Positions 1 to 64,000 of a stretch of 64,000 nucleotides of DNA are shown here, piece after piece; the first letter of the stretch is position 1, and each line of letters begins with the position of its first letter. The translations under genes and the position numbers were made by a program. Under the pieces are notes generated by a model. That model was given only the letters and a program-made list of their open reading frames with translations, ran no database searches and was not told where the DNA came from. Location: positions 1-64,000 of the IMG/VR virus record IMGVR_UViG_3300027575_000001. One strand, 5' to 3'. This DNA comes from a virus.

Positions 1-87
1 GTCTCCGATGGTCTCCGACTCGCCTTCGATCACATCTGGCAGGATCAGGTAGCGGTTGCCGAGGGGTTCAAAATCAGGTTTGTTCAT
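1..87 (-). CDS. 5' end of a GroES-like co-chaperonin gene (partial, runs off the window)
   Basis: ATG at 87 preceded by AAGGAAAGGA. The 29 visible codons MNKPDFEPLGNRYLILPDVIEGESETIGD resemble the GroES/gp31 N-terminal PLGDRVLV pattern. Confidence 0.3.
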   Translation of the reverse strand, partial: MNKPDFEPLGNRYLILPDVIEGESETIGD

Positions 88-125
88 GGCGGTCCTTTCC
101 TTTTGAATGTACACCACAAGTGAGA

Positions 126-308
126 TTAGCTGAAAAGATTTTGCTGAGTGTCCCCCGGAGGTTCTTCTTTCTTCGCAGGACTCGGCTTCTCGTAACAAGT
201 GAGGCAATATTGGCGCCTACCATCTGCTATTCGCCACGGCGTCATCTTCCCGCAGCGGTTGCACCAGATTTCAGCTTGAACTGTCGTCTTCGTGAAGTGA
301 TGAGGCAT
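126..308 (-). CDS. small Zn-ribbon protein, hypothetical
   Basis: 60-aa ORF with CNRCG...CLTC cysteine pairs, in series with neighbouring minus-strand genes. Confidence 0.5.
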   Translation of the reverse strand: MPHHFTKTTVQAEIWCNRCGKMTPWRIADGRRQYCLTCYEKPSPAKKEEPPGDTQQNLFS

Positions 309-582
309 CTGGTTTCCTAGCGCTTTGCAATGGTCGTCCGCCGCAGTTGTGAGATTTCACGTGGCAGTCGCCACACCCCGTGTCCACGTTATCGATAACA
401 TCCGATCCGCCAGCGCCGCGGGACTTTCGGTGCATCATGTGTCCTGATGCCCACGACACCGGACGGCCACAATGGATGCAGCACCAGCCGTCTCGCGTGA
501 AACACTGCCGGCGCAGCGCAGCCAGCGCCTCACCCTTGAGCCGTATCCTACCGGTCTTGCCAACAACTCCAGAGCGGATCAT
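271..582 (-). CDS. HNH endonuclease
   Basis: CIHCG...GHMMHRKSRGAGGSDVIDNVDTGCGDCHVKSH is an HNH/Cys-box pattern. The ATG overlaps the DnaB stop (ATGA). Confidence 0.7.
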   Translation of the reverse strand: MIRSGVVGKTGRIRLKGEALAALRRQCFTRDGWCCIHCGRPVSWASGHMMHRKSRGAGGSDVIDNVDTGCGDCHVKSHNCGGRPLQSARKPDASSLHEDDSSS

Positions 583-1928
583 TGGTGCCAGTCCTTCAGT
601 TCATCATCAAGCTCTGCTTGTGTCACGAACTCAAGTCTCTTTGTGTCGAATTCGCCGTCGATATTCCCCGGTGATCCTCCTCCGCGCACCAGTGCCAGGT
701 GGACGTTGGCCTTTTTCGTCATTTTCAGTGTCTCTTTGTCCTGATACCTGTGCAGGAGGATCATGGCCGCGCAGTCCTGCAAGGGCTTTTTGCTCTCCCC
801 GATGTCGGCAGGACGCGGCAACTTGTCAGCGTATTCCCGCGGCACTTCGTTTAGCTGGAACAGCGCCAGTAGAGCTGCTTTCTTGCCGTAAATCTTCCGT
901 CTCAGCCTGCCGGAGTCCAACACGTAGCTCTCCCGGATCTTGTTCGGATTGTTTTTGCCAGCTTCGACCATAAGCCCAAAGTGATCCAGCACAAAGAGCA
1001 CTTCCTCACCATCTCGCGTCTCGCGCTCGATGATCCAGCAGGTCTCGTCGCAGTCGATGTCACCCTCGTAGATGCGCAGTGGCCATTCCAGCACTTTGCC
1101 CATCCCCTCGTTGAATAGCTGATTTTGCTCAGGCGTTTGTAGCTCCTGTCGGACGCACACGATGTTGGGCAGGTTTACGACGTGCGGCACCAGATTGTAG
1201 AGCGACATTTCGCGGTCAACTTCGAGTGAAATCTTGACGACTCGCCGGCCGCGCTGGCAGTTATAGGCGATCGCCGTATCCCCGAAGGCTGACTTCCCGA
1301 CCTTCGGGCGCGCCGCAACGATGGTGTAATAGCCGTGAAGGATGCCGCCAATTTTGGAGTCGATCCACGCGTTGCCGGTTGGGATGCGTGGAGCTTGCTT
1401 AGTTTGAAAGCGGCGGTTGGCTCTTTCCAGTGCCTCCATAAAGAAGCTGTCTACCGCGGCGTTCTTGGCTCCGATAGGGATCCCAATAGATTCTAGCCTT
1501 GACTGGATGGTACCGAGCACCCCGAGGGCGTCGATGCTCTGGTCTGCCGCCTCTCGAATACCGCTTGAGCATGCTTCTATGATCCTCCGGAGCATCGATT
1601 TGTCGTTCACGATGCGGATGTAGTCTTCGATGACAGGGCGGCGGGGCAAGCCCTCAGTGAGTGACGCGAGGTAGGCTACGCCGCCGACAGCTTCGACTTC
1701 ATGACGGTTTTTCAGATGGTTTGCCAGCGTCCTGATATCGATCGCGCTGCCCGCAGCCGCCAGGCGCTTCATGGCCATGCGGATGCGCAGGTGCGAGTCC
1801 AAGCTCCACGCTTCTTTGGGGATCAGCGAGACCTCATCCCAGGCGGCATTGTCGAGCAGCACAGCTCCGAGGAGCGTCTTCTCGCACTCAACGTTCGCTG
1901 GCAGTTCGAAGTCGGGCGCAGGACTCAC
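579..1928 (-). CDS. dnaB: DnaB-like replicative DNA helicase
   Basis: N-terminal ECEKTLLGAVLLDNAAWDEV (DnaB N-domain pattern) and Walker A ARPKVGKSAF. Start set at the GTG at 1928, which overlaps the upstream stop (GTGA), giving 449 aa. The longer ORF to 2165 overlaps the upstream gene. Confidence 0.85.
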   Translation of the reverse strand: MSPAPDFELPANVECEKTLLGAVLLDNAAWDEVSLIPKEAWSLDSHLRIRMAMKRLAAAGSAIDIRTLANHLKNRHEVEAVGGVAYLASLTEGLPRRPVIEDYIRIVNDKSMLRRIIEACSSGIREAADQSIDALGVLGTIQSRLESIGIPIGAKNAAVDSFFMEALERANRRFQTKQAPRIPTGNAWIDSKIGGILHGYYTIVAARPKVGKSAFGDTAIAYNCQRGRRVVKISLEVDREMSLYNLVPHVVNLPNIVCVRQELQTPEQNQLFNEGMGKVLEWPLRIYEGDIDCDETCWIIERETRDGEEVLFVLDHFGLMVEAGKNNPNKIRESYVLDSGRLRRKIYGKKAALLALFQLNEVPREYADKLPRPADIGESKKPLQDCAAMILLHRYQDKETLKMTKKANVHLALVRGGGSPGNIDGEFDTKRLEFVTQAELDDELKDWHQ

Positions 1929-2149
1929 TTGCTGGCCTCGCTCATCCACGCATCCAGCAACTTGTGGGCGCACGCCTGCCCGCAGAGATGCTGAATGTGG
2001 GCCTGTTCCCGGTAGCCGGGACTCCTGGGCAGATCCCAGGGAGTGAAGCTCAGGATGCCATTGGGAAGCTGCTCGGCAAGAAACCAGTGATTCGTGTCCT
2101 GGCGCTGCGCGCCGCAGATGTCGCATACGAATTGTGGCTTGACGCTCAT
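1925..2149 (-). CDS. small Cys-rich hypothetical protein
   Basis: 74-aa ORF with CDICG...CGQAC, coupled to flanking genes by 4-nt overlaps. Confidence 0.5.
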   Translation of the reverse strand: MSVKPQFVCDICGAQRQDTNHWFLAEQLPNGILSFTPWDLPRSPGYREQAHIQHLCGQACAHKLLDAWMSEASK

Positions 2150-2445
2150 TCCGGCTTACTCCCATCCCGATAAACTTTTGGAATGCCGCAGGCGTCGAGA
2201 AACTCTGACGGCGACGGCATGAAACGATTGGCCCGCAGGATCACACGATAGGCCCGGTTGAGGTCCTCGTCGGTCCTGTGCCCAACAGTGAGCACGTAGG
2301 CGTCCAGGGCTCGATCAGTGAGAGTGAACCGCGATGCCGGCCCCAGCGTCTCAGCGAGGCTGTATAGGATTTCGCCCAAGGTCAGCAACTTTGGCGTTGA
2401 CTCGGGCGATTCCTTCAGCTGCGGTGACGTTTGCTGTTTTGCCAT
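2146..2445 (-). CDS. hypothetical protein, possibly a G39P-like helicase loader
   Basis: Internal ATG at 2445 behind GGGAGGAAAA. The C-terminal RFMPSPSEFLDACG resembles the FPPSIAEI-type motif of SPP1 G39P-like loaders. Lies just upstream of the helicase. Confidence 0.4.
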   Translation of the reverse strand: MAKQQTSPQLKESPESTPKLLTLGEILYSLAETLGPASRFTLTDRALDAYVLTVGHRTDEDLNRAYRVILRANRFMPSPSEFLDACGIPKVYRDGSKPE

Positions 2446-2794
2446 TTTTCCTCCCGTTCGGTTTCTGCCACTCGGCAGGATCGTCGTAAAAGCGGTCTTG
2501 ATGAAACCACGTCGCAGGGTGAGGACGAAAGTCCTGCGTGGGGTCTTGAGGCTTCTGGCCGGCAGGACTCGCAGCGTACTCCGCAGCTTTTTTCCACAGG
2601 AAGCGGCGTGCGGCGACGGGATCTGTGACTGTCCTGTTGAATCGGTCTCCATTCGCTAAATCAACTGTGGTTTCTGTGACGGTGGCGGCTACACGCTGAA
2701 TCGCCTTCTCTATTTCTTTGAACGCTTTGCGCTTCCCAACCTTGCGGGGATAGGCGTCGTAGATTGCTTCAATTTGTTCTGATTCTGTGAGCAT
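2351..2794 (-). CDS. conserved phage hypothetical protein (replication-module)
   Basis: 147-aa ORF with GAGGGAAT RBS and the motifs YDAYPRKVGKRKAF ... HPATWFHQDRFYDD. Its 3' end overlaps the next gene by 95 nt in another frame. Confidence 0.5.
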   Translation of the reverse strand: MLTESEQIEAIYDAYPRKVGKRKAFKEIEKAIQRVAATVTETTVDLANGDRFNRTVTDPVAARRFLWKKAAEYAASPAGQKPQDPTQDFRPHPATWFHQDRFYDDPAEWQKPNGRKNGKTANVTAAEGIARVNAKVADLGRNPIQPR

Positions 2795-2921
2795 ATTCCC
2801 TCGAATAGCGGTTCGCGGAAAATGTTTGCGGTACGTGTCAATAGTATTATTTTTGGCGGGAGCAACCCAGAAGTAAAGGAGGAACCTTCCGGGTGCTCAA
2901 CCGCTTGGCAAGGTGCAGACT

Positions 2922-2953
2922 GACAGGACCCCGACCGCCATCAGAGTCCTGTC
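2922..2953. repeat. perfect 8-bp inverted repeat GACAGGAC-N16-GTCCTGTC built from two copies of the abundant motif core
   Basis: Read directly. Intergenic, 3' of the minus-strand gene that ends at 2978. Confidence 0.8.
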
Positions 2954-2977
2954 TCCCTGTCCAAGCGAGAGTAGCAC

Positions 2978-3565
2978 TTACTCGGCGGCTGGCTCTCTGT
3001 TGGCGCGCATGACGCCAGCGGCGCGTTCCAGGGGAGTTCGGGTATCCTCGATCATTGTTTTTTGCTTTGCCGTCTCTTCGGCCGCAACAGCGTCTAAATC
3101 GGCTGCTGATGGTTCCAGTTCACTTCTCAGCGCCGGCGAACCGTGGAGTCCCTGCTGGATCTCGGCGAGATTGGCTTCTGGCTGATGGCGCTCATAGGCT
3201 GAGTTGACCGCGGAGTGCTTTGGCCCCTCCAGCAGCGCCTCCTCGTTCAACTCCTCTTGGTCCAGCGCGTGCCCCCAAACGATGCTGTGGCGTCCTGCCT
3301 GGGCCTCGGGATGCGAGTGATGGACCACGCCAACCTCGCGCCGATACGCTCTGGCGAAGTTCGGGCCCTGAAGGACGGTCGGGTCTGCCGCAGGATCAGG
3401 AAAGGCTACAGTGAGCGCTGGTGCGCCGTCGGGCGTTAAAAGGTGAATCCCGCCGGAGATGGCGAGTACGTGGGCAACGACGGTATGCACTTTGTGGTGC
3501 CTGTCGAAATGGGAGACGACAACTGCGCCTCCAACGCGGGGAGCGATTTTGCGTTCGGTGGTCAT
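2978..3565 (-). CDS. hypothetical protein
   Basis: 195-aa ORF with GGAGAAAAAATC before the ATG. Confidence 0.6.
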   Translation of the reverse strand: MTTERKIAPRVGGAVVVSHFDRHHKVHTVVAHVLAISGGIHLLTPDGAPALTVAFPDPAADPTVLQGPNFARAYRREVGVVHHSHPEAQAGRHSIVWGHALDQEELNEEALLEGPKHSAVNSAYERHQPEANLAEIQQGLHGSPALRSELEPSAADLDAVAAEETAKQKTMIEDTRTPLERAAGVMRANREPAAE

Positions 3566-3620
3566 GATTTTTTCTCCATGGAGTGAGTTGATGGTACGTG
3601 GTTAGAGTAGCGCGCAGGAC

Positions 3621-4271
3621 TCAGCTAGGCTGTGCAGCATGGAACGCTGCTAAATCTTTGGGTCCTGATTTCCCCCCTGGCCGACGAGGGGGCGCGAGAA
3701 CCGGCTCGGCATCTGGATCAAGTTCTTTTTCCTCGGGTTTTTTGTCGGAAATATCTTCCAGTTCCTCGTCCTCGTCGACGTTGCCCCTTAGCTCCATTTC
3801 GCTTTGCGAGTAGACAGCTTCAAGGTGGAAATCCTTGTGGATGTGAATCCAAGCCCAATCGCGGAACTCGACTGATCCCGGCACATAGATGACGACGTGC
3901 AGATTGACCTCTTTTTTGTCTTCTTCTCCCTCGGTTGTTAGCCAGACTTTCTTGAAGTGGGCGCCGGCCGTAGAAGTCCAGTGGTCTTTGCTGGTGCCTG
4001 TCGAGAACACTTCCAGAGTCATGCCTTTGATCTCGACATTCACCACGCTGCGATCGGTCTTGCTGGTGTCTTTTGCCATCAACGAAAAAGGGTCGCCGAT
4101 CTCTTCGTTCATGCCGGTGACCGATTCGTTGAGCAACGGGAGACGCATTTCCAGCTTGATTGTGTCGATGCCCCTCTTATCGCGCGTTTGGTTCCAATTT
4201 GCTAGGAAAGCTTTGCGGCGATGTCCTTCAAAAAAGGTCTTAAGGATAGCTGGTTTTTGTTTTGCTGCCAT
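3621..4271 (-). CDS. hypothetical protein with a strongly acidic C-terminal tail
   Basis: 216-aa ORF with AAGGAAA RBS and C-terminal DEDEELEDISDKKPEEKELDPD. Confidence 0.65.
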   Translation of the reverse strand: MAAKQKPAILKTFFEGHRRKAFLANWNQTRDKRGIDTIKLEMRLPLLNESVTGMNEEIGDPFSLMAKDTSKTDRSVVNVEIKGMTLEVFSTGTSKDHWTSTAGAHFKKVWLTTEGEEDKKEVNLHVVIYVPGSVEFRDWAWIHIHKDFHLEAVYSQSEMELRGNVDEDEELEDISDKKPEEKELDPDAEPVLAPPRRPGGKSGPKDLAAFHAAQPS

Positions 4272-4300
4272 TGGCGGTTTCCTTTCTGGCGGTTGATGGT

Positions 4301-4861
4301 TCAGAAGTTGTCGGGTAGCTCAGAATAATACTCCGAGTCCTGCGTCTTTGGCGCTTTGGGGGTGTCTTTCTTCAATCGTTCGAGTTCGGCCATCAGGCCG
4401 CGTGACCTGGCTGCGGCCGCTGCAAGTTTGTTTGCTTTCTCCAGCCGCGACAGGACATCCTGACGTGCCAGTGGGTGAATCGTATCGAGATAAGCCAGCA
4501 GGTCTTTGTATTCCTGAACTGACAGCGATCCCTTGCGGTCGTTGTCCTGGGCGCACGGGTAGTCGATGTTATCGAGTCCCGTTGAGCCAGCCCGGCTCAA
4601 TGCGGTTCCATGGTCGACGTCGACTTCAGACAGCGTAAACCACCGCGAGCAGTACCGGCACTGGATCGGTGCGTCCTCCTTGCCACCCATCACGTTGTCG
4701 AGCAGGTCGCGCCTGAACTCTTCGAGCGTGAACGCAGGACGCGGAAGGCCTTTCCTCTCCAACCGCGCGACCATTCCCCGGTAGCGGTTCCCGGTGATCG
4801 TCATGAAAGACGAATGGGCGTCCTGGGGGAACAGACTGCCGGCTTTGAGATTAGGCTTCAC
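4301..4861 (-). CDS. HNH-family nuclease
   Basis: CRYCSRWF...VDVDHGTALSRAGSTGLDNIDYPCAQDNDRKG is an HNH-like core. Start placed at the GTG overlapping the Lar stop (GTGA). An ATG at 4804 is an alternative. Confidence 0.55.
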   Translation of the reverse strand: MKPNLKAGSLFPQDAHSSFMTITGNRYRGMVARLERKGLPRPAFTLEEFRRDLLDNVMGGKEDAPIQCRYCSRWFTLSEVDVDHGTALSRAGSTGLDNIDYPCAQDNDRKGSLSVQEYKDLLAYLDTIHPLARQDVLSRLEKANKLAAAAARSRGLMAELERLKKDTPKAPKTQDSEYYSELPDNF

Positions 4862-5052
4862 GCGCGCCGGTTCCACCTCTCGATAGCTTCGGTGTCAGAT
4901 GGCCTCGCGGCGGGGCTGGCACCGCAGCCTTGCGTGGCACATTTGACCCAAAATTGGGGCGACGATATCTTCCCATCGTTGTTGCTGCGCAAGATGCCTG
5001 GTTGTCCGCAAAAGGGGCAAGCATCTAAGATCGCTTCGGTTTCGACGATCAT
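4858..5052 (-). CDS. lar: Lar-family restriction alleviation protein
   Basis: CPFCGQPG...VKCATQGCGA...DTEAIERWNRRA matches the Lar_restr_allev pattern (CPFCG ... C..CGA ... A...WN.R). AAGGAG RBS before the ATG at 5052. Confidence 0.65.
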   Translation of the reverse strand: MIVETEAILDACPFCGQPGILRSNNDGKISSPQFWVKCATQGCGASPAARPSDTEAIERWNRRA

Positions 5053-5109
5053 CGTATTCTCCTTTTCGTTTCCCACACCTCCGTGGGCGGTAACCTTGCG
5101 TTCGGGACA

Positions 5110-5328
5110 TTACTCCCTTTGCCTAACAATCTCGTCAACAATCGCTCCTGCCGACAGGTTGGACTCCTCAGCGACTGCGGTTAGTGTAAAGAACCGTTCG
5201 GGCGTTCCAGCTTTTGATAGTCGCGCTACTCGCTGCGCTGCACGACGCAATTCCACCTTGAGCGTTGACGCGGCTAAGAGCTGGTTCCGTATGCTACCTA
5301 GCTTGACGAGTGCTCTAATCTCCTTCAT
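5110..5328 (-). CDS. hypothetical protein
   Basis: 72-aa ORF with CTGGAGGAAAA RBS. Confidence 0.55.
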   Translation of the reverse strand: MKEIRALVKLGSIRNQLLAASTLKVELRRAAQRVARLSKAGTPERFFTLTAVAEESNLSAGAIVDEIVRQRE

Positions 5329-5375
5329 TTTTCCTCCAGGGGAGTGAAGTATGTAAATCCCTTTCGTTTGTGTTG

Positions 5376-5409
5376 CCCCGTTCGTATTCCGCCTGCAATA
5401 CGGAGCCTA
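5376..5409. repeat. intergenic conserved element, copy 1 (CCCCGTTCGTATTC-N9-TACGGAGCCTA)
   Basis: Shares both flanks with the copy at 5647-5678. Contains a CGTATT/AATACG stem. Confidence 0.6.
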
Positions 5410-5419
5410 TGCAGCGCGG

Positions 5420-5647
5420 TCAATCTGCGGCCTTGGGAGCGCATAGGTTTTCGGTTCCATCCGTTGATTGACTGTAGAACCAACTTGAGGCCATGAGCTT
5501 ATACCCGAAAGGGCAATACTCAATAGCATCGTTATGAAAGTTAACCTCATCAGGGTCAGCTTCCTTTGGCAACCCAAACGCGATCTTTTTGACAGCAATT
5601 GGTTTATCAATAGCTTCACCTTCTTTCTTGCCGAAGTGTCGGCGCAC
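5420..5647 (-). CDS. hypothetical protein (weak)
   Basis: 75-aa ORF with a GTG start and no clear RBS. The start lies inside the repeated element. Confidence 0.3.
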   Translation of the reverse strand: MRRHFGKKEGEAIDKPIAVKKIAFGLPKEADPDEVNFHNDAIEYCPFGYKLMASSWFYSQSTDGTENLCAPKAAD

Positions 5648-5678
5648 CCCGTTCGTATTCAGGACGGTACGGAGCCTA
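5647..5678. repeat. intergenic conserved element, copy 2 (CCCCGTTCGTATTC-N7-TACGGAGCCTA)
   Basis: Same flanks as the copy at 5376-5409. Confidence 0.6.
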
Positions 5679-5700
5679 CGTCCCGAGCGTCAGAGTGCCA

Positions 5701-6840
5701 TTAGTGCATGCCGGACATGGCGTACCTACGCAGGCCCATCCGTGGATTTCGCACCGATAGCTTCTTTGATTCATTGGGCATCACCGTCCTCTCTATCGCG
5801 CTCACAGAATCTAGCCTTTCGGGTCTGTATCCTGCCGCGACCCACGTTTCCCAAGGTACGCCATTGGGCCATTTATCACCCTTGTGGGGCTTATCGTAGG
5901 CACCGATCACCCATCGCTGGAATCCCATTGACTCCTGCGTGCGGATGAACGGCATCGGATAGGGACGCGCTCCAAACTCGCGGAGAACTTTGCGGCGATG
6001 CTCCCACGAAGCCACAGTTTCTCCCGGCCAATATCCGCACAAAACATAGACCATAATGTGATCCGGCTTGACGCCGTACCGCACAAGCCGATTGAGACCA
6101 GCCAACAGACGGTCCTCATCTTTCAGGTTGTCCCACGCCGTATAGATGCGCTTCACCTTCATACTGTCATCGCGATAGGCTACGCTGGCGATTGCCTCTG
6201 CCGCTTCGTCGGTCAGGAACCGGGCATTGATGCCTTGATTGAAGCTGACTTTGAACCCGCCGTCTCGAATGTCGCGGATTACGTTTCTCCAATCAGGCTG
6301 GCCGAAGAAATCATTATCGAGCAGATGCAAGTGTTTTGGGTGTCCTTCGCCGCGCCAAACCGCATGGACGCCGTTCACACTTTTAAGTATCGGCTCCTTG
6401 ACATGGACGCAGCAGAACGAGCATCTCAGGCGGCAACCACGCTGCGTAAAACCGATTGAGGCTGTGTAGCTGGGATAGTGCGAGTAGTCAAAATCCGCCG
6501 CGCTTTCGCCGACAGATATGCCGTGGTTCTCTATGGCCGTCACCTGCGATTGGATAACGGGACTCAGCGGAATCAGTTCGCCTGGTCGCGCTGGATCGAC
6601 GCCGGTACCGCCGATTATTGCCTCCGGAAAGCATTGCTTTAGCCTTTCGACCAGCGGGATACTTTTGCGGAAGATCGCGGAGCCATACACCTTATCTGGA
6701 ACGGCATCAAAGAGTCGATTTTCAAAAGCCGCGCCGTGCCGCATCTCCACATCATCACCCAATGCCCGGTGGTGCGTTGAAATCCGCATCAGGGCGATGT
6801 TAGGCAACGACCCGTCGAGTTGGCACAGCAGGACTTTCAT
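5701..6840 (-). CDS. radical SAM enzyme with an N-terminal B12-binding-like domain
   Basis: RGCRLRCSFCCV is the CxxxCxxC radical-SAM cluster motif. N-terminal KVLLCQLDGSLPNIALMRIS resembles the Rossmann-like domain of class-B enzymes. Start at the ATG at 6840 (AAGGATGGA RBS, overlaps the upstream TAA). Confidence 0.8.
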   Translation of the reverse strand: MKVLLCQLDGSLPNIALMRISTHHRALGDDVEMRHGAAFENRLFDAVPDKVYGSAIFRKSIPLVERLKQCFPEAIIGGTGVDPARPGELIPLSPVIQSQVTAIENHGISVGESAADFDYSHYPSYTASIGFTQRGCRLRCSFCCVHVKEPILKSVNGVHAVWRGEGHPKHLHLLDNDFFGQPDWRNVIRDIRDGGFKVSFNQGINARFLTDEAAEAIASVAYRDDSMKVKRIYTAWDNLKDEDRLLAGLNRLVRYGVKPDHIMVYVLCGYWPGETVASWEHRRKVLREFGARPYPMPFIRTQESMGFQRWVIGAYDKPHKGDKWPNGVPWETWVAAGYRPERLDSVSAIERTVMPNESKKLSVRNPRMGLRRYAMSGMH

Positions 6841-7244
6841 TATTTCCATCCTTTCAGCAACTCATCCAGGGCGGCTTGCTCGCGGGCGACGATCTCCAGT
6901 AGCGCATCGCCATCTGCCCTATGATCGTGCGGATTCCTCTCCATTTCTGGAAGATGCTCATGTGTGTGCGAAATCAGTTTCAGTAAGGATAGGGCGTAGC
7001 GGCGTTTCCGTATCTCCTCTTTGCGAGCCTGCGTGAATTCAAAGGCGGCGTGGATGGCGTCAGACTCAGACGCAAACCAATCCGTGCAATGAGTGGTCGC
7101 GTAAATCCGGCCGAGCGACGCGCTCCACTGCTCGGTAACCCCTGCTGTTTTTCCTTCCCGCGAGCGCACTTCGGCGCGGAGCCACTTCGATAAAACATGC
7201 TGCCATTCCTCTTCGCTGGTCAGCGGTTTCGCTTGGGCGGTCAC
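6840..7244 (-). CDS. hypothetical protein
   Basis: ORF with AGGAGGGA directly upstream of a TTG-GTG start. Confidence 0.55.
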   Translation of the reverse strand: MTAQAKPLTSEEEWQHVLSKWLRAEVRSREGKTAGVTEQWSASLGRIYATTHCTDWFASESDAIHAAFEFTQARKEEIRKRRYALSLLKLISHTHEHLPEMERNPHDHRADGDALLEIVAREQAALDELLKGWK

Positions 7245-7253
7245 CAATCCCTC

Positions 7254-7445
7254 CTACAGGAAATACCACATAACTTGCACGATACCGACTATCGCTCCCG
7301 CCATAATCATTGCCCCGATCATCACGTGTGCGGCTTCTAAATCGGTCATTGGCCGCGTGGGAGTTAAGATGAAGGTCAGAAGAATCCACGCGCAAAACGA
7401 CCCTATCAAGCGCATCACAATCCGCTTGATAGATTGGGCGGTCAT
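7254..7445 (-). CDS. small membrane protein (2 TM)
   Basis: 63 aa with two hydrophobic stretches. Confidence 0.5.
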   Translation of the reverse strand: MTAQSIKRIVMRLIGSFCAWILLTFILTPTRPMTDLEAAHVMIGAMIMAGAIVGIVQVMWYFL

Positions 7446-7579
7446 GGGCGATCCTTCTTCTCCACAGCATCGGCAATGCGTTTAAGCTCTTGCGCCACCT
7501 CAGAGACGCAAGAGGCTACCCAGCTAGCGGCGTACAAAACACTAACACAGATACCAAAACAGATAGATAACGCACTCAC
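7442..7579 (-). CDS. 45-aa membrane micro-protein (not in the ORF track)
   Basis: GTG start overlaps the upstream stop (GTGA) and the stop overlaps the downstream ATG (ATGA). Translates VSALSICFGICVSVLYAASWVASCVSEVAQELKRIADAVEKKDRP. Confidence 0.45.
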   Translation of the reverse strand: MSALSICFGICVSVLYAASWVASCVSEVAQELKRIADAVEKKDRP

Positions 7580-8361
7580 GGCTTCTCTCCGATCCCGCGC
7601 CCTTCGCGGATATGCGCCCAGAACGCCTCTGCTTTACTTCCCGCTGTGTCGTAGCCGACCAGCCGCATGGCGTCGCCGATCAACTTGTCATCGTGAGCGA
7701 ATGCCACGCGCAGGGCTGCGGTCATGCCTTCGATACAAGCATCCTTCTCACACTGGGACAGCGCCTCGAACACGCCGCGATGGTAGTACGCTTTGCAGCA
7801 CCGCTCGACCACATCGTTCACTTTCGGGGCCGGGGCAGCATTCCCGTGGCATCGCTCGCAAACGCCCGACTCAGACGAATCGAGTCCGTCGCCACATTTG
7901 GGACACTTCGCAGGCGCTTGAACCTTATCGACAAGCATCGCTCCGCATCTCCCGCAAGCCGGATATGGCGGCGGCCACGCTACCTCAGGCTTAATGTCAT
8001 CTGTGGTTGCTTCGCAAGAACAGCACTTCATGATTGGCTGCACCCCCTGCGCACGTTGGGCGGCGTGTTCACGGCGATCAGACATCGCGCACGCCTCTCG
8101 ATATGCCTCAGCGTCGCGCAATACGAACTCAAGTACACTGGTCCCAGGCCTACACCCGTATTTCTCCGCATGGGCGCGGCAGGCCAACGCATGAGCGTTC
8201 GCCTCTTTTTCCCACCAAGGCTGTTCGGCGGGAGGCTGGCGCTCGGAAACCGCCTCTAGGACGGAACAGCCAATCTCCACCATCAACTTGCGAAGCGATG
8301 AAAACTCGTCGCTGTAGCACGTCAGACTTTCATCCAAAATTCTTATCTGCTCGCTATTCAT
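7576..8361 (-). CDS. Cys-rich hypothetical protein (multiple Zn-ribbon-like CxxC pairs)
   Basis: 261-aa ORF with GGAGGG RBS and ACGRCG...CPKCG...CERCH. Confidence 0.6.
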   Translation of the reverse strand: MNSEQIRILDESLTCYSDEFSSLRKLMVEIGCSVLEAVSERQPPAEQPWWEKEANAHALACRAHAEKYGCRPGTSVLEFVLRDAEAYREACAMSDRREHAAQRAQGVQPIMKCCSCEATTDDIKPEVAWPPPYPACGRCGAMLVDKVQAPAKCPKCGDGLDSSESGVCERCHGNAAPAPKVNDVVERCCKAYYHRGVFEALSQCEKDACIEGMTAALRVAFAHDDKLIGDAMRLVGYDTAGSKAEAFWAHIREGRGIGEKP

Positions 8362-8756
8362 TTGCCCTCCAGTAGCGCCAGCAGGCCATCGCCCACTTCC
8401 TGAGCGCCCTCCGCTGTGAATGTGCAGCCACGCTCCGCCAGGAACGCGATCACCTTGTCTTGTAGGCTCTGCGGGCGCCGCGATAGATTAGCGAATCGTC
8501 GCTCAAGGAACCTCCTCAGCGCAAACGACACCCTCATCTCGGTAGGTTCTCCACAAATGCGGAGTTGTGTGAGGAATCTTTCTACTTCGGACTGTGACGG
8601 CTCCGCCAGCGCCTCGCGGTAGTGCATCTCGCGCGTTAATTCCTCGGCCTTTCTACCCATCGCCGCGTACTCAGAGGGCGTATAAACGCCCATACATCGC
8701 GCCGAATCCATGATAGCCTTGCCGAACTTCCTCTCCTGCTCATCCGTCAGTTTCAT
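8358..8756 (-). CDS. hypothetical protein
   Basis: ATG at 8756 with GAGGAG RBS and an ATGA overlap with the upstream gene. Confidence 0.55.
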   Translation of the reverse strand: MKLTDEQERKFGKAIMDSARCMGVYTPSEYAAMGRKAEELTREMHYREALAEPSQSEVERFLTQLRICGEPTEMRVSFALRRFLERRFANLSRRPQSLQDKVIAFLAERGCTFTAEGAQEVGDGLLALLEGK

Positions 8757-9142
8757 GCTTTGCTCTCCTCGTAGAGTTTGAGGGCCGCGCGCGCATCGTC
8801 CCATCGTTGCGCCACACTGCCAGTCATCGCTAGAGGCATTTCGTATTTGATTAGAAACTCCAGCGCCTCCCGCATCCCCTCGGCGGCAGCGGCGGAGTTC
8901 ACGGCGGAGACGATGAGAGGCCCATCTGCGCGATTGCCGCCTTGGCAGGGGATTTCAGCGACGACGTTTCCTCGGGCGTCTATAATGAAGCATCCCGCGT
9001 CCTCATCCCAACGCCACGGCAACGGCGTGTGCTTCACTTCGCTCATTGTTTGTCCCATCCAAATATTTCGCGGTAAAGTCTGTCGCACTCTACGGAGCCA
9101 CATTGAATCGGGTGTTGTTGCTCTGACGCTCAATGCTTTCAT
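8753..9142 (-). CDS. hypothetical protein (HTPLPW motif)
   Basis: ATG at 9142 overlaps the stop of the ATPase gene (ATGA). A later ATG (MSEVKHTPLPW) is possible. Confidence 0.5.
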   Translation of the reverse strand: MKALSVRATTPDSMWLRRVRQTLPRNIWMGQTMSEVKHTPLPWRWDEDAGCFIIDARGNVVAEIPCQGGNRADGPLIVSAVNSAAAAEGMREALEFLIKYEMPLAMTGSVAQRWDDARAALKLYEESKA

Positions 9143-11046
9143 AACCGTTGGACCTTTCCATCCTGCACCCTGAAGTACGCCACGCCGGCCCGGCTCGGGA
9201 CGGTCTCGCGGTTGTCGGCAAGGATAATGAATGCCTTTTCGAGCAGCCCCTCTTTGCACATCCCGTCGATGGCCTTGAACAGCATCTTGCGCTGATCGTC
9301 GATCATGGTCTGAACCTCATCGATCGCCACGATCTTGAGTTTGGAGTGTACCGCGATCGCGCACTGAAGGGCCGCCTTGAACATCAGCAGCTCGAAGCCC
9401 GAGAGTTGTTTGGTTGGCAGCCAACCTTTCGGCGTGAGCACCGTGAACGCATCGGCCTCGGGTGAGAGCTGGCCCTCGTAGTCCCACTTCGACAGGACGC
9501 TATTTACCGTGGCCATGAACGTTGCGGCTCCCTGCGCAATCAAATCGGCTTTCACCCCATTGTCTCCGAAGTAGGAGCACAGAGTCTCAAGATCAGCAAC
9601 CTTTGCCGTCTGGTCCTGTTTCCGCACCACAGCCTCATCGATCTGTTTCAGCGTCGACTCGTAGTTGAGCGCAGGACTCAGCCGTGCTTCCCAGGTACTT
9701 AGCTCGGCGTTCGCTGCGTCGAGGGCTGTTGTATCTGCTGGCGCGCTCTCCTGCGCTTTGGCCTCGTCGAGCGCGATGCTGGCGCTGTCCACGGCCTGCT
9801 CCGTCTGCGAGATGGTCTGCTCCAATTCCTCGACACGCCGCTTCGTCTTCTCGTGCTTCTCGTGAAGTTCGGCGTTCTTGGCGAGGATCTGCTCGGCACT
9901 GGTGATGTCGCCCAAGGCTTGCTGTTCGGCTTGGAGCCCGGCCTTTGCTTCCTCCGCTTCCTGCTGGAGCTTCAAATGCTGAGCCATTTTGCCGTCGATG
10001 AACTTGCGCGTTATGGTCTGCGTGCAGGTGGGGCAGTGAGCTTCGCTCATTCCGTCCTGCAGCAACTCGCGGTACACGTCTTGGGCATCAGCCTGCGCCG
10101 CAATCTCGGCGTCGAGTTCGCGGATCTGCGCCTGCAACTGCTCCCACAGATTCCTGCCCGCGGCCGTGCGGTCTGCCTTCTTCACGTTTGGCTGGTCAAG
10201 GATGGCCTGAGCGAGATCGTCGCGCTGGTGGATCGCTGTCGCATAGTCGGCCTGCGCTGTCGTCAACTTCTCTTTCTCCTGCTCTAAACTCTGCTCGATG
10301 CGCCCGATCTGAACCGTGCCGCCGCCCTTGATCTTCTTGGCTTCAGCTGCAGCGCGTTTCCGGCAGGCCTCAATCTTCTCCTGCACGTGTCCTGCGGCGT
10401 ACTCCGGCTTGAGGGGCTGCTGCGGGATGTAGATGCCACTGAGTGCTGCCTTGGCGTCCCTGCGCGCGCTGTAGGCCGCTCCGTACACCTGGTCGATCAG
10501 GCCGACAGGACTCTTGTCCCATGCGAACTTGCCCAAGTGCTTCTCGGCTAGAGCTACCTTGTCGGCCTCGAATTCGTGGCTGGAAGGAAGGATCAGCGCG
10601 GCCAAGATGTCTTTCTGCTCTGTCTTCGGATTGAAGAAATAGTCCGAGTCCAGCACGCACGACAGCGCTTCGGACTTTCTTTCGAGGAATGCTTGGAAAC
10701 CGGCTGCTCCTTTGCCGTCGTCTTTGCCTTCGCCGGCCACGATGGTTTGGTTCCTGCGGCTGGCGCCAGGCCCGTAGGTGGTCCTTATCTGGAATGGTCC
10801 TGCGGCCGTCAAGACGCCGAGAACGATGTCGGCCTTCTTGGCGCCTAGCCGGATGTTCTCCATCGCCCCGCCGCCTTTCTTGTCGGTGTTAGGGCACCGC
10901 GGCGTCAAGGAGAGGCGGATCGCGTTGATGAGGGTGGTCTTGCCCTGGGCGTTATTCCCGATGACGCAGCACAGAGGCTCGTCGAATGTTACTTCAGCCT
11001 GCTCGATAGGACCAAAATCCTTGATGCTGATTGTGTTCAAATCCAT
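9139..11046 (-). CDS. SMC/SbcC/RecF-like AAA ATPase (recombination or repair)
   Basis: FGPIEQAEVTFDEPLCCVIGNNAQGKTTL is an SMC_N-type Walker A. A long coiled-coil middle is followed by C-terminal KIVAIDEVQ (Walker B). Start at the ATG at 11046. Confidence 0.75.
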   Translation of the reverse strand: MDLNTISIKDFGPIEQAEVTFDEPLCCVIGNNAQGKTTLINAIRLSLTPRCPNTDKKGGGAMENIRLGAKKADIVLGVLTAAGPFQIRTTYGPGASRRNQTIVAGEGKDDGKGAAGFQAFLERKSEALSCVLDSDYFFNPKTEQKDILAALILPSSHEFEADKVALAEKHLGKFAWDKSPVGLIDQVYGAAYSARRDAKAALSGIYIPQQPLKPEYAAGHVQEKIEACRKRAAAEAKKIKGGGTVQIGRIEQSLEQEKEKLTTAQADYATAIHQRDDLAQAILDQPNVKKADRTAAGRNLWEQLQAQIRELDAEIAAQADAQDVYRELLQDGMSEAHCPTCTQTITRKFIDGKMAQHLKLQQEAEEAKAGLQAEQQALGDITSAEQILAKNAELHEKHEKTKRRVEELEQTISQTEQAVDSASIALDEAKAQESAPADTTALDAANAELSTWEARLSPALNYESTLKQIDEAVVRKQDQTAKVADLETLCSYFGDNGVKADLIAQGAATFMATVNSVLSKWDYEGQLSPEADAFTVLTPKGWLPTKQLSGFELLMFKAALQCAIAVHSKLKIVAIDEVQTMIDDQRKMLFKAIDGMCKEGLLEKAFIILADNRETVPSRAGVAYFRVQDGKVQRL

Positions 11047-11087
11047 TGCGTTCTTCTCTCTGCCTCTGGCGGGAGGCGTCCGGTTCT

Positions 11088-11297
11088 TTACCAGTCCTGC
11101 CATGGTGCTTCGCCGTCGACGACGAAGACAGTGCCCTCGATGTGCGCGTGTGCGAAAACCTTCTGTCTTCCGCCCATCCACTTATCAGTAGCTTTGTCGA
11201 TCTTCCCCTGCCACCACTTAGTGATCTTGCGGTTGTAGACGAGGACTTCACCTTTCGGCCCAAACGGAGGTTGCGCTCTCTGAATCTTGACAATCAT
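11088..11297 (-). CDS. hypothetical protein
   Basis: 69-aa ORF whose start abuts the exonuclease stop. Confidence 0.5.
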   Translation of the reverse strand: MIVKIQRAQPPFGPKGEVLVYNRKITKWWQGKIDKATDKWMGGRQKVFAHAHIEGTVFVVDGEAPWQDW

Positions 11298-12616
11298 CAG
11301 TATTCAATCTCCTCGTTTCCTGCTGCATCCCAGCTCTTGTGTTCTGATCCCGTGCCGTCGTCAACCTCAGCGTCTCGCGTGATTTTCAGCTTCGGCTTCG
11401 TCTCCACGATGGCCAGGTCTCGGATGTTGTTGTGCAGGATCTCGCGCTTGTCAGTCTTCAAGTAACGGTTCAACTCAGTCGAACCGATCCTTAGATTGTC
11501 GAACCACGGCTTTGAACCTTTGCGCGGGATCAAGTCTTTCGGGTTCGTCGTCACCCAGTTCAAGAGCGCATCCACGATGGGCATGTTGAAACCCTCCTCG
11601 AGATTGCCCTCAAAGATCGGGTAGGTCACCTTCTCGGTCGGCACGTATCCAATCGAATAGACCTTCCCATTCGCGTCCTGCGAGAACACTGATTCCTGTG
11701 TCCCGTCGACGTGCTGCTTGAGAGCATCTTTCACGATGCGCACCTGAACCTCGGTCGACAGCAGCCAGTTCAGTTGCTCGGCAGGACTCTTGAGCATGGG
11801 GTTCAGCTTGCCGTTTGGACATGGTATCTCGATGGGGTCCAGAGCGCACGGGCAGTAGCAGCAATGTGCTCCACCGTGCACGCGCAGATCGCCGCCATCG
11901 GCAACCTTGGCGTGAATTTCTTTCTGCCGGTTCCTGATCCTGCGCACGTCCTCCATCATCTGCGGCACGTCGGAGCGGAAATATTTGTGGGTCTTGACGA
12001 TGTTGGCGTAGCGCACAAAGCGTAGGCCGAACTCGATCTCCTGCAACTCCGGCAGGTGCATGAACAGGAGAAGCGAATAGAGCTTGCCTTGAATGGTGTG
12101 CGCCTCAAATGGCCGAGGATGCGACTTCCAATCCGTGATGCGGGCCACCTTGCCGCCAGGCATCAGGTAGATCACATCGAGAGTGCCGCAGTAGGCTGGC
12201 GGATTGCGATTGGCATTCATGGCTGTAAAGCACCAAACGGAATTGACAGGTTGACTGCCGCCGTCGTGATCAACCGCATAAGTCGGCTGGAAATCCTCAT
12301 CCAGACCGCACAGCACTTCGACCGCGAACAGGTTCTGCCAGTCAATCGTTATGTTGTCGCGGCAGAACTCAAGAATCGTTGCCGCTTCGTCTCCCACACT
12401 GCTCGTGAGTGAATCGAGGTACATGAAGTCTGCCGGAACGCGCTTCTTCGCGCAGTGCATGGCATACGGCGCCAGAACTGCGTGGATGTCGGTCCCGCGG
12501 TAGCTGGCCTCGGTGTTGGGCGTCTTTAGTCCGTCGATCTGGACGAGGCGGTATCCGTGTTCGCAAGCCATCTGGCCCGCGAGGGTTTGCGTGAGCGGCG
12601 GAATCTGTTGACTCAT
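11297..12616 (-). CDS. PD-(D/E)xK exonuclease, Cas4/RecB-like with a C-terminal Cys cluster
   Basis: GTLDVIYL...ARITDWKS...QGKLYSLL gives the D...D/ExK...QxxxY motifs. There is an N-terminal Cys plus C-terminal HCCYCPC...CPNG. AAGGAG RBS. Confidence 0.7.
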   Translation of the reverse strand: MSQQIPPLTQTLAGQMACEHGYRLVQIDGLKTPNTEASYRGTDIHAVLAPYAMHCAKKRVPADFMYLDSLTSSVGDEAATILEFCRDNITIDWQNLFAVEVLCGLDEDFQPTYAVDHDGGSQPVNSVWCFTAMNANRNPPAYCGTLDVIYLMPGGKVARITDWKSHPRPFEAHTIQGKLYSLLLFMHLPELQEIEFGLRFVRYANIVKTHKYFRSDVPQMMEDVRRIRNRQKEIHAKVADGGDLRVHGGAHCCYCPCALDPIEIPCPNGKLNPMLKSPAEQLNWLLSTEVQVRIVKDALKQHVDGTQESVFSQDANGKVYSIGYVPTEKVTYPIFEGNLEEGFNMPIVDALLNWVTTNPKDLIPRKGSKPWFDNLRIGSTELNRYLKTDKREILHNNIRDLAIVETKPKLKITRDAEVDDGTGSEHKSWDAAGNEEIEY

Positions 12617-12648
12617 GGCGGGGAGTCTCCTTTCGATTTTGTGTTCCC

Positions 12649-12716
12649 GTGAGCCCTGCAGGGTAGTCCGACTCGTCTCCCTCCCAGGCGACGGCCATCA
12701 TGCTTTCAGGGCTCAC
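12649..12716. repeat. 10-bp perfect inverted repeat GTGAGCCCTG ... CAGGGCTCAC (48-nt spacer) in the 128-bp gap between two recombination genes
   Basis: Read directly. Lies just upstream of the AAGGAG RBS of the exonuclease gene. Confidence 0.7.
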
Positions 12717-12744
12717 AGGCTCGTAACGTTACCGCGCTGCAAGG

Positions 12745-14013
12745 TTAATATTCGTCATCGTCCGCTGCTGGAGCAGGATGGTGCTTGGCTGCAGGACTCG
12801 ATTTTGTGTTCTGCGGCGGCTCCGGTTCAGCGTCTAGGTTCTCAGTGCTGGATGCCGTAGTCGTCGTCTGCGTAGTCGGGGATGCCTGCGCCCCACCATT
12901 TGTTCCAGTGGTCGCGGGCTGCGCGGATTGTTTCGAGGATGTAGGGTCCGATACACTCGGCTCCTTCTTCTCTCCCGTGTTCTGCTTCTTGGCGACTTCG
13001 CTTTGGAGCCACTCGAGGAATTCTTTGTCGCGGCCGATGTACTTAGCTTTCTGTTTACGGGCCTGAGCTGGTGTCAGCTCTAAAACCTTGATTGCCTCAT
13101 CGATGGCTGTGGTCGTGGCCTCGTCCTCGTTCTCGCCTTCTTTGGCAGCAAGGATTTCCTTCCATGTGGTGTGGCCGCCAGCGATACCAGCATAGAGCAC
13201 GCGGAGATCTTCAACCTCCGCAGGACTCAGATCATTCGAATGCCCTAGGTACGATTTCAGGTTCTCAACCGAAACTCCTACTTCTGCGAATCCTGCGTAC
13301 AAGGCGCGCCGTGCAGCATCCGGGTCTTTGGCGTCCACTGTGCGTTGCGTAGCGAGAATCTGAGCTTTGGCGGCTTCCTTGAGCCAGCCGGGGAGCATTG
13401 ACAGGACCAAGTTGCGCTTGCGCTTTGAATACTGCACCAATTTGGTTTGCTCCATCTCCTCGTTGGTGGCGCGCACGATGTAAACCGGCTTGCCGTAGCT
13501 GTTGGTGCGCTGAGACACCACAATGTCCCCGTCTTTGACTTTGCTGCGTTCGACAGTTTTGGGCACGATGATGATTTCGCCCTCGGCTACGTTGGACTCG
13601 TAGTCGATGCGGACCACGCGGAACACGCGTTGTTGCTCGTCCTCACCCATCGGCCAGAGGTCTACGCTGGCATTCTTGATGTAGGGCAAAGCCATCTCGG
13701 CAAACCTGATAGTCAGATCCCGCACGATATTCGGCACCCACTTATCGCCCTCAAACTTTCCTCCGCGGGGAACACCGTACATTGCAATGCTTGACCCGTA
13801 CTTCTTGGGATCAGGATCGATCGCGCAGAACTGCGGGCGCCGGCATTCCTTGAGTACCTGTTGCTCAGCCGCGTCCCAATCTCTCGGATGCCGTTCGGCC
13901 ATGATGTAGGCGGATTGAATCTGCGCCTGGGCGAGCTGCTGGACCATCGAGACGTTCTGCTCGCTATAGGCAGGAATGGCAGGCTGTTGAACTTCTAAAG
14001 CGTTGTCAGTCAT
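12745..14013 (-). CDS. putative ssDNA-annealing/recombination protein with a long low-complexity tail
   Basis: 422-aa ORF with a strong AAGGAG RBS. The function is inferred only from its position next to the exonuclease and SMC-like ATPase. No diagnostic motif was recognised. Confidence 0.35.
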   Translation of the reverse strand: MTDNALEVQQPAIPAYSEQNVSMVQQLAQAQIQSAYIMAERHPRDWDAAEQQVLKECRRPQFCAIDPDPKKYGSSIAMYGVPRGGKFEGDKWVPNIVRDLTIRFAEMALPYIKNASVDLWPMGEDEQQRVFRVVRIDYESNVAEGEIIIVPKTVERSKVKDGDIVVSQRTNSYGKPVYIVRATNEEMEQTKLVQYSKRKRNLVLSMLPGWLKEAAKAQILATQRTVDAKDPDAARRALYAGFAEVGVSVENLKSYLGHSNDLSPAEVEDLRVLYAGIAGGHTTWKEILAAKEGENEDEATTTAIDEAIKVLELTPAQARKQKAKYIGRDKEFLEWLQSEVAKKQNTGEKKEPSVSDPTSSKQSAQPATTGTNGGAQASPTTQTTTTASSTENLDAEPEPPQNTKSSPAAKHHPAPAADDDEY

Positions 14014-14286
14014 AAATCTCCTTTTTGGCGGTTAAATTTGGGGGATCCTTTTGAAGTCGTTGACAGGACCCAATGTGCGCTCACAGCTCACTCTCCATTT
14101 TCTCTAGACGCTTCAAGCACGAATCGACATCCTCAGCGCTCAGTTTCTCACTCAACACGTTTGCCAGGCTAATCAGCGCCGGCCATCCACAAGCGGCACA
14201 TTCTCTTGAGTTGTTGCCGACCGCAGAGCATGAGGATCAAAGATACGCGCGGGATAACGGCATGAACTGGTTGCCCGCGAGTGCGC

Positions 14287-14529
14287 TCATAATTCAACGC
14301 CCATCGCTTCCAGGGCGCACGAGACGCAGAACTCTTCCTTGGTGAACGTGGGCCAGTCGTGGCAGATCGGGCAGTAGTGGCGGCAATCTTCGCAGCACCG
14401 TAGTCCCGCGTGCCGCACCAACTCACCATCGAGTACGGGTCGGCCGCAGGATTCGCAATACTCCACTTCGTCCCGGCGTGCGGGCCTGTCGTCGTCTACG
14501 TCGGTTCGGATGCGGGGCCAGTCAGTCAT
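14287..14529 (-). CDS. Cys-rich small protein
   Basis: Start at the ATG at 14529, overlapping the upstream stop. Contains CESCG...CCEDCRHYCPIC...CVSC. Confidence 0.5.
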   Translation of the reverse strand: MTDWPRIRTDVDDDRPARRDEVEYCESCGRPVLDGELVRHAGLRCCEDCRHYCPICHDWPTFTKEEFCVSCALEAMGVEL

Positions 14530-14854
14530 GGGGCCCCGCCTTGGCGAGAGCCGCCCTAGCCTCCGGGTAGGCAAACATCCTACTGCATGGATTAGCGGCC
14601 CTTTCGGCGTCCTCTACGATCAGCTTCAGCGCCTCGTACATCTCAGGAGCGGCGCTTACGAGGCGAGCGTAAGATGCACTGAGGGCAGGCTCTTCCATCC
14701 GCGTCCAGAACGCCACCAAGCCCTTGTTTTCACGCTTGCCGAACTGCATCGCCACGCACTTAATCGGCTTCGGCGTAAATTTCGTTTCACTCATTGCTTC
14801 CCCTCCACAACCTGCACGATCCGCAGCGAGCTGTTTAAGTCGCTCGATACTCAT
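14522..14854 (-). CDS. hypothetical protein
   Basis: ATG at 14854 overlaps the stop of a micro-ORF (ATGA). An alternative start at 14794 has a GGAGGGG RBS. Confidence 0.5.
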   Translation of the reverse strand: MSIERLKQLAADRAGCGGEAMSETKFTPKPIKCVAMQFGKRENKGLVAFWTRMEEPALSASYARLVSAAPEMYEALKLIVEDAERAANPCSRMFAYPEARAALAKAGPHD

Positions 14855-14955
14855 CGCCAGAACCCCGCCACCATCATGCCAACGATGCACAGAGCAGCCA
14901 ATACAACACAGGCGCGCGTGAACGTGTCGAAAGGGCAGGACTGGTTCAGCGCCAT
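14851..14955 (-). CDS. 34-aa membrane micro-protein (not in the ORF track)
   Basis: MALNQSCPFDTFTRACVVLAALCIVGMMVAGFWR. Its stop overlaps the next ATG. Confidence 0.35.
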   Translation of the reverse strand: MALNQSCPFDTFTRACVVLAALCIVGMMVAGFWR

Positions 14956-14998
14956 CGGGTGATAGCTGTTGCCGCCATGGACCGCAAAGCGTGTTTGC

Positions 14999-15220
14999 TC
15001 AGCACATTCGTTCACGTGCGACCTCCATCATTTGCGCCACGATACTGCGCGCCGTGCCCCGAATCGCAGCCTCTTTCAGCGCCTGAAGCTGCATCTCCCG
15101 CGCCGTGCTGGCTGCGTACTCCCATTCGTAGCGGCCGTCGGGCATGGTCGCCTGTGCGGCTTTCAGGTCGCAGAACGCGGCCCACTTACCGAATTCAATT
15201 GCCTCATCTTCGGGGTTCAT
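14999..15220 (-). CDS. hypothetical protein
   Basis: ATG at 15220 overlaps the upstream stop (ATGA). Confidence 0.5.
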   Translation of the reverse strand: MNPEDEAIEFGKWAAFCDLKAAQATMPDGRYEWEYAASTAREMQLQALKEAAIRGTARSIVAQMMEVARERMC

Positions 15221-15369
15221 GGGCGCTCCGTGCGTGTGCCGATCATGAAACAGACGGCGCAACCTAAGCCGACGAGGAAGCCCTTCCAAAATCCGTCATG
15301 CAGGGTTTCTACTATCGCAACCCCGCAGATGGTTGCCATGCACAACAGACCACCAACACGATATGTCAC
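15217..15369 (-). CDS. 50-aa membrane micro-protein (not in the ORF track)
   Basis: GTG start with GGAG 7 nt upstream. GTGA and ATGA overlaps at the two ends. Confidence 0.4.
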   Translation of the reverse strand: MTYRVGGLLCMATICGVAIVETLHDGFWKGFLVGLGCAVCFMIGTRTERP

Positions 15370-15500
15370 AGCGCATCTCCAATCAACGATCCATCGTATT
15401 TGCCCCCGTTGCGCATGACGCGGAACAGGTGGTAGTTAATCATCAAGGACAGCACCGTGAATAACGGGCTCAGCCACCAGAGCACGAAGGCCGGGTTCAT
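15366..15500 (-). CDS. 44-aa membrane micro-protein (not in the ORF track)
   Basis: MNPAFVLWWLSPLFTVLSLMINYHLF..., with GGAG 8 nt upstream. Confidence 0.4.
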   Translation of the reverse strand: MNPAFVLWWLSPLFTVLSLMINYHLFRVMRNGGKYDGSLIGDAL

Positions 15501-15561
15501 GTGCATGTCTCCGGTAAAAGACGTTGGCAGGACCCTTGCGAGCCCTGCGGGGGTGAAGAAG

Positions 15562-15765
15562 CTAGGCCGCGCGCCGTTCCTCGAGCTGGTAATCCAATTC
15601 CTGCTCGATCTTGGACGTGTAGTCGGGACGGTGCGCTAGGATGTAGGCGGCGGTGGGTTCCAATTCCTCATCAGAGCAATTCTCCAACACTCGCTCGATG
15701 TCAGAACGGCGAAGTTGCTCCACGCTGTCGGCTGCAATCTTGATTATGTAGTCAGGCTTCCTCAT
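15562..15765 (-). CDS. hypothetical protein
   Basis: ATG at 15765 overlaps the upstream stop (ATGA). Confidence 0.5.
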   Translation of the reverse strand: MRKPDYIIKIAADSVEQLRRSDIERVLENCSDEELEPTAAYILAHRPDYTSKIEQELDYQLEERRAA

Positions 15766-16085
15766 ACTGCCACCATTGCTGCGCGCATATATTCCCACCG
15801 CTCGATCATCCAGAGCGATTGCTGAGTCTGAGAGGTAATGTGGGACTGGCTAAAGAGCATCGCTTCGGCGACCTTGGCAGGACTCTTCTTAGCCTGTGTC
15901 GCGTGGATGCTGCTCGGGTAGGCGTATTCGATAGTCTTGTTGGTGAGGTTAGCCGCGTAGAATCCACCGTTCTTGTCCATCTTAGTTTCAATGATGGTGG
16001 ATTCGGTAGGATCGTTGAGGCGTGCGCAGAGCTCGCGAGCACGGTCGATTGTCGCGGTTTGCATTGCTTTAGCGGTTTCGTTCAT
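15762..16085 (-). CDS. hypothetical protein, first gene of the leftward operon
   Basis: ATG at 16085 behind CCGGAGGGG. Confidence 0.55.
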   Translation of the reverse strand: MNETAKAMQTATIDRARELCARLNDPTESTIIETKMDKNGGFYAANLTNKTIEYAYPSSIHATQAKKSPAKVAEAMLFSQSHITSQTQQSLWMIERWEYMRAAMVAV

Positions 16086-16205
16086 TTCAATCCCCTCCGG
16101 TAAAAGGTGATTTGCACTACTGGTGTAAATGTGCGCCTGATATGATGTCGCTGTCAACAAAAATCATGTGTGCTGGGGTAACTATTTTGTGGGAGCCTGC
16201 AAACA
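16086..16205. promoter_or_regulatory. divergent control region between the leftward and rightward operons
   Basis: 120-bp gap between divergent starts. Holds a perfect TTGACA on the minus strand (16153-16158) and the 11-mer CACTACTGGTG (16115-16125), which recurs at 17815. Confidence 0.45.
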
Positions 16206-16991
16206 ATGACAGATAAAGGAGATATAACGCGCATCCAAGAACCTAAAGACTTCTTGCAACGTGCTGGATACATGCAAGAGCTATCGACTATTGATCCCCT
16301 TCCCTACTTTCCGAACCTCGTCAGGCAGGTGCGCGGGCCCACCAACGCGATGGTGCTGACTTACATCGAGATGATTTACCCCTGTCCACAGGACGCAAAT
16401 GGGGCTGTTCTGGACCGCGCAGTGACCATCGATTGCGACCAAGCCTGCCGGGATATTCAAGTCTCCCGCAGGACCCTGCATGTCGCATTACGTTGCCTCG
16501 GAGCCTGGTACCTCACCGAAGGTGATCTCGGCCGCGCGGAGCGCGCGGGAAGAGCGTTCATCAACGCTGACCACTCCCTTCACGGCCCAGTCAAGATCTA
16601 TTCCATCGTCGGCTCTAAGTGCTTCAGCCAGCCTCATTCCATCCTCAGCGTTAAACGGAATTGGCCTCGACTCAACGCGATTTTTGCCAGCACAAAACTG
16701 GCTTTCCTGCAATATCCTTTCGTTTCAACACCATTTGGCGCAAACCACGTACCGATGAATGATGACACGGGCGCGACCTCTCGTTGTGCGTCTATCTTGG
16801 CGCGTGTAATGCCAGACTGGGGGGACAGGCGAGCGGAGCGTTGGGATCGTTGGAGGCGGGAGACTGGGAAGAAGACGCGGAATCCTGGTCGAATGAGGGA
16901 CACCAAGAAGTTGATGAGTTCTTGTGATTCAGGTGTAAATGGTGCACACATTATAGATACAGACGCTTCAGAAGTTGATTGCGGCGCGTAA
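16206..16991 (+). CDS. hypothetical protein, possible HTH regulator or replication initiator
   Basis: 261-aa ORF with GGGAG RBS. The segment CRDIQVSRRTLHVALRCL looks HTH-like. Confidence 0.55.
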   Translation: MTDKGDITRIQEPKDFLQRAGYMQELSTIDPLPYFPNLVRQVRGPTNAMVLTYIEMIYPCPQDANGAVLDRAVTIDCDQACRDIQVSRRTLHVALRCLGAWYLTEGDLGRAERAGRAFINADHSLHGPVKIYSIVGSKCFSQPHSILSVKRNWPRLNAIFASTKLAFLQYPFVSTPFGANHVPMNDDTGATSRCASILARVMPDWGDRRAERWDRWRRETGKKTRNPGRMRDTKKLMSSCDSGVNGAHIIDTDASEVDCGA

Positions 16992-17118
16992 ATCCAGTTT
17001 TGGTGGTACTGGGGACTGTCGGAGGGGTCAGCGATGGCTCTACGGGGCTTTAAACGCATCGTTTTAGGTGGATTGAGGGTGATTTTGGTGTTATACGAGC
17101 AAATGGGTATAGGGTCGC

Positions 17119-17181
17119 TGAGTACATCTGCCTCATGCTTTTGAGTACATCTGCCTCACTTGTTTGTGTACAATGTACTCA
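17119..17181 (+). promoter_or_regulatory. operator-like repeats: 2 direct 17-mers TGAGTACATCTGCCTCA plus 1 inverted half-site
   Basis: Direct copies at 17119-17135 and 17142-17158 (23-bp period). An inverted TGAGTACAT at 17173-17181 abuts the ATG at 17181. A TACAAT -10-like hexamer lies at 17169-17174. Confidence 0.55.
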
Positions 17182-17588
17182 TGGCAATCAAATATGGTAT
17201 TCGGGTGTTGGAGTGCGATGAGTGTGGGCATCGCTGGTTGCCCGAAGATAACGAGGCTTTGCCTGGGCAGTGTCCTAGCCGGATGTGCCGATCGCGTAAA
17301 TGGAATGCCAGCGGCAAGATTGTTGGCGAGGCTGCGGCCCAGCTACCAGCTCAGCCGTCGGCGCCATCTAATACCATCGCGGATATCACTGCGCGCCTGG
17401 GCCTTACCACAGCATCGAAGATGCACACACCGAAGCCTGAGCCACTGCCATCTCTTGTCGAAGACGATGAGCCAGACCTGCCGATGTGCATCTACACCGA
17501 GTACGACAGCGAGACTGGTGAGTGGTATCGATGTGGACTTCGGCAACACTCTGGCAAGGTGAAGCACACGCGCGGCAATAGAGTGTGA
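17181..17588 (+). CDS. Zn-ribbon protein, hypothetical regulator
   Basis: MAIKYGIRVLECDECGHRW...CPSRMC. The start is embedded in the operator repeats. Confidence 0.55.
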   Translation: MAIKYGIRVLECDECGHRWLPEDNEALPGQCPSRMCRSRKWNASGKIVGEAAAQLPAQPSAPSNTIADITARLGLTTASKMHTPKPEPLPSLVEDDEPDLPMCIYTEYDSETGEWYRCGLRQHSGKVKHTRGNRV

Positions 17589-17822
17589 CCATCCCGATCC
17601 GCTCCTAATGACCCTCCCACCCGGTCGCGCGCACCGATCACGCGACATCCGACCATCCGACCATCCCCGCGGCAATGCAAAACTCGCCTGCCACAAACCC
17701 AAATCCGTCTCGACGACGCCTCTCCGCAGATGGATGACGTGCACACAAGAGTATGGTCTGTGAATTTCAAAATCTGAAAAAAATAAATACTATGATGCGG
17801 GCAAACGTGAAGTACACTACTG

Positions 17823-18050
17823 GTGATGAACGACACGGTGAAATGGGCGAGACCGAAGAAGGTGCGTCATTGGCTGTACAACGCTGACGTGATAGACGGG
17901 GACAGATTAGCGCACGCTCTACGTGACTCGTTTCCACGGTTGATTGCGGTGGACGGAAAGCCGAGTGAGGAGTTCAGGCCGATCGAGGTATTTCTTCCAG
18001 TAAGGTCGAATCGGTTCGTGAGCCATTTTCCGTCGCGGAGGGCTACATGA
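17823..18050 (+). CDS. hypothetical protein
   Basis: 75-aa ORF (GTG-ATG start) after an AT-rich stretch and the CACTACTGGTG element. Confidence 0.4.
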   Translation: MMNDTVKWARPKKVRHWLYNADVIDGDRLAHALRDSFPRLIAVDGKPSEEFRPIEVFLPVRSNRFVSHFPSRRAT

Positions 18051-18199
18051 GACTGTTCCCGTTGTGGATGTGTGGGTTTCTGGGTCTGCTGGCGGTTGTA
18101 TTTGTCTACCGGGCATCCTGGTGGCTAGCCGCGTTTTTCTTCTTGGCGATGGTGCTGTGGATTGGGAACGAGATCTGCGAGAGGTTGAGGGCGCGATGA
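18047..18199 (+). CDS. 50-aa two-TM membrane protein (not in the ORF track)
   Basis: MRLFPLWMCGFLGLLAVVFVYRASWWLAAFFFLAMVLWIGNEICERLRAR, with ATGA overlaps at both ends. Confidence 0.45.
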   Translation: MRLFPLWMCGFLGLLAVVFVYRASWWLAAFFFLAMVLWIGNEICERLRAR

Positions 18200-18504
18200 C
18201 AACACTTTCGAGACGGAAGTTCTTCGCTCTGGCGGCTGGCGCCGCCGCTGCTCACGCGCTGCCGACCCCGGTGCTGGGGATGGGCGTTGAGCCTGCGGAG
18301 GACTGGGATAACCCAGCGCTGCTCGTGGGCGCCGATCTTCCACCTGCGCGCTTCCCCAAAGTCGGCGATATGATCTTTTGTAGCCGCGGTGGAATCTATG
18401 TTTTGCCAGCGACTGGGTATACGTTCAAGCTATCGAGCGACATCGCCGTCGAGCAGTTAGTGATTACCCACCTGCCTGCTTCTGTCGACAGGACTCGCGG
18501 ATGA
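18196..18504 (+). CDS. small exported protein with a twin-arginine (Tat) signal
   Basis: MTTLSRRKFFALAAGAAAAHALP is an SRRxFF Tat motif plus an h-region. Confidence 0.55.
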   Translation: MTTLSRRKFFALAAGAAAAHALPTPVLGMGVEPAEDWDNPALLVGADLPPARFPKVGDMIFCSRGGIYVLPATGYTFKLSSDIAVEQLVITHLPASVDRTRG

Positions 18505-18713
18505 CTCACGCATTTCTCAAGACTGGCGATCATGTCGAGGCAAAACAGCGCTGCACAAAGCGCGCCTACGCCTCGAGACAGGAGGCCCGGCGCCATATGA
18601 ACCGTGGAGTCGCGCGAAACAACGGCCGTGGGCTCGTGGCTGTAGGCAAAGGCCTCATGAATGTCTATCGTTGTCAGATCTGCGGTTTGTATCACTTGGG
18701 TCATAAATCATGA
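18501..18713 (+). CDS. small basic Zn-binding protein
   Basis: 70 aa ending in VYRCQICGLYHLGH, with an ATGA overlap. Confidence 0.5.
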   Translation: MTHAFLKTGDHVEAKQRCTKRAYASRQEARRHMNRGVARNNGRGLVAVGKGLMNVYRCQICGLYHLGHKS

Positions 18714-18829
18714 AGAAGGTTTTATGTTGGGCGCTCTTGCCTGTCCTGCTGCCGACGGTGTTCCTCGCGGCATTTGTGATCTCGATCATTGAAGTAATCA
18801 GTATGAAAGAAATTGGGAGGCGACAGTGA
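18710..18829 (+). CDS. 39-aa membrane micro-protein (not in the ORF track)
   Basis: MKKVLCWALLPVLLPTVFLAAFVISIIEVISMKEIGRRQ, with ATGA and GTGA overlaps. Confidence 0.4.
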   Translation: MKKVLCWALLPVLLPTVFLAAFVISIIEVISMKEIGRRQ

Positions 18830-20541
18830 AAAAAATCCATCTTGGGATCGCCGAAACTGGCGAGCAGGTCTACATCGACATCCCGATGTTGGTGGCCACG
18901 CGCCTGCTGGTCACGGCGTCATCCGGAGGAGGTAAGTCTGAGACCCTCCGCAGGATTCTCGAAGAGGCTGTCGGCCACATCCAGTGCATCGTCATCGATC
19001 CCGAGGGCGAGTTCTCGACCCTGCGGGAGAAGAAGCCCTTCGTGCTGGTCGGTGAGGGTGGCGAGACAGCGGCGGACGTCCGCACCGCGGCGCTTGTGGC
19101 CACCAGACTGCTGGAACTGAACGCCTCGGCGGTTTGCGACATCTACGAAATGCCCGTAGCTCAGCGCCATGAGTGGGTGAGGCGGTTCCTCGATGCCCTA
19201 GTTCACGCTCCAAAGTCGCTCTGGCATCCTGTGCTCGTTATTGTCGACGAGGCCCATACTTATTGCCCAGAGGCCGGCTACGGCAAGTCGGTGGCCTCCC
19301 AATCGGTGATCGACCTCTGCAATCTTGGCCGCAAACGAGGATTCTGCGCCATTCTCGCCACTCAGCGCCTTTCAAAGCTAGACAAGAACGCCGTAGAGCC
19401 CCTGCAAAACTACCTCCTGGGCCTCACGATGTTCGATGACCAGAAGCGCGCTTGCGAGACCTTCAAAGTGCCTGGCGGTGCGCCGACCCGCGAATTCTCC
19501 CTCGAGCTCGAGCGCCTGAAGGCTGGCCAATTCATCGCCCGCGGCCGCGCTATTACAGGGGACATGCTGAGGGTCCAGGTTCTGCAGGGCGAGACCAGGC
19601 CGCCAAAGACCGGCGCTGCAATGGCTGGCGTTGTTACGCCTACGCCCGAGGCCGTGAAGGCTCTCCTGCCAAAACTCGCTGATCTCCCGCAGGAAGCTGA
19701 GAAGAAAGCCAAGACCGAGGAGGATCTACGTCAAGAGGCCGGCGACGCCAAGCGGCGGATTGCGGAACTCGAACGCCAACTGAAACAACAAGTCCAACAA
19801 TCGAACGCTGAGGAGGTTCAGATGCTAAGAGAAACGCTTGCCCAACTCCAAACTGAAGCCGATGAGATGGAAAAGCAATTGGACGCCTACCAGAAGCGCA
19901 TCAAAAAGGCGGCTGAGATTGCGAAAACTCTCAGCGACACGCTTTCGGAACCAGAACTCGAGAAAGTTGTACGCGCATTCGTAGCGCCAGTTCCGCGCCG
20001 CGCGCCGCTTGCCCCCGTTTCTCGTCCCGCTCCGGCACCGCGCCCGGAAGGAGCCTCCGATGTGGCGATCAAGGCTGGCGCTCGCAGGATGCTTGGGGTT
20101 TTGGCCCAGTGGTTCCCGTCCGGCCGAACCGAGGCGCAGGTTGCGGCCCAGGTCCAGATGAAGAAGTCGAGTGGCACCTGGGGATCCTATAAATCGGTCC
20201 TGCGAATGGCTGGATACCTCGAGGTTGGCGGGGACGGCCTTTGGTACGCGACCGAGGCAGGACGCGATTTCATTGGACATAACGCGCAGGAAATGCCAGC
20301 AACGACTGAGGAGGTTGTCGCTCTCTGGGGATCGAAGCTAAAACGCGGAGCGCGCGCCATGCTCGATGTGCTCGTTGAGCACCGTGGCCGACCGATGAGC
20401 CGTGACGCTCTCGGAATCGCTGTGGATATGGAACCGGGAAGTGGAACCTTCGGGTCCTACCTCTCTGATCTTCGCCAAACTGGGTTGATTGTCACCGACG
20501 GCCAGGGCGTGCGTGCGAACGCGGAAACTTTGTTCCTTTGA
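18826..20541 (+). CDS. FtsK/HerA-superfamily (DUF87-like) ATPase with a coiled coil and two C-terminal winged-helix-like repeats
   Basis: Walker A VTASSGGGKSET, then CIVIDPEGEF, then Walker B VLVIVDEAH. Coiled coil at about aa 285-375. Two ~70-aa repeats share GAR.ML.VL...R...V.M..SGT[WF]GSY.S.LR..G (aa ~415-485 and ~505-571). Confidence 0.7.
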   Translation: MKKIHLGIAETGEQVYIDIPMLVATRLLVTASSGGGKSETLRRILEEAVGHIQCIVIDPEGEFSTLREKKPFVLVGEGGETAADVRTAALVATRLLELNASAVCDIYEMPVAQRHEWVRRFLDALVHAPKSLWHPVLVIVDEAHTYCPEAGYGKSVASQSVIDLCNLGRKRGFCAILATQRLSKLDKNAVEPLQNYLLGLTMFDDQKRACETFKVPGGAPTREFSLELERLKAGQFIARGRAITGDMLRVQVLQGETRPPKTGAAMAGVVTPTPEAVKALLPKLADLPQEAEKKAKTEEDLRQEAGDAKRRIAELERQLKQQVQQSNAEEVQMLRETLAQLQTEADEMEKQLDAYQKRIKKAAEIAKTLSDTLSEPELEKVVRAFVAPVPRRAPLAPVSRPAPAPRPEGASDVAIKAGARRMLGVLAQWFPSGRTEAQVAAQVQMKKSSGTWGSYKSVLRMAGYLEVGGDGLWYATEAGRDFIGHNAQEMPATTEEVVALWGSKLKRGARAMLDVLVEHRGRPMSRDALGIAVDMEPGSGTFGSYLSDLRQTGLIVTDGQGVRANAETLFL

Positions 20542-20596
20542 GCGCGTTATTTTAACTAGAAAAATGTCATAATGGCTTCAATCAGGATGTGCGCCA

Positions 20597-20944
20597 ATGT
20601 TTGACCACGAATTTTCAGAACGCCAACTCCAACAACTCCGAGAGGAACTAAACAAAGCCATGTCAACCACGAACGCAGGACTCGCCGCCCTGCAGCAGGC
20701 CGATCAGGACCTCGCTGCCGCCATCACCGCAAACACCGCCGAAGTAGCCGAGGCGGTCTCCGATATTCAATCACTCAGCTCGCAGTTGAGTGCAGCTACG
20801 AGCGGAGACCCCGATTCAACCGTCGCCACGATCGCGGCCGACCTTGAGACCAAGGTTGCAGCGCTCTCAGCAGCTACGACAGCGCTGACCTCTGCCGTGG
20901 GCCCTGCGTCCACTCCCACGCCGGCGCCGGCGCCAGGAAGCTAA
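20597..20944 (+). CDS. Ala-rich coiled-coil protein
   Basis: 115-aa ORF. A TGTCATAAT extended -10-like sequence lies about 30 nt upstream. Confidence 0.5.
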   Translation: MFDHEFSERQLQQLREELNKAMSTTNAGLAALQQADQDLAAAITANTAEVAEAVSDIQSLSSQLSAATSGDPDSTVATIAADLETKVAALSAATTALTSAVGPASTPTPAPAPGS

Positions 20945-20997
20945 GTTCGTCCCCCCAAACCAGCGGGGCGGCTCAGGTCGCCCTGCAGGACCTTAAA

Positions 20998-21219
20998 ATG
21001 ACCCGCGCCGAACTCAAAAAGCAAGCTCTCGGCCGATTGCGACTCAGTCTGCGTCCTGCAGACCTCGCGCGCGCGGGCCAAATTGCCGACGAGGTGCTTA
21101 TGCCATATCTCAAGCGGGATGAAACTGAGCACGATGGCAAAAAGGTCGTTGCCTTCAATTTTGGCCCACATTCAGTGATGTGGCTGGAACGGAAGATCAG
21201 GGAGAGGCTCAAACTATGA
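20998..21219 (+). CDS. hypothetical protein
   Basis: 73-aa ORF. Confidence 0.45.
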   Translation: MTRAELKKQALGRLRLSLRPADLARAGQIADEVLMPYLKRDETEHDGKKVVAFNFGPHSVMWLERKIRERLKL

Positions 21220-21410
21220 CCATGCACGAGCTCGTCACTGCAGTTCAACAGGACACTGGCCAACCGCGTGAGATGATCCTGCGCCGGGCCCGTGAAGCAT
21301 GGCCAGCCACTATCGACTTTAAAGATGTGCAGGTGCGTCTCCTGGCCGAGCAGTTGAGACGGAGCGAGAATCCGAGGAATCCGACGAGGGTCCTGTCGAT
21401 CGCGCGTTAA
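21216..21410 (+). CDS. hypothetical protein
   Basis: ATG at 21216 overlaps the upstream stop (ATGA). Confidence 0.45.
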   Translation: MTMHELVTAVQQDTGQPREMILRRAREAWPATIDFKDVQVRLLAEQLRRSENPRNPTRVLSIAR

Positions 21411-21930
21411 ATATATACACTTCTCCCTATTTTGTTGATCTTGCTTTTGTTCTGGTATTTGCTTCTAAAACCCCTGACACCCTCAACCTTAGGGGAAAAA
21501 CAACTCCCAAAATGGGTTGAGGATGAAAACGGCTCTTGGCCGTCACCCGACGTTTCCCAGGGGCTCCTGCGTCATACTCGCAGCCTAAATTCAGGAGCAA
21601 GCACCCCAATGCAGGAATCACGGCGCCTGGGGGCTACGATCTCAGCTCCCCCGCCGGTCCACGCTCTTGCACGCTCAGCGGATTACTCTCAGCGTCTCAT
21701 TGCCTGGACAGAGCCCAGGACGCAGAAATGCGCGATGGCAATGTGCAGGCCGAATTTTTCGGGGACATTTTCATCAATCTACTTCCCTGGCGATTGAAGA
21801 ATCGCACGGGCCGTGGCATAATGTCAATAGCGGTGGGAGTTCTTCTCTTCCATCCATCGATCTGCGACCCTGGCCGGCGTCAATCGATTCCCCACCGCGA
21901 CACATGTCCAACCCACAGCGCACGGCAGAG

Positions 21931-21958
21931 AGGCCCCTTAATTGGGGCCTTTTTGTTT
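21931..21958 (+). terminator. rho-independent terminator
   Basis: AGGCCCC-TTAATT-GGGGCCT followed by TTTTGTTT. Confidence 0.8.
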
Positions 21959-21984
21959 CTCCACCGCTGGTGTATATTGGTCCC

Positions 21985-22320
21985 GTGGCCGTCAAGAAAA
22001 TCCCGGTGCCGTTCTGCGATTGGTGCGGCTTGCCGTTCCTGCCGAAGTTTCTGCTGAAAGGCGGGACACGCAACCCGATCTTCGATCATCCGGAGAAATC
22101 AAGGCGCTGCGGGAAATGCAAACGAACGGGGTGGAACGCCGGCCGGATCGATCGTAGACGGAAAGCTGCCAATCTTCAGCCCCTGGCTCTCAGCGAAGAG
22201 GTCGTGGCAGATCTTGAGAAAGCTCCTTTGGCGACTCTTGTCGATACGGCACCCCGCGCGCGCCGCTGCCGCCACGGTCTATTCAACTGCAAAAAGTGCC
22301 AGCCTGCGGAGGCCGCATGA
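21985..22320 (+). CDS. Zn-finger hypothetical protein
   Basis: GTG start 7 nt after a TATATT hexamer. Contains FCDWCG...CGKC...CKKC and has no in-frame ATG. Confidence 0.4.
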   Translation: MAVKKIPVPFCDWCGLPFLPKFLLKGGTRNPIFDHPEKSRRCGKCKRTGWNAGRIDRRRKAANLQPLALSEEVVADLEKAPLATLVDTAPRARRCRHGLFNCKKCQPAEAA

Positions 22321-22646
22321 AAACGATCTGGACAAAGTGGCAGCGCGCCGTTGGGTGCGACAAGAAACTCTGGAGGCGCAGTTGGCGAGTCGAAGTCAAT
22401 AAAACATGGTCAGTCCAAAACGTCGGCCAGAAACCCTTTGCCGAGCTATTTATCCGCGAGTTCATGCCTTATCCTGGCATCATCTTTCGAATCAACATTC
22501 CGACAAAGCGGTCTCCTCGCCACAGTTATCGACAGATAAGCCTGTGCTTCAAAGCCGCCTTCCGATACACAGCATATTGCCGGCGGCGTGCCGCCGAACT
22601 TAAGATGGATCCCTACCAGTTGGCCGGAGCGAAGGAAACCCCGTGA
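22317..22646 (+). CDS. basic hypothetical protein
   Basis: ATG at 22317 overlaps the upstream stop. Confidence 0.45.
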   Translation: MKTIWTKWQRAVGCDKKLWRRSWRVEVNKTWSVQNVGQKPFAELFIREFMPYPGIIFRINIPTKRSPRHSYRQISLCFKAAFRYTAYCRRRAAELKMDPYQLAGAKETP

Positions 22647-22912
22647 GCGATCCAGGCATCCTGCACCGCTATTGGTTTTCCAAAATGACCTGTCCAGTGC
22701 ACGGGAAATATACCGCGCGCACCCACGAAAAGCCGATGAGTCCTGTTCCATGTCCTGAATGTGTTGCAGGTTGGGTGCTTGAAGATCAATGCCGAGGATG
22801 CGGAAAAAATGAAGTACCGTTCGTGAGCAAACCGCGCGTCCCGCAGGACACAAAAGTCGAGTTTATCCACTCAAAGAAAGCTACCCTCCGAAAACGAGGC
22901 CGAGCAAGCTGA
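22643..22912 (+). CDS. Zn-finger hypothetical protein
   Basis: GTG start with a GTGA overlap. Contains CPVHG...CPEC...CRGCG. Confidence 0.45.
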   Translation: MSDPGILHRYWFSKMTCPVHGKYTARTHEKPMSPVPCPECVAGWVLEDQCRGCGKNEVPFVSKPRVPQDTKVEFIHSKKATLRKRGRAS

Positions 22913-22918
22913 ACCCCC

Positions 22919-22928
22919 GTGTTACTCT
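22919..22928 (+). promoter_or_regulatory. late-gene decamer GTGTTACTCT (copy 1 of 6)
   Basis: Ends 6 nt before the GTG start of the tail-fibre gene. No SD sequence. Confidence 0.45.
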
Positions 22929-22934
22929 CACCGA

Positions 22935-25900
22935 GTGAAAAGAGCCATCTGCACCGCCATCTGTCTCTTCATCCTCTCGTGTGCCACGTTCTGCGCCCAG
23001 ACTCCGACTCCAATCCCCGTCACAGGCAACCTGAGCAGCATTTTGGGAAACGGGCAAGCCTACGCAGGCGTCTCGATCCAGCTCTTGAATTGTCCGAGTC
23101 CTGTGTCGATCCCCGGCTATTCGGTCATCGTTCAGCAGGGTTATCAGGTACAGGCAAATCCGTCTGGAGTCGTGAACACAACAGTCTGGTCGAACGACCT
23201 CATCAACTGCAACGGGACTCAAGGAAACAGCGAGTATCAACTCTCCTACGTCGCCAACGGCGCGGTACAGGGAACGCCGCAGTGCTATCAGGTCGTCTCG
23301 ACGCAAACCTGGAACCTCAACACTCAGAGCCCGATCGCATGCACAGGATCAGCGCCCAACCCATATGGGGTTTCCCAAATTATTGCGGGCTCCGGCGTGA
23401 CCATTTCGCCTACGACCGGAAAGGGGAACGTCGTCATCAACTTGACCGGCGGGGGTGGAATGATCTATCCCGGCGCGGGGATTCCAAACTCAAGCGGCTC
23501 TTCGTGGCTTACGAGCTACGGCGTGAATGGCAGCGGCAACGTGGTGCTGACTACGAGCCCTACTCTTGTTACCCCGACCGCCAACACCTATAACGCAACC
23601 ACCGGCTACGACATTAATGGCACCCCCTTCGGCACGGCGAACCTGGCCGACTGGACAAACGCGGGCGTAGTGAACGGGGACTGCGCAGTGTGGAACAGCG
23701 GCACGAGCAAGTGGACGCCGGGGAGTTGCGGGGGCAGCGGGACCATCACGCTGACGGGCGACGTTACCGGATCAGGAACGGGCACGATTGCAACATCCGT
23801 CGTCAAAGTAAACGGCGCGGCTGTTCCCTCTTCGCAGGGCCTCGTGGGCACGAACGGTTCTGGGCAGATCGTAGCCGCCGGAGTTCCAGCGACCAACTTC
23901 AAGCATTGGTTTACGGCGCTGGGAAATACGATAGCCGGAATTAGCGACACGCGTGTGTGTATGCCCGGAGATTCGACATTCTTTGGCGCATATGCGTTGC
24001 CAACCGCACCTAGTACGAGCTGGGCAACCTATGGGCCGGATGCGCAACTCGCCAATGTTTTTCAATCGCAGTACCATATCCTCGCTCAAGCTGCTTCGCG
24101 GTTTGGATCGGGCAGTTCGGTGAGCATCTCTCCTTCGCTGCTGGGTGACGATCCTCGATTCTCCGTGGCCTCGCAATGGACCGCCGACACCACCACTCCA
24201 GTTCCCGGAGGCTATGCGATGGAGGCGACTTCCGCGGGGGACATGGCCTTTACGCCGGTGGAGAATATAGACACGTTCACTATCCATTTCCTGACGGGCA
24301 GCGGGTGGGGCACGTTCGCAGCACACATCGACGGGGGCAGCTCGACTACCCAGAGCACCAACGGAAGCCCTGGTATTGGAACTCTGGTCCTCACCGCTGG
24401 CAGTGTCGGCGTACACACGCTGCATCTCACCTGGTCCAGCGGCGGCGTCGTGAAATGGTGGGGCGCGGAAGGACGCGACTCGACGACCCATCATGTGATC
24501 TTTGAACAGATAGGTAACAGCGGGGCGACTTCAGCCAACTTCAGCGATACGTCGAACGTCTGGGGCGCCGGAGAATCTCTACCGTGGTCCACGCTTGCCT
24601 GCGATCTCGTTGTGCAGGAATCCGGCATCAACGATTGGAATACCTCAGTACCGGTGGCGACCTACAAAACCAATATGCAGACCACGGTTACGGCGCAACT
24701 TGCAGCCGGAGCCGACGTTGCCGAAGTGAGCGGGAACCCCAGCGACACATCACAAACGGGCGTCACTGTTGCCACACAACTGACCTACGTGACAGCGTTA
24801 CAACAAGTGGCGGCAGCGAACTCGAACGCCGGCCTTTCCACGCCGCTGCCTTTCATTAATAACTGGCAGATGTTCGCCGGTCCCGTTGAAGCGGCCAACT
24901 ACGGATATGGCTACGCCCAGAGTTTCGGACAGATGGCCGGAATCGACGGGGGACTGCATCCGAACCTCTACGGATACTATTCAAGTTCGGTTTCGATCGC
25001 ATCTGGCATCCTGACCAATCCATCAACGACGAACTACCAGCTTCAAACCTTTGCGTCCAATCCTTACTGGAAAACAGGATCGAGCAACGTCGAAGTGTAT
25101 TTTACAGATCCTCCGTGGTGGGGGCACTGCGATGGGACAACGGATGACCACGCCGCGCTCGGCAATGCACTCTACTTTTACTCCTCAGCCTTCCCCTCGC
25201 AGACGCCGGGGGCGTTCGCGGTGAACCTGCCATATTCCTACTCGTCTAGCCAGCGCACGTGTCTGATCACGGGCGCTGTGGGGGTCTTCGGCAACAATAC
25301 ATTGAAGGGCAACGGCTCGATTATTTCCTACTCCGGAACAGGCGCTGCGCTCTCAGTTACCGGACTGCAATCGTCAGGTTCTGGACAAAGCATCATGCGG
25401 GCGAAGGTGCAGGATTTGAAAGTTGTGCTGACGGCAGCGAGCGGGTCCGTAACCGGCATTTCTGCTACCGGCAACTTCCAATTGGATAACGTCACAGTGG
25501 CGACGAATGCGACGCCGACCAGCTACACATCGCTGAGCGTGACGGATGCCAGCGCGCCTCCGAACGGTTCGGTGACGAACTCGAGCTTCGACGGGCCGGT
25601 TTCGATTGACGGATCGGCGGGGAATGGCCCGGATACTCAGGCGTCGCTCAACTTCCTCAATGACAAAGTAGGCAGCGGCTCAACCACTATGCCGTCTGGA
25701 AATACTTCAATGGTGACGGTAACGAACTGGCGGGGCGGCATCTTGAATCTCAATTTTCCGTGGATGTACAACGCCTGGTTTCCGAGCAGTTCAACTTTTT
25801 TCAAAATCACAAACACGGCGGCTACAGACTTCGGCAGCTCGGCTGCAATCAATATCAACGCCACGCCGATTTCAGATGGAGGCACGCCGACCCTGCTGAC

Positions 25901-27530
25901 GTTCTCAAACAGCGGCGGCGGATCGGTGCCGGTAGTCTACGGCAACATCGACACCACGGGAAACAATGGGGGCGTCACCGCGATCTCCGGCTCATGCAAT
26001 GGAGTGATAAATATCGGGAACGCGATCTATGAGAATTGCGCCGTGCTTAGCGGCACCGGCACCGTCACGACCACCGGCTCACCGGCCAACCCGCAGCTTG
26101 CATGTTTCTCTGGTTCGACCTCAATCACCAATTGCGCGACTGCTTATGCGACAGTTGCTCAACTGCCGTCCTCCATATCTGCTGGGTCGCATCAATTTCT
26201 GACCAGTTACACGGCTTCGACGGAGACCTTCACGCAAGCGCAGCCGCTATGCGGAGACCTGTCTGCGAGCTCAACGACCGGCACAGCGTCATCGTCCACT
26301 TTTTGCCGAGGCGATGGACAATGGGCAACACCGAGCGGCGGGGGCACAACCACCAATGCTCTGACCATGAACAATGGCGGCTCTGGTGCTGCATCGGGCA
26401 CCACCTTCAACGGCAGCGCAGCCGTGACTGTCAGCTACAACACTCTAGGAGCAGGAGGTCTAGCAGCCTCTAATTCGTGGTCGGGCAACCAACTTTTTTC
26501 TGCCACTGTAACAATGGGACAATTGGGCATCGCAACGTCTGGAGGCAACTTCTCTTCCAATATTTTTTACTGGCAGGGCGACTATTGGAACGGCAGCGCC
26601 CCGGTGAACGATAACTGGTCCATGCAAAATGTGCTCGCTGCCACAGGAAGCAGCCCGACATCGACCCTTACCTTTGTCCATGGCGGAAGCAGTGGTATCG
26701 CGTCAGTGTCGATCCCCTACCCCACTGCGGTTGGAAACGGCTCAACTGCAACCACGCAGACGACTGGCGACAATACGACCAAGATCGCTACGGATGCCTT
26801 CGTGATCGCCAATGCAGGTGCCGGAGTAACCAGCGTTGCGCTGAGCAGCGCGACCGGAAATCTATTCAGCACCACGCCGGGAACCCCCGTTACCGCCTCT
26901 GGGACTCTCGATCCTGACGCTCAACTCAAGACGCAATCTGCGAACTGTGTTGTGGCCGGACCATCAAGCGGATCGGCGGCGGTTCCGACTTGCCGCACTC
27001 AGGTTACGGCCGATCTTCCCGTTGGCACCGTCGTATCGAGCACACCCGCAGTGGGGTCAAGCGACACGCTTAACTGCTCGACTGGCACCGGCGTGCAGAC
27101 CTTCGCTACTACGATCACGAGGCCAGCCTTCACGCAGGTAGCCGGTGCCATGTGGAAGTTAATTGTCACGTTGGCAATCACCACGAGCGGAACGCCCCCG
27201 ACGTTTCTTTTCGAGGTTGAAGATGGGAGCAATGTTGTCTATTCAACTGCCGCAGGAACTTTTACAGTCACGTCCGCCACCAACCTTGTATCTTCCGGGG
27301 AGATCAACCAGACAATAGCGGTCACGGGTTCATCGACGACTATGTATTCGGGTCTGACGGGTTTATTTCCCGGCGTGTCCAGCGCAGCGAATGTGCAAAA
27401 CCGGAGCCCGGTTCTGAGTAGCTTTAACTCGACAGCGTCCGCGACTGAATCTGTGCTTTTCCAATGCGGAACGGCTACGGGGGGCAATAGCGCGACTTTG
27501 ATTGATCTTGAGTACGTGAAGATTCGGTGA
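22935..27530 (+). CDS. tail fibre/tailspike-like depolymerase: signal-peptide-like N-terminus, SGNH/GDSL esterase and pectate-lyase-like beta-helix
   Basis: N-terminal MKRAICTAICLFILSCATFCAQ. SGNH blocks VCMPGDSTFFG, ESGINDWN and DGGLHPN. The motif WWGHCDGTTDDHAALGNAL is typical of the Pectate_lyase_3/tailspike N-cap. The C-terminal half is Gly/Ser/Thr-rich. Confidence 0.7.
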   Translation: MKRAICTAICLFILSCATFCAQTPTPIPVTGNLSSILGNGQAYAGVSIQLLNCPSPVSIPGYSVIVQQGYQVQANPSGVVNTTVWSNDLINCNGTQGNSEYQLSYVANGAVQGTPQCYQVVSTQTWNLNTQSPIACTGSAPNPYGVSQIIAGSGVTISPTTGKGNVVINLTGGGGMIYPGAGIPNSSGSSWLTSYGVNGSGNVVLTTSPTLVTPTANTYNATTGYDINGTPFGTANLADWTNAGVVNGDCAVWNSGTSKWTPGSCGGSGTITLTGDVTGSGTGTIATSVVKVNGAAVPSSQGLVGTNGSGQIVAAGVPATNFKHWFTALGNTIAGISDTRVCMPGDSTFFGAYALPTAPSTSWATYGPDAQLANVFQSQYHILAQAASRFGSGSSVSISPSLLGDDPRFSVASQWTADTTTPVPGGYAMEATSAGDMAFTPVENIDTFTIHFLTGSGWGTFAAHIDGGSSTTQSTNGSPGIGTLVLTAGSVGVHTLHLTWSSGGVVKWWGAEGRDSTTHHVIFEQIGNSGATSANFSDTSNVWGAGESLPWSTLACDLVVQESGINDWNTSVPVATYKTNMQTTVTAQLAAGADVAEVSGNPSDTSQTGVTVATQLTYVTALQQVAAANSNAGLSTPLPFINNWQMFAGPVEAANYGYGYAQSFGQMAGIDGGLHPNLYGYYSSSVSIASGILTNPSTTNYQLQTFASNPYWKTGSSNVEVYFTDPPWWGHCDGTTDDHAALGNALYFYSSAFPSQTPGAFAVNLPYSYSSSQRTCLITGAVGVFGNNTLKGNGSIISYSGTGAALSVTGLQSSGSGQSIMRAKVQDLKVVLTAASGSVTGISATGNFQLDNVTVATNATPTSYTSLSVTDASAPPNGSVTNSSFDGPVSIDGSAGNGPDTQASLNFLNDKVGSGSTTMPSGNTSMVTVTNWRGGILNLNFPWMYNAWFPSSSTFFKITNTAATDFGSSAAININATPISDGGTPTLLTFSNSGGGSVPVVYGNIDTTGNNGGVTAISGSCNGVINIGNAIYENCAVLSGTGTVTTTGSPANPQLACFSGSTSITNCATAYATVAQLPSSISAGSHQFLTSYTASTETFTQAQPLCGDLSASSTTGTASSSTFCRGDGQWATPSGGGTTTNALTMNNGGSGAASGTTFNGSAAVTVSYNTLGAGGLAASNSWSGNQLFSATVTMGQLGIATSGGNFSSNIFYWQGDYWNGSAPVNDNWSMQNVLAATGSSPTSTLTFVHGGSSGIASVSIPYPTAVGNGSTATTQTTGDNTTKIATDAFVIANAGAGVTSVALSSATGNLFSTTPGTPVTASGTLDPDAQLKTQSANCVVAGPSSGSAAVPTCRTQVTADLPVGTVVSSTPAVGSSDTLNCSTGTGVQTFATTITRPAFTQVAGAMWKLIVTLAITTSGTPPTFLFEVEDGSNVVYSTAAGTFTVTSATNLVSSGEINQTIAVTGSSTTMYSGLTGLFPGVSSAANVQNRSPVLSSFNSTASATESVLFQCGTATGGNSATLIDLEYVKIR

Positions 27531-27554
27531 TCGCAATCTGGAGCTACTGAGCGC

Positions 27555-27809
27555 ATGACGGACACCAACACCGGAATATTGATTGTGACGATTGGCAGCG
27601 TGATCTCTACCATTGGCGCGATCATCATCGCCAAGCTAAACCAGATCGGTAAAACCGTCGACGGGAACTTCAAAAAGGTAACTGAAGAGTTGGAAACTGC
27701 CACCGAAGCACTCTTGACGCTCACCAGAAAATCGAGTCACGCTGAGGGCATGAAGGATCAGAAGGACGAGCACGCCGTAGTCGAGAAGAAAAAGCACCAC
27801 ACGTCGTAA
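27555..27809 (+). CDS. small type-II membrane protein (N-terminal TM plus charged helix), holin or spanin-like candidate
   Basis: GILIVTIGSVISTIGAIIIAKL followed by a coiled-coil-like tail. Confidence 0.45.
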   Translation: MTDTNTGILIVTIGSVISTIGAIIIAKLNQIGKTVDGNFKKVTEELETATEALLTLTRKSSHAEGMKDQKDEHAVVEKKKHHTS

Positions 27810-27873
27810 CCGCCTGAGCCAGTAATAGGCAAACCCGCAAGGGGAGGCGGAATCAAATTCAGGGAAGGGTACG

Positions 27874-28185
27874 ATGACCGAGTTTATATCTGAGAGGGCT
27901 GCTGTGCGCGTTCTTGAAGATTGGCGAGGGTCTCACGTTGACCCGACCTTGAAGAGGCACGGGGAGCAAATTGGTGACCTGCTCAAGTTCCGCGATGCCA
28001 CTGAGGGAAAGTTCGCCGTCATCATGTGGGTGACCGGCATCACAATGACGCTGGTGATCGGCCTGATTATTGGGCTTTTCGGATGGGCGCTGACGCATGT
28101 AACATTCACGGTAAAGACGGAGCCGATGGCACACAGCCAGTCAGCCCCGGTTCAAACCACAAACGACTTTGGCAGCAACCCATAG
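27874..28185 (+). CDS. membrane protein (single TM near aa 55-80)
   Basis: 103-aa ORF with FAVIMWVTGITMTLVIGLIIGLFGWAL. Confidence 0.5.
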   Translation: MTEFISERAAVRVLEDWRGSHVDPTLKRHGEQIGDLLKFRDATEGKFAVIMWVTGITMTLVIGLIIGLFGWALTHVTFTVKTEPMAHSQSAPVQTTNDFGSNP

Positions 28186-28195
28186 GAGGTAACAC

Positions 28196-28309
28196 ATGGC
28201 AAACGACGACAGCCCCAACGGACCAGGAGCGCCCGGCGCACCACCCGAATCACCCGGCAACCCGCAACCGGCAGGACCAGGCAACGAGCCGCCGCCGGAG
28301 CCAGCTTAG
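28196..28309 (+). CDS. 37-aa Pro/Gly-rich micro-protein (not in the ORF track)
   Basis: Strong AGGAGG RBS 8 nt upstream. Translates MANDDSPNGPGAPGAPPESPGNPQPAGPGNEPPPEPA. Confidence 0.35.
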   Translation: MANDDSPNGPGAPGAPPESPGNPQPAGPGNEPPPEPA

Positions 28310-28317
28310 ATCTCCAG

Positions 28318-28521
28318 ATGCCTACAAAGCCCAAGCCGACAGTTCCGCTTTGCTCGGTTCTGCGTAGGATCGGCTCAGCATTTCCGGTCTGCAAGCTGCA
28401 CGGTTGCCGCCTGCATATCGAGACAGTCGAGTTCGAGGGCAACAGGACTGAGGTCTACAAATGCTCGGCTTCAAATCAAATACTCAACGAAAGTCCGCCG
28501 AAAATCGGAGATAAGAGTTAA
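28318..28521 (+). CDS. hypothetical protein
   Basis: 67-aa ORF. Confidence 0.3.
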   Translation: MPTKPKPTVPLCSVLRRIGSAFPVCKLHGCRLHIETVEFEGNRTEVYKCSASNQILNESPPKIGDKS

Positions 28522-28662
28522 ACTTGGTGTGTTGCGCGGGACGCGGGTTTCACCGAACCTTGGCCCGTTGTCTTTCGGCGACGGGAAGCGAGCATGAACA
28601 CCCAAGGAGCCGCGACCGCCTAGAGCGTGATTATGTGACCCGCGCAACGTGAAAGGGAACCG

Positions 28663-29052
28663 ATGAACGAAACGGCTTTGAGCGCACAAATCACGGTAGC
28701 AGTGGTATCGACCTACGCGCTCCAACTGCTCAAGCAGAGCCGATTCTTCCCGTGGCTCACCGTCGAATCGCAGACCTTGAATCGCATTGCTGGCAGCGTG
28801 ATCGCGTTCCTGACCTCCGTGGGCATCTTGGTGACATTCAACCACGCTGCCGGTATCTTGACCATCTCCGGCCTTACCGTTGCCAACCTACTGCACGCCG
28901 GTTCGCACTTTGTTGAGCAGTGGGCCATGCAGCAGGTAGCGTACAAGGGGATCGTGGCGCCGCCGATGCCGGGAGCTATGCAGGCAGCAGCGGCCGAACA
29001 TCCCCCGGTGCTGGCAATCGAACCTCAACCCATTACATCCAAGGAGAATTAG
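28663..29052 (+). CDS. multi-TM membrane protein, holin candidate
   Basis: 129 aa with 2-3 hydrophobic helices, upstream of the endolysin. Confidence 0.45.
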   Translation: MNETALSAQITVAVVSTYALQLLKQSRFFPWLTVESQTLNRIAGSVIAFLTSVGILVTFNHAAGILTISGLTVANLLHAGSHFVEQWAMQQVAYKGIVAPPMPGAMQAAAAEHPPVLAIEPQPITSKEN

Positions 29053-29054
29053 AA

Positions 29055-29585
29055 ATGTGCCAAAACGCAGTTAAGACCGCAGGCGACCTGATGGCCGCTA
29101 TTGAACCCACCCTCAAGTCTCTACTCACAGAGACGGGCCTCATCAACACGCCCGCAGCGCAGACGGCACTTACCGAGTACAACGCGGCCTTGACGGCCAT
29201 TCAGAACTGGCAGAGTGGTACGCCGTCCCAGGATGCTATTGAAGCCATTGGAATCTTCCAAGAGGCACTTGCCGCGCTTCCGATCCCCACCCTGTACACC
29301 ACGCTCGCCAATATCGTCCTCGCGGGCATCGCAACGGTGATCGGCGTCATGACGGCCAACTCGCCCGCGCCAGCCGTTCCCGCTTCCGTCACGGATGGGG
29401 ATGTGGCTCCTGAGGAGATGCAGGCGACTTACCAGGCGCACGTCATCGCCGACACCACAACCAAGGTGCAGGCTCTCGTTCCGGGCTTTCACCGGAGCAT
29501 CTGGCACACCGCAGCGACCCAGTACAAGAACGCATGGAACGGCGCGGTGGACGCTGGCAAGTTCCCGGCGACGATGAAGGTTTAA
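29055..29585 (+). CDS. membrane-anchored hypothetical protein
   Basis: ATG at 29055 behind AAGGAG. One central TM (LANIVLAGIATVIGVMTA). Confidence 0.5.
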   Translation: MCQNAVKTAGDLMAAIEPTLKSLLTETGLINTPAAQTALTEYNAALTAIQNWQSGTPSQDAIEAIGIFQEALAALPIPTLYTTLANIVLAGIATVIGVMTANSPAPAVPASVTDGDVAPEEMQATYQAHVIADTTTKVQALVPGFHRSIWHTAATQYKNAWNGAVDAGKFPATMKV

Positions 29586-29588
29586 TCG

Positions 29589-29849
29589 ATGGCCACGGGC
29601 GGCCCAAAGGAAGGCAGGCCACAACGCGGCGGCTCCATGTGCTTCGCGGAAATCGCCCGCATTATCGGCGTCTCGGAGCGGTCAGTCTATGGTAATTACA
29701 GGAAGATTGCCGACAAGGTTCGCGGGGCTTCTCCTGCTTGGATTGCTGACTGGCTGCAACACGGTGCCGATAACGCCCGCGCCGCCGCCCGTCGCTCCGG
29801 TGCTCGATCCGGCGATCCCGACCGCAGCAGTCCCGACCAGCGTATTTAG
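29589..29849 (+). CDS. ORF with an N-terminal HTH-like segment; the C-terminal two-thirds overlap the lipoprotein gene out of frame (extent doubtful)
   Basis: CFAEIARIIGVSERSVYGNYRKI looks like a sigma-region-4/LuxR-type HTH. The remainder is Arg/Ala/Ser-rich, like an off-frame read. Confidence 0.25.
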   Translation: MATGGPKEGRPQRGGSMCFAEIARIIGVSERSVYGNYRKIADKVRGASPAWIADWLQHGADNARAAARRSGARSGDPDRSSPDQRI

Positions 29850-29928
29850 TTCCCAGGCTAGCTTTCTGATCGCGCTGTGCGAGCAAGTCAATGGCGTGGA
29901 GTACCTGTGCTGGGCACCGCCGCAGTGA
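29689..29928 (+). CDS. Pro-rich lipoprotein, o-spanin-like candidate
   Basis: MVITGRLPTRFAGLLLLGLLTGC carries a lipobox LTGC. GGAG lies 9 nt upstream. The mature part is Pro-rich and sits next to the endolysin. Confidence 0.5.
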   Translation: MVITGRLPTRFAGLLLLGLLTGCNTVPITPAPPPVAPVLDPAIPTAAVPTSVFSSQASFLIALCEQVNGVEYLCWAPPQ

Positions 29929-29935
29929 GGAGACT

Positions 29936-30409
29936 ATGACCATCGCACCATCACTTGCGGCGTTTTTGGATCTGATCGCGTTCTCGGAAGGAACCATTGC
30001 GGGCCTGGATAACGGCTACGGCGTCATCGTATCCGGCGTGGACGGCCCACACACCTTCACGGACTACTCGACGCATCCATTCGCCGACGGTCGGCCTCCG
30101 ATAGTGGTCAATCACGAGGGGCTTGAATCGACGGCGAGCGGACGCTACCAGCAAATCCTCCACAACTGGACGGTCTATAAGGTGCAGTTGAACCTCGCCG
30201 ACTTCGGCCACGCCTCGCAGGACGCAATGGCGATTCAACTCATCAAGGAGTGCAACGCGATTAACCTGATTGCGGATGGGAACATCGCGGGAGCGATCAC
30301 GGCCTGTGCGAGTCGATGGGCGAGTTTCCCCGGAGACTACAGCCAAGGGAACGGCCCACGCACCATGGGCGAGCTTTTACAAAAGTACGAGGAACTCAAT
30401 ACGGGATGA
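29936..30409 (+). CDS. endolysin, lambda R-type lytic transglycosylase
   Basis: FLDLIAFSEGT...GYGVIVSG..FTDYSTHP...STASGRYQ...DFGHASQDAMAIQLI...RWASFPG aligns by eye with lambda R (FLDMLAWSEGT...STGAGRYQ...WASLPG). GGAG RBS. Confidence 0.88.
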   Translation: MTIAPSLAAFLDLIAFSEGTIAGLDNGYGVIVSGVDGPHTFTDYSTHPFADGRPPIVVNHEGLESTASGRYQQILHNWTVYKVQLNLADFGHASQDAMAIQLIKECNAINLIADGNIAGAITACASRWASFPGDYSQGNGPRTMGELLQKYEELNTG

Positions 30410-30444
30410 GGAAAGGAGGTCGCGGACAGCCGCCAGAGCAAGAG

Positions 30445-30474
30445 AACCAGTCCTTCGGGACTGGTTTTCTTTTG
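30445..30474 (+). terminator. rho-independent terminator after the endolysin
   Basis: AACCAGTCC-TTCG-GGACTGGTT followed by TTCTTTTG. Confidence 0.8.
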
Positions 30475-30486
30475 CTCGATCCGCAC

Positions 30487-30496
30487 GTGTTACTCT
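30487..30496 (+). promoter_or_regulatory. late-gene decamer GTGTTACTCT (copy 2 of 6)
   Basis: Immediately after the terminator and 24 nt before the ATG at 30521. Confidence 0.45.
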
Positions 30497-30520
30497 TTGA
30501 ATCGTTGGCGGAGTGATGTG

Positions 30521-30715
30521 ATGCCACTTCTCAAAGGTCCCGGTCGCGTTGGCGACAACATTCGCGAATTCCGTCAAGGCCCTAAATTTGCCCATACCGA
30601 GAATAAATTGGGCAAGAAGCGTGCCGAGGAGCAGGCGGTCGCAGTTGCTCTGCATAAGCAGGATCAATCCAATGAGCGCGAGTACATGAAAGCAGCGAAA
30701 AGCGGGAGGAAGTAG
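30521..30715 (+). CDS. small basic conserved hypothetical protein
   Basis: MPLLKGPGRVGDNIREF...GKKRAEEQAVAVAL, with a GGAG RBS. Confidence 0.55.
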   Translation: MPLLKGPGRVGDNIREFRQGPKFAHTENKLGKKRAEEQAVAVALHKQDQSNEREYMKAAKSGRK

Positions 30716-31219
30716 ATGGCCGTTCTATCAGCAGCAGACCGTCGCGCGATGCCAGCCAAGGAGTTCGCAGGACCCAGAAGGAGTTTCCCGGTCGGCGATT
30801 CCACCCACGCTCGCCTTGCGATCAGCGGTGCCACTCGCTCTGAGCGCGCTGGCAACATCTCATCCAGCGAAGAGGCAAGCATTAAGGCCAAAGCTCGCGC
30901 CAGGTTGGGAGACAAAGGTGGCAGCAAAGAGGCCCCGGCGCACGGCGATTGTCCTGGCGGCGCGGCGTGCAAAGCGGCTGTCGATAAACTGCATCCTGGT
31001 CACGCGCACAGGATGATGGAGCATGCCGCGAGCGGCAAAGCCGGTCCCGAAATGCAGAAGATGGCACAACAAGCCATGCAAAGTCCTGCGGGGCCCGATG
31101 AGAGCGAAGCGCCGGCCGCGCCGCAGCGCCCATCCATGTTCTCTGGCGAATCGGACGGAGATGAGCAGGCGTCATCGGCCCCGCGTTCGACGGGCAGCAT
31201 GTTTTCGGGAGGTCAGTAA
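30716..31219 (+). CDS. hypothetical protein
   Basis: 167-aa ORF. Confidence 0.55.
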   Translation: MAVLSAADRRAMPAKEFAGPRRSFPVGDSTHARLAISGATRSERAGNISSSEEASIKAKARARLGDKGGSKEAPAHGDCPGGAACKAAVDKLHPGHAHRMMEHAASGKAGPEMQKMAQQAMQSPAGPDESEAPAAPQRPSMFSGESDGDEQASSAPRSTGSMFSGGQ

Positions 31220-31223
31220 CGCC

Positions 31224-31562
31224 ATGGCATTTGGACCCCTAGTTCAGGCCGTGCAAGCTGTCACGAGCGCTGCGCAAGTCAATCTCATAGCGAAGGCTTT
31301 CGCTAGCTATGTAGAGATCGCAGAGGACGCTTCTGGATCCGCCGCAGGACTCAAAGTGACTTGGTCGAATGGAAATGTCTCTGAATACAGCCCATCTCAG
31401 CAACCCATCACCATCGGCAGCAAAGAGCATATCGGCCGCGGTCCTTTAGTTGGAACGCCAGCCAACTACAACGGCGCCACTCCGGCTGCTCCAGCGACCC
31501 TCTACTGTCAGGTGGAGTCTCTTGGCGCCGCAACCGCTGTCAGAGTGTCGGAGTGGCCATAG
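31224..31562 (+). CDS. hypothetical protein
   Basis: ATG at 31224 behind GGGAGG. Confidence 0.5.
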   Translation: MAFGPLVQAVQAVTSAAQVNLIAKAFASYVEIAEDASGSAAGLKVTWSNGNVSEYSPSQQPITIGSKEHIGRGPLVGTPANYNGATPAAPATLYCQVESLGAATAVRVSEWP

Positions 31563-31563
31563 G

Positions 31564-32034
31564 ATGAGATGGCTCTGGATCAGCCGCGAGCACCATCGGG
31601 AAGTCATCGCGGCCAAGGATGCTCTGATTGCCTCGCTCGAGGCGCAGAACGCCATCCTCGGCAAACGGCTGGCCGAGCCCGTCGCAATTACGGTGCAGAT
31701 GCCTGAAAATTTCGCCCTTCTCCAGCCAGCCATCGTGCGACGCAAGAAAGAGCCAGTCGCAGGAACCGAACCCGCCAAAGTTCCCGTTGAAGTCGATTGG
31801 GCGAACGTCGATCCCGATAATCCCTTCGTCATGGCGCAATTAGCAGCGCAAGAATATGGGCGCATGGTGAGTCCTATCGAACTCGCGGAATGGACCGCGC
31901 GCGTCCGACGCCAGATCAGAGCGGCCAAAGAACAGGGCATCAGGACACCGCAGATTCCCCAAGCTGGAACGCTTGAAACGAAGCCGGTCCCCCCCCACAT
32001 CACAGAGATGATTGAGAGAGCGGAGGCGGTGTAA
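31564..32034 (+). CDS. hypothetical protein
   Basis: ATG at 31564. The stop shares 1 nt with the next ATG. Confidence 0.5.
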   Translation: MRWLWISREHHREVIAAKDALIASLEAQNAILGKRLAEPVAITVQMPENFALLQPAIVRRKKEPVAGTEPAKVPVEVDWANVDPDNPFVMAQLAAQEYGRMVSPIELAEWTARVRRQIRAAKEQGIRTPQIPQAGTLETKPVPPHITEMIERAEAV

Positions 32035-34457
32035 TGGCGACGTCAGTAGCCCCACAGAGCGCGATGGAGCAACTGAACGCCAATGGTTCAGGCGCGAGTC
32101 CTGCGCAGAGCCAAGATGCCACTGCCGATGCCCCGCAGGAGCTTACCGGTGAGCAGGTAGCCGCCAAAGCGAAAATGGACGAGAAGTGCAAGGCTGCGCT
32201 CCTCGAAATCCGCAAGACCTTCAAGATGCGCTACCAGCCCAAGCGCATGAAGTTTGTCTCAGAAGCCACGCGGGCTTTCGAAGCCATCCGGGGAAGCACT
32301 TTTGCTCTACTCAACGATCAATCTGCGGCGCTCGACACGATCAATCAGCTCATGGCCGGTTTTCTCGGCCAGGGCGAAGACCCCGATCTTTACCAGCACA
32401 ACGACAACATCTACCAGACGTTCCTGATGATCTTCATCGCAGCACTGATGGTCGACCTCGGAAAGGTTCGTTACCAGCCAGCCGACGCGCAGGACGAGCA
32501 GGATCTGGAGATCGCGAATAAGGCTTCGACCATCCAGGCGTTCAACGAGCGCAAGAACAAGATCGCTTCCCTGCATCAGTTGAAGTTGCTTTACCTCTGG
32601 ATCTGCGGCTCATTCTTCCGGTATACCCGATATACCATCGACAAGAAAAAGTGGAAAACGTCGATGACGCCGCAGTATCAGACGAAGCCCGTCAAAGTGA
32701 CGCCCGACGGCTATATGTGCTCGAACTGCGGGAAGTTCACGCAGGACTCAGGAGCGAAGCCGTTCTCCTCCTCGTCCGCATGTCCGCAGTGCGGCGCAGG
32801 ACTCAGCCAAAGCGATTGGTACGAGGGCGACACGCTTGATCTTCCTGTCAAAGTGGGCGAGATCGAGACGGCGAACGGCGGAACGGGATTCACGATTTGC
32901 AACGGCCTGATGGTCGACGTCAACCCCGACGCCCTCGAGGATCCCATTGCCGACACCGAGATTCTGGATTACACGATCGAGCTCTCGGCAGCCAAAGTCA
33001 GGGCGGCTTATCCAGCGATGTACGCGCAGATCGCACCGACGGCCGGAGTGGATTCCTCGACAGACGGGGATATGGCGCAGGTAGGGCGCGCGCAGCAAAC
33101 GACGCCGGGCTCGAACGTCCGCGCCATCAGGACCGAGGGCGTAATTCCCTACTCACGCTGCTGGATTGACGTTGAGGCGTTCAACGAACTCGACGATCAA
33201 GACTTGGCGAAAGAGTTGGCGAAGCGCTACCCGGTTGGGTGCAAGTTAGTCCTGTGCGGCGAGGAAACCTTTCTCGATTGCGTTCCTGAAGCCAAAGAGG
33301 ATCACTGGACCTGGTGCGGCACGATCAAGGGCCTGGGCGCTTATCCGTTCGCCGCGGGCAAAGTCGTGCTGGACGTGCAGGAGCGCGTCACAAAGGCCGT
33401 CAACAAGATCGAAGCCTACATGGACCGCATCGCCTTTGGTATGGGCATTTACGACGCGGACTACATCGACGGCAACGCCCTGCAGAACAAGATTGCGACT
33501 CCCGGCAACCTGACGGGCGTCAGCAGGACCGACGAGGAAACGGGGCAACACGTCCCGTTGGAAGATCTGTTCTACCACGCGGCTTTTCAGGCTGACCCAG
33601 AAATCTACAAATACCCAGACACCCTGACGACGCGGGCGCAGTTCCTGTGCGGCGTGATGCCCCAGGTATTTGGAGGATCGGACAAGAACGTCCAGACGGC
33701 GGAAGGGCAGGAACAGGCTCTCAATACAGCTCTCGGGCGGCTCAAGCAATACATCGACCAGATGCGCGGCGAGGACGCGGACGCTGCACAACTTTCGGTG
33801 CAGTGCTCCATTGAGAACATGGACGAGGAAATCAAGATCGTCGAAGAGGGTGAAATGCCGGGCTCGTGGAAGACGATCAGGATGCTTAAGGCGGAACTCT
33901 CAGGCGATTTCTTCACCTATCCAGAGTCCGACGAGGGCTTCCCGGCTACCTATTCCGAGATTCAGCAACGGCTGATGCAACTGCTGGCGCAGAACCAAAA
34001 GATGCCGATTGTGGCGCAGATGCTCGCCGATCCGAAGATTCAGCGGGTGATGGCGCAATATCTCTTGCCGCCGCAGATTAAGCTGCCGCTCGATGCGCAG
34101 TTGTCGAAGATCGAGAAGATCATTCATCGGCTGTCGCAGGACCCCAATGGTCCCGTTGCGCACCCGAATCCTGGCGGACCGAACCTGCCGCCCATCGTGG
34201 TCCCATCGATCACGCCAGAGCCGAATGTGGATGATCCTGCCGTTTGCCAGAGCGAGGCAAAACAATGGCTCTTGGCGAACTTTGAGCAGGCTGAAACCAA
34301 TCCCAAAGGGTATGGGAACGTGCTGGCTTATCTGACCGTGAGCGCGCAGTTGGCGAAGCAGCAACAGGCCGCGGCGGCTCTTACGATGCAGGCTCAGGCG
34401 CAGGCAGGAGCGAAGTCTGGGGCGGGATCGGGTCAGCCGGGACAGCCGGGAAGCTAA
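32034..34457 (+). CDS. putative portal protein
   Basis: 807 aa, immediately upstream of the scaffold-like and capsid-like genes. The assignment is positional and by size only. Contains an unusual CSNCG...CPQCG Zn-ribbon insert. Confidence 0.5.
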   Translation: MATSVAPQSAMEQLNANGSGASPAQSQDATADAPQELTGEQVAAKAKMDEKCKAALLEIRKTFKMRYQPKRMKFVSEATRAFEAIRGSTFALLNDQSAALDTINQLMAGFLGQGEDPDLYQHNDNIYQTFLMIFIAALMVDLGKVRYQPADAQDEQDLEIANKASTIQAFNERKNKIASLHQLKLLYLWICGSFFRYTRYTIDKKKWKTSMTPQYQTKPVKVTPDGYMCSNCGKFTQDSGAKPFSSSSACPQCGAGLSQSDWYEGDTLDLPVKVGEIETANGGTGFTICNGLMVDVNPDALEDPIADTEILDYTIELSAAKVRAAYPAMYAQIAPTAGVDSSTDGDMAQVGRAQQTTPGSNVRAIRTEGVIPYSRCWIDVEAFNELDDQDLAKELAKRYPVGCKLVLCGEETFLDCVPEAKEDHWTWCGTIKGLGAYPFAAGKVVLDVQERVTKAVNKIEAYMDRIAFGMGIYDADYIDGNALQNKIATPGNLTGVSRTDEETGQHVPLEDLFYHAAFQADPEIYKYPDTLTTRAQFLCGVMPQVFGGSDKNVQTAEGQEQALNTALGRLKQYIDQMRGEDADAAQLSVQCSIENMDEEIKIVEEGEMPGSWKTIRMLKAELSGDFFTYPESDEGFPATYSEIQQRLMQLLAQNQKMPIVAQMLADPKIQRVMAQYLLPPQIKLPLDAQLSKIEKIIHRLSQDPNGPVAHPNPGGPNLPPIVVPSITPEPNVDDPAVCQSEAKQWLLANFEQAETNPKGYGNVLAYLTVSAQLAKQQQAAAALTMQAQAQAGAKSGAGSGQPGQPGS

Positions 34458-35463
34458 TCTCGACCTGATTGAACATCGGCGCTTCGTTGCCGATCCGCTT
34501 TCGTGCGAGTTCGGCATACGCAGGATTCAACTCAATCCCTACAAAGTCACGGTGATAGCGCAAGGCGACCGCTCCGGTTGTGCCTGATCCGCAAAACGGA
34601 TCTAGCACAGTGTCGCCTTCTTTGCTGCCGGCGAGGATGCACGGCTCGACCAGTTTTTCGGGGAAAGTGGCGAAGTGTGCCTCGGCATAGGGCTGCGTGG
34701 CGATCTCCCACACGCTGCGCTTGTTGCGGTGAGTCACAGGAAGGCAAACCGCGCTCGTGAACGATGGGTTGTTTTTGTTGCCCGATCCGATAGCTGCGGC
34801 TTTCCGCCGGACCGCCTTCATGTTGCCATTCGTTTTGCCGCCGGCATGGGCAGGCTCGGAGCCGATCTGGTGAATCAAGTCCTGCGAGAGACACGGGTTT
34901 GTGTTCGGACTGCACAGTTCGAGAATTGCCTCCATGTCGCAGTAATACCGCGCGCTCTTGGTCAGCAGGAACAGGTACTCATGCGCCTTGGTGCAGCGGT
35001 CGGTCACACTTTCGGGCATCGGGTTTGGCTTGCTCCAGATGATGTCCTGCCGAAGATACCAGCCGTCGGCGCGCAGGGCAAACGCCAGCATCCACGGGAT
35101 GCCTACGAGGTCTTTTTCCTTCAGACCACATCCATCTGGAATTTTAAGCATCCGAGATTGATTGCCCTCCATATGCAGCAGCTCTCTGTTTCCGCCACCA
35201 GGCGTTCCGCCGTTTCGCGCGTAGCAATCCCCCATATTCAGCCACAGCGTGCCGTCATTGCGCAGCACCCGCCGCACCTCGCGGAACACTTCGACCATTC
35301 GCGCAATGTACTCCTCCGGCGTCTTTTCGAGGCCAAGCTGGCCAGCGGTTCCATAGTCTCTCAGGCCCCAATATGGCGGGCTCGTTACCACGCACTGCAC
35401 GGATTCATCGGGCAGGTCACGCAACCAGTCGAGCACGTCACCGACCAAAATGGTCGCTTTCAT
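34381..35463 (-). CDS. beta-class DNA methyltransferase (N6-adenine or N4-cytosine, PF01555-type)
   Basis: Motif IV VVTSPPYWGLRDYG is N-terminal and motif I VLDPFCGSGTTG is C-terminal. Antisense to the late operon. The 3' end overlaps the portal gene by 77 nt. Confidence 0.85.
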   Translation of the reverse strand: MKATILVGDVLDWLRDLPDESVQCVVTSPPYWGLRDYGTAGQLGLEKTPEEYIARMVEVFREVRRVLRNDGTLWLNMGDCYARNGGTPGGGNRELLHMEGNQSRMLKIPDGCGLKEKDLVGIPWMLAFALRADGWYLRQDIIWSKPNPMPESVTDRCTKAHEYLFLLTKSARYYCDMEAILELCSPNTNPCLSQDLIHQIGSEPAHAGGKTNGNMKAVRRKAAAIGSGNKNNPSFTSAVCLPVTHRNKRSVWEIATQPYAEAHFATFPEKLVEPCILAGSKEGDTVLDPFCGSGTTGAVALRYHRDFVGIELNPAYAELARKRIGNEAPMFNQVEISFPAVPADPIPPQTSLLPAPEPAS

Positions 35464-35538
35464 ATTCTCACCATTGGTGCAGTATAGCCCCGCGCGTCGG
35501 AAAGCGCAACAGGACTTTCAAAATGATCGTGCTACTCT
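35460..35538. repeat. bidirectional promoter/leader cassette, copy A
   Basis: The 29-mer TCATATTCTCACCATTGGTGCAGTATAGC is identical to 43056-43084. It is followed by CAGGACT...AAA...GTGCTACTCT in the same order as copy B. Confidence 0.8.
35529..35538 (+). promoter_or_regulatory. late-gene decamer GTGCTACTCT (copy 3 of 6)
   Basis: Ends 10 nt before the ATG at 35549. No SD sequence. Confidence 0.45.
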
Positions 35539-35548
35539 TCTCAACGTC

Positions 35549-37042
35549 ATGGCTACTCCAGTTATTCCCGCCGCCGCTCCCGCCAGTGCCCCGGCCCCAG
35601 TTGCCGCCGCAACGCCGTCACCGTCTCCGAGTCCTGCCGCCGCGGCGACTCCCGTAACTCCTACGCCCACGCCGTCAACTCCAGCCGCTCCAGCGGAGAT
35701 GGATCATGACCAGCGTGTAGCCGCTATGGTTGCGGCTGAGAAGGCCGCCGAGAAGCCAGCGATACCGGCCGCCGAGCCTGTCAAGGCCGAGGAACCGGTT
35801 AAGGCCGAACCTGCTGCTGAGAATAAAGAAGAGCCAGCCGCTGCGACCGCGACCGAAGATGGCGATGAGCCATTCTCGATGGCCGACGAGTCATTCTCTG
35901 GCGCGCGCGATCTCGCCGCAGAACTCGATGCTGTCGCAGGACTCTCAGGACTCCTGCCCAAGGAGACCCGCGACAAGATCATGGCGAACGCCCGGATTGC
36001 TGAACGCCTGGCGCCGTACCAAGAGCTTTTTGCTTCCCCAGAAGAGGCCAAGGTAATTTCCGAGACGGCCAACGAACATGCCGGGTTCGCCGAAGCGTTC
36101 AGTGCCATCGGCCGCGACATCGAAAAGGGCACGAACGCCTTTGTTGCGAAGCTGATTGAGGGATCGGCCCTGCGGGACGCCGACGGCAACGTCCGCAAGG
36201 ACGCAGATGGCAACATCCTCACCGACGGCACCGCCGGCAGATTTTTCAACACGATTGGCGCTCGCCACATCAATCTGGCGATCCAAAAGAAGGTAGAAGC
36301 ACTGAAAGACGAGAACGTGACAGCAGCTTGGGATCTGGTCATGGAGAGTGTAGGTTTGCGGCCCTCCACCGCGGCTCAAGACCAATCGCAGGACCCTGTT
36401 CTCACGGCTCGTAAAGCGGAACTCGACGCGCAGGAAGCGAGAATTCGCACCGAGCGCCAAACCCAACAGACGGAAGCGTACAAAGCTCATCAGTCAGCGG
36501 TCGATACCGAGACAACCTCCTCGTTCGAAAGCTCTCTGGAAAGCGTGATTGCGCTCGCCACAGCCCTATCGCCGCTCGAACGGAGCGCCGTGAAGGCCAA
36601 CATTGAGAGAGAGTTTGCATCCGCTCTCAAGCGCGGCGATCCAAGGTCAGTTGCCTATTACCGGGAACTCGATCGCATCCGTCAATCGCCCATCAGCGCG
36701 GCAAGGCAGCAGAAGGAAGTGGCTCTCGCAAAGAGGTTCACGCGGGAGAAACTGACGACGATTGCCCGGCCATTCTTCAAAGAAGCTGGTGTGGTTGTGG
36801 GCCAAAAAGCCGAGGAACGCGCCGCAGCACAGGCCGCACGAGCGGAAGCCGCTCGCAGCGAGGTAAGTGGAGGCAGGGCAGCCACGCCGACTGCCGCAGG
36901 AACCGGAGACGCAGCGCAGCAGGAAGCGCGCGCAGTCGAAGCGTTCAAGGCGGCAAATGGTGGTCGGGCTCCTGCGGATGACCACGAGAAGCGCATTGGG
37001 ATGATGCTTGCCCAGGCGAAAGCTCGCGGGATCGCAGCCTAA
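35549..37042 (+). CDS. putative scaffolding protein
   Basis: Ala/Glu/Pro-rich and largely helical-looking, 497 aa, between the portal-like and capsid-like genes. Confidence 0.5.
   Translation: MATPVIPAAAPASAPAPVAAATPSPSPSPAAAATPVTPTPTPSTPAAPAEMDHDQRVAAMVAAEKAAEKPAIPAAEPVKAEEPVKAEPAAENKEEPAAATATEDGDEPFSMADESFSGARDLAAELDAVAGLSGLLPKETRDKIMANARIAERLAPYQELFASPEEAKVISETANEHAGFAEAFSAIGRDIEKGTNAFVAKLIEGSALRDADGNVRKDADGNILTDGTAGRFFNTIGARHINLAIQKKVEALKDENVTAAWDLVMESVGLRPSTAAQDQSQDPVLTARKAELDAQEARIRTERQTQQTEAYKAHQSAVDTETTSSFESSLESVIALATALSPLERSAVKANIEREFASALKRGDPRSVAYYRELDRIRQSPISAARQQKEVALAKRFTREKLTTIARPFFKEAGVVVGQKAEERAAAQAARAEAARSEVSGGRAATPTAAGTGDAAQQEARAVEAFKAANGGRAPADDHEKRIGMMLAQAKARGIAA
35937..35953 (+). 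repeat. tandem pair of the abundant octamer (CAGGACTC-T-CAGGACTC)
   Basis: Read directly. Encodes AGLSGL in the scaffold-like gene. Confidence 0.9.
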
Positions 37043-37116
37043 CTTATCTCGCATTGCGTACTCCAGAACTGACGGTCAACGCCGAGTACAGGACTCGGAG
37101 AAGCGAGTTGTGAGTC

Positions 37117-38394
37117 ATGGCGGCTCTTCAAGCAGCAGTTGGAGCGGCATCAGTTATGTTGGAGGGCGTTTGGAATCAGCCTCAGTTGCTGGTGGAGAAA
37201 GACGCCCCCCTCGCAAAGCTCATGGGATCTGGCGGCAACGCCACGAAGGTCTCGGAGCACACCTACCGCGTCACCTTCCAAAATGCACTGCCTGGCGTTC
37301 GTTCAGCGGTGTATCTGGACGGCAACGCCAACTTCCCGTCCCCCGGCTCCCCGGCGTGGCAGGAAGGCTTCATGCAGCCTGTCTCGTGGGCTGTCTCTGT
37401 CGGCTGGACCCAACTGGCAGCTCTCACCACTGCGAGCGACACGTTGGCCGTGGCGAACGTGGTTGACAAGACCATGACGGACGCAGTGAGCCAAGTGAAG
37501 CTGACCCAGGATGAGTCGCTCTGCAACGGCGATGGAACCGGCTACTGGGCGACGATCAACTCCGTGACACTCGGCGCAGGCGGAAGCTATACCCTGAGTT
37601 CGACCGACTTTGGCGCCCGGACGTTCGGTGTCGGCAACAACATCGACATCTACAACGGGACCACCTACGTCAACACGTCCAACGTGACCGCGGTTCAGGA
37701 CGCCCTCGGCGGTGCGCAGATCCTCACCGTAGATAACGCCTACGGCGCGGCCAACGACGTAATCCGGTTTGGCGGTCTGGTTTCCGGTTCTCCCCAATTC
37801 GTTTATGGGCTGTCGTACTGGAACAACAACAGTCCTACCGGACTGACCATCGGCATCGACAGGACCCAAGCGGCAAACAACTTCATCCTGAGTCCGGGCG
37901 TGGCAGCCGGTGGCTCCTCGCTGACTCCTCCGCTCTTCCGTCTTGGTTTGGACCAGATCATCCAGGCCATCGGTGAAGCAGCGGTGACCAGCGGAAAGTT
38001 CAAGATGCAGATGCACATGGGCCAGAAGGCGGTCTATGAGCAGAGCGGCCTGTCGCTGACCAACTTCTATCGCACGGACAACACGGTCGGCGCAGGATTC
38101 GACATGCTGACCACGGGCGACATGAAGGCGGCTGGCAACCCGTTCCTCATCAACCTGCACGCGAACATGAGCCGCGTGGACTTCATCTACGGTGAGACGT
38201 GGCACTCGATCAAGTGGGGCGATTCTCCGTTCTGGTTCAACGACCAGGGGCGGACGATCTTCACGCAGACCGGAACCAACGGATTGCCGACGGCGACGTT
38301 CGCGAGTTTTATGATAGATACCCGTCAATTTTTCTGCGCAAATCCCAAGACACAGTGCTACATCAGCGGTCTGCCCGAGCCGACAGGCTACTAA
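37117..38394 (+). CDS. putative major capsid protein
   Basis: 425 aa, follows the scaffold-like gene. GGAGAAG RBS. Size and position fit an HK97-fold MCP, but no diagnostic motif was checked. Confidence 0.55.
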   Translation: MAALQAAVGAASVMLEGVWNQPQLLVEKDAPLAKLMGSGGNATKVSEHTYRVTFQNALPGVRSAVYLDGNANFPSPGSPAWQEGFMQPVSWAVSVGWTQLAALTTASDTLAVANVVDKTMTDAVSQVKLTQDESLCNGDGTGYWATINSVTLGAGGSYTLSSTDFGARTFGVGNNIDIYNGTTYVNTSNVTAVQDALGGAQILTVDNAYGAANDVIRFGGLVSGSPQFVYGLSYWNNNSPTGLTIGIDRTQAANNFILSPGVAAGGSSLTPPLFRLGLDQIIQAIGEAAVTSGKFKMQMHMGQKAVYEQSGLSLTNFYRTDNTVGAGFDMLTTGDMKAAGNPFLINLHANMSRVDFIYGETWHSIKWGDSPFWFNDQGRTIFTQTGTNGLPTATFASFMIDTRQFFCANPKTQCYISGLPEPTGY

Positions 38395-38466
38395 GAGCAA
38401 TGGCTTTACGGGGAGGCCTCCGAGTCTCCCCCAAAAGTCAACAACCCAAGTTCAAGGAGAGTCATC

Positions 38467-39360
38467 ATGAAGTCGTTCAGTATCAACAAAACGGTGAGGT
38501 CGCTTACCGTCTCTCTTCTGGGGCTGCTCTTTGCGGTCCTGTCGCCCACAATCTTTGCTCAAATTCCCAACCCCGTCCCACCGGGCCAAGTCGGCGGCTT
38601 CGACGGCTACGGGAATCAATACCCAATCTTCGGGAAACAGTATTTTCAGACCGGCTCGATCAGCACCCCAGCCAACTGTCTGGCTGTCGGAAATCCCGTC
38701 GTTACGATTTCGATCGCCAGTCCAGGCGTGATTACCGCGGCCAACACCTGCGCGGCCGGGCAGGCCATCGTCTTCCAGACCACCAGCGCACTGCCCACGG
38801 GGCTGACTGCCGGGACACTCTACTACGTGATCTCGACAGGACTCTCAGCTACAGGCTTTGAGGTTTCAACGACCGTTGGCGGTTCAGCGGTGAATACCTC
38901 CGGTTCGCAGAGCGGCACTCAATCAGCTTTTGCCACGTACACGAATGCAACCACATCGTTTACTTCGGCCATCACGCTGCCTCCAGTGCCTCCTGGGTTT
39001 GCTGTTCCCGGTCATTGCGTCCTGCCGTACACGTCAACTAACGCCTCGGGAACCATTGAATTGGGCGCCAGCGTGTCGAATATCAACTCGACCCTGCAGG
39101 TGACCAATTCGGCGCACACAGGCTCGGGCGGGGCAACTCTCGCGGACGTGACTACGACCGTAAACACCACAACTGCAACCGCTATTTCGAGCACCATTGG
39201 CGGTGGCACGGCAGGGAATATCTACGGGGATTACGTCTCATTCATCCTGTACACGCCGACCACGATCACGGTCCCGACAACGGTGCAAATCTGGGCCGAG
39301 TCGAGCTCGACGTCGTATACGCAGTCGCTTCAGGGCGCTTATTGCGTGCTCGGCAACTAA
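38467..39360 (+). CDS. protein with a Sec-type signal-peptide-like N-terminus (virion-module gene)
   Basis: MKSFSINKTVRSLTVSLLGLLFAVLSPTIFAQIPNPVPPG. The rest is Thr/Ser/Gly-rich. Confidence 0.6.
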   Translation: MKSFSINKTVRSLTVSLLGLLFAVLSPTIFAQIPNPVPPGQVGGFDGYGNQYPIFGKQYFQTGSISTPANCLAVGNPVVTISIASPGVITAANTCAAGQAIVFQTTSALPTGLTAGTLYYVISTGLSATGFEVSTTVGGSAVNTSGSQSGTQSAFATYTNATTSFTSAITLPPVPPGFAVPGHCVLPYTSTNASGTIELGASVSNINSTLQVTNSAHTGSGGATLADVTTTVNTTTATAISSTIGGGTAGNIYGDYVSFILYTPTTITVPTTVQIWAESSSTSYTQSLQGAYCVLGN

Positions 39361-40175
39361 GTTTCCTACGAAGGGATGCTCAGTGGCAGGATGCTGGTTC
39401 AGGTCCTGCCATTTCCGCGTTTGGTAGAATCAGGTTCGTGCCCAGCCACAAAGAACTCGACAGCTACTCAGGCCCTGAGAACGAGGAGACCAACGAGTAC
39501 CTGCGAACGCGCCACGGCGAATCCTATCTCGGCTATCCGATGTTCCGGTTGGTCCACTCGGCTTTCCTATGGCAATTCTCTGCCGGCGAGTGGTTCGATT
39601 GGGATCCCAGCCTGCCGATCAACGACCGTGGGACCCTCGTGGCTGACGAGACCGGCAAGAGCCTGGCACCGAATACTCGAGCTGAGCGCGTCGTCACCGA
39701 GATGCGCCGCCGGCACAAATACGCCGAATTCGTCCCATTCCCCGGCTGGATACTCGAGCGCTGGATGCCGCCAAGTTATTTTGGAACGCCAAACTGGTGG
39801 AACAGCCAGATTGTGCCGGGAACGAGTTTGCCTAAACTTGGGCCATATCCGTACCGGGGCGGCTATGTTTCGGTAATGGGTGAGGGATTCAGGCCATATC
39901 CCGAAGCGCCCACGGGACCTTTCCTTGATCGCCTAATTGAAATGTGGAACATCATGCAAGCGGAAACCCTGTCGATGACGCCAGAAACGTACATCCTCAA
40001 GCGTGAGCGCGAGAGCCGCGAAGAGCAGGAAGCAATCGACGAACGCTGGCGCCGGGAATCATCGGCCGCGAATATGACCGCCATGCAGCCGCTGTTCTCG
40101 ACGTATCTGGAGGCTGGACGTGCACGGGCATTGGCCGCGGAGCACGCAGGACTCACAAGCCACTACGGCAACTAA
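39342..40175 (+). CDS. hypothetical virion-module protein
   Basis: 277-aa ORF with an uncertain TTG start (a GTG at 39438 is possible). Confidence 0.5.
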   Translation: MRARQLSFLRRDAQWQDAGSGPAISAFGRIRFVPSHKELDSYSGPENEETNEYLRTRHGESYLGYPMFRLVHSAFLWQFSAGEWFDWDPSLPINDRGTLVADETGKSLAPNTRAERVVTEMRRRHKYAEFVPFPGWILERWMPPSYFGTPNWWNSQIVPGTSLPKLGPYPYRGGYVSVMGEGFRPYPEAPTGPFLDRLIEMWNIMQAETLSMTPETYILKRERESREEQEAIDERWRRESSAANMTAMQPLFSTYLEAGRARALAAEHAGLTSHYGN

Positions 40176-40196
40176 CCCGCTTCAAAAGGAGGATTT

Positions 40197-41438
40197 ATGC
40201 CAAAGGAAACGACACCTGGAGGCTACGGGACAGCTATACAGGACACGCCGCCAACGGTTCAACAAGAACGTGCACTAGCCGGCAGGATGGGGGGTCCTGC
40301 CATCGGGGCGAATGTGGACGTCACCGTCGTTACGCCGCAGGGCCTGCGCGAGACTGTGAATCTGCCGACTATCGATCACAAGGCAATGGGCCGCAAGACG
40401 GACCCGGCATTTGAGCGCAGCGCGCAGAGCGTGAAAGGCAGGATTCGCCAACTCGGCACCGTGCCGGCCGCAGTGGTCAGTTTCCTGCCAATCGAACTGA
40501 GAAGCGATTCCTACCTCTTCCCGTTGAAAGTCGCGTGCATCATGCCGCCAAAAGGCAAAGATCCCTACGCGATCTACGTGTTCCAAAGCTACTTCATCGA
40601 TTACACGAAACAGCACGTGGACAGCCCCACAACCGCCTTCGAATGGGCTCCGATTCAGATGGCGATGGAGTTCCCTGGCACCAATCCACGGGGCGTCTTC
40701 GTCTTCTCGGTCCCCGTAGGACCCGCAAACGAATCCACTGATGATCTACATCGCCGTGTCGCCTCTCTGATCGAAGATCCCACGTGGAAAGCGACAGTCA
40801 GCCGCGAGGCTCAGCACGTCGGCATGACCTACGGCGAGGCTCTTGAGGCTAAACGCCTGAGCGCTATCGCGTGGATGGATGAGCAGTTGAGCCGCGGCAA
40901 CACCATGGACTTGAGCGAGAAAGCGTGGGAACGGCCTGGGCTGCCACAGAAAGCTGCTGCGCGCCGACTACACGCACTCGGCAGGATTCAGGAACTCCCG
41001 AAATGGGTTGAGCAGCAACGGGACCTGACCCACAAGCCCAAGGACTGCCCGAACTGCGCAAAGCGTTGTGAGCCAGGCGCCATCTCCTGTTCGAATCCCG
41101 GCTGCAAGGTGAGGGGCGGCGGTCCCTACATCCTCGACCCGCGCAAAGCCTTCGAGAACAATATCATCAACGAAGAGGATGAGTCTCTGGAACGTCTATC
41201 TCGACGGGAACTAAAAGACATGGGCATCTCCGATTACGTGGCCGAGAGCGTGGAAGAGAAGAAAGCTCGTTTGACCGAAGGCGGCATCAAACCCAAGAGC
41301 TTGGCTGCGCTCCGGGTGATGGAAGCCGAGGACATGTCGAGGTCGCTCGACGCCGAGCGTGTGGGCAAGAGCATCGCGACGGCAGTAGCCGATGGCGCGA
41401 AAGGCAAAAAGACAGAGAGGGCCTCCGCAGAAGTGTAA
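40197..41438 (+). CDS. hypothetical virion-module protein with a Zn-ribbon (CPNCAKRC...CSNPGC)
   Basis: 413-aa ORF with an AAGGAGGA RBS. Confidence 0.6.
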   Translation: MPKETTPGGYGTAIQDTPPTVQQERALAGRMGGPAIGANVDVTVVTPQGLRETVNLPTIDHKAMGRKTDPAFERSAQSVKGRIRQLGTVPAAVVSFLPIELRSDSYLFPLKVACIMPPKGKDPYAIYVFQSYFIDYTKQHVDSPTTAFEWAPIQMAMEFPGTNPRGVFVFSVPVGPANESTDDLHRRVASLIEDPTWKATVSREAQHVGMTYGEALEAKRLSAIAWMDEQLSRGNTMDLSEKAWERPGLPQKAAARRLHALGRIQELPKWVEQQRDLTHKPKDCPNCAKRCEPGAISCSNPGCKVRGGGPYILDPRKAFENNIINEEDESLERLSRRELKDMGISDYVAESVEEKKARLTEGGIKPKSLAALRVMEAEDMSRSLDAERVGKSIATAVADGAKGKKTERASAEV

Positions 41439-41448
41439 GCGCCGCGCG

Positions 41449-41458
41449 GTGCTACTCT
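41449..41458 (+). promoter_or_regulatory. late-gene decamer GTGCTACTCT (copy 4 of 6)
   Basis: Ends 6 nt before the ATG at 41465. No SD sequence. Confidence 0.45.
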
Positions 41459-41464
41459 CTTCCC

Positions 41465-42190
41465 ATGGCGGTTCTCACTGTAGCTCAGATCGTGAAGCGC
41501 GTCGGAGTCCTGCTGGATGACCCGGCGAACATCCGGTTCTCGTCGGCGTACATCATGCCGTACCTGGATCAGGAGAACGAGTCTTTTGAGATCACCCTCG
41601 AAAGGCTCGGGATCCAGCAGCAGGAACAAATTGCTATCATCAATCTACCGGCCGCTACACAAACACAAGACGGCAGTTGTCCTCCGGTAGACCTGGCTCC
41701 CCTCTTTGCTGCTGGGCAACCCCTTCAATGGTTCCTGCGGCCGAAGCGGATCGACTGGAAACTCCAAGGTCAGCCCGATACCTCTTACCAGCAGTCTGAT
41801 CCTGTCAACGAACTCGACGACGTGCAGTACGGCAACTTGGGGCCATGGCAATATCGCTGGGCGCAAGGGTCGATCCAGTTGAGTGCCAACTACACGGCAG
41901 TGACCATCCGGGTCTATTTCTGGGCGCTTGCCAGCGACATCTACGACAATGCGCAGATGGTGATGCGTGGGATCGGGTTCATCCTAGCCACGCAGGTTGC
42001 AACTCTCATCTGCGCGACCAACAACAACATGGGGAAGTTGGCAGCCAAGCTCGAAAAGAACTTGGCGCGGGACAAGCAAAACTTGTCGAATCTGATGGTG
42101 ATGACTGCGCAGGCGCAACTCATCCACTTCCGCGGGACTCGGAGATTCGGTGTCGCCCCGATCTCAGCCGGCGGAAAGCCGTATTCCTAA
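41465..42190 (+). CDS. hypothetical virion protein, possible head-tail adaptor
   Basis: 241 aa. The N-terminal MAVLTVAQIVKRVGVLLDDPANIRFSSAYIMPYLDQ pattern resembles adaptor/connector proteins. Weak call. Confidence 0.4.
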   Translation: MAVLTVAQIVKRVGVLLDDPANIRFSSAYIMPYLDQENESFEITLERLGIQQQEQIAIINLPAATQTQDGSCPPVDLAPLFAAGQPLQWFLRPKRIDWKLQGQPDTSYQQSDPVNELDDVQYGNLGPWQYRWAQGSIQLSANYTAVTIRVYFWALASDIYDNAQMVMRGIGFILATQVATLICATNNNMGKLAAKLEKNLARDKQNLSNLMVMTAQAQLIHFRGTRRFGVAPISAGGKPYS

Positions 42191-42198
42191 GTCCTGTG

Positions 42199-43059
42199 TC
42201 AGTCTTCTTCATCTTTCAGGTCTGGTGAATCGATCATCGCCGCCTCAAGCACTTTGATCTGCTTTTCGATTTCAACCTTCAAATCCTCGGTCTTGCTGAG
42301 ATTGTATTTGGCGGTATCCAGAATTCTCTTGAGGGGGGTGTCTCCATCAAGCAACAATTTGACGATGCCCCCGACCTTTTCTGGCTTATTCCATCCATGC
42401 CGAATTTGCAGTCCAGACGCATCATCGAATGCCTTTACTGATGTTTCAAGGTTTTTGTATTCTTTTTCCCAATAATCTGAGCCGCTTCGATTGCATCCTT
42501 GCTTATAGCCTTCGTCTCTCGCGACCGTGAGCGCGGCACTGTCCAGTTTATCTTGGCGGCGCTGGATTGCATAAGCTATCGCCGTGAGGAACGTGAGGCT
42601 CATCGGCATCGGGTCGAGTTTGGGGCACGGCACAACACATTTGAGTCGATTCTTCTGCGCCACGTACATTCCCCACGTTGCCGGGAGTTCGCCCGCCTTA
42701 ACGATGCTCTCTGATGGAACAACCAGCGCCCAGTAGTTGCAGTAGCGCATGATGGATTCAGCCTTTTCCGGCTGCTTCAGTTCCTTTAGCCAGTCGTTGC
42801 GAGAGACTTTCATCTCGAATCCCCACACAGCTTTGCCCCTGCTCCGATAAAGGCTGATCGCAAGGGCATCCGCTGTTCGCACGCCATCAAATCCAGTGGC
42901 ATCGCGCACTTCCTCCAAAGTAATGTAGGCCGGGGCAGAGAAAGTTCCTTGGAGACGCAAGAACAGATCATGGGCAGCTAGCTTCGTTCCCGCTTGCAAT
43001 TCCTCATCGGCTACCGTCTCGGTGCCAACTAGTTCTTCGTAGGCTAATTCATCGCTCAT
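42199..43059 (-). CDS. MmcB-like PD-(D/E)xK nuclease-fold protein with a C-terminal coiled coil (antisense moron)
   Basis: Start at the ATG at 43059 (MSDELAYEE). RTADALAISLY...VWGFEMKVSRNDWLKELKQPEK...YCNYWALVVP matches the D...ExK...C-x-y-f-x-x-V-P pattern of DUF1052/MmcB. Confidence 0.5.
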   Translation of the reverse strand: MSDELAYEELVGTETVADEELQAGTKLAAHDLFLRLQGTFSAPAYITLEEVRDATGFDGVRTADALAISLYRSRGKAVWGFEMKVSRNDWLKELKQPEKAESIMRYCNYWALVVPSESIVKAGELPATWGMYVAQKNRLKCVVPCPKLDPMPMSLTFLTAIAYAIQRRQDKLDSAALTVARDEGYKQGCNRSGSDYWEKEYKNLETSVKAFDDASGLQIRHGWNKPEKVGGIVKLLLDGDTPLKRILDTAKYNLSKTEDLKVEIEKQIKVLEAAMIDSPDLKDEED

Positions 43060-43127
43060 ATTCTCACCATTGGTGCAGTATAGCGTGGATTCCCCAGCAG
43101 GACTCAAAGAATTTGGCGTGCTACTCT
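43056..43127. repeat. bidirectional promoter/leader cassette, copy B
   Basis: See copy A. Contains a full CAGGACTC at 43098 and GTGCTACTCT at 43118. Confidence 0.8.
43118..43127 (+). promoter_or_regulatory. late-gene decamer GTGCTACTCT (copy 5 of 6)
   Basis: 70 nt upstream of the ATG at 43198, which has a GAGGAG RBS. Confidence 0.4.
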
Positions 43128-43197
43128 CGTCCTGTCGCCGGAGACACCGGCGCTTTGAAACCGGGGAATGCTGGCCCGGACGAGGAGAATCGACGCC

Positions 43198-44451
43198 ATG
43201 AGTCTTGCATTGACCACCCAAACTGCCCATCACAGGCTTCGCACCAAACAGCTTTACATCAACGCTCAGGCGGCCGGTTCATACACGCCCGGCGGCGACA
43301 CGGTGAATTTCAACAGCCTCTCCGGCGGGGGTGCTGCGCCAGCGGACAATACCATCGGCTATCCCGGCAACATCAAGGACTTCGCCGTCATCAGCGCGCC
43401 CCCTGGATTTTCGGCCAATCTCGTCAAGGGATCGGGCCTAACCAATTGGGGTCTGCAGGTCTTCGAGAGCGCCGCGGCTGAACCGGACGGTGTTCCCCTC
43501 GGCCTGGGAACGCTATCTGCTGCGGCCACGCAGTCGACCTATACCGTTGGTGGCTTGGTCACCGTTGCGACGACCACTCCTCCGCCTCTCGGATCCTTCA
43601 TTGTCCTGTCGAACGGAACCTCTGGCGCTGGCATCTTCTTGGACGGCGTGATGGTCCAGGTGACGGCCGTTGTCCCAGGTGTCTCCTACAGCTTCAACTT
43701 CGGGCAGGGTTCGGCTCTGCACTACACAGTTGCCACTGACACCTTGAAGTACCAGGTGGTGCAGGCATCGGTTACCAATCTTTTGCAGGCGGTGGTGTTA
43801 GGGGCACCGATCACCGGTGTTCTCGCAACCGCGAATCTGTTGACGATCACGCAGGCCAATTCGCTAGTCGCTGGTCAGTTCGTGATCCTCAATGGCGTCT
43901 TCAAGACAGCCAGCGTCTATGCCTCCGGCGCCATCGTCCAAGTTGCCTCAGCAAGCGCGACCGGATGGACGGCAAACTGGCAGGGGACGATCATCAATCA
44001 GACTTCGGCTGAGGTCGCAACAGCTTCCTTGCTCGTCACGAACGGGGGCGCACCGATTGCCGCGTATCCCTACGCTGCCGGACCGACGGCCTTGATCACC
44101 AACTCGCTCGCTGTAGCTGCTGATGCCACCCACGCGGGCCTCTTGACCCTGACGGCCGCTCAGGCCTATCAGCCCGGCATGCTGATCGTGGCTGAAAACG
44201 TCGGCGCCAACACCCAGCTCGATGGCACTATCGCCACGGTAATCGCATCTGGGTTGACCCAGGCGATCATCAAGGCAAACGGTTGGGGCGCAATCGCCAA
44301 CACTTCGGCTGAGACAGCGGGCTACGCTTCTATCCTCGTCACTGGCGGCGCATCAAGCTCGACAGGCGAACTGCCGGCAGGACCCTATCCTGCGGGCGCT
44401 TTGGCTGCTCCGTTTGTCATCATGGTCGAAGGACCCAAAGGCCAGATCTAA
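43198..44451 (+). CDS. hypothetical virion protein
   Basis: Second ATG chosen because of the GAGGAG RBS. Ala/Gly/Thr-rich, 417 aa. Confidence 0.6.
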   Translation: MSLALTTQTAHHRLRTKQLYINAQAAGSYTPGGDTVNFNSLSGGGAAPADNTIGYPGNIKDFAVISAPPGFSANLVKGSGLTNWGLQVFESAAAEPDGVPLGLGTLSAAATQSTYTVGGLVTVATTTPPPLGSFIVLSNGTSGAGIFLDGVMVQVTAVVPGVSYSFNFGQGSALHYTVATDTLKYQVVQASVTNLLQAVVLGAPITGVLATANLLTITQANSLVAGQFVILNGVFKTASVYASGAIVQVASASATGWTANWQGTIINQTSAEVATASLLVTNGGAPIAAYPYAAGPTALITNSLAVAADATHAGLLTLTAAQAYQPGMLIVAENVGANTQLDGTIATVIASGLTQAIIKANGWGAIANTSAETAGYASILVTGGASSSTGELPAGPYPAGALAAPFVIMVEGPKGQI

Positions 44452-44477
44452 CCGGATTGGTCTGAGGGGCGTGAGCA

Positions 44478-47240
44478 ATGAACTTCGAGGGAGCGAAGGC
44501 GATTTCTATCCCCCGCTACGGCTCTAGCTGTCAGTGGGATGATGAAGTCAACTTGCCCCTCGGTCTCGCCCGAGTCGCTCAAAACGTGCGGTACACGGCG
44601 CAATCCGTTGCCGCACGTTTTGGCCATTCAACGCAACTCACCTTCGGCCTGAACGATTCCCTGACGGGCGGCGGCCTCCTTCGGTATCTCGCCGCCCAGC
44701 CGGGAACTCTAAATCTCCAAGCTGTTGAGACCATCCTGCTTTTTGCCTATGGATCGACTAACGGCAAAATCTGGTCGAATCCGCCCTTTATCCAGGCCGC
44801 GCAGGTCCTGCTGACCAATTCGGCGTTTACCACAAACAGCGGGATCGGGCTCTTCACAGGACTCAACCCTGTCATGCGCCAGGCGTTCAACAATTTCTTC
44901 ATCACGCTCGCAGACTTACTTCTGCCTCAGGGTCCTGTCCTCGTCTATAACTCGATCGACAGCACGCTCTATCCAGCTTCCGATCTTCCTTATGGCGCAC
45001 CGTGGAACCCCGGGACCTATTATCGCGTGGGCCAATTCGTCTCGCCCTCTCAGTTTCAAACCTTTGGGCAGACAGATGGTCAGGGGACCTGGGTCGAAGT
45101 CCAAACTGGCCATCTCTACCGGTGCGTGACAGCCGGTACAAGTGGCAACGCGGCGAGCCAGCCGACATGGCCTCTGAGCTTCAACGGGACCGTGGGCGAC
45201 AACACCGCGGAGTGGGAAGAGGATACGCCGCTCTTCATTTCAGGCTTGCCAGATGGTCCTGCGGCCATCACCCCTACGACAGCGCCAGATTCTGGCTCCC
45301 CGATCGCCAACGGTGCCACGGTCTACATCGCGCTCACGATGAACAATACGATCGGCGAGGGAACGAACTCACTTGTCGACACCCAGGGCAATATTGATCC
45401 CACGCGGGTACTGGTTTTCAAGAATACCACTGGGAGCGCTGTCGATCTGACAGTCACGATGCCGCCGATTCCGACCCTTCTCGGAGTCTCTGGTCCGCTC
45501 GGCGCGACTTACGGCGCCACAGGATATAACGTCTATGCTTTCATCGACACGGACTCAACCATCGACCCATCTCAAATTGTCGATGCGTCTTTTTACGCAC
45601 TGGTGAATACTGGAGGGCCGCTCGCCGCCGGTGCCACGCAGACCATCAGCGCGTTTCCCGCCGGGCAGCAACTCCCCGAAACCTCGACTGCGGCGACGAC
45701 GGCGGCAATCGGCAATGTGGACACGGGCCTGCGCTACATGGTGCCGTTCTTCCAAACGAACACGGGCTACCAGACAGGATTCTCAAATTCCGCTCCTCAA
45801 CCTGTGAATGTCACTCAATCCGGCTGGCCGATCCAGGCGCTCAACCTGCCGATAGGACCCTACAACTGCCAGGCTCGCGGGGTTGGCGCAACTGTTTCTG
45901 GTGCCAGCGCGGCCGGTCCCTTCACTTACATCTCGCAAGCCGACATTGAATCGCCGGGCTTCAACCAACCTAATATCGCCATCACGTCGACGCTCGTCGA
46001 GGACAACACGACAGTGACGACGACATTTAATTTCACCGACACCTATCTGCCGGGCGCATCGGACGTGACTAATTATTTCGATATCATCCAGATCCCGCCT
46101 AGCGTCGACGTGTATTTTGCAAAAACATTGCAGCGCGTGGTCTACACCGGTGCCGTCGGCTATCAGAGCGGCCATCTCTTCTCCGACATTGGCAGTCCAG
46201 AAATGGTGCGCATCCCCGGTGGAAATTTTCAGGTTTCCGAAAATGACGGCGACAGGACTGTGTGCTATCGAGAGATTCGTGGCATCGGCTACTCATTCAA
46301 GGAAAACTCGGGATTTGAAGTTCTGACGAGCGGCGGTGACCCGTCAACGTGGACGCCGCGGCAATCGTGGGGGGGTAATGGTCCTGTCGGAGCTTTGGCG
46401 ATCGACATCGGCGGCCAAGACGATTCAGAGTTTGCCGTGTGGGCGCACCGCAGCGGGCTCTACCTCTTCGCCGGCCAGCACCCCGAACTCATCAGCCGTG
46501 AACAGCAGACCACGTGGGAAACGATCAATTGGGACTACGGCCACATCATCAAGGTAAAGATCGATCAGGTGCGCCGGCTCGTTTATGTCCTGTGTCCGAT
46601 CAATGGCTCGACGACGATCAATTGTCGGCTGGTGATGAACTATTATTTCGGGACCGGTGATCCTGTCGTGTTCGTCCAGCGCCGCGGCATCTTGGTGCCG
46701 AATGTCGAGGGGCGCAAGTGGTCGCAGGACGCATTGAACTTCAACGATGCGCTTTACGTCCCGCAGAAATCGAAAAATGCTGTGCAATTGGCCGGCGTGA
46801 ACGTCGAGAACCAGATGCTATTCTTTGCGGCAGATGGGAGCATCAAGAATGTGGTTGCCGCCCAGTATTTCGACGAAGACTATGATGGCAATGAACTCGG
46901 TTATCTCGCAACATGGGTCGGAGTGCTCGGCGAGAATCCGAGCACGAGCTTCGATAAACTGGTCGGTGCGCGCATGTGGGCGACCGGGAACGGACTCTGC
47001 GGGGTAACGGCGTATAACGATCAGGACTGGCCGTTTATTTTGACAGGACCCTTGACGCCTTATTTGTTGACGCCCGGTCAGCGCACGAGGCTGGATTTAG
47101 GGTGTCCCGTGCAGGGCGCGATCTCGTATTCAATGCGGTGGGCGATTGGAATGGATAATGGTGGCGTAGCTGGCGCGTGGTGGGAAGTTTTTAAATCTGA
47201 TTTGATGGTGATCCCGACATGGCCGGGATTGCCGGGGTAG
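44478..47240 (+). CDS. large tail-structure protein (tube or nozzle candidate)
   Basis: 920-aa ORF in the tail-gene position. No diagnostic motif. Confidence 0.5.
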   Translation: MNFEGAKAISIPRYGSSCQWDDEVNLPLGLARVAQNVRYTAQSVAARFGHSTQLTFGLNDSLTGGGLLRYLAAQPGTLNLQAVETILLFAYGSTNGKIWSNPPFIQAAQVLLTNSAFTTNSGIGLFTGLNPVMRQAFNNFFITLADLLLPQGPVLVYNSIDSTLYPASDLPYGAPWNPGTYYRVGQFVSPSQFQTFGQTDGQGTWVEVQTGHLYRCVTAGTSGNAASQPTWPLSFNGTVGDNTAEWEEDTPLFISGLPDGPAAITPTTAPDSGSPIANGATVYIALTMNNTIGEGTNSLVDTQGNIDPTRVLVFKNTTGSAVDLTVTMPPIPTLLGVSGPLGATYGATGYNVYAFIDTDSTIDPSQIVDASFYALVNTGGPLAAGATQTISAFPAGQQLPETSTAATTAAIGNVDTGLRYMVPFFQTNTGYQTGFSNSAPQPVNVTQSGWPIQALNLPIGPYNCQARGVGATVSGASAAGPFTYISQADIESPGFNQPNIAITSTLVEDNTTVTTTFNFTDTYLPGASDVTNYFDIIQIPPSVDVYFAKTLQRVVYTGAVGYQSGHLFSDIGSPEMVRIPGGNFQVSENDGDRTVCYREIRGIGYSFKENSGFEVLTSGGDPSTWTPRQSWGGNGPVGALAIDIGGQDDSEFAVWAHRSGLYLFAGQHPELISREQQTTWETINWDYGHIIKVKIDQVRRLVYVLCPINGSTTINCRLVMNYYFGTGDPVVFVQRRGILVPNVEGRKWSQDALNFNDALYVPQKSKNAVQLAGVNVENQMLFFAADGSIKNVVAAQYFDEDYDGNELGYLATWVGVLGENPSTSFDKLVGARMWATGNGLCGVTAYNDQDWPFILTGPLTPYLLTPGQRTRLDLGCPVQGAISYSMRWAIGMDNGGVAGAWWEVFKSDLMVIPTWPGLPG

Positions 47241-47244
47241 ACTT

Positions 47245-47550
47245 GTGAGTGTTCCAACCCAGTTGAGTATCGGCAACTCGCAACTCCCGGCGCCCACCAC
47301 GTCGGAACTTGGCGGCGTAGAAGCTGTGAATCCTGTCGCTCACCAGTGGGTAAAATCGATCAACACAAGCGGAGTCCCTCAACTTGCGCAGCCAGCGTTC
47401 TCCGACATTTCGGGGCAGATCACAGCGGCCCAGTTGCCATCGACAGGACTCAGCGTTACGATTGTGACCGCGCAACTGACACCAACCGGGATGCAAGGCT
47501 CGCAAACTTTTACGAACGGTATACTTACCGCGCAGACACCGGCGACCTAA
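47245..47550 (+). CDS. small tail-fibre-like protein
   Basis: LPAPTTSELGGVEAV resembles the conserved tail-fibre N-terminal motif (ATTS..GGV). GTG start. Confidence 0.45.
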   Translation: MSVPTQLSIGNSQLPAPTTSELGGVEAVNPVAHQWVKSINTSGVPQLAQPAFSDISGQITAAQLPSTGLSVTIVTAQLTPTGMQGSQTFTNGILTAQTPAT

Positions 47551-47552
47551 CT

Positions 47553-49091
47553 ATGGGCTCTTCTCAAATCTCGCTGCAAAAACTACTCTCAGCTTCGCAG
47601 GGGAATACCGATCTGCTCGAAGTGTTGACGCAGATTCAGCAGGGAGCATCGCAGCAGGCGGCCGTGACGGGCACCACCCCGATAGCAGGACAAACCCCTG
47701 GACTGCCGAATGCCGCCGCGCCGGTCCCTCCGCAGGCGACAGGCGTTGTCAGCATCCTCGGAGGTTCCTACATTGTCCAAATCACGAACCCAGGCGCCCT
47801 CAGTCCTATCTCGGCGCTTCAGGCCGCGCAGGCTGGCAATAACGCCACGAACCTAACCCCGCTCCAGCCAGTGACGCCGATCTATCACCAGATCAGGGCA
47901 TCTACGAGTCCTGCGTTCAATGTGAACTCGAACACACAGACCTTTGGCGGCAACACGGGCTCGACCCAAACTTACTGGACGTTGACAGGACTCGGAACCG
48001 GAACTTGGTACATTCAGTTCCGTTCGAGTTACGACGGTGTGAATTTCAACACCTGGCGGAATGCGAACGGTGGAACCGCACTGGGTGGTCTTATCAACGA
48101 GGTCACCGAAGAGAATGCAGGGAACGCCAACTGGGCTCTGTTCACACTGCCGGGTTCGCTCGTCATGGGCGTTGGGGAGGGATATTGCACAGACGGAGAG
48201 ATATTCGATCTCGCCGAGCAACTCTATTCGTCAGGCATGTTTGCGATCGCAGGACCCAACGGCTACGTGATGAAGAACTTCAATTCAACGTTTGGCGTGA
48301 TCCACTGCGACGTCGACCTTCAGGTGCCAAACCCACTTCCAGTTTCCGGCGGGATCCCAGATTATCCTGCGATCTTAGCGATGGAGTACGGCCAGCAAAC
48401 AAACTCCGCGATCGAGTGGCCCGGCTCAGCTACCGTTTTCGCTCTCGCAGTTGACCCATCGAACGACGGGGTAAAGCTCTACGTAGATCCTGCAGGCGCC
48501 GCGACCTGGGCCACAATGAAGTTGCCCGGCGGTGCGCACATCGCTATCGGTCAGGGCAAAAATAACGACGGCGATACGCTCTGGATTCCGGCGCTGCCGT
48601 GGCTCAACGCCTCCCGCATGATGTCGATTTCGAGCTTTACTGATGCTGTCGACATCGGCTTTGGGCCCGACGGCTTTTACGCGAACGAGATCACTGCAGG
48701 AGTATTGGCCGCAAAGTATCACGATACGAACGGCGATATTTGGGGGACGACGGCGAATTGGCTCGCAATTGCATGGGAAATCGGCACAGATGTGCAAACC
48801 ATTTCCGGGGCACCGTGGCTGACAATCCAACTTCAGGGAGGGCATGCGGTAGTGATCGGAGCTGGTTCTTGCACAAACGGCTCAAGTGTCACGTTGCCGA
48901 CAGGATACACAGAGGAAAATTTGCTCTCGGTCGTTGTGCCCAATGGTGGCATCGTCAATCCCAACCAACATAATCTTTGTGGTATCGCACAATGTTCGAT
49001 GGTGGGGTTGACTCCGTTCCTGGCTTACCAAGACTCATCATGGAATACCTGGCCAGGCAACACAAATTTCATGATTTGTGCGTGGAAGTAG
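47553..49091 (+). CDS. hypothetical tail/virion protein
   Basis: Start at the ATG at 47553 right after the upstream TAA. 512 aa. Confidence 0.6.
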   Translation: MGSSQISLQKLLSASQGNTDLLEVLTQIQQGASQQAAVTGTTPIAGQTPGLPNAAAPVPPQATGVVSILGGSYIVQITNPGALSPISALQAAQAGNNATNLTPLQPVTPIYHQIRASTSPAFNVNSNTQTFGGNTGSTQTYWTLTGLGTGTWYIQFRSSYDGVNFNTWRNANGGTALGGLINEVTEENAGNANWALFTLPGSLVMGVGEGYCTDGEIFDLAEQLYSSGMFAIAGPNGYVMKNFNSTFGVIHCDVDLQVPNPLPVSGGIPDYPAILAMEYGQQTNSAIEWPGSATVFALAVDPSNDGVKLYVDPAGAATWATMKLPGGAHIAIGQGKNNDGDTLWIPALPWLNASRMMSISSFTDAVDIGFGPDGFYANEITAGVLAAKYHDTNGDIWGTTANWLAIAWEIGTDVQTISGAPWLTIQLQGGHAVVIGAGSCTNGSSVTLPTGYTEENLLSVVVPNGGIVNPNQHNLCGIAQCSMVGLTPFLAYQDSSWNTWPGNTNFMICAWK

Positions 49092-49100
49092 ACTAGAAAG

Positions 49101-49544
49101 ATGAAGCCGAGCGAGTTTTGGAAAGGCTGGATGAAGTGTACTGGGAAACTCACATGGCGTCCTGCCGTTCCCGCTGATCTTCCCGCAATCCGCCGTCTAA
49201 GAAACGTCTCCGAGCGCTTCATGGGGATGCCCCAACGGGATACGACTCTTTTCTCGATGCCCACCCTTTTGACGCTTGTGGCTGAGAATGAAAAGGGCAG
49301 GATCATCGACTGCATATATCTCGAATCTCAGGTAGAGTTGGTGAAAATGGCGTGCTCCCCGGAGAGCTTGGCCGAGATCGCAGGACTCGAAGAAGACCTC
49401 TCAAAGTGGCTCCGAAGCATCGGGATCAGGACCGTTCTGGCGACCACCTTGGCAGGACCCAAAGGCAAGATGGCGGCGGCGCTGGATGGCCTTGGGTTTA
49501 AGTGCTGTGATCGGGTATGGTCATATTTCAAAAGGCACCTGTAA
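49101..49544 (+). CDS. possible GNAT-family acetyltransferase
   Basis: RPAVPADLPAI...VAENEKGRIID...AAALDGLGFKC gives a GNAT-like N-terminal and C-terminal pattern. Weak call. Confidence 0.3.
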   Translation: MKPSEFWKGWMKCTGKLTWRPAVPADLPAIRRLRNVSERFMGMPQRDTTLFSMPTLLTLVAENEKGRIIDCIYLESQVELVKMACSPESLAEIAGLEEDLSKWLRSIGIRTVLATTLAGPKGKMAAALDGLGFKCCDRVWSYFKRHL

Positions 49545-49548
49545 CCCC

Positions 49549-49558
49549 GTGCTACTCT
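49549..49558 (+). promoter_or_regulatory. late-gene decamer GTGCTACTCT (copy 6 of 6)
   Basis: Ends 10 nt before the ATG at 49569. No SD sequence. Confidence 0.45.
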
Positions 49559-49568
49559 TTGCCTTGAC

Positions 49569-50144
49569 ATGAGCAATGCCGCTGGAAATCAAGCTGCCAT
49601 CGCCAATTCGGCCGCCACGACGGATGAAGGTAACGCAGCTTCGGCTTATGAGGCGGCAACAGGCGCAGATGCGGCCTACCTCAGCAACGTAAACAGCGCC
49701 CTTGCGGCCGGCAATCCCTTCGAGTCCAAGGACTACCTCACCCAGCAAAACATTGCCACTTCCGGAGCGATGAATTCCGAGAATGATGCGGCTCGCCAGC
49801 AAGAGCAGCAGACCGTGGCGCGCACGGGAACCAACAGTGCGGCTTTGGCCAGCGATGTTTCAGCCAATGCCCGCGCCGGCCAGCGACAGCTGACCGATTA
49901 CAATGCCACGCGCGACACGGAAAACGAGGGGACTTGGCTCAATCAGCAAGACAAACTTCTCAGTGATCAGGGGCAGGGAGCCAACATCGAGGCAGGACTC
50001 TACGGAACCTCGGTGAGTGGCCAGGACAGCACGCTGGGCACAGCACAAGAGGGTGAAGACGCCCAAGAGGCTTCTAACGACGGGATGATTGACGCTGGAA
50101 TTGGCGCGGCCGGAGCAGTTGGCGCCGGTATTGCAAGCAGGTAG
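49569..50144 (+). CDS. internal virion protein candidate (Ala/Gly/Gln-rich)
   Basis: 191-aa ORF upstream of the giant ejected-protein gene. Confidence 0.5.
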   Translation: MSNAAGNQAAIANSAATTDEGNAASAYEAATGADAAYLSNVNSALAAGNPFESKDYLTQQNIATSGAMNSENDAARQQEQQTVARTGTNSAALASDVSANARAGQRQLTDYNATRDTENEGTWLNQQDKLLSDQGQGANIEAGLYGTSVSGQDSTLGTAQEGEDAQEASNDGMIDAGIGAAGAVGAGIASR

Positions 50145-50156
50145 GGAGATCGACGC

Positions 50157-51683
50157 GTGGCGCTTTTCAGCCAAGACGACGATAGCGAAGACGAGACCCC
50201 CGAGATGGGCTCTGCGTTCTCTGGCGGGCAAGAGCCAAGCGATCCAGACGAAGTTTCCGAGAGTCCTGTGCCCGAAGCGGCTGACCAGGCAGATGAGCCT
50301 GAACCTGCTGCCCCGGATGACGCTAACGCCTACGCGCAGTCGCCCGATGACCCCGGCGCGCAGGAAGAGCCGACCGGCGAGGAGCCGTTTCCCGGGCAAG
50401 ATCAGAGCGCCGATTACGTGGCTCCCGAATCAGAATCCGCGCAGGACTCAGGGAGCGGCCCAGTTCAACTTCCCGCAATGCCTCAGTACGTCGACAATCT
50501 GCCGAATTATCAGGCGCTCGAAAAAGAAATCGCCAACTTCAAGCCGAGCGACTACAAGCCGTCGATAGGACGCAGAATCGCCGCAGCCCTGAGTGGAGGA
50601 GCAGTAGCTTTCGGGAGCCGTAACCCCGAGGCTGGATTGCGGGTAGCGAATCAGGTAAACGATGCGCCGCTGAACCGCGCGCGCGCCGCCGAGCAGCAAA
50701 CGGAGCAGGGAACGCGCCAGCAGATCGCCGACGTAAACGCGCAGAATCAGACACGCCAGGCGGTTTATCAGAATCAGCGCGTAGCAGCGAATGATGCGGC
50801 GTTGAATACCGAGAGGCAACAACGTGGTGAGGATTATGCGGCCCACGCGGTCGTGCGGGACGCGACGATTGTCCCCCAGAGCATGCGTCCTGTCGATCCT
50901 AAGAATCCTCTGGGGGAATGGCAGGGAACTGACGTCAAAGGGCGTCCGGCGACCAACCTTGCTCCTCCGGCGCAGTTCCTCAACTCTCCGGCTGGTAAAG
51001 CAGCTCAAGCCGAGAAAACCATCAGCGATGCGCGCGCAGCAGGACACCCATTCACTCCAGAGCAGGAGCAAGTCGTTCGCTCTGGTGGTCATCTGACCGT
51101 CAGGAACCCGACAAATATTCGGGTGCCTAGCGCCGAATCAGACATGTACAGGGACGCGAGGGAGACTTTCAAATCTCAACATGGCCGCTATCCCCAGACA
51201 ACGGCCGAGGAAAATGAGGTCACGCAGACGGCCCGAGGCACGCTTAAAGATGGCGCTACTGCGGCGCAGGATATTGTGGACGCTGCCAATGGCCAGAAGG
51301 AATCTTACGCGCAACAGTTTACCCGGAACCAAGACGGGACTTATACCAACATCTCAACCGGGGCGATCATTCCGGGCCAGGAATTCAACGCGAAGATTGA
51401 TGGATTCAGAACCGCGGCCAACGTGCGTCTACAGAAACAGGGCTATCAAATCGACCCGCAGGGAAATTTTGATCCCATCGGGCAGTCTTCCAATGGTCAG
51501 CCAGCGCAGCAGCAAGCGGCTCCGCAGCAACAGCAACCAGCCGCGCCTCCCACGGGGGCTCAGCAGGGCAAGACGCAATCGGGCCAGTCGGTCAAGGTCG
51601 GGGACCCGATCACCTATAACGGCAAAACCGGTATCATCGCAGGATTCACGCGGCAAGGGAAGATCATTCCCAAATGGAACTAA
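50157..51683 (+). CDS. internal virion protein candidate
   Basis: 508-aa ORF with a GTG start, an acidic N-terminus and a Gln-rich tail. Abuts the giant gene. Confidence 0.55.
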   Translation: MALFSQDDDSEDETPEMGSAFSGGQEPSDPDEVSESPVPEAADQADEPEPAAPDDANAYAQSPDDPGAQEEPTGEEPFPGQDQSADYVAPESESAQDSGSGPVQLPAMPQYVDNLPNYQALEKEIANFKPSDYKPSIGRRIAAALSGGAVAFGSRNPEAGLRVANQVNDAPLNRARAAEQQTEQGTRQQIADVNAQNQTRQAVYQNQRVAANDAALNTERQQRGEDYAAHAVVRDATIVPQSMRPVDPKNPLGEWQGTDVKGRPATNLAPPAQFLNSPAGKAAQAEKTISDARAAGHPFTPEQEQVVRSGGHLTVRNPTNIRVPSAESDMYRDARETFKSQHGRYPQTTAEENEVTQTARGTLKDGATAAQDIVDAANGQKESYAQQFTRNQDGTYTNISTGAIIPGQEFNAKIDGFRTAANVRLQKQGYQIDPQGNFDPIGQSSNGQPAQQQAAPQQQQPAAPPTGAQQGKTQSGQSVKVGDPITYNGKTGIIAGFTRQGKIIPKWN

Positions 51684-54600
51684 ATGGCAACGACGCCCAT
51701 CCAATTGTCCGATTCCGACCTCGACAGCGGAAGCCAGCAGGCTCCTGCGCAGCCGGTCTCTCTCTCCTCATCTGACATCGACCCGCAGAGCCAGCCGGGT
51801 CCTGTCAATCCATATTCCGACGCAGCTATGGTTGGCACTGCGCCGCGCGAGGGATTCTGGCATTCACTGGGCGCGACCTTCGGGATGACTCCCGAAGCTG
51901 CGCAGGCTCAAAGAGATGAATTTACGCGACATCCAGTGAGATCGACCATTGAAGACATTGGCGGTCCTGCCGTTTCGGGAGCCGAGGGCCTCTACCGCGG
52001 TTTTATGCGCACTACCGATGAGGCCGGACAGGCTGTAACTGCGGCGCAGCAGGGCAATCCGTACTCAGCCGCAGAGCATGCCGCCTACGCGCTGCCTTTT
52101 GTTGGTGAGGGGATCAAAAGGGGGGTAGAGCAACTTGGACCGGACGGCGAGGTCACTCCTGCTTCTGTAGGAACGGCATTGGGCACTGCGATTCAAACAG
52201 CGCCGATGTTGACCGGTGGTGGAGAGGCTGTCAAGACCATAGAGACGCCTGGCGAAGTATTGCCCCCTCCCGGCGAATTGCCTCCTCCGTCGTCCCCCCC
52301 TCCCACGCCCCCAACGATCGAAGGCGGCGGAGCAGGAGGAAGCGCCCCCGAAAGTCTGCAACTGGGAGGGGGCCGTGGTGGCGTTGCTACTGCTACGCGC
52401 ACTCAAACAACACAAGCACCGACGGTAATCCCTGCCAAACTACCGCTAGCCGCCACGCTTCCCCCCGAACTCGAAGCTCTGCAGGCGCGCGCCTCTCAGG
52501 CGACGGACGCCGCGCACGCGGCCGGGCAGGAACTGTTAAAGGCGCAAAGAGCGCAGCGCGCTGCACAGGCCGCTGGTGAACCAGTCCAACCGATCGATCC
52601 TGAATTGGTTCAGAGAGCGCAATATCTTCGCGCACAAGCGCAGGACCTGAACACAACGGCTATGCGCACCAGTGAGGAGTGGCGCAAAGGCCCTTCCCAA
52701 TGGGAGGCGGATCCTGCCGGGCGACAAACCACCGTCCCGAGTCCTGCCGAAGTCGGCGCCGATTACGTCGCCAAAGTGAAAAGCGGAATTCCCCCACAGA
52801 TCGCTGCGGCCGGTCTCGGGATGACCCGCCAGGACCAAGAAACTGTTCACGTGGCGGCCTTCTTTACGCCGTCCGCCGTCGCCACTGCTGCGGCTTCTAA
52901 TAAGCAGCCAGTGGCCCCCCAACAAACAGCCCCTACGCCGCCACCGCAATCGCCCAATCCGGTTGCTATGCAGCAGCAGGCCCAGCAGGCGACAATCGCC
53001 GAAACCGCTGCGCAAGCCCAGGGAATCAAAGCGAAGGCCGACGATATTGCGATGGGCATCCCCCCGCCGAAGCCGCCGCAGGTCCCCATGCCCGCGGGAA
53101 TGGATCAGGGTGCGCTCACGCAGGACACGGTGAATCTGGCTGGCTCGGTCATCATGCGTTTGCCAGCGATGCAGCGCCCTGTCGCGATCAGGGAATCGGT
53201 GGGAAACCTCGCCAACTGGATGCTCGCCACGCGCACGGTAGTCGCACCAGACGGAACCGTAGTCAACGTGGATAGCCAGAAGACGGCACAGACCGAGGCC
53301 GTGAACGTCATCAACAACGAGATCGGCAGGCAGAACGAACTGATTAAAGCTCAGCACGATGCCCAGCAGGACGCCGCGAAAGAGCGCCAGGAAAGCGCCC
53401 AGCAAGCGCAGGAGGAACGTGACGAGGCAATCCGACCCACCGAAACAGCCAAGAAGTCCACAGGAAATGCAGAGCCAGTGGAAATCCCGGACACGCCTGC
53501 TACTCAGAAGGCTGCTGTTGCGCTTGCGCGCGCGCCGATGGACGCGACCTCGGAACAACTTGACGCCCTGATTCGCAGGACCGCGACCGTCACAATGCCG
53601 GTGCGCAAAGCGATGGTCGAGCGGGAAATTCAGCGTCGGGCCAACCGGCAGGAAGATCACAACCAGGCCGGGATGATGGGCGAGCCGATCCCGCCAGGCC
53701 AGAGCCGCGAGGAACTGCAGCGCTGGGCCGATGCTGTAAAGAAAGGCGAACATCCGTTCATTCATGTTCCCGCCAACGTCGCGTGGAAGCCTGCTGGAGT
53801 GGAGGACCTCACGCGCACGCCAGTCAAGGGCGCGGGGACGTTCAGCGGGACCTACTACCACGCGAAGGAGATCGAGGCCGCAGACATTCGTAAAGCGGCG
53901 CGGGACAAAAAGAATCCCCAAGGTGAACTGGATAAGCTGGTCGCCAAGTTCAAAGGGGAAGCGAGTCCTGTTGAACTGAAGGATGAAGACGTTGCGCAGG
54001 TCCACAAGTACGGCAACACTCAGGCCGACATTCCTGACAACTCTGACGCTGGCCGTGCGCTGGCTGCGCTTCGCCAGACAATCAGCCCCGCAGACCTGAT
54101 GGGCGAAGGGCTGGTAAAGGACGCGCACATCACCGTGCGGTATGGCATCGATGGGACCGACACGGCTGGAATCAGGGCATATCTTGAAAAGCAAGCGCCC
54201 TTCCAAGCTACTCTCGGCAAGACAACGGCATTCCCGCCCAGCGAGCATTCAGACGGCGCTGCACCAATCGTCGTCGCCGTAGAGGCCGCGGATCTGCGCA
54301 GGATGGAAAAGGAGCTAGATCAGCACGGGAAGTTTGTCGAGCGGTCGTTCCCTGATTACAAGCCTCACGCAACAGTGGCCTACGTCAAGCCGGAAGCGGC
54401 CAAGAAGTACACAGGACTCGCAACTGCCGAGGGCAAGACCTTTACCGTCAGTTCGGTATCCATCTCCAAGCAAGACGGCAGTATCGAGGAAATCGCATTC
54501 AAGGGCCGTTCTCCAGTTGTTACCTCGGAAGCGCCAAAGGGAGAACAGCCAGCTAACAAACCTGAGATGAAAGCGGCTGAACCTGAGACGAAACGCGGCG

Positions 54601-57600
54601 AAGTCGGCATGATGCTGGCTCCCGGTGAGACGGTCTTGACTGTGACAGGACGCAAGACGACACCTTTCCCCCGGGTGGATACCAGCACCAATGGAAAGGC
54701 TACGAACACCGTCAAGCGTGTTGACCAGTGGCTCATGGATAACGCCATCCTTGAGGCGCAATCCCGGCATGACGAGTTCAACCTGCGCCAGTTCCAACAG
54801 AACAGCCAGAAGCCGTCTCCCGCCGACAAGGACTCAGCCGAGATGTACCTGTTCGACAAGGACAGCGTACAGCCGATTCCTAAGCCGTTCTTGAAACCGT
54901 TGCCCGCCCCAGCCGCCAAAGCCATCACCGCCCTAGTCGATGAGCAAGCCTCGCAGGACCCCACTGCAACCCTCGATAGCGTCCTGCGGGACAAGGACAC
55001 AGGACACTTTGTTGCCCAAGCTCTGGTAAACGATGGTATCCTCACCAGTAGTGCAGAAAACGTGAACCCGAGAAACGCTCTACTAACGACTTCCGCCAGA
55101 GCCAAAGTAGGGGATGCGCTCCTAGGTGAACTGTTGCCTGCTGAAGTGATTGAGCAGACGCCTGACTTCCTGAAACAGAAACTCTTGGGCACGATGGGCA
55201 GCATCAAAGCCATCGCTGGCGCTGAGGACGGCTGGAACCTCAAGCCTCATATCGTTGCCGCCGCCGAACGGTACGATCAAATCTTCCGTGGGCTTGATAC
55301 CCACGAGCAGGGTCCTGTCGTCGAGGCGATTCTCAAGAAGCTGGACGAGCCGATCGACAAGATGCGGCAGGCATTCTCGTCGTTCGCAGTCGCCGCCACG
55401 AATCACGATCCAAGCGATAAACCGTTCTTCGATTTCAACCTGGCTTTCGGAACGGAACTGACGCAAGAGCAGTACGAGAAGGGGCTGAAGCTGGTTGAGA
55501 AGGCCGCCAAGGGAGAGCCTGTAAAGGTCAGCCAGCACACATCGGAGATGGCACTCATGCGCGCTGACTCCACGCCTATGCTTGACATTCATCACGAGCC
55601 GACCGGATGGCTGAAAGTTGAGCACGACAACGGCACCGTTCTCGTTCACCCTCACGAGAACACGATGATCTACTTCACCAGCAAGGATCGCCGGTCTGGA
55701 ACTGAGGCCATGCGCGCTAAAGCCGAGGCGCAAGCATATGCCATCGACAATCCAGTTGCTCCGAAGCCTACCGGCCCGGCCGGAGAGTTGATCGTCAAGC
55801 CGCTCTTCCAGCAGCAGGAAGCCAAGCCTCTCGCCAAGGGCGACAGGGTAACCTACAGGACCAACAAAGGGAAAGAGCGCACCGGAGAAGTAGCTTGGAC
55901 CGACGGCAAAAAGGTGCGGATCGCGGACAACGGCTCGACTGTCAACAAGAACATCGAGGATGTAAGTCCTGTAAAAGCCGCGAGCGCCGAGGAATCGAAG
56001 GGCGAGCCAACTGGCGAAGCAACCCTCGTTGACGCGCTGCAATTGAAGTTTGAGCACGGCGCAGGACCGAAGGACTACAACGGCCTGAAAAAGATCGTCA
56101 CTGAGTTCGATGGCAAGGAACCTGACCAGCTCCGCATGAAGGAGGCTCAGGAAGCCTACGAGGCCATGCTGAACCGGGTCGCCTCCGAGATCATCACCAG
56201 CCAAGCAAAGAACTTTGGAGCGAGCACTTCTGGTAATCAGCGTGTCTTTGAACGCCTTGTAGGCCTCTACCAGGGCCAGCCCAACCTTGCTATCAGGACC
56301 AGCACCAGCATCGGGAACCAGGCCTATTCGACGCCACTCCCACTCGCCTTCGTGGCCGACCGCTTTGCCGGGGTCGACTGGCACAGCACGGTCTATGAGC
56401 CCACGGCTGGCAATGGGGCGCTGCTGATCGCTGCAAACCCCGAGAAGACCGCAGCGAACGAGTTGGACCCGGCGCGCGCGCAGACTCTTAAGGACGAGGG
56501 ATTCAACGTCGAGAGCCACGATGCAACTGTCTGGACACCGAACAATCGCTATGACGCCGTAGTCGCAAACCCGCCGTTCGGCAACCTTCCGGGTCCTGTC
56601 AAAGTGGATGGGTACAACATCGTAAAACTGGACCATCTGATCGCAGCCAAAGCTCTCGGCGTGATGAAGGACGCCGGAAAAGCTGCAATCATCCTCGGCG
56701 CAGGATCCAGAGAAGAGGCTGGCGAAGTCACGAACGCTGCTCGTCCCTTCTTTAATTGGCTCTACGCTCACTACAACGTGGTCTCTGATTTTGAACTCGA
56801 GGGAGACCTTTACTCACGCCAGGGTGCAGCATGGCCTGTGCGTGTGATCGCCATTGACGGCCGGGTTCGCTCCGCCAAAGTGAGTCCCGTTGCCGACACC
56901 ATTCCACGCTTGAAAACATGGGAGGAAGTTTATGACAAAGCTGCTGAATATCTGGGCTCCAATCTTGAAGGACAGCGACCGGCAGGTAATGTCGCTGGCG
57001 GTGCCGTGCGGGCCGAAAGCCCCGACACCGGAGCAATACCGGGAACTGTTGCAGGACGAAATCAGCCGGCTGATCGAGGAGAATCCTCAGCGGGCCCGGC
57101 AGGACCTCGAAGCGATGGGGGGACCAAGTTACAGCCCGGACCTATCCAACATAGCGGTCGGGTCCCCGACCCAGGAGTGGGGACCACAGATAGCACAGTT
57201 AGACCAAATGGGGATGTTGCTCGCTCAGATCGACTGGCAGAAGGAGAACCCCCCGCGCGAGTTGTCAGAAGACAATCTGCCGAGCCTGATGGACATCCTG
57301 CAAATGCTCTGAGTCCTATCGATACGATCGTCGACGAAAGCAACCAGTTCCAATCGAGCTACCGGCCCCACTCCGCGAAGAAGGACGTTGCAGTGATGGC
57401 GCCCAAGGCTCTGATAGGACCCATGCAGCAAGCGATGGACCGCGTTGCGGAGGAAGCTGGCGACATCGACGAGTGGGTGACGAACGAATTAGGTTACCCT
57501 GACGTCAAGACAATGCATGAGGCTTTCATGGGCATCCAGACGGACGCCATCGCCGCGGCAATTCATCAGATGCAGCGCGGGAAAGCTATCGTGGTTGGAG

Positions 57601-60600
57601 ATCAGACCGGCGTAGGAAAGGGCCGCGTAGCAGCAGCCATGATCCGCTGGGCGGAACTTCACAGCCATACGCCCGTTTTTGTCACTGAAAGTGCGCCCCT
57701 ATTCTCGCCGATGTACGCGGACCTGCAGGACATTGGCTCGGGGCAGACGATCTCTCCGCTGCTCTTCAACGCAGACGCTTCGATCACTGATGCGAGGACC
57801 GGAAGCAAAATCTTCCAGAATCCCGGCGCCATGCGTCCTGTGCTCGACAGGATTCGAGAGACGGGCGAGTTGCCGAAGGGACGCAACGCCGTCTTTCTTA
57901 CCTACTCGCAAATCAATACCGACAACCGACAACAGTTGACGCTTCAGCGGATCGCCGAGAACGCGGTATTCGTCCTCGACGAGAGCCACAACGCAGGGGG
58001 CGATTCGAATACGGGCAATTTCCTCTCCGAGTTGCTGACAGGATCAAAAGGTGTTGTCTTCCTGTCGGCTACCTGGGCCAAGCGTCCTGACAATCTGCCG
58101 CTCTACGCGGGGAAGACGGACATCTCGATCGCCATTCCTGATCGAGCCAAAGTTGCCGACGCAATCATGGCCGGCGGTGCACCGCTGCAAGCCGTCCTCA
58201 CAAGCCTGCTGGCTGAGACTGGCCAGTTTGTGAGGCGCGAGCGCTCTTTCGACGGGATTGAAATTAAGAATCTCGTGGACGAGGCGAACAAGGCCGAGGA
58301 CACGCGGATCTCTGACAAGGTGACTGAAGTCCTGCGCGCCATCGTGAAAGCCGACTCGATGTACCACAACCTCGATTTTGAGCGGATTAAGGCGCAAGCC
58401 ATGACACGCGGCGGTGGTGCACAGAGCAAAGTGCAGCCGATTCAGCATATGGAGTTCTCGTCTGTCGTTCACAACATGGTGAAGCAACTCCTGCTAGCGC
58501 TTAAGGCAGATACGGCCGCAGACGAAATCATTGCGTCCATCCAGCGCGGCGAAAAGCCAGTGTTCGCGCTCGAAAACACGATGGGCGCATTCCTCGACAG
58601 CTACATCGGTGGTCACAACCTGAAAGAAGGTGATTCCCTCAAAGACCTGGATTATTCGAGGATTAGCGATCGCGCCCTGATGCGCACTCGCTATTACAAC
58701 GAGACCGATGTGCAGGGCAACAAAACCCGCGTTGAGGTTCCGTTGGATGACCTGAGCGCGCCGGTGCGCGAGGCCTACGATGAGGCCCAGGCCCTGATCG
58801 ACAATCTGAAAGTTGATCTTCCCGTTTCGCCCATCGACTACATCAGGAACAAAGTCGAGAAGGCCGGATACAAGATTGCGGAGATTACCGGCCGCACCGC
58901 GAGAATCGACTACAGCGGCGACACTCCGAAGCTCGGCACGGTTCCAGGCATTGAGAAAAAAGATCGCGTCAACACGGCGACTCAATTCAACAACGGCGGT
59001 CTGGACGCGCTGATTATCAACCGCGCCGGATCGACCGGCATCTCTCTCCACGCTTCCGAGAAGTTCCGCGACCAACGCCCGCGGCACATGATTATCGGCC
59101 AGCCTGCCGGGGACGTCAACATCGTCATGCAGATTCTCGGCCGCGTCAACAGGACCGGCCAACTCGTTCTCCCGCGGTACACATTCCTCGCTGTGGCGCT
59201 CCCGGCTGAGATGCGTCCGGCGATCAACCTCGCAAAGAAGATGAAGTCGCTGAACGCGAACGTTTCGAGCAATACCCGCGCGGCGACATCGATTCAGGCC
59301 GTAGACCTGATGAACAAATATGGCGACAGGACCGTAGGGCAGTACCTCTTTGATAATCCCGAGATGAGCCGGTTGCTAGGCCTGAGCGCGGATACTAACG
59401 AGAAGGGAGAGCCCGGCGCGAACGAGGGCCTGGCGATGAAGGCGACCGGCCATTCGGCGTTGCTGCCTGTAGTTCAGCAGCAGGAGTTCATGGATTCAAT
59501 CTCGGAGGCGTACACAAACTACATCGACTTCCTCGACGAGACCGGCCAGAACGATCTTGAGCCACGGACCTATGACTACTCGGCGCGCGAACTCGACAGC
59601 AAGCGGATGTATCAGGGAACAGATTCGAGTTCGCCATTCGGACAGGACGCGACCTACGGCGAGTACTCGATCAAACGCCAGGGCAAGCCGTTTACCCCCG
59701 AAGAGGTCATGCAGCGGATCGCTGACACGTCTGGGCAAGAGGCAATGAAACTTGCACCCCATGAGCGCGATACGCTTGCAGCCCGCGCGTTGGCCGCTCA
59801 CTTCGAGGAACTCTACACGCCCTATTACGCAGGACTCGTGGCAGCCAGTTCGATGGAGCGCGCACAGCAGATGCGCACCCGCGGCCGTCAACTCCTGAAC
59901 GACTACCGGGTGGGAACCGGAGTTCGCATTGAGATCAATGGCGAGTCCTACAACGGCGTCGTGACTAATATCGAGGGAGCAAAAAAGCCCTCTGGAAATC
60001 CCTATGCCCCGAGTTCGCTGCAATTCACCATCGCCGTGAACAGCGGCCTACGGCAGACCAAGGTTCCCGGCTCGCAGATGGACGCGCTGGTCACGTCGAA
60101 CCTCGGGCGCAATGCTGACGTGCGCCAACTCTTCAAGGATTACGGCAGCGACCGGCAGAAGGCCAAGATCATCACCGGAAACCTCTTGGGCGCGTTCGGT
60201 GAATTAAAGCAGGGCGCAAAAGGCAGGATTATTAGCTTTACGATGGAGGACGGAACATCGAAGCTGGGCATCCTCATGCCGTCGAAATTCGACATCAACA
60301 CCGATGTTGAGGGAACCTACGCCATGCGCACGCCCGAGGGTGCTGAGAAGTTCCTCGAGGAGAACGGCTCATATCTCCAGAGCAGCGGATCGGAGATCGG
60401 GGTTTTCGGTCCTACCAATTCACGGGACGAAATGGAGATCAGGACCAAGATGTCGAAGGCGGCATCTGGCAAGTTCTTCCTGGATCCCAAACTGCTCGAA
60501 ACCGTGCAGGGCGGCGAGTTCGCGTCGAGCAGCGGCTTGATGAAAGCCACGGTGAAGGAAGGTCACGAACTGGATGCGCTCAAGGCCATCATGGGCAAGA

Positions 60601-63374
60601 TCGCGCTCTACGCATCGCCGTCTCACGTCGACCAGGCGCGGACTATAGACGAGAAAGCAAAAGCCGATCTCGATAAGCCAAAGCCGCCGCGGCGCGCGAC
60701 AGGATCCACAACGATGTCGTTCCTCGGCACCGGCGCTCTCGACCCCTACGTCACGAGGGTTCTGCAGCCGGTTGTGGACTATGCCAAGAAAGCGGTCGTG
60801 AGCACATGGAAGGAAGCCACAACCGCCGTGAAACGGGCCGGCCAGAGCGGAAAAGCTATGGGGTGGGAAGTGGCCAATACCTTGTTCCCCACCGTGGGCG
60901 TCGATAAGGACGCGCAGGACATCATGGGCAAAGCTCTCGGAGAACCTGCTCTTCGTCTATTCGAAGCCGGGCAATTCCTGCACAGCGTTAATCAGATGTT
61001 CGAACGGATGGAACCCGATGGGCCAGATGGATGGATCGAGTTTGTAGATCGCTGGCAGACCGGCAAAGAGCAGCCTACGCAGGACCTAGAGCAAGCCCAG
61101 CAGTTCATGCAAGAGGTCATGAGCCAGCAGCGCATGCGGGAGAAGGTCGCCGTCAACCTGGGAAAGAAGAAGAGCACCCAAGTCGAACTGAGTGATAAGT
61201 CGAATTATTTCCCGAATCGCTACAAAGTCGCTCCGGGCGGCGAGAAGACGCTGACAGAGGATCAGCAGATCGCGCGTCTCGGCCAGGTGTCCCGCCGGCC
61301 GTTCGAAGGCTCGAAGGCGTTCATGAAGCAGCAGCGTTACACCCTGAAGCAAGCCGTTGAAGAGGGTGCAGTTCCCTTGGGGAATCCTGTCGCGATGCTG
61401 CTGCGGCGTTTGCAGGAGGGTGCGAAATTCGTTGCGGCCCTGTATGCCTGGTACAACTTCAAGGATCAGGGCCTTGCGATGTTCCTGAAAAACGGGAAAA
61501 AGTTGCCCAAGGACTTTAGCTTTGTCGACGACAAGAGCGGCAACGTGTGGCGCGTCGTTGAGGCCGTCGACGGAAATACCTACCCAATTCAAACCGGCCG
61601 CTGGGCGATCCAAAAGGATGCGGCGCGGCTGCTCAATAACTACCTGAGTATCGATCACATCGCTGGCAGTGAGGTTCTCAGTGCGTTCGTCAAGTTGAAG
61701 AATTTCTCGACGGAAATGAAACTTGCAATCTCGGCTTTCCATTGGGCCTACATCACGATCGAGAATATGGCCTCCGGCCTTAACCTTGGGATGGACAAAG
61801 TAATCAACCAAGGTATTCGCGCGCTGGACCCGACCAAAGTGTCGGCAGGACTCGCGGATATTGCGAAGTCGATTGTGGCTCCCTATACGGCAATCAAGCG
61901 CGGTGGCGAGATCATCCAGTACGCTCGGAACCCTGATGAGTTCCTCGAGTCACCCGAGGGCAAGAAATTCGCCGAGCGTTACCCCGATTTCCCGCACCTT
62001 ATGGAGCTGCTTTTCGCCGGCGGCCTGCGGTGGAACATTGCCAGCCAGTTCCAGCAGTCATTCGGAGATCACTGCCTCGACGCCTGGAAGAATGGCGAGA
62101 TCGGCAAAGGCATCGGCAAATTCCTGCCCTGGCTCTCCCACGGGATCATGAGCCCGCTGTTCAGCCACTACATCCCGCGGTCGAAGTGGGCGTTTGCGGT
62201 TGAGCTCCTATCGACCAAGCTCGCACAGTACAGTCAGGCCATCGCGGACGGCGACAAGACCGAGGAAGAGATCGCGCGCGAAGTTGCACAGACCACGGAC
62301 AACCGCTTTGGCGAACTCAATTGGGACTCTCTCTACCTCAACAACGACCTCAAGGGAGCACTTCAATTCTTCTTCCGGTCGGCAACCTGGGCCATTGGCT
62401 CCTGGCGCGGTGCCTACCAGGCGGTCAAAGAGCAGGCCAGTTCAAAGATGTTTGACGACAAAATGTTCCAGCACTTCGATGCGCAAGCCAAAAAGGGAGA
62501 TTGGATCAGCCAAGCCCGGCGCGCCACATCCCGGCTCCCCCAGCTCGGAGTCAACGCTGGCTGGATCTTGTCGATGGCGCTTTTGACGAGTACCTTGGGC
62601 AGCGTAACCGAGAAACTGGCGACAGACAAATATCCGTGGGATTGGGCGCAGCAGGACTCGAAGACCAACGGATTATCACCAGAAGCCAACTCGGCCCTCG
62701 AAGCGATGCACCCGCGCACCGGTGCGCTGGATGAGCACGGCGAGCCGGTCAGAGTCTCGTGGCCGACAGGACTCAAAGATTACGAGCATGGCTTTGAGAG
62801 TCCTGGCCGCTACGCCAAAGGCAAAGTCTCTGACGTCGCCGTGAACGCCTGGGATACCTTCGTTCAGAATCGGGATGCTTTCGGTGACTACGTTTGGAAT
62901 CCCAATGACCCGTTCTACAAAGAGATGTGGCAGGGGCTCAAGTACAACGCCGTTGGCGATCTCACGCCGATGTCGGCCGACAACTGGATGCGCCCCTACG
63001 GCCCGCAGGACACGGCCAGCAAAGCCGAGCGATTCACTGGTATGATCGGCGGCGCACCGCCGGCTCTCGATCGCTCCCACGCGCTTACAGAAGCGCTGGC
63101 GCGGCGTGCAGTCTCTGATCCCCACACCCCGCTGACTCCCGAGCAGCAGGCGGAAAGGGACTATGCCAAGGATCATCCTACGGTGCACAGCGTCCGGCAG
63201 GCGGCGCGCGAGAAGAACCTCACCTACCTCGACCGAGTTTTCAAGGAACTCAACTATACTGACGCTAAGGCGATCTACGACGATCCGAAAACGACAGCGG
63301 CCGAACGGCAGGAGCTTAAGCCCCTGTTGGACAAGAAGCGGATCGACGCTATCCGGTCTGCCAGAAGGAAATAA
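51684..63374 (+). CDS. 3896-aa polyvalent protein (2H phosphoesterase, N6-adenine MTase, strawberry-notch/SNF2-like helicase, ~1400-aa C-terminal region with hydrophobic segments)
   Basis: A single uninterrupted ORF. The domain motifs are listed as separate features below. Confidence 0.85.
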   Translation: MATTPIQLSDSDLDSGSQQAPAQPVSLSSSDIDPQSQPGPVNPYSDAAMVGTAPREGFWHSLGATFGMTPEAAQAQRDEFTRHPVRSTIEDIGGPAVSGAEGLYRGFMRTTDEAGQAVTAAQQGNPYSAAEHAAYALPFVGEGIKRGVEQLGPDGEVTPASVGTALGTAIQTAPMLTGGGEAVKTIETPGEVLPPPGELPPPSSPPPTPPTIEGGGAGGSAPESLQLGGGRGGVATATRTQTTQAPTVIPAKLPLAATLPPELEALQARASQATDAAHAAGQELLKAQRAQRAAQAAGEPVQPIDPELVQRAQYLRAQAQDLNTTAMRTSEEWRKGPSQWEADPAGRQTTVPSPAEVGADYVAKVKSGIPPQIAAAGLGMTRQDQETVHVAAFFTPSAVATAAASNKQPVAPQQTAPTPPPQSPNPVAMQQQAQQATIAETAAQAQGIKAKADDIAMGIPPPKPPQVPMPAGMDQGALTQDTVNLAGSVIMRLPAMQRPVAIRESVGNLANWMLATRTVVAPDGTVVNVDSQKTAQTEAVNVINNEIGRQNELIKAQHDAQQDAAKERQESAQQAQEERDEAIRPTETAKKSTGNAEPVEIPDTPATQKAAVALARAPMDATSEQLDALIRRTATVTMPVRKAMVEREIQRRANRQEDHNQAGMMGEPIPPGQSREELQRWADAVKKGEHPFIHVPANVAWKPAGVEDLTRTPVKGAGTFSGTYYHAKEIEAADIRKAARDKKNPQGELDKLVAKFKGEASPVELKDEDVAQVHKYGNTQADIPDNSDAGRALAALRQTISPADLMGEGLVKDAHITVRYGIDGTDTAGIRAYLEKQAPFQATLGKTTAFPPSEHSDGAAPIVVAVEAADLRRMEKELDQHGKFVERSFPDYKPHATVAYVKPEAAKKYTGLATAEGKTFTVSSVSISKQDGSIEEIAFKGRSPVVTSEAPKGEQPANKPEMKAAEPETKRGEVGMMLAPGETVLTVTGRKTTPFPRVDTSTNGKATNTVKRVDQWLMDNAILEAQSRHDEFNLRQFQQNSQKPSPADKDSAEMYLFDKDSVQPIPKPFLKPLPAPAAKAITALVDEQASQDPTATLDSVLRDKDTGHFVAQALVNDGILTSSAENVNPRNALLTTSARAKVGDALLGELLPAEVIEQTPDFLKQKLLGTMGSIKAIAGAEDGWNLKPHIVAAAERYDQIFRGLDTHEQGPVVEAILKKLDEPIDKMRQAFSSFAVAATNHDPSDKPFFDFNLAFGTELTQEQYEKGLKLVEKAAKGEPVKVSQHTSEMALMRADSTPMLDIHHEPTGWLKVEHDNGTVLVHPHENTMIYFTSKDRRSGTEAMRAKAEAQAYAIDNPVAPKPTGPAGELIVKPLFQQQEAKPLAKGDRVTYRTNKGKERTGEVAWTDGKKVRIADNGSTVNKNIEDVSPVKAASAEESKGEPTGEATLVDALQLKFEHGAGPKDYNGLKKIVTEFDGKEPDQLRMKEAQEAYEAMLNRVASEIITSQAKNFGASTSGNQRVFERLVGLYQGQPNLAIRTSTSIGNQAYSTPLPLAFVADRFAGVDWHSTVYEPTAGNGALLIAANPEKTAANELDPARAQTLKDEGFNVESHDATVWTPNNRYDAVVANPPFGNLPGPVKVDGYNIVKLDHLIAAKALGVMKDAGKAAIILGAGSREEAGEVTNAARPFFNWLYAHYNVVSDFELEGDLYSRQGAAWPVRVIAIDGRVRSAKVSPVADTIPRLKTWEEVYDKAAEYLGSNLEGQRPAGNVAGGAVRAESPDTGAIPGTVAGRNQPADRGESSAGPAGPRSDGGTKLQPGPIQHSGRVPDPGVGTTDSTVRPNGDVARSDRLAEGEPPARVVRRQSAEPDGHPANALSPIDTIVDESNQFQSSYRPHSAKKDVAVMAPKALIGPMQQAMDRVAEEAGDIDEWVTNELGYPDVKTMHEAFMGIQTDAIAAAIHQMQRGKAIVVGDQTGVGKGRVAAAMIRWAELHSHTPVFVTESAPLFSPMYADLQDIGSGQTISPLLFNADASITDARTGSKIFQNPGAMRPVLDRIRETGELPKGRNAVFLTYSQINTDNRQQLTLQRIAENAVFVLDESHNAGGDSNTGNFLSELLTGSKGVVFLSATWAKRPDNLPLYAGKTDISIAIPDRAKVADAIMAGGAPLQAVLTSLLAETGQFVRRERSFDGIEIKNLVDEANKAEDTRISDKVTEVLRAIVKADSMYHNLDFERIKAQAMTRGGGAQSKVQPIQHMEFSSVVHNMVKQLLLALKADTAADEIIASIQRGEKPVFALENTMGAFLDSYIGGHNLKEGDSLKDLDYSRISDRALMRTRYYNETDVQGNKTRVEVPLDDLSAPVREAYDEAQALIDNLKVDLPVSPIDYIRNKVEKAGYKIAEITGRTARIDYSGDTPKLGTVPGIEKKDRVNTATQFNNGGLDALIINRAGSTGISLHASEKFRDQRPRHMIIGQPAGDVNIVMQILGRVNRTGQLVLPRYTFLAVALPAEMRPAINLAKKMKSLNANVSSNTRAATSIQAVDLMNKYGDRTVGQYLFDNPEMSRLLGLSADTNEKGEPGANEGLAMKATGHSALLPVVQQQEFMDSISEAYTNYIDFLDETGQNDLEPRTYDYSARELDSKRMYQGTDSSSPFGQDATYGEYSIKRQGKPFTPEEVMQRIADTSGQEAMKLAPHERDTLAARALAAHFEELYTPYYAGLVAASSMERAQQMRTRGRQLLNDYRVGTGVRIEINGESYNGVVTNIEGAKKPSGNPYAPSSLQFTIAVNSGLRQTKVPGSQMDALVTSNLGRNADVRQLFKDYGSDRQKAKIITGNLLGAFGELKQGAKGRIISFTMEDGTSKLGILMPSKFDINTDVEGTYAMRTPEGAEKFLEENGSYLQSSGSEIGVFGPTNSRDEMEIRTKMSKAASGKFFLDPKLLETVQGGEFASSSGLMKATVKEGHELDALKAIMGKIALYASPSHVDQARTIDEKAKADLDKPKPPRRATGSTTMSFLGTGALDPYVTRVLQPVVDYAKKAVVSTWKEATTAVKRAGQSGKAMGWEVANTLFPTVGVDKDAQDIMGKALGEPALRLFEAGQFLHSVNQMFERMEPDGPDGWIEFVDRWQTGKEQPTQDLEQAQQFMQEVMSQQRMREKVAVNLGKKKSTQVELSDKSNYFPNRYKVAPGGEKTLTEDQQIARLGQVSRRPFEGSKAFMKQQRYTLKQAVEEGAVPLGNPVAMLLRRLQEGAKFVAALYAWYNFKDQGLAMFLKNGKKLPKDFSFVDDKSGNVWRVVEAVDGNTYPIQTGRWAIQKDAARLLNNYLSIDHIAGSEVLSAFVKLKNFSTEMKLAISAFHWAYITIENMASGLNLGMDKVINQGIRALDPTKVSAGLADIAKSIVAPYTAIKRGGEIIQYARNPDEFLESPEGKKFAERYPDFPHLMELLFAGGLRWNIASQFQQSFGDHCLDAWKNGEIGKGIGKFLPWLSHGIMSPLFSHYIPRSKWAFAVELLSTKLAQYSQAIADGDKTEEEIAREVAQTTDNRFGELNWDSLYLNNDLKGALQFFFRSATWAIGSWRGAYQAVKEQASSKMFDDKMFQHFDAQAKKGDWISQARRATSRLPQLGVNAGWILSMALLTSTLGSVTEKLATDKYPWDWAQQDSKTNGLSPEANSALEAMHPRTGALDEHGEPVRVSWPTGLKDYEHGFESPGRYAKGKVSDVAVNAWDTFVQNRDAFGDYVWNPNDPFYKEMWQGLKYNAVGDLTPMSADNWMRPYGPQDTASKAERFTGMIGGAPPALDRSHALTEALARRAVSDPHTPLTPEQQAERDYAKDHPTVHSVRQAAREKNLTYLDRVFKELNYTDAKAIYDDPKTTAAERQELKPLLDKKRIDAIRSARRK
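54050..54560 (+). other. 2H phosphoesterase (LigT/Acb1-fold) domain of the giant protein
   Basis: Two HxT motifs about 80 aa apart: DAHITVRYG (His at about aa 815) and KPHATVAYV (His at about aa 895). Confidence 0.65.
56300..56960 (+). other. gamma-class N6-adenine DNA methyltransferase domain of the giant protein
   Basis: Motif I YEPTAGNGALL (about aa 1572) and motif IV VVANPPFGN (about aa 1629). Confidence 0.75.
57530..59190 (+). other. strawberry-notch-like SF2 helicase domain of the giant protein
   Basis: Walker A GDQTGVGKGR (about aa 1979), DExH VLDESHNAGG (about aa 2099), FLSATWA, NRAGSTGISLHAS and QILGRVNRTGQ (motif VI). Confidence 0.75.
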
Positions 63375-63377
63375 CTG

Positions 63378-63635
63378 ATGACCGTGTGGGCTCAACAGGC
63401 TTTCGATCACGTCCGGCAGGTTGCGCGCAGGAAGAATCTCTTCACGACAGATGACGTGATGGAATCGATGGGCGACATTCCATGTACGGTCGATCGGCAC
63501 GTCATGGGCTCTGTGATGAATCGAGCAGCAGGACTCGGGATCATCCAGAAGACCGATACCTTCGTTCCATGTAAACGCAGAAATCAGCACGGTAGCCCTC
63601 GCCGCGTGTGGAAATCCTTGGAGATAGCAGGATGA
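63378..63635 (+). CDS. hypothetical protein
   Basis: 85-aa ORF. Confidence 0.5.
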   Translation: MTVWAQQAFDHVRQVARRKNLFTTDDVMESMGDIPCTVDRHVMGSVMNRAAGLGIIQKTDTFVPCKRRNQHGSPRRVWKSLEIAG

Positions 63636-64000
63636 CGCAGGACCCTGAAAAGCCCCTCATGCCCCGGCGCCCGATAACCGCCTCTGACCCCTTGCGTCCT
63701 GTTGCTCACCGCAAACCTGAGAAGCTGAAACCCCTACGCAAGCGGGATAAGGCGAACCCCGAGCAAATCGAAGCCGACTGCTTGAGTCTCACTGTGATCG
63801 AAAAGGCTTGTGCCATCATCTGCGTCGAGAAAGACAAAGAATCCGCGGCCATCGAACTGAACATGAGCCTGACCGAAGTGCAGGAAATCCTCGACTCGGC
63901 ACCGGTACGCTTGTTCCTATCGAAGTTGCAGGACGAGGAAATCAAGGAACTGGCGAAGACCAAGGTTCGCAGGATGCGCAAAGTCGGCATCTGCAAAGCG
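63632..64000 (+). CDS. 5' part of a probable small terminase subunit (open to the window end)
   Basis: ATG at 63632 overlaps the upstream stop (ATGA). 123 codons with no stop. The segment AAIELNMSLTEVQEILD is HTH-like and the position at the end of the late module fits. Not in the ORF track because it has no stop. Confidence 0.35.
   Translation, partial: MTQDPEKPLMPRRPITASDPLRPVAHRKPEKLKPLRKRDKANPEQIEADCLSLTVIEKACAIICVEKDKESAAIELNMSLTEVQEILDSAPVRLFLSKLQDEEIKELAKTKVRRMRKVGICKA

Follow-up and report, generated by a model that had tools for sequence, protein, structure and literature searches.

The presence of one 11.7 kb gene in a 64,000-nucleotide stretch of viral DNA (positions 1 to 64,000 of the IMG/VR record IMGVR_UViG_3300027575_000001, referred to here as the window) raises the question of what a single chain with several enzyme domains might do for a phage, and whether it might act from within the virion. 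The ORF, at 51684..63374 on the + strand, begins with an ATG and encodes 3,896 aa followed by a stop; its 3,896 codons are free of internal stops, as an earlier sequence-only reading had stated. Intact full-length orthologues exist in four other viral contigs, here called L006 (3,760 aa), L007 (3,796 aa), L011 (3,771 aa) and L008 (>4,316 aa), and they are 59-78% identical to the window protein across about 2,500-2,900 aa.

Large fibre-like proteins rich in Ser, Thr and Gly are encoded ahead of the giant gene, which stands at the end of a tightly packed block of + strand genes. Gaps between genes from 49101 to the end of the window are 0-24 nt, the ATG of the giant gene abuts the TAA of the gene before it (TAAATG), and no + strand terminator-like site occurs inside or just after the ORF. 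The three upstream genes on the same strand, which encode 147 aa (49101-49544), 191 aa (49569-50144) and 508 aa (50157-51683), parallel T7 gp13, gp14 and gp15 in size, and solely on their sizes and order they are candidates for internal virion proteins of the small and medium kind; none of them has a sequence match, and the 508-aa protein is conserved in L011 and in two further relatives, L002 and L004. Downstream on the + strand are an 85-aa ORF (63378-63635) and an ORF that runs off the window end (from about 63633 to 64000), the latter kept beside the giant gene in relatives and without a PHROG match for its homologue at L006:12834-13454. The giant gene had been placed before the terminase, but the downstream genes, as read in the relatives, have no Pfam or PHROG match, and only one terminase-like match exists in the window, an ATPase of HerA/FtsK type (18826-20541). 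No capsid, portal or tail identity was found for the window neighbours by Pfam, PHROGs, PDB or tblastn, and a "virion module" setting inside the window rests on gene size, composition and order.

The chain begins with a low-complexity Pro/Ala/Gly/Gln-rich region (aa 1-428, 51684..52967), delimited by composition. The Pro/Ala/Gln richness remarked on previously is borne out in the first 600 aa (10-12% Pro, 13-19% Ala, 6-12% Gln), and at BLAST level aa 1-428 have no match in L006, L007 or L011 and match L008 only over aa 1-46. There follows a conserved N-terminal domain (aa 429-770, 52968..53993), which is 58-64% identical in the four orthologues, is found in L002 and L004 too, and has no match in Pfam, PHROG or NCBIfam.

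Next comes a 2H phosphoesterase cassette (aa 771-953, 53994..54542), within which aa 813-932 (nt 54120-54479) match the Pfam family 2_5_RNA_ligase2 (E = 1.4e-7, 32.1 bits against a cut-off of 27); the two HxT motifs read earlier from the sequence are present as HITV at aa 815 and HATV at aa 895. The cassette is missing from the four orthologues, which lack aa 771 to about 953-1064; among the relatives compared, 2H is present only in the window protein and in L002, which holds it elsewhere along the protein. As judged from these comparisons, the 2H region is a mobile or variable cassette and not part of the MTase-helicase core described below, since close relatives share the MTase-helicase-C-module block but lack the 2H region. 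The nearest relatives of the cassette, at 54-77% identity, have been called as proteins of 187-321 aa; precomputed Acb1 hits exist for several of them, and the proteins 66-77% identical to the cassette bear Pfam hits of that kind. Acb1, the T4 gp57B-type anti-CBASS 2H phosphodiesterase, shares with the cassette the 2H fold and the two HxT motifs, but it is a free protein of about 150 aa, whereas the window domain is embedded in a giant chain, and the Acb1 Pfam score of that domain falls below threshold (15.1 bits, cut-off 27). A 2H domain in the same chain, which had been thought unusual, has a precedent, as 2H is already described as a phage-type polyvalent domain (PMC5512222).

Beyond the cassette lies a mosaic block (aa 954-1279, 54543..55520), recognised by tblastn and by BLASTP against phage giants. 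Its start (aa 952-1114) is common to the giant virion proteins of F116/H66-type Pseudomonas podoviruses, with tblastn matches in 26 Pseudomonas phage records (39-58% identity) and a BLASTP match to H66 gp60 (49% identity, E = 3e-33). The block is present in L007 and partially in L008, and the alignments of L006 and L011 begin only at aa 1065-1073.

The central part of the chain is a unit of an MTase and a strawberry-notch helicase (aa ~1445-2990, 56016..60653), which is recognised from Pfam and PHROG matches, motifs and plasmid homologues. Its MTase core (aa 1544-1725, nt 56313-56858) is matched by PHROGs MTase families and contains EPTAGNG at about aa 1571 and NPPF at aa 1629. The helicase (aa 1952-2555, nt 57537-59348) matches AAA_34 over aa 1966-2200 (43.2 bits, cut-off 27) and Helicase_C_4, the strawberry-notch C-terminal domain, over aa 2397-2555 (72.4 bits, cut-off 30.5), with GVGKG at aa 1976, DESH at aa 2099 and QILGRVNR at aa 2483. 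All of the MTase and helicase motifs named before are present, and the Pfam and PHROGs matches together with the motifs support the proposal of a polyvalent protein whose single chain joins a 2H phosphoesterase to an N6-adenine MTase of the gamma class and an SF2 helicase of the strawberry-notch type; the activity and specificity of the MTase are predicted.

The unit is homologous end-to-end to stand-alone plasmid "strawberry notch" proteins, and 623 plasmid records match it, reaching about aa 2990. These proteins (e.g., the 1,742-aa protein of Pseudomonas putida pND6-2) are 29-34% identical to the window protein over aa ~1445-2990; they are free-standing, about 1,400-1,750 aa long, encoded on conjugative or mobilisable plasmids, and without the 2H, N-terminal region or C-terminal module of the window protein. 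The best cultured-phage match to the MTase-helicase core is gp3 of Bacteroides phage BS-TP4 (5,391 aa, "hypothetical protein"), which is 33% identical over window aa 1489-2679 and also has a strawberry-notch-type helicase within a giant polyvalent ORF, adjoining the portal gene. Unlike the window protein, BS-TP4 gp3 has an InPase, plus LPD38 near its C-terminus, and no 2H, and its C-terminal 1,100 aa have no profile similarity to the window C-terminal module.

The C-terminal module itself (aa 2940-3896, 60501..63371) is defined by the homologues P0001-P0008, AlphaFold2 and Foldseek. Its confidently folded part begins at about aa 3064 (nt ~60873), after a linker (aa 2940 to about 3063, or residues 1-124 in the model) that is predicted to be disordered, and the module of about 850-950 aa is predicted by AlphaFold2 (pLDDT 82.9, pTM 0.81) to be mostly alpha-helical, plus a small beta sheet. 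The final ~1,400 aa of the protein had been described as lacking recognisable features, but about 430 aa of them extend the plasmid-type strawberry-notch unit at its C-terminal end and the closing roughly 850-950 aa are this highly conserved module; in place of the "hydrophobic stretches" reported there, a Kyte-Doolittle profile has a single weak peak (1.29, aa 3621-3641). The module is matched by 4,603 metagenome cluster representatives at E <= 1e-3 and lies at or near the protein C-terminus in 150/150 of the best-scoring ones (proteins of 498-4,516 aa), and the ORFs that carry it at 16 IMG/VR loci range from 918 aa (module alone) to >4,316 aa. It has no match in Pfam, PHROGs, NCBIfam or any PDB chain, and it is absent from the cultured phages of a 50,697-record collection. 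The new information in this locus is the module, a very large family, unnamed and known only from uncultured phages; the design in which a constant ejection module carries a changeable anti-defence load is already known from other short-tailed phages.

Indications of what the module might be come from a Foldseek comparison of its model with BFVD, which gave 37 matches at E <= 1e-3. Nearly all of these are the last fragments of uncultured Caudovirales polyvalent-type proteins, with labels such as "large polyvalent protein associated domain", helicase, ART, zeta-toxin, RelA/SpoT and SLT; further matches are to Bordetella phage BB8 ("Internal protein D", 5.4e-4), Vibrio phage VP2 ("Internal virion protein", 1.7e-3) and podoviruses ("Structural protein"). 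The modelled fold resembles the C-terminal pieces of polyvalent proteins from phages and, less strongly, the IVP-D (internal virion protein D) of podoviruses, the latter link being one between predicted structures with moderate TM-scores of 0.2-0.46. We infer that the module is probably an internal-virion or ejection-protein module. As shown by comparison of the predicted proteins, an organisation of constant anchor and variable cargo runs across the family: relatives L004 and L018 have ddrB-ParB (as does BS-TP4 gp3) with or without the Sno helicase (L018 has ddrB-ParB only), L037 has SNF2-related and RadC domains, and still others consist of the module only (918-937 aa).

The closest architectural parallels are the "DarB-like antirestriction" or PLxRFG-domain giants of F116-, Bcep22-, LASTA- and Atu_ph08-type podoviruses, such as H66 gp60 (3,787 aa), gp69 of Burkholderia phage JC1 (4,515 aa) and the protein of Agrobacterium phage Atu_ph08 (4,877 aa). 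The size of the window protein had been called unusual, but cultured podoviruses have equivalents of 3,026-5,391 aa. Like the window protein, these giants have an adenine MTase in an N-terminal cargo, often plus an SF2 helicase, and they end in a conserved helical module some 700-900 aa long. In JC1 the giant gene is likewise preceded by a gene of ~190 aa and then one of ~510 aa (gp67, 196 aa; gp68, 510 aa; gp69, 4,515 aa; PMC9144972). The differences are that their C-terminal module has no detectable sequence homology to that of the window (no NCBIfam NF032893 match for PLxRFG/tail-700; hhalign probability 0.4-1.6%), that Atu_ph08 has SNF2-rel_dom plus Helicase_C where the window helicase has AAA_34 plus Helicase_C_4, that H66 gp60 has no Pfam-detectable helicase, and that the LPD3, LPD23, LPD39, InPase and PBECR domains of these giants are absent from the window protein. 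Packaging is proven for H66 and JC1, whereas for the window protein it is proposed: the record of H66 gp60 (MTase plus a C-terminal PLxRFG/IVP-D domain) describes a virion part verified by mass spectrometry, and JC1 gp69 was detected in CsCl-purified virions (PMC9144972). The window protein also has the main characteristics of phage-type polyvalent proteins (PMC5512222), that is, several unrelated effector domains per chain, a dyad of adenine MTase (gamma-class, TP...NPPF) and SF2 helicase, cargo that is highly mosaic among orthologues, and a gene among late or virion genes; it differs from them in having no zincin-like metallopeptidase and no detected Pfam LPD domain, and its C-terminal module is outside the families represented in Pfam. 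A strawberry-notch helicase occurs in polyvalent proteins only "in a few instances" (PMC5512222).

On balance, we consider it probable that the window protein is a polyvalent protein that is packaged in the virion and ejected, as are the "DarB-like" giants found in F116- and Bcep22-type phages. The earlier suggestion of a virion cargo directed against restriction is accordingly the best-supported reading, by module fold, the gene context of relatives and the analogous giants, although that support is indirect. The constant C-terminal module would be the counterpart of T7 gp16 (IVP-D), of the N4 gp50 C-terminal region and of the PLxRFG domain in F116/Bcep22-type giants, and the N-terminal roughly 3,000 aa would be an exchangeable enzyme load bound for the host cytoplasm. 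The proposed likeness to T7 gp16, N4 gp50 and the PhicrAss001 cargo proteins, which are large helical internal proteins ejected through the tail, draws on the Foldseek matches labelled "Internal protein D" or "Internal virion protein"; unlike them, the window module matches no solved structure, and its cargo would be anti-defence enzymes and not an RNA polymerase or lytic transglycosylase. N4 gp50 has its enzymatic core within an IVP-D homologue and needs its C-terminal region for encapsidation (PMC4819975; PMC5512222; PMC10172136), and Hardies et al. (PMC4819975) concluded that IVP-D homologues host domains destined for the cytoplasm.

Under the preferred reading, the protein would be synthesized late, from the tightly packed block that it shares with the tail-like and candidate internal proteins, be incorporated into the capsid via its C-terminal module, and be extruded through the tail, partly unfolded, ahead of or together with the DNA. 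The C-terminal module might then help to build a conduit for ejection across the envelope, while the strawberry-notch SF2 translocase would track the incoming genome and the fused MTase would methylate it, shielding the DNA in cis from restriction. The 2H domain might, in the manner of Acb1, hydrolyse immune signals that are cyclic or 2'-5'-linked (oligo)nucleotides, or alternatively 2',3'-cyclic-phosphate RNA ends, so that signalling defences could be blunted before any phage gene is expressed. DarB of phage P1, a 2,255-aa head protein of a myovirus, relies for packaging on DarA, Hdf and DdrA and not on a fused ejection-protein module; three phage records match aa 1401-3896 at E <= 1e-5, none of them P1. 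In the working model the two would nevertheless be alike as virion-carried proteins with an MTase and a DExH helicase that guard the incoming genome in cis, which DarB does against type I restriction (PMC5512222); the logic of DarB and of the MTase-SF2 dyad was described by Iyer, Burroughs, Anand, de Souza and Aravind (2017, J Bacteriol; PMC5512222).

It is unlikely that the protein stays unpackaged in the cytoplasm with a role in anti-defence or DNA metabolism, its gene lying at the end of the late block by chance and its module being an unrelated scaffold or regulatory domain. No window neighbour is identifiable as a structural protein, the plasmid MTase-Sno homologues are ordinary cytoplasmic gene products, and the TM-scores of the IVP-D links are modest. 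Nevertheless, the C-terminal position of the module under varied cargo in all 150 best members is what delivery or anchor domains typically show, giants of equivalent architecture have been proven in virions, and a methylase that guards incoming DNA would be needed before phage gene expression. Two distant relatives also place the module in a virion context: in L038 its gene lies between portal and tail genes, with the portal gene (phrog_156, 4e-126) some 7 kb upstream and, directly downstream, a gene for a tail protein, and in L029 a crAss_MUZ muzzle gene is found five genes upstream, the cargo genes of PhicrAss001 occupying the same place relative to its muzzle gene (PMC10172136).

We think it rather improbable that the Sno translocase, tethered to the conduit by the C-terminal module, is mainly a genome-reeling motor, taking the role of gp16 ratcheting in T7 or of RNA-polymerase transcription in N4, with methylation as a by-product of threading. 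Such a role might account for the covalent joining of an SF2 dsDNA translocase to an IVP-D-like anchor in this family and, separately, in the F116/Atu_ph08-type giants (SNF2-rel_dom plus Helicase_C plus PLxRFG), where the helicase clade is another and the anchor is unrelated in sequence; the MTase-helicase-anchor block, common to all close relatives at 59-78% identity, is the best-conserved part of the gene, and N4 gp50 is a precedent for an ejectable, IVP-D-anchored nucleic-acid motor (PMC4819975; PMC13434306). Many family members, however, have the anchor without the helicase (the module-only relatives and L018), and therefore DNA entry across the family cannot generally depend on the translocase; H66 gp60, moreover, has an MTase and no Pfam-detectable helicase, and the MTase-Sno unit is free-standing on plasmids.

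More doubtful again is the possibility that the functional products are separate, the polypeptide being cleaved, or in some relatives split genetically, into cargo and anchor, as for F116 and P1 DdrB. The gene calls give two proteins for L004 (2,709 aa and 959 aa) and many fragments for L002, the frame changing near the boundary of cargo and anchor; the linker ahead of the folded module of the window protein is predicted to be disordered, and the F116 homologue of H66 gp60 is two genes (Hardies et al., PMC4819975). Against this, a single frame is intact over 11-13 kb in the window and four relatives, a motif check found no HExxH zincin peptidase for processing in the window protein, and the breaks in L002 (which switches frame many times) and L033, two contigs with neighbouring ENA analysis accessions, resemble scattered frameshift errors.

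That the giant ORF is an assembly or frameshift artefact joining several genes is scarcely credible, even if some related contigs have the region split over several frames, because uninterrupted orthologues with collinear similarity occur in L006, L007, L008 and L011, from different IMG/VR metagenome datasets, more than 3,000 aa are found in 21/150 of the top family representatives, and GC3 is uniform (0.66-0.72) from aa 429 to the protein end, the low-complexity aa 1-428 differing at 0.58; the ORF is real.

A separate acquisition of the MTase-helicase segment is not supported. The sequence-only reading had correctly noted that no CAGGACTC octamer occurs in 54420-59829 and had taken this as a hint of such an event, but random placement of the 45 sites gives a gap of 5.4 kb or more in 64% of cases, and a larger octamer-free gap of 8.2 kb exists elsewhere in the window (23096-31345). 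The GC and GC3 of the octamer-free segment are the same as in the rest of the gene, and the close relatives share this block and lack the 2H region instead. The giant ORF as a whole contains 8 CAGGACTC octamers, against 8.2 expected.

The ORF at 51684..63374 (+) is predicted to encode a protein of 3,896 aa, in which every motif picked out by the sequence-only reading was found where that reading had placed it. The 2H domain carries the paired signature HITV (residue 815) and HATV (residue 895), ~80 residues apart, within matches to the Pfam family 2_5_RNA_ligase2 (aa 813-932; 32.1 bits, cut-off 27) and to phrog_755 (1.3e-7). Its match to Acb1 (Pfam PF23474, aa 813-902; 15.1 bits, cut-off 27; E = 0.019) falls below the Pfam gathering threshold for membership of that family; close homologues of the domain carry precomputed Acb1 hits, some of them marked weak or faint. 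The DNA methyltransferase (MTase) domain is matched by PHROGs MTase families at aa 1544-1725 (E = 3e-16 and 2e-9), and the strawberry-notch (Sno) helicase region at aa 1952-2555 by Pfam AAA_34 (aa 1966-2200; 43.2 bits, cut-off 27) and Helicase_C_4 (strawberry notch; aa 2397-2555; 72.4 bits, cut-off 30.5). The motifs of these two domains run in the order STP (~1549), EPTAGNG (~1571), NPPF (1629), GVGKG (1976), DESH (2099) and QILGRVNR (2483), with Walker A (lysine K1979), DExH and motif VI of the helicase intact. Motifs I and IV have no target-recognition domain between them, which together with the order TP...EPTAGNG...NPPF fits an MTase of the gamma-class N6-adenine type. The features by which members of the 2H superfamily and of the Sno SF2 helicases are recognized are thus both present.

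Polyvalent proteins were defined by Iyer et al. 2017, with the dyad of an MTase and an SF2 helicase, as in P1 DarB, for an archetype (PMC5512222). The giant protein is organized in a comparable manner: unrelated effectors (2H, adenine MTase and Sno helicase) lie within one uninterrupted ORF, and the putative gamma-class adenine MTase has a helicase of the SWI2/SNF2 clade of SF2 fused on its C-terminal side. No Pfam LPD family matches it at E <= 0.1 (the presence of an LPD36 model in the library being uncertain), whereas LPD3, LPD23, LPD38 and LPD39 are found in the giants of other phages with which it was compared.

Podoviruses are already documented to eject giant proteins in which anti-restriction enzymes ride on an internal-virion-protein anchor, so that the design is not new. 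Homologues of T7 gp16, the internal virion protein called D (IVP-D), "variably host ... domains destined for the cytoplasm", N4 gp50 and H66 gp60 being examples (Hardies et al. 2016, PMC4819975). H66 gp60 (3,787 aa), a "PLxRFG domain-containing protein" verified in virions by MS, combines LPD3, LPD23 and MTase domains with a match to NF032893 (the NCBIfam profile for PLxRFG, or "tail-700") at aa 3105-3772. The DarB-like JC1 gp69 (4,515 aa) occupies 22% of its genome, is present in purified virions and is encoded after virion proteins of 196 and 510 aa (PMC9144972). Further giants are those of Atu_ph08 (4,877 aa; Peptidase_M15, InPase, PBECR1, Eco57I MTase, SNF2 and LPD39), LASTA (4,433 aa; DarB-like antirestriction), Mwe-JY07 (4,985 aa; putative DNA methylase), Parlo (3,764 aa; DarB-like antirestriction protein) and Y11 (3,372 aa; methyltransferase), together with gp3 of BS-TP4 (5,391 aa; ddrB-ParB, InPase, Sno helicase and LPD38). 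In view of these proteins and of the literature on polyvalent proteins, there are precedents for the architecture, for the size and for a 2H domain, so that the two traits originally singled out as unusual, the size and the 2H domain in the same chain, no longer appear so. The difference from the F116/Atu_ph08-type giants is that the same architecture is built from sequence-unrelated parts, including a Sno MTase-helicase that is otherwise typical of plasmids. What the analysis adds is the recognition of a very large anchor family, unannotated and borne by uncultured phages, and of an exchange of cassettes within a giant gene.

The plasmid affinity resides in the MTase-helicase unit (aa ~1445-2990), an end-to-end homologue of free-standing "strawberry notch" proteins; 623 plasmid records with this annotation match the unit at 29-34% identity, as for example the 1,742-aa protein of pND6-2. 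When aa 1401-3896 were compared by tblastn with 50,697 phage records (E <= 1e-5), only the Bacteroides phage BS-TP4 and two records of Acinetobacter phage MD-2021a were recovered, and P1 DarB exhibited no detectable homology. A megablast search of phages with the giant gene and a phmmer search of the PDB with the whole protein both returned nothing.

The anchor itself is the conserved C-terminal module (C-module, aa 2940-3896). Its family is new, in that it is large and yet unseen by Pfam, PHROGs, NCBIfam, the PDB and every cultured phage searched: the last ~950 aa have no match in these four databases, a C-module profile gave no meaningful match to PDB sequences, and no C-module was detected in the 50,697-record phage collection. 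A word-index search found 8 homologues, and a word-index profile search aimed at a deeper alignment only 14 proteins. With HMMER, 4,603 representatives of clusters defined at 50% identity were retrieved at E <= 1e-3, and 2,887 at E <= 1e-30, from 1.84 billion representatives. In each of the 150 best-scoring members, which are 498-4,516 aa long and include 21 proteins of >3,000 aa, the matched stretch stops at the C-terminus or close to it, and the module-bearing ORF at 16 IMG/VR loci spans from 918 aa (the module alone) to >4,316 aa. The N-terminal cargo ranges from zero to ~3,600 aa and consists of ddrB-ParB plus a Sno helicase at one related locus (L004), ddrB-ParB alone at another (L018), SNF2-related and RadC domains on the Bacteroidales contig L037, and no recognizable domain in several other relatives. 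The C-module is thus a constant C-terminal anchor beneath variable N-terminal cargo, and its family could provide a ready marker in the search for pre-packaged anti-defence enzymes among uncultured phages.

Members of the family also occur in MAG contigs assigned to Acidobacteriaceae, Terriglobia and Blastocatellia (L034, L039, L040), Nitrospirae (L036), Bacillota (L035) and, in the case of L037, Bacteroidales, as well as in a deltaproteobacterial contig, where the locus appears to be a prophage (L038). The closest MAG matches are Acidobacteriota, the nearest of all (34% identity) being from an Acidobacteriaceae MAG of palsa soil with a GC content of 58.3%, against 57.8% for the window, and the 2H cassette also matches Tunturiibacter phage Tunturi_5, a phage of Acidobacteria. 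Based on these observations, the host may be an acidobacterium, with Acidobacteriaceae/Terriglobia as candidates, and the uncultured phages that carry the anchor family possibly infect Acidobacteriota.

Of two AlphaFold2 models of the C-module, the one built on an alignment of 9 sequences (pLDDT 51.6) was not good enough for the PDB fold search made with it to have any meaning; the other, from 51 sequences (pLDDT 82.9, pTM 0.81), is mostly helical and is confident from ~aa 3064 to the end. Foldseek found no match for the better model among solved structures, the best E-value (0.19) belonging to membrane transporters, which we take as helical-bundle noise. Against BFVD, there were 37 matches at E <= 1e-3 with TM-scores of only 0.2-0.46, and nearly all were the last fragments of long proteins from uncultured Caudovirales, under such names as [quoted passage not shown], DNA helicase, ART-PolyVal-like, zeta toxin, RelA/SpoT and SLT transglycosylase. 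The BFVD matches also included Cellulophaga phage phi19:3, "Internal protein D" of Bordetella phage BB8 (5.4e-4, probability 0.99), "Internal virion protein" of Vibrio phage VP2 (1.7e-3) and a podovirus "Structural protein". The predicted fold of the C-module therefore resembles IVP-D and the C-terminal anchors of polyvalent proteins.

At the sequence level, every test separates the anchor from the PLxRFG ("tail-700") domain at the C-terminus of DarB-like podovirus giants, the equivalent of the IVP-D homologues of Hardies et al. 2016, and from the C-terminus of BS-TP4 gp3, so that predicted fold is the one tie between them. The window protein had no NCBIfam match at E <= 0.01 in the same run in which H66 gp60 scored 796 bits with NF032893; hhalign of an 18-sequence C-module profile with an 8-phage PLxRFG profile gave a probability of 0.4-1.6% (0.4% in a single-sequence test); and no homology to the LPD38-bearing C-terminus of BS-TP4 gp3 was found. 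In the light of these negative tests, the "RRPLEGxKGF" motif of the C-module family, considered as possible kin of "PLxRFG", is held to be coincidental.

Comparison with the orthologues on four viral contigs (L006, L007, L008 and L011) divides the giant protein into constant and variable blocks. Identity is 59-78% from aa ~1437 to 3896 (MTase, helicase and anchor) and 58-64% over aa 429-770, whereas aa 1-428 do not align and the block from aa 771 to ~953-1064, with the 2H domain, is missing from all four. In another related contig, L002, the 2H domain does occur, but the block that it precedes in the window protein comes before it there. The nearest relatives of the 2H cassette (54-77% identity) were called as proteins of 187-321 aa, several of them with precomputed Acb1 hits; one is a 311-aa gene amid small genes on an NCBI MAG contig. 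The adjoining residues, aa 952-1114, are shared with the giant virion protein of H66, a Pseudomonas phage, at 49% identity, and with F116-type phages in general at 39-58%. By these alignments, the splicing of 2H into an otherwise conserved giant gene represents a clear case of cassette exchange in one lineage. Such exchange inside a giant gene is one of three points of the analysis that are new and useful.

It had been suggested from the lack of a full octamer, CAGGACTC, over the MTase-helicase core that this segment was the one acquired separately; that suggestion is rejected on statistics, composition and comparison, and the evidence turns it around. The octamer is strikingly enriched in the window, with 45 occurrences against 2.7 expected from shuffles, 33 of the 45 being on the + strand, and candidates for its role include a Chi-like site and one connected with packaging, regulation or methylation. 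When 45 sites are placed at random, 64% of the placements contain a gap of at least 5.4 kb; a larger one (8.2 kb) exists elsewhere in the window, and the giant ORF as a whole holds 8 octamers where 8.2 are expected. GC and GC3 are even along the gene, and the orthologues keep the core but lack 2H.

We consider it fairly probable that the giant protein is packaged in the virion and ejected as a polyvalent protein, and infer its functional steps as follows. The C-module would mediate encapsidation and join in the ejection conduit; the Sno translocase and the MTase might together methylate the incoming DNA in cis; and the 2H domain might remove nucleotide immune signals or cyclic-phosphate RNA ends. 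Established here are the domains, the modular build, the fold resemblance and the gene setting in relatives. The alternative that the protein stays unpackaged is unlikely. No capsid, portal, tail or internal protein was identified among the neighbours in the window with Pfam, PHROGs, tblastn against phages or phmmer against the PDB, so that the "virion module" context within the window remains an inferred one. Ten large + strand proteins had no PHROG match and one sub-threshold Pfam match; the portal, capsid and 508-aa protein candidates had no match by tblastn to phages or by phmmer to the PDB; and an Ala/Pro/Glu-rich scaffold-like protein and several Ser/Thr/Gly-rich fibre-like proteins were seen upstream by eye, from composition only. 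An endolysin is encoded at 29891-30409. In distant relatives, judging from their annotated neighbours, a location among late or virion genes does hold. On the 2.97-Mb deltaproteobacterial contig L038, a portal gene (phrog_156, 4e-126) precedes the module gene by ~7 kb and a tail protein gene directly follows it, and at the related locus L029 a module-only protein is encoded five genes after a crAss muzzle gene (PF25731/PF25729), the place taken in PhicrAss001 by the ejected cargo genes (PMC10172136).

The gene had also been described as lying before the terminase, a description that finds no support: the conserved downstream genes, read in relatives, have no family match. The window has a single terminase-like protein, a 571-aa HerA/FtsK-type ATPase (18826-20541, +; Pfam DUF87, 4.9e-13), which matches phrog_2666 ("terminase large subunit") at 1.8e-14. 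Since the window yielded no classical TerL and a 401-aa gene downstream of the giant gene in relatives (L006:14221-15426) has no PHROG match, the lineage may use an unusual packaging ATPase.

Several other features of the window and its relatives can be recorded here. The sub-threshold Pfam match is to a GDSL/SGNH lipase-esterase domain (26.4 bits, cut-off 32.9) in a 1,531-aa protein (22935-27530, +), which may be a tail-spike-like deacetylase or esterase. The 807-aa portal candidate (32034-34457, +) and a 413-aa protein (40197-41438, +) each have CxxC...CxxC zinc-ribbon-like motifs and no homologue in Pfam, PHROGs or cultured phages, nor, for the portal candidate, in the PDB. A second DNA methyltransferase, separate from that of the giant protein, is encoded on the minus strand (34381-35463; phrog_67, E = 1e-78), its gene sitting inside the + strand late block with the 807-aa and 530-aa genes on either side. 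Products of the early block on the minus strand are a radical-SAM-like protein (5701-6849; phrog_9298, 3e-39), an SbcC-like ATPase (9139-11181), an exonuclease (11297-12616) and a DnaB helicase (579-2165). A look-up in public assemblies for sequences identical to the 425-aa protein of the window returned no record. At positions corresponding to just beyond the right end of the window, the opposite strand of relatives carries genes for phage GroEL/GroES (Cpn60/Cpn10) (L002 17705-20317, L003 9215-11274, L004 17823-19403, L030 8867-11630), near Mom, Tad2-like, Sequestin and PAPS reductase genes and, in L004, a tyrosine integrase; this neighbourhood looks like an anti-defence or accessory island adjoining the giant gene block.

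A different role for the translocase, as a DNA-entry motor, is distinctly unlikely. In its fullest and still less probable form, the C-module would tether the Sno dsDNA translocase at the mouth of the ejection conduit, and the giant protein would act as the genome-internalization motor of this phage lineage, which pulls the DNA into the cell and methylates every target that passes while 2H destroys nucleotide alarm signals. If true, this would give podoviruses a third way of bringing in their DNA, in addition to the T7 gp16/host-RNAP route and the N4 virion RNAP, and would account for at least two independent fusions of SF2 translocases to sequence-unrelated IVP-D-like anchors. This convergent architecture poses the testable question of whether the translocase is merely an aid to methylation or a part of DNA entry.

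That several distinct products arise, through cleavage or a split of the giant protein, is quite improbable. A zincin-like metallopeptidase for self-processing is frequent, though not obligatory, in phage-type polyvalent proteins (Iyer et al. 2017), and is missing here: no HExxH motif occurs in the 3,896 aa, and no peptidase family in Pfam matches them. Frame changes do break the region in three other contigs, where the giant gene (in L033, its position) was called as many smaller genes (L002 3300-14110; L004 9437-10011; L033 5745-15435). These might be either sequencing errors or true splits like the two-gene arrangement of F116; the numerous scattered breaks of L002, whose ENA analysis accession neighbours that of L033, look like indel errors, and those of L004 are two frame changes within ~600 nt, just upstream of the anchor module.

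An assembly artefact is scarcely credible, since uninterrupted collinear orthologues exist in four viral contigs from other samples (L006, 3,760 aa; L007, 3,796 aa; L011, 3,771 aa; L008, >4,316 aa), with 59-78% identity over ~2,500-2,900 residues. The ORF in the window is real: it has an ATG start, 3,896 codons and no internal stops. Its ATG directly abuts the TAA of the 508-aa upstream gene; from 49101 to the end of the window, neighbouring genes are 0-24 nt apart, and terminator-like sites on the + strand are absent within and after the ORF. The protein has one weak hydrophobic peak (aa 3621-3641) and a single cysteine (aa 3464), and such a one-cysteine chain would be compatible, although this is only a conjecture, with unfolded passage through a narrow channel.
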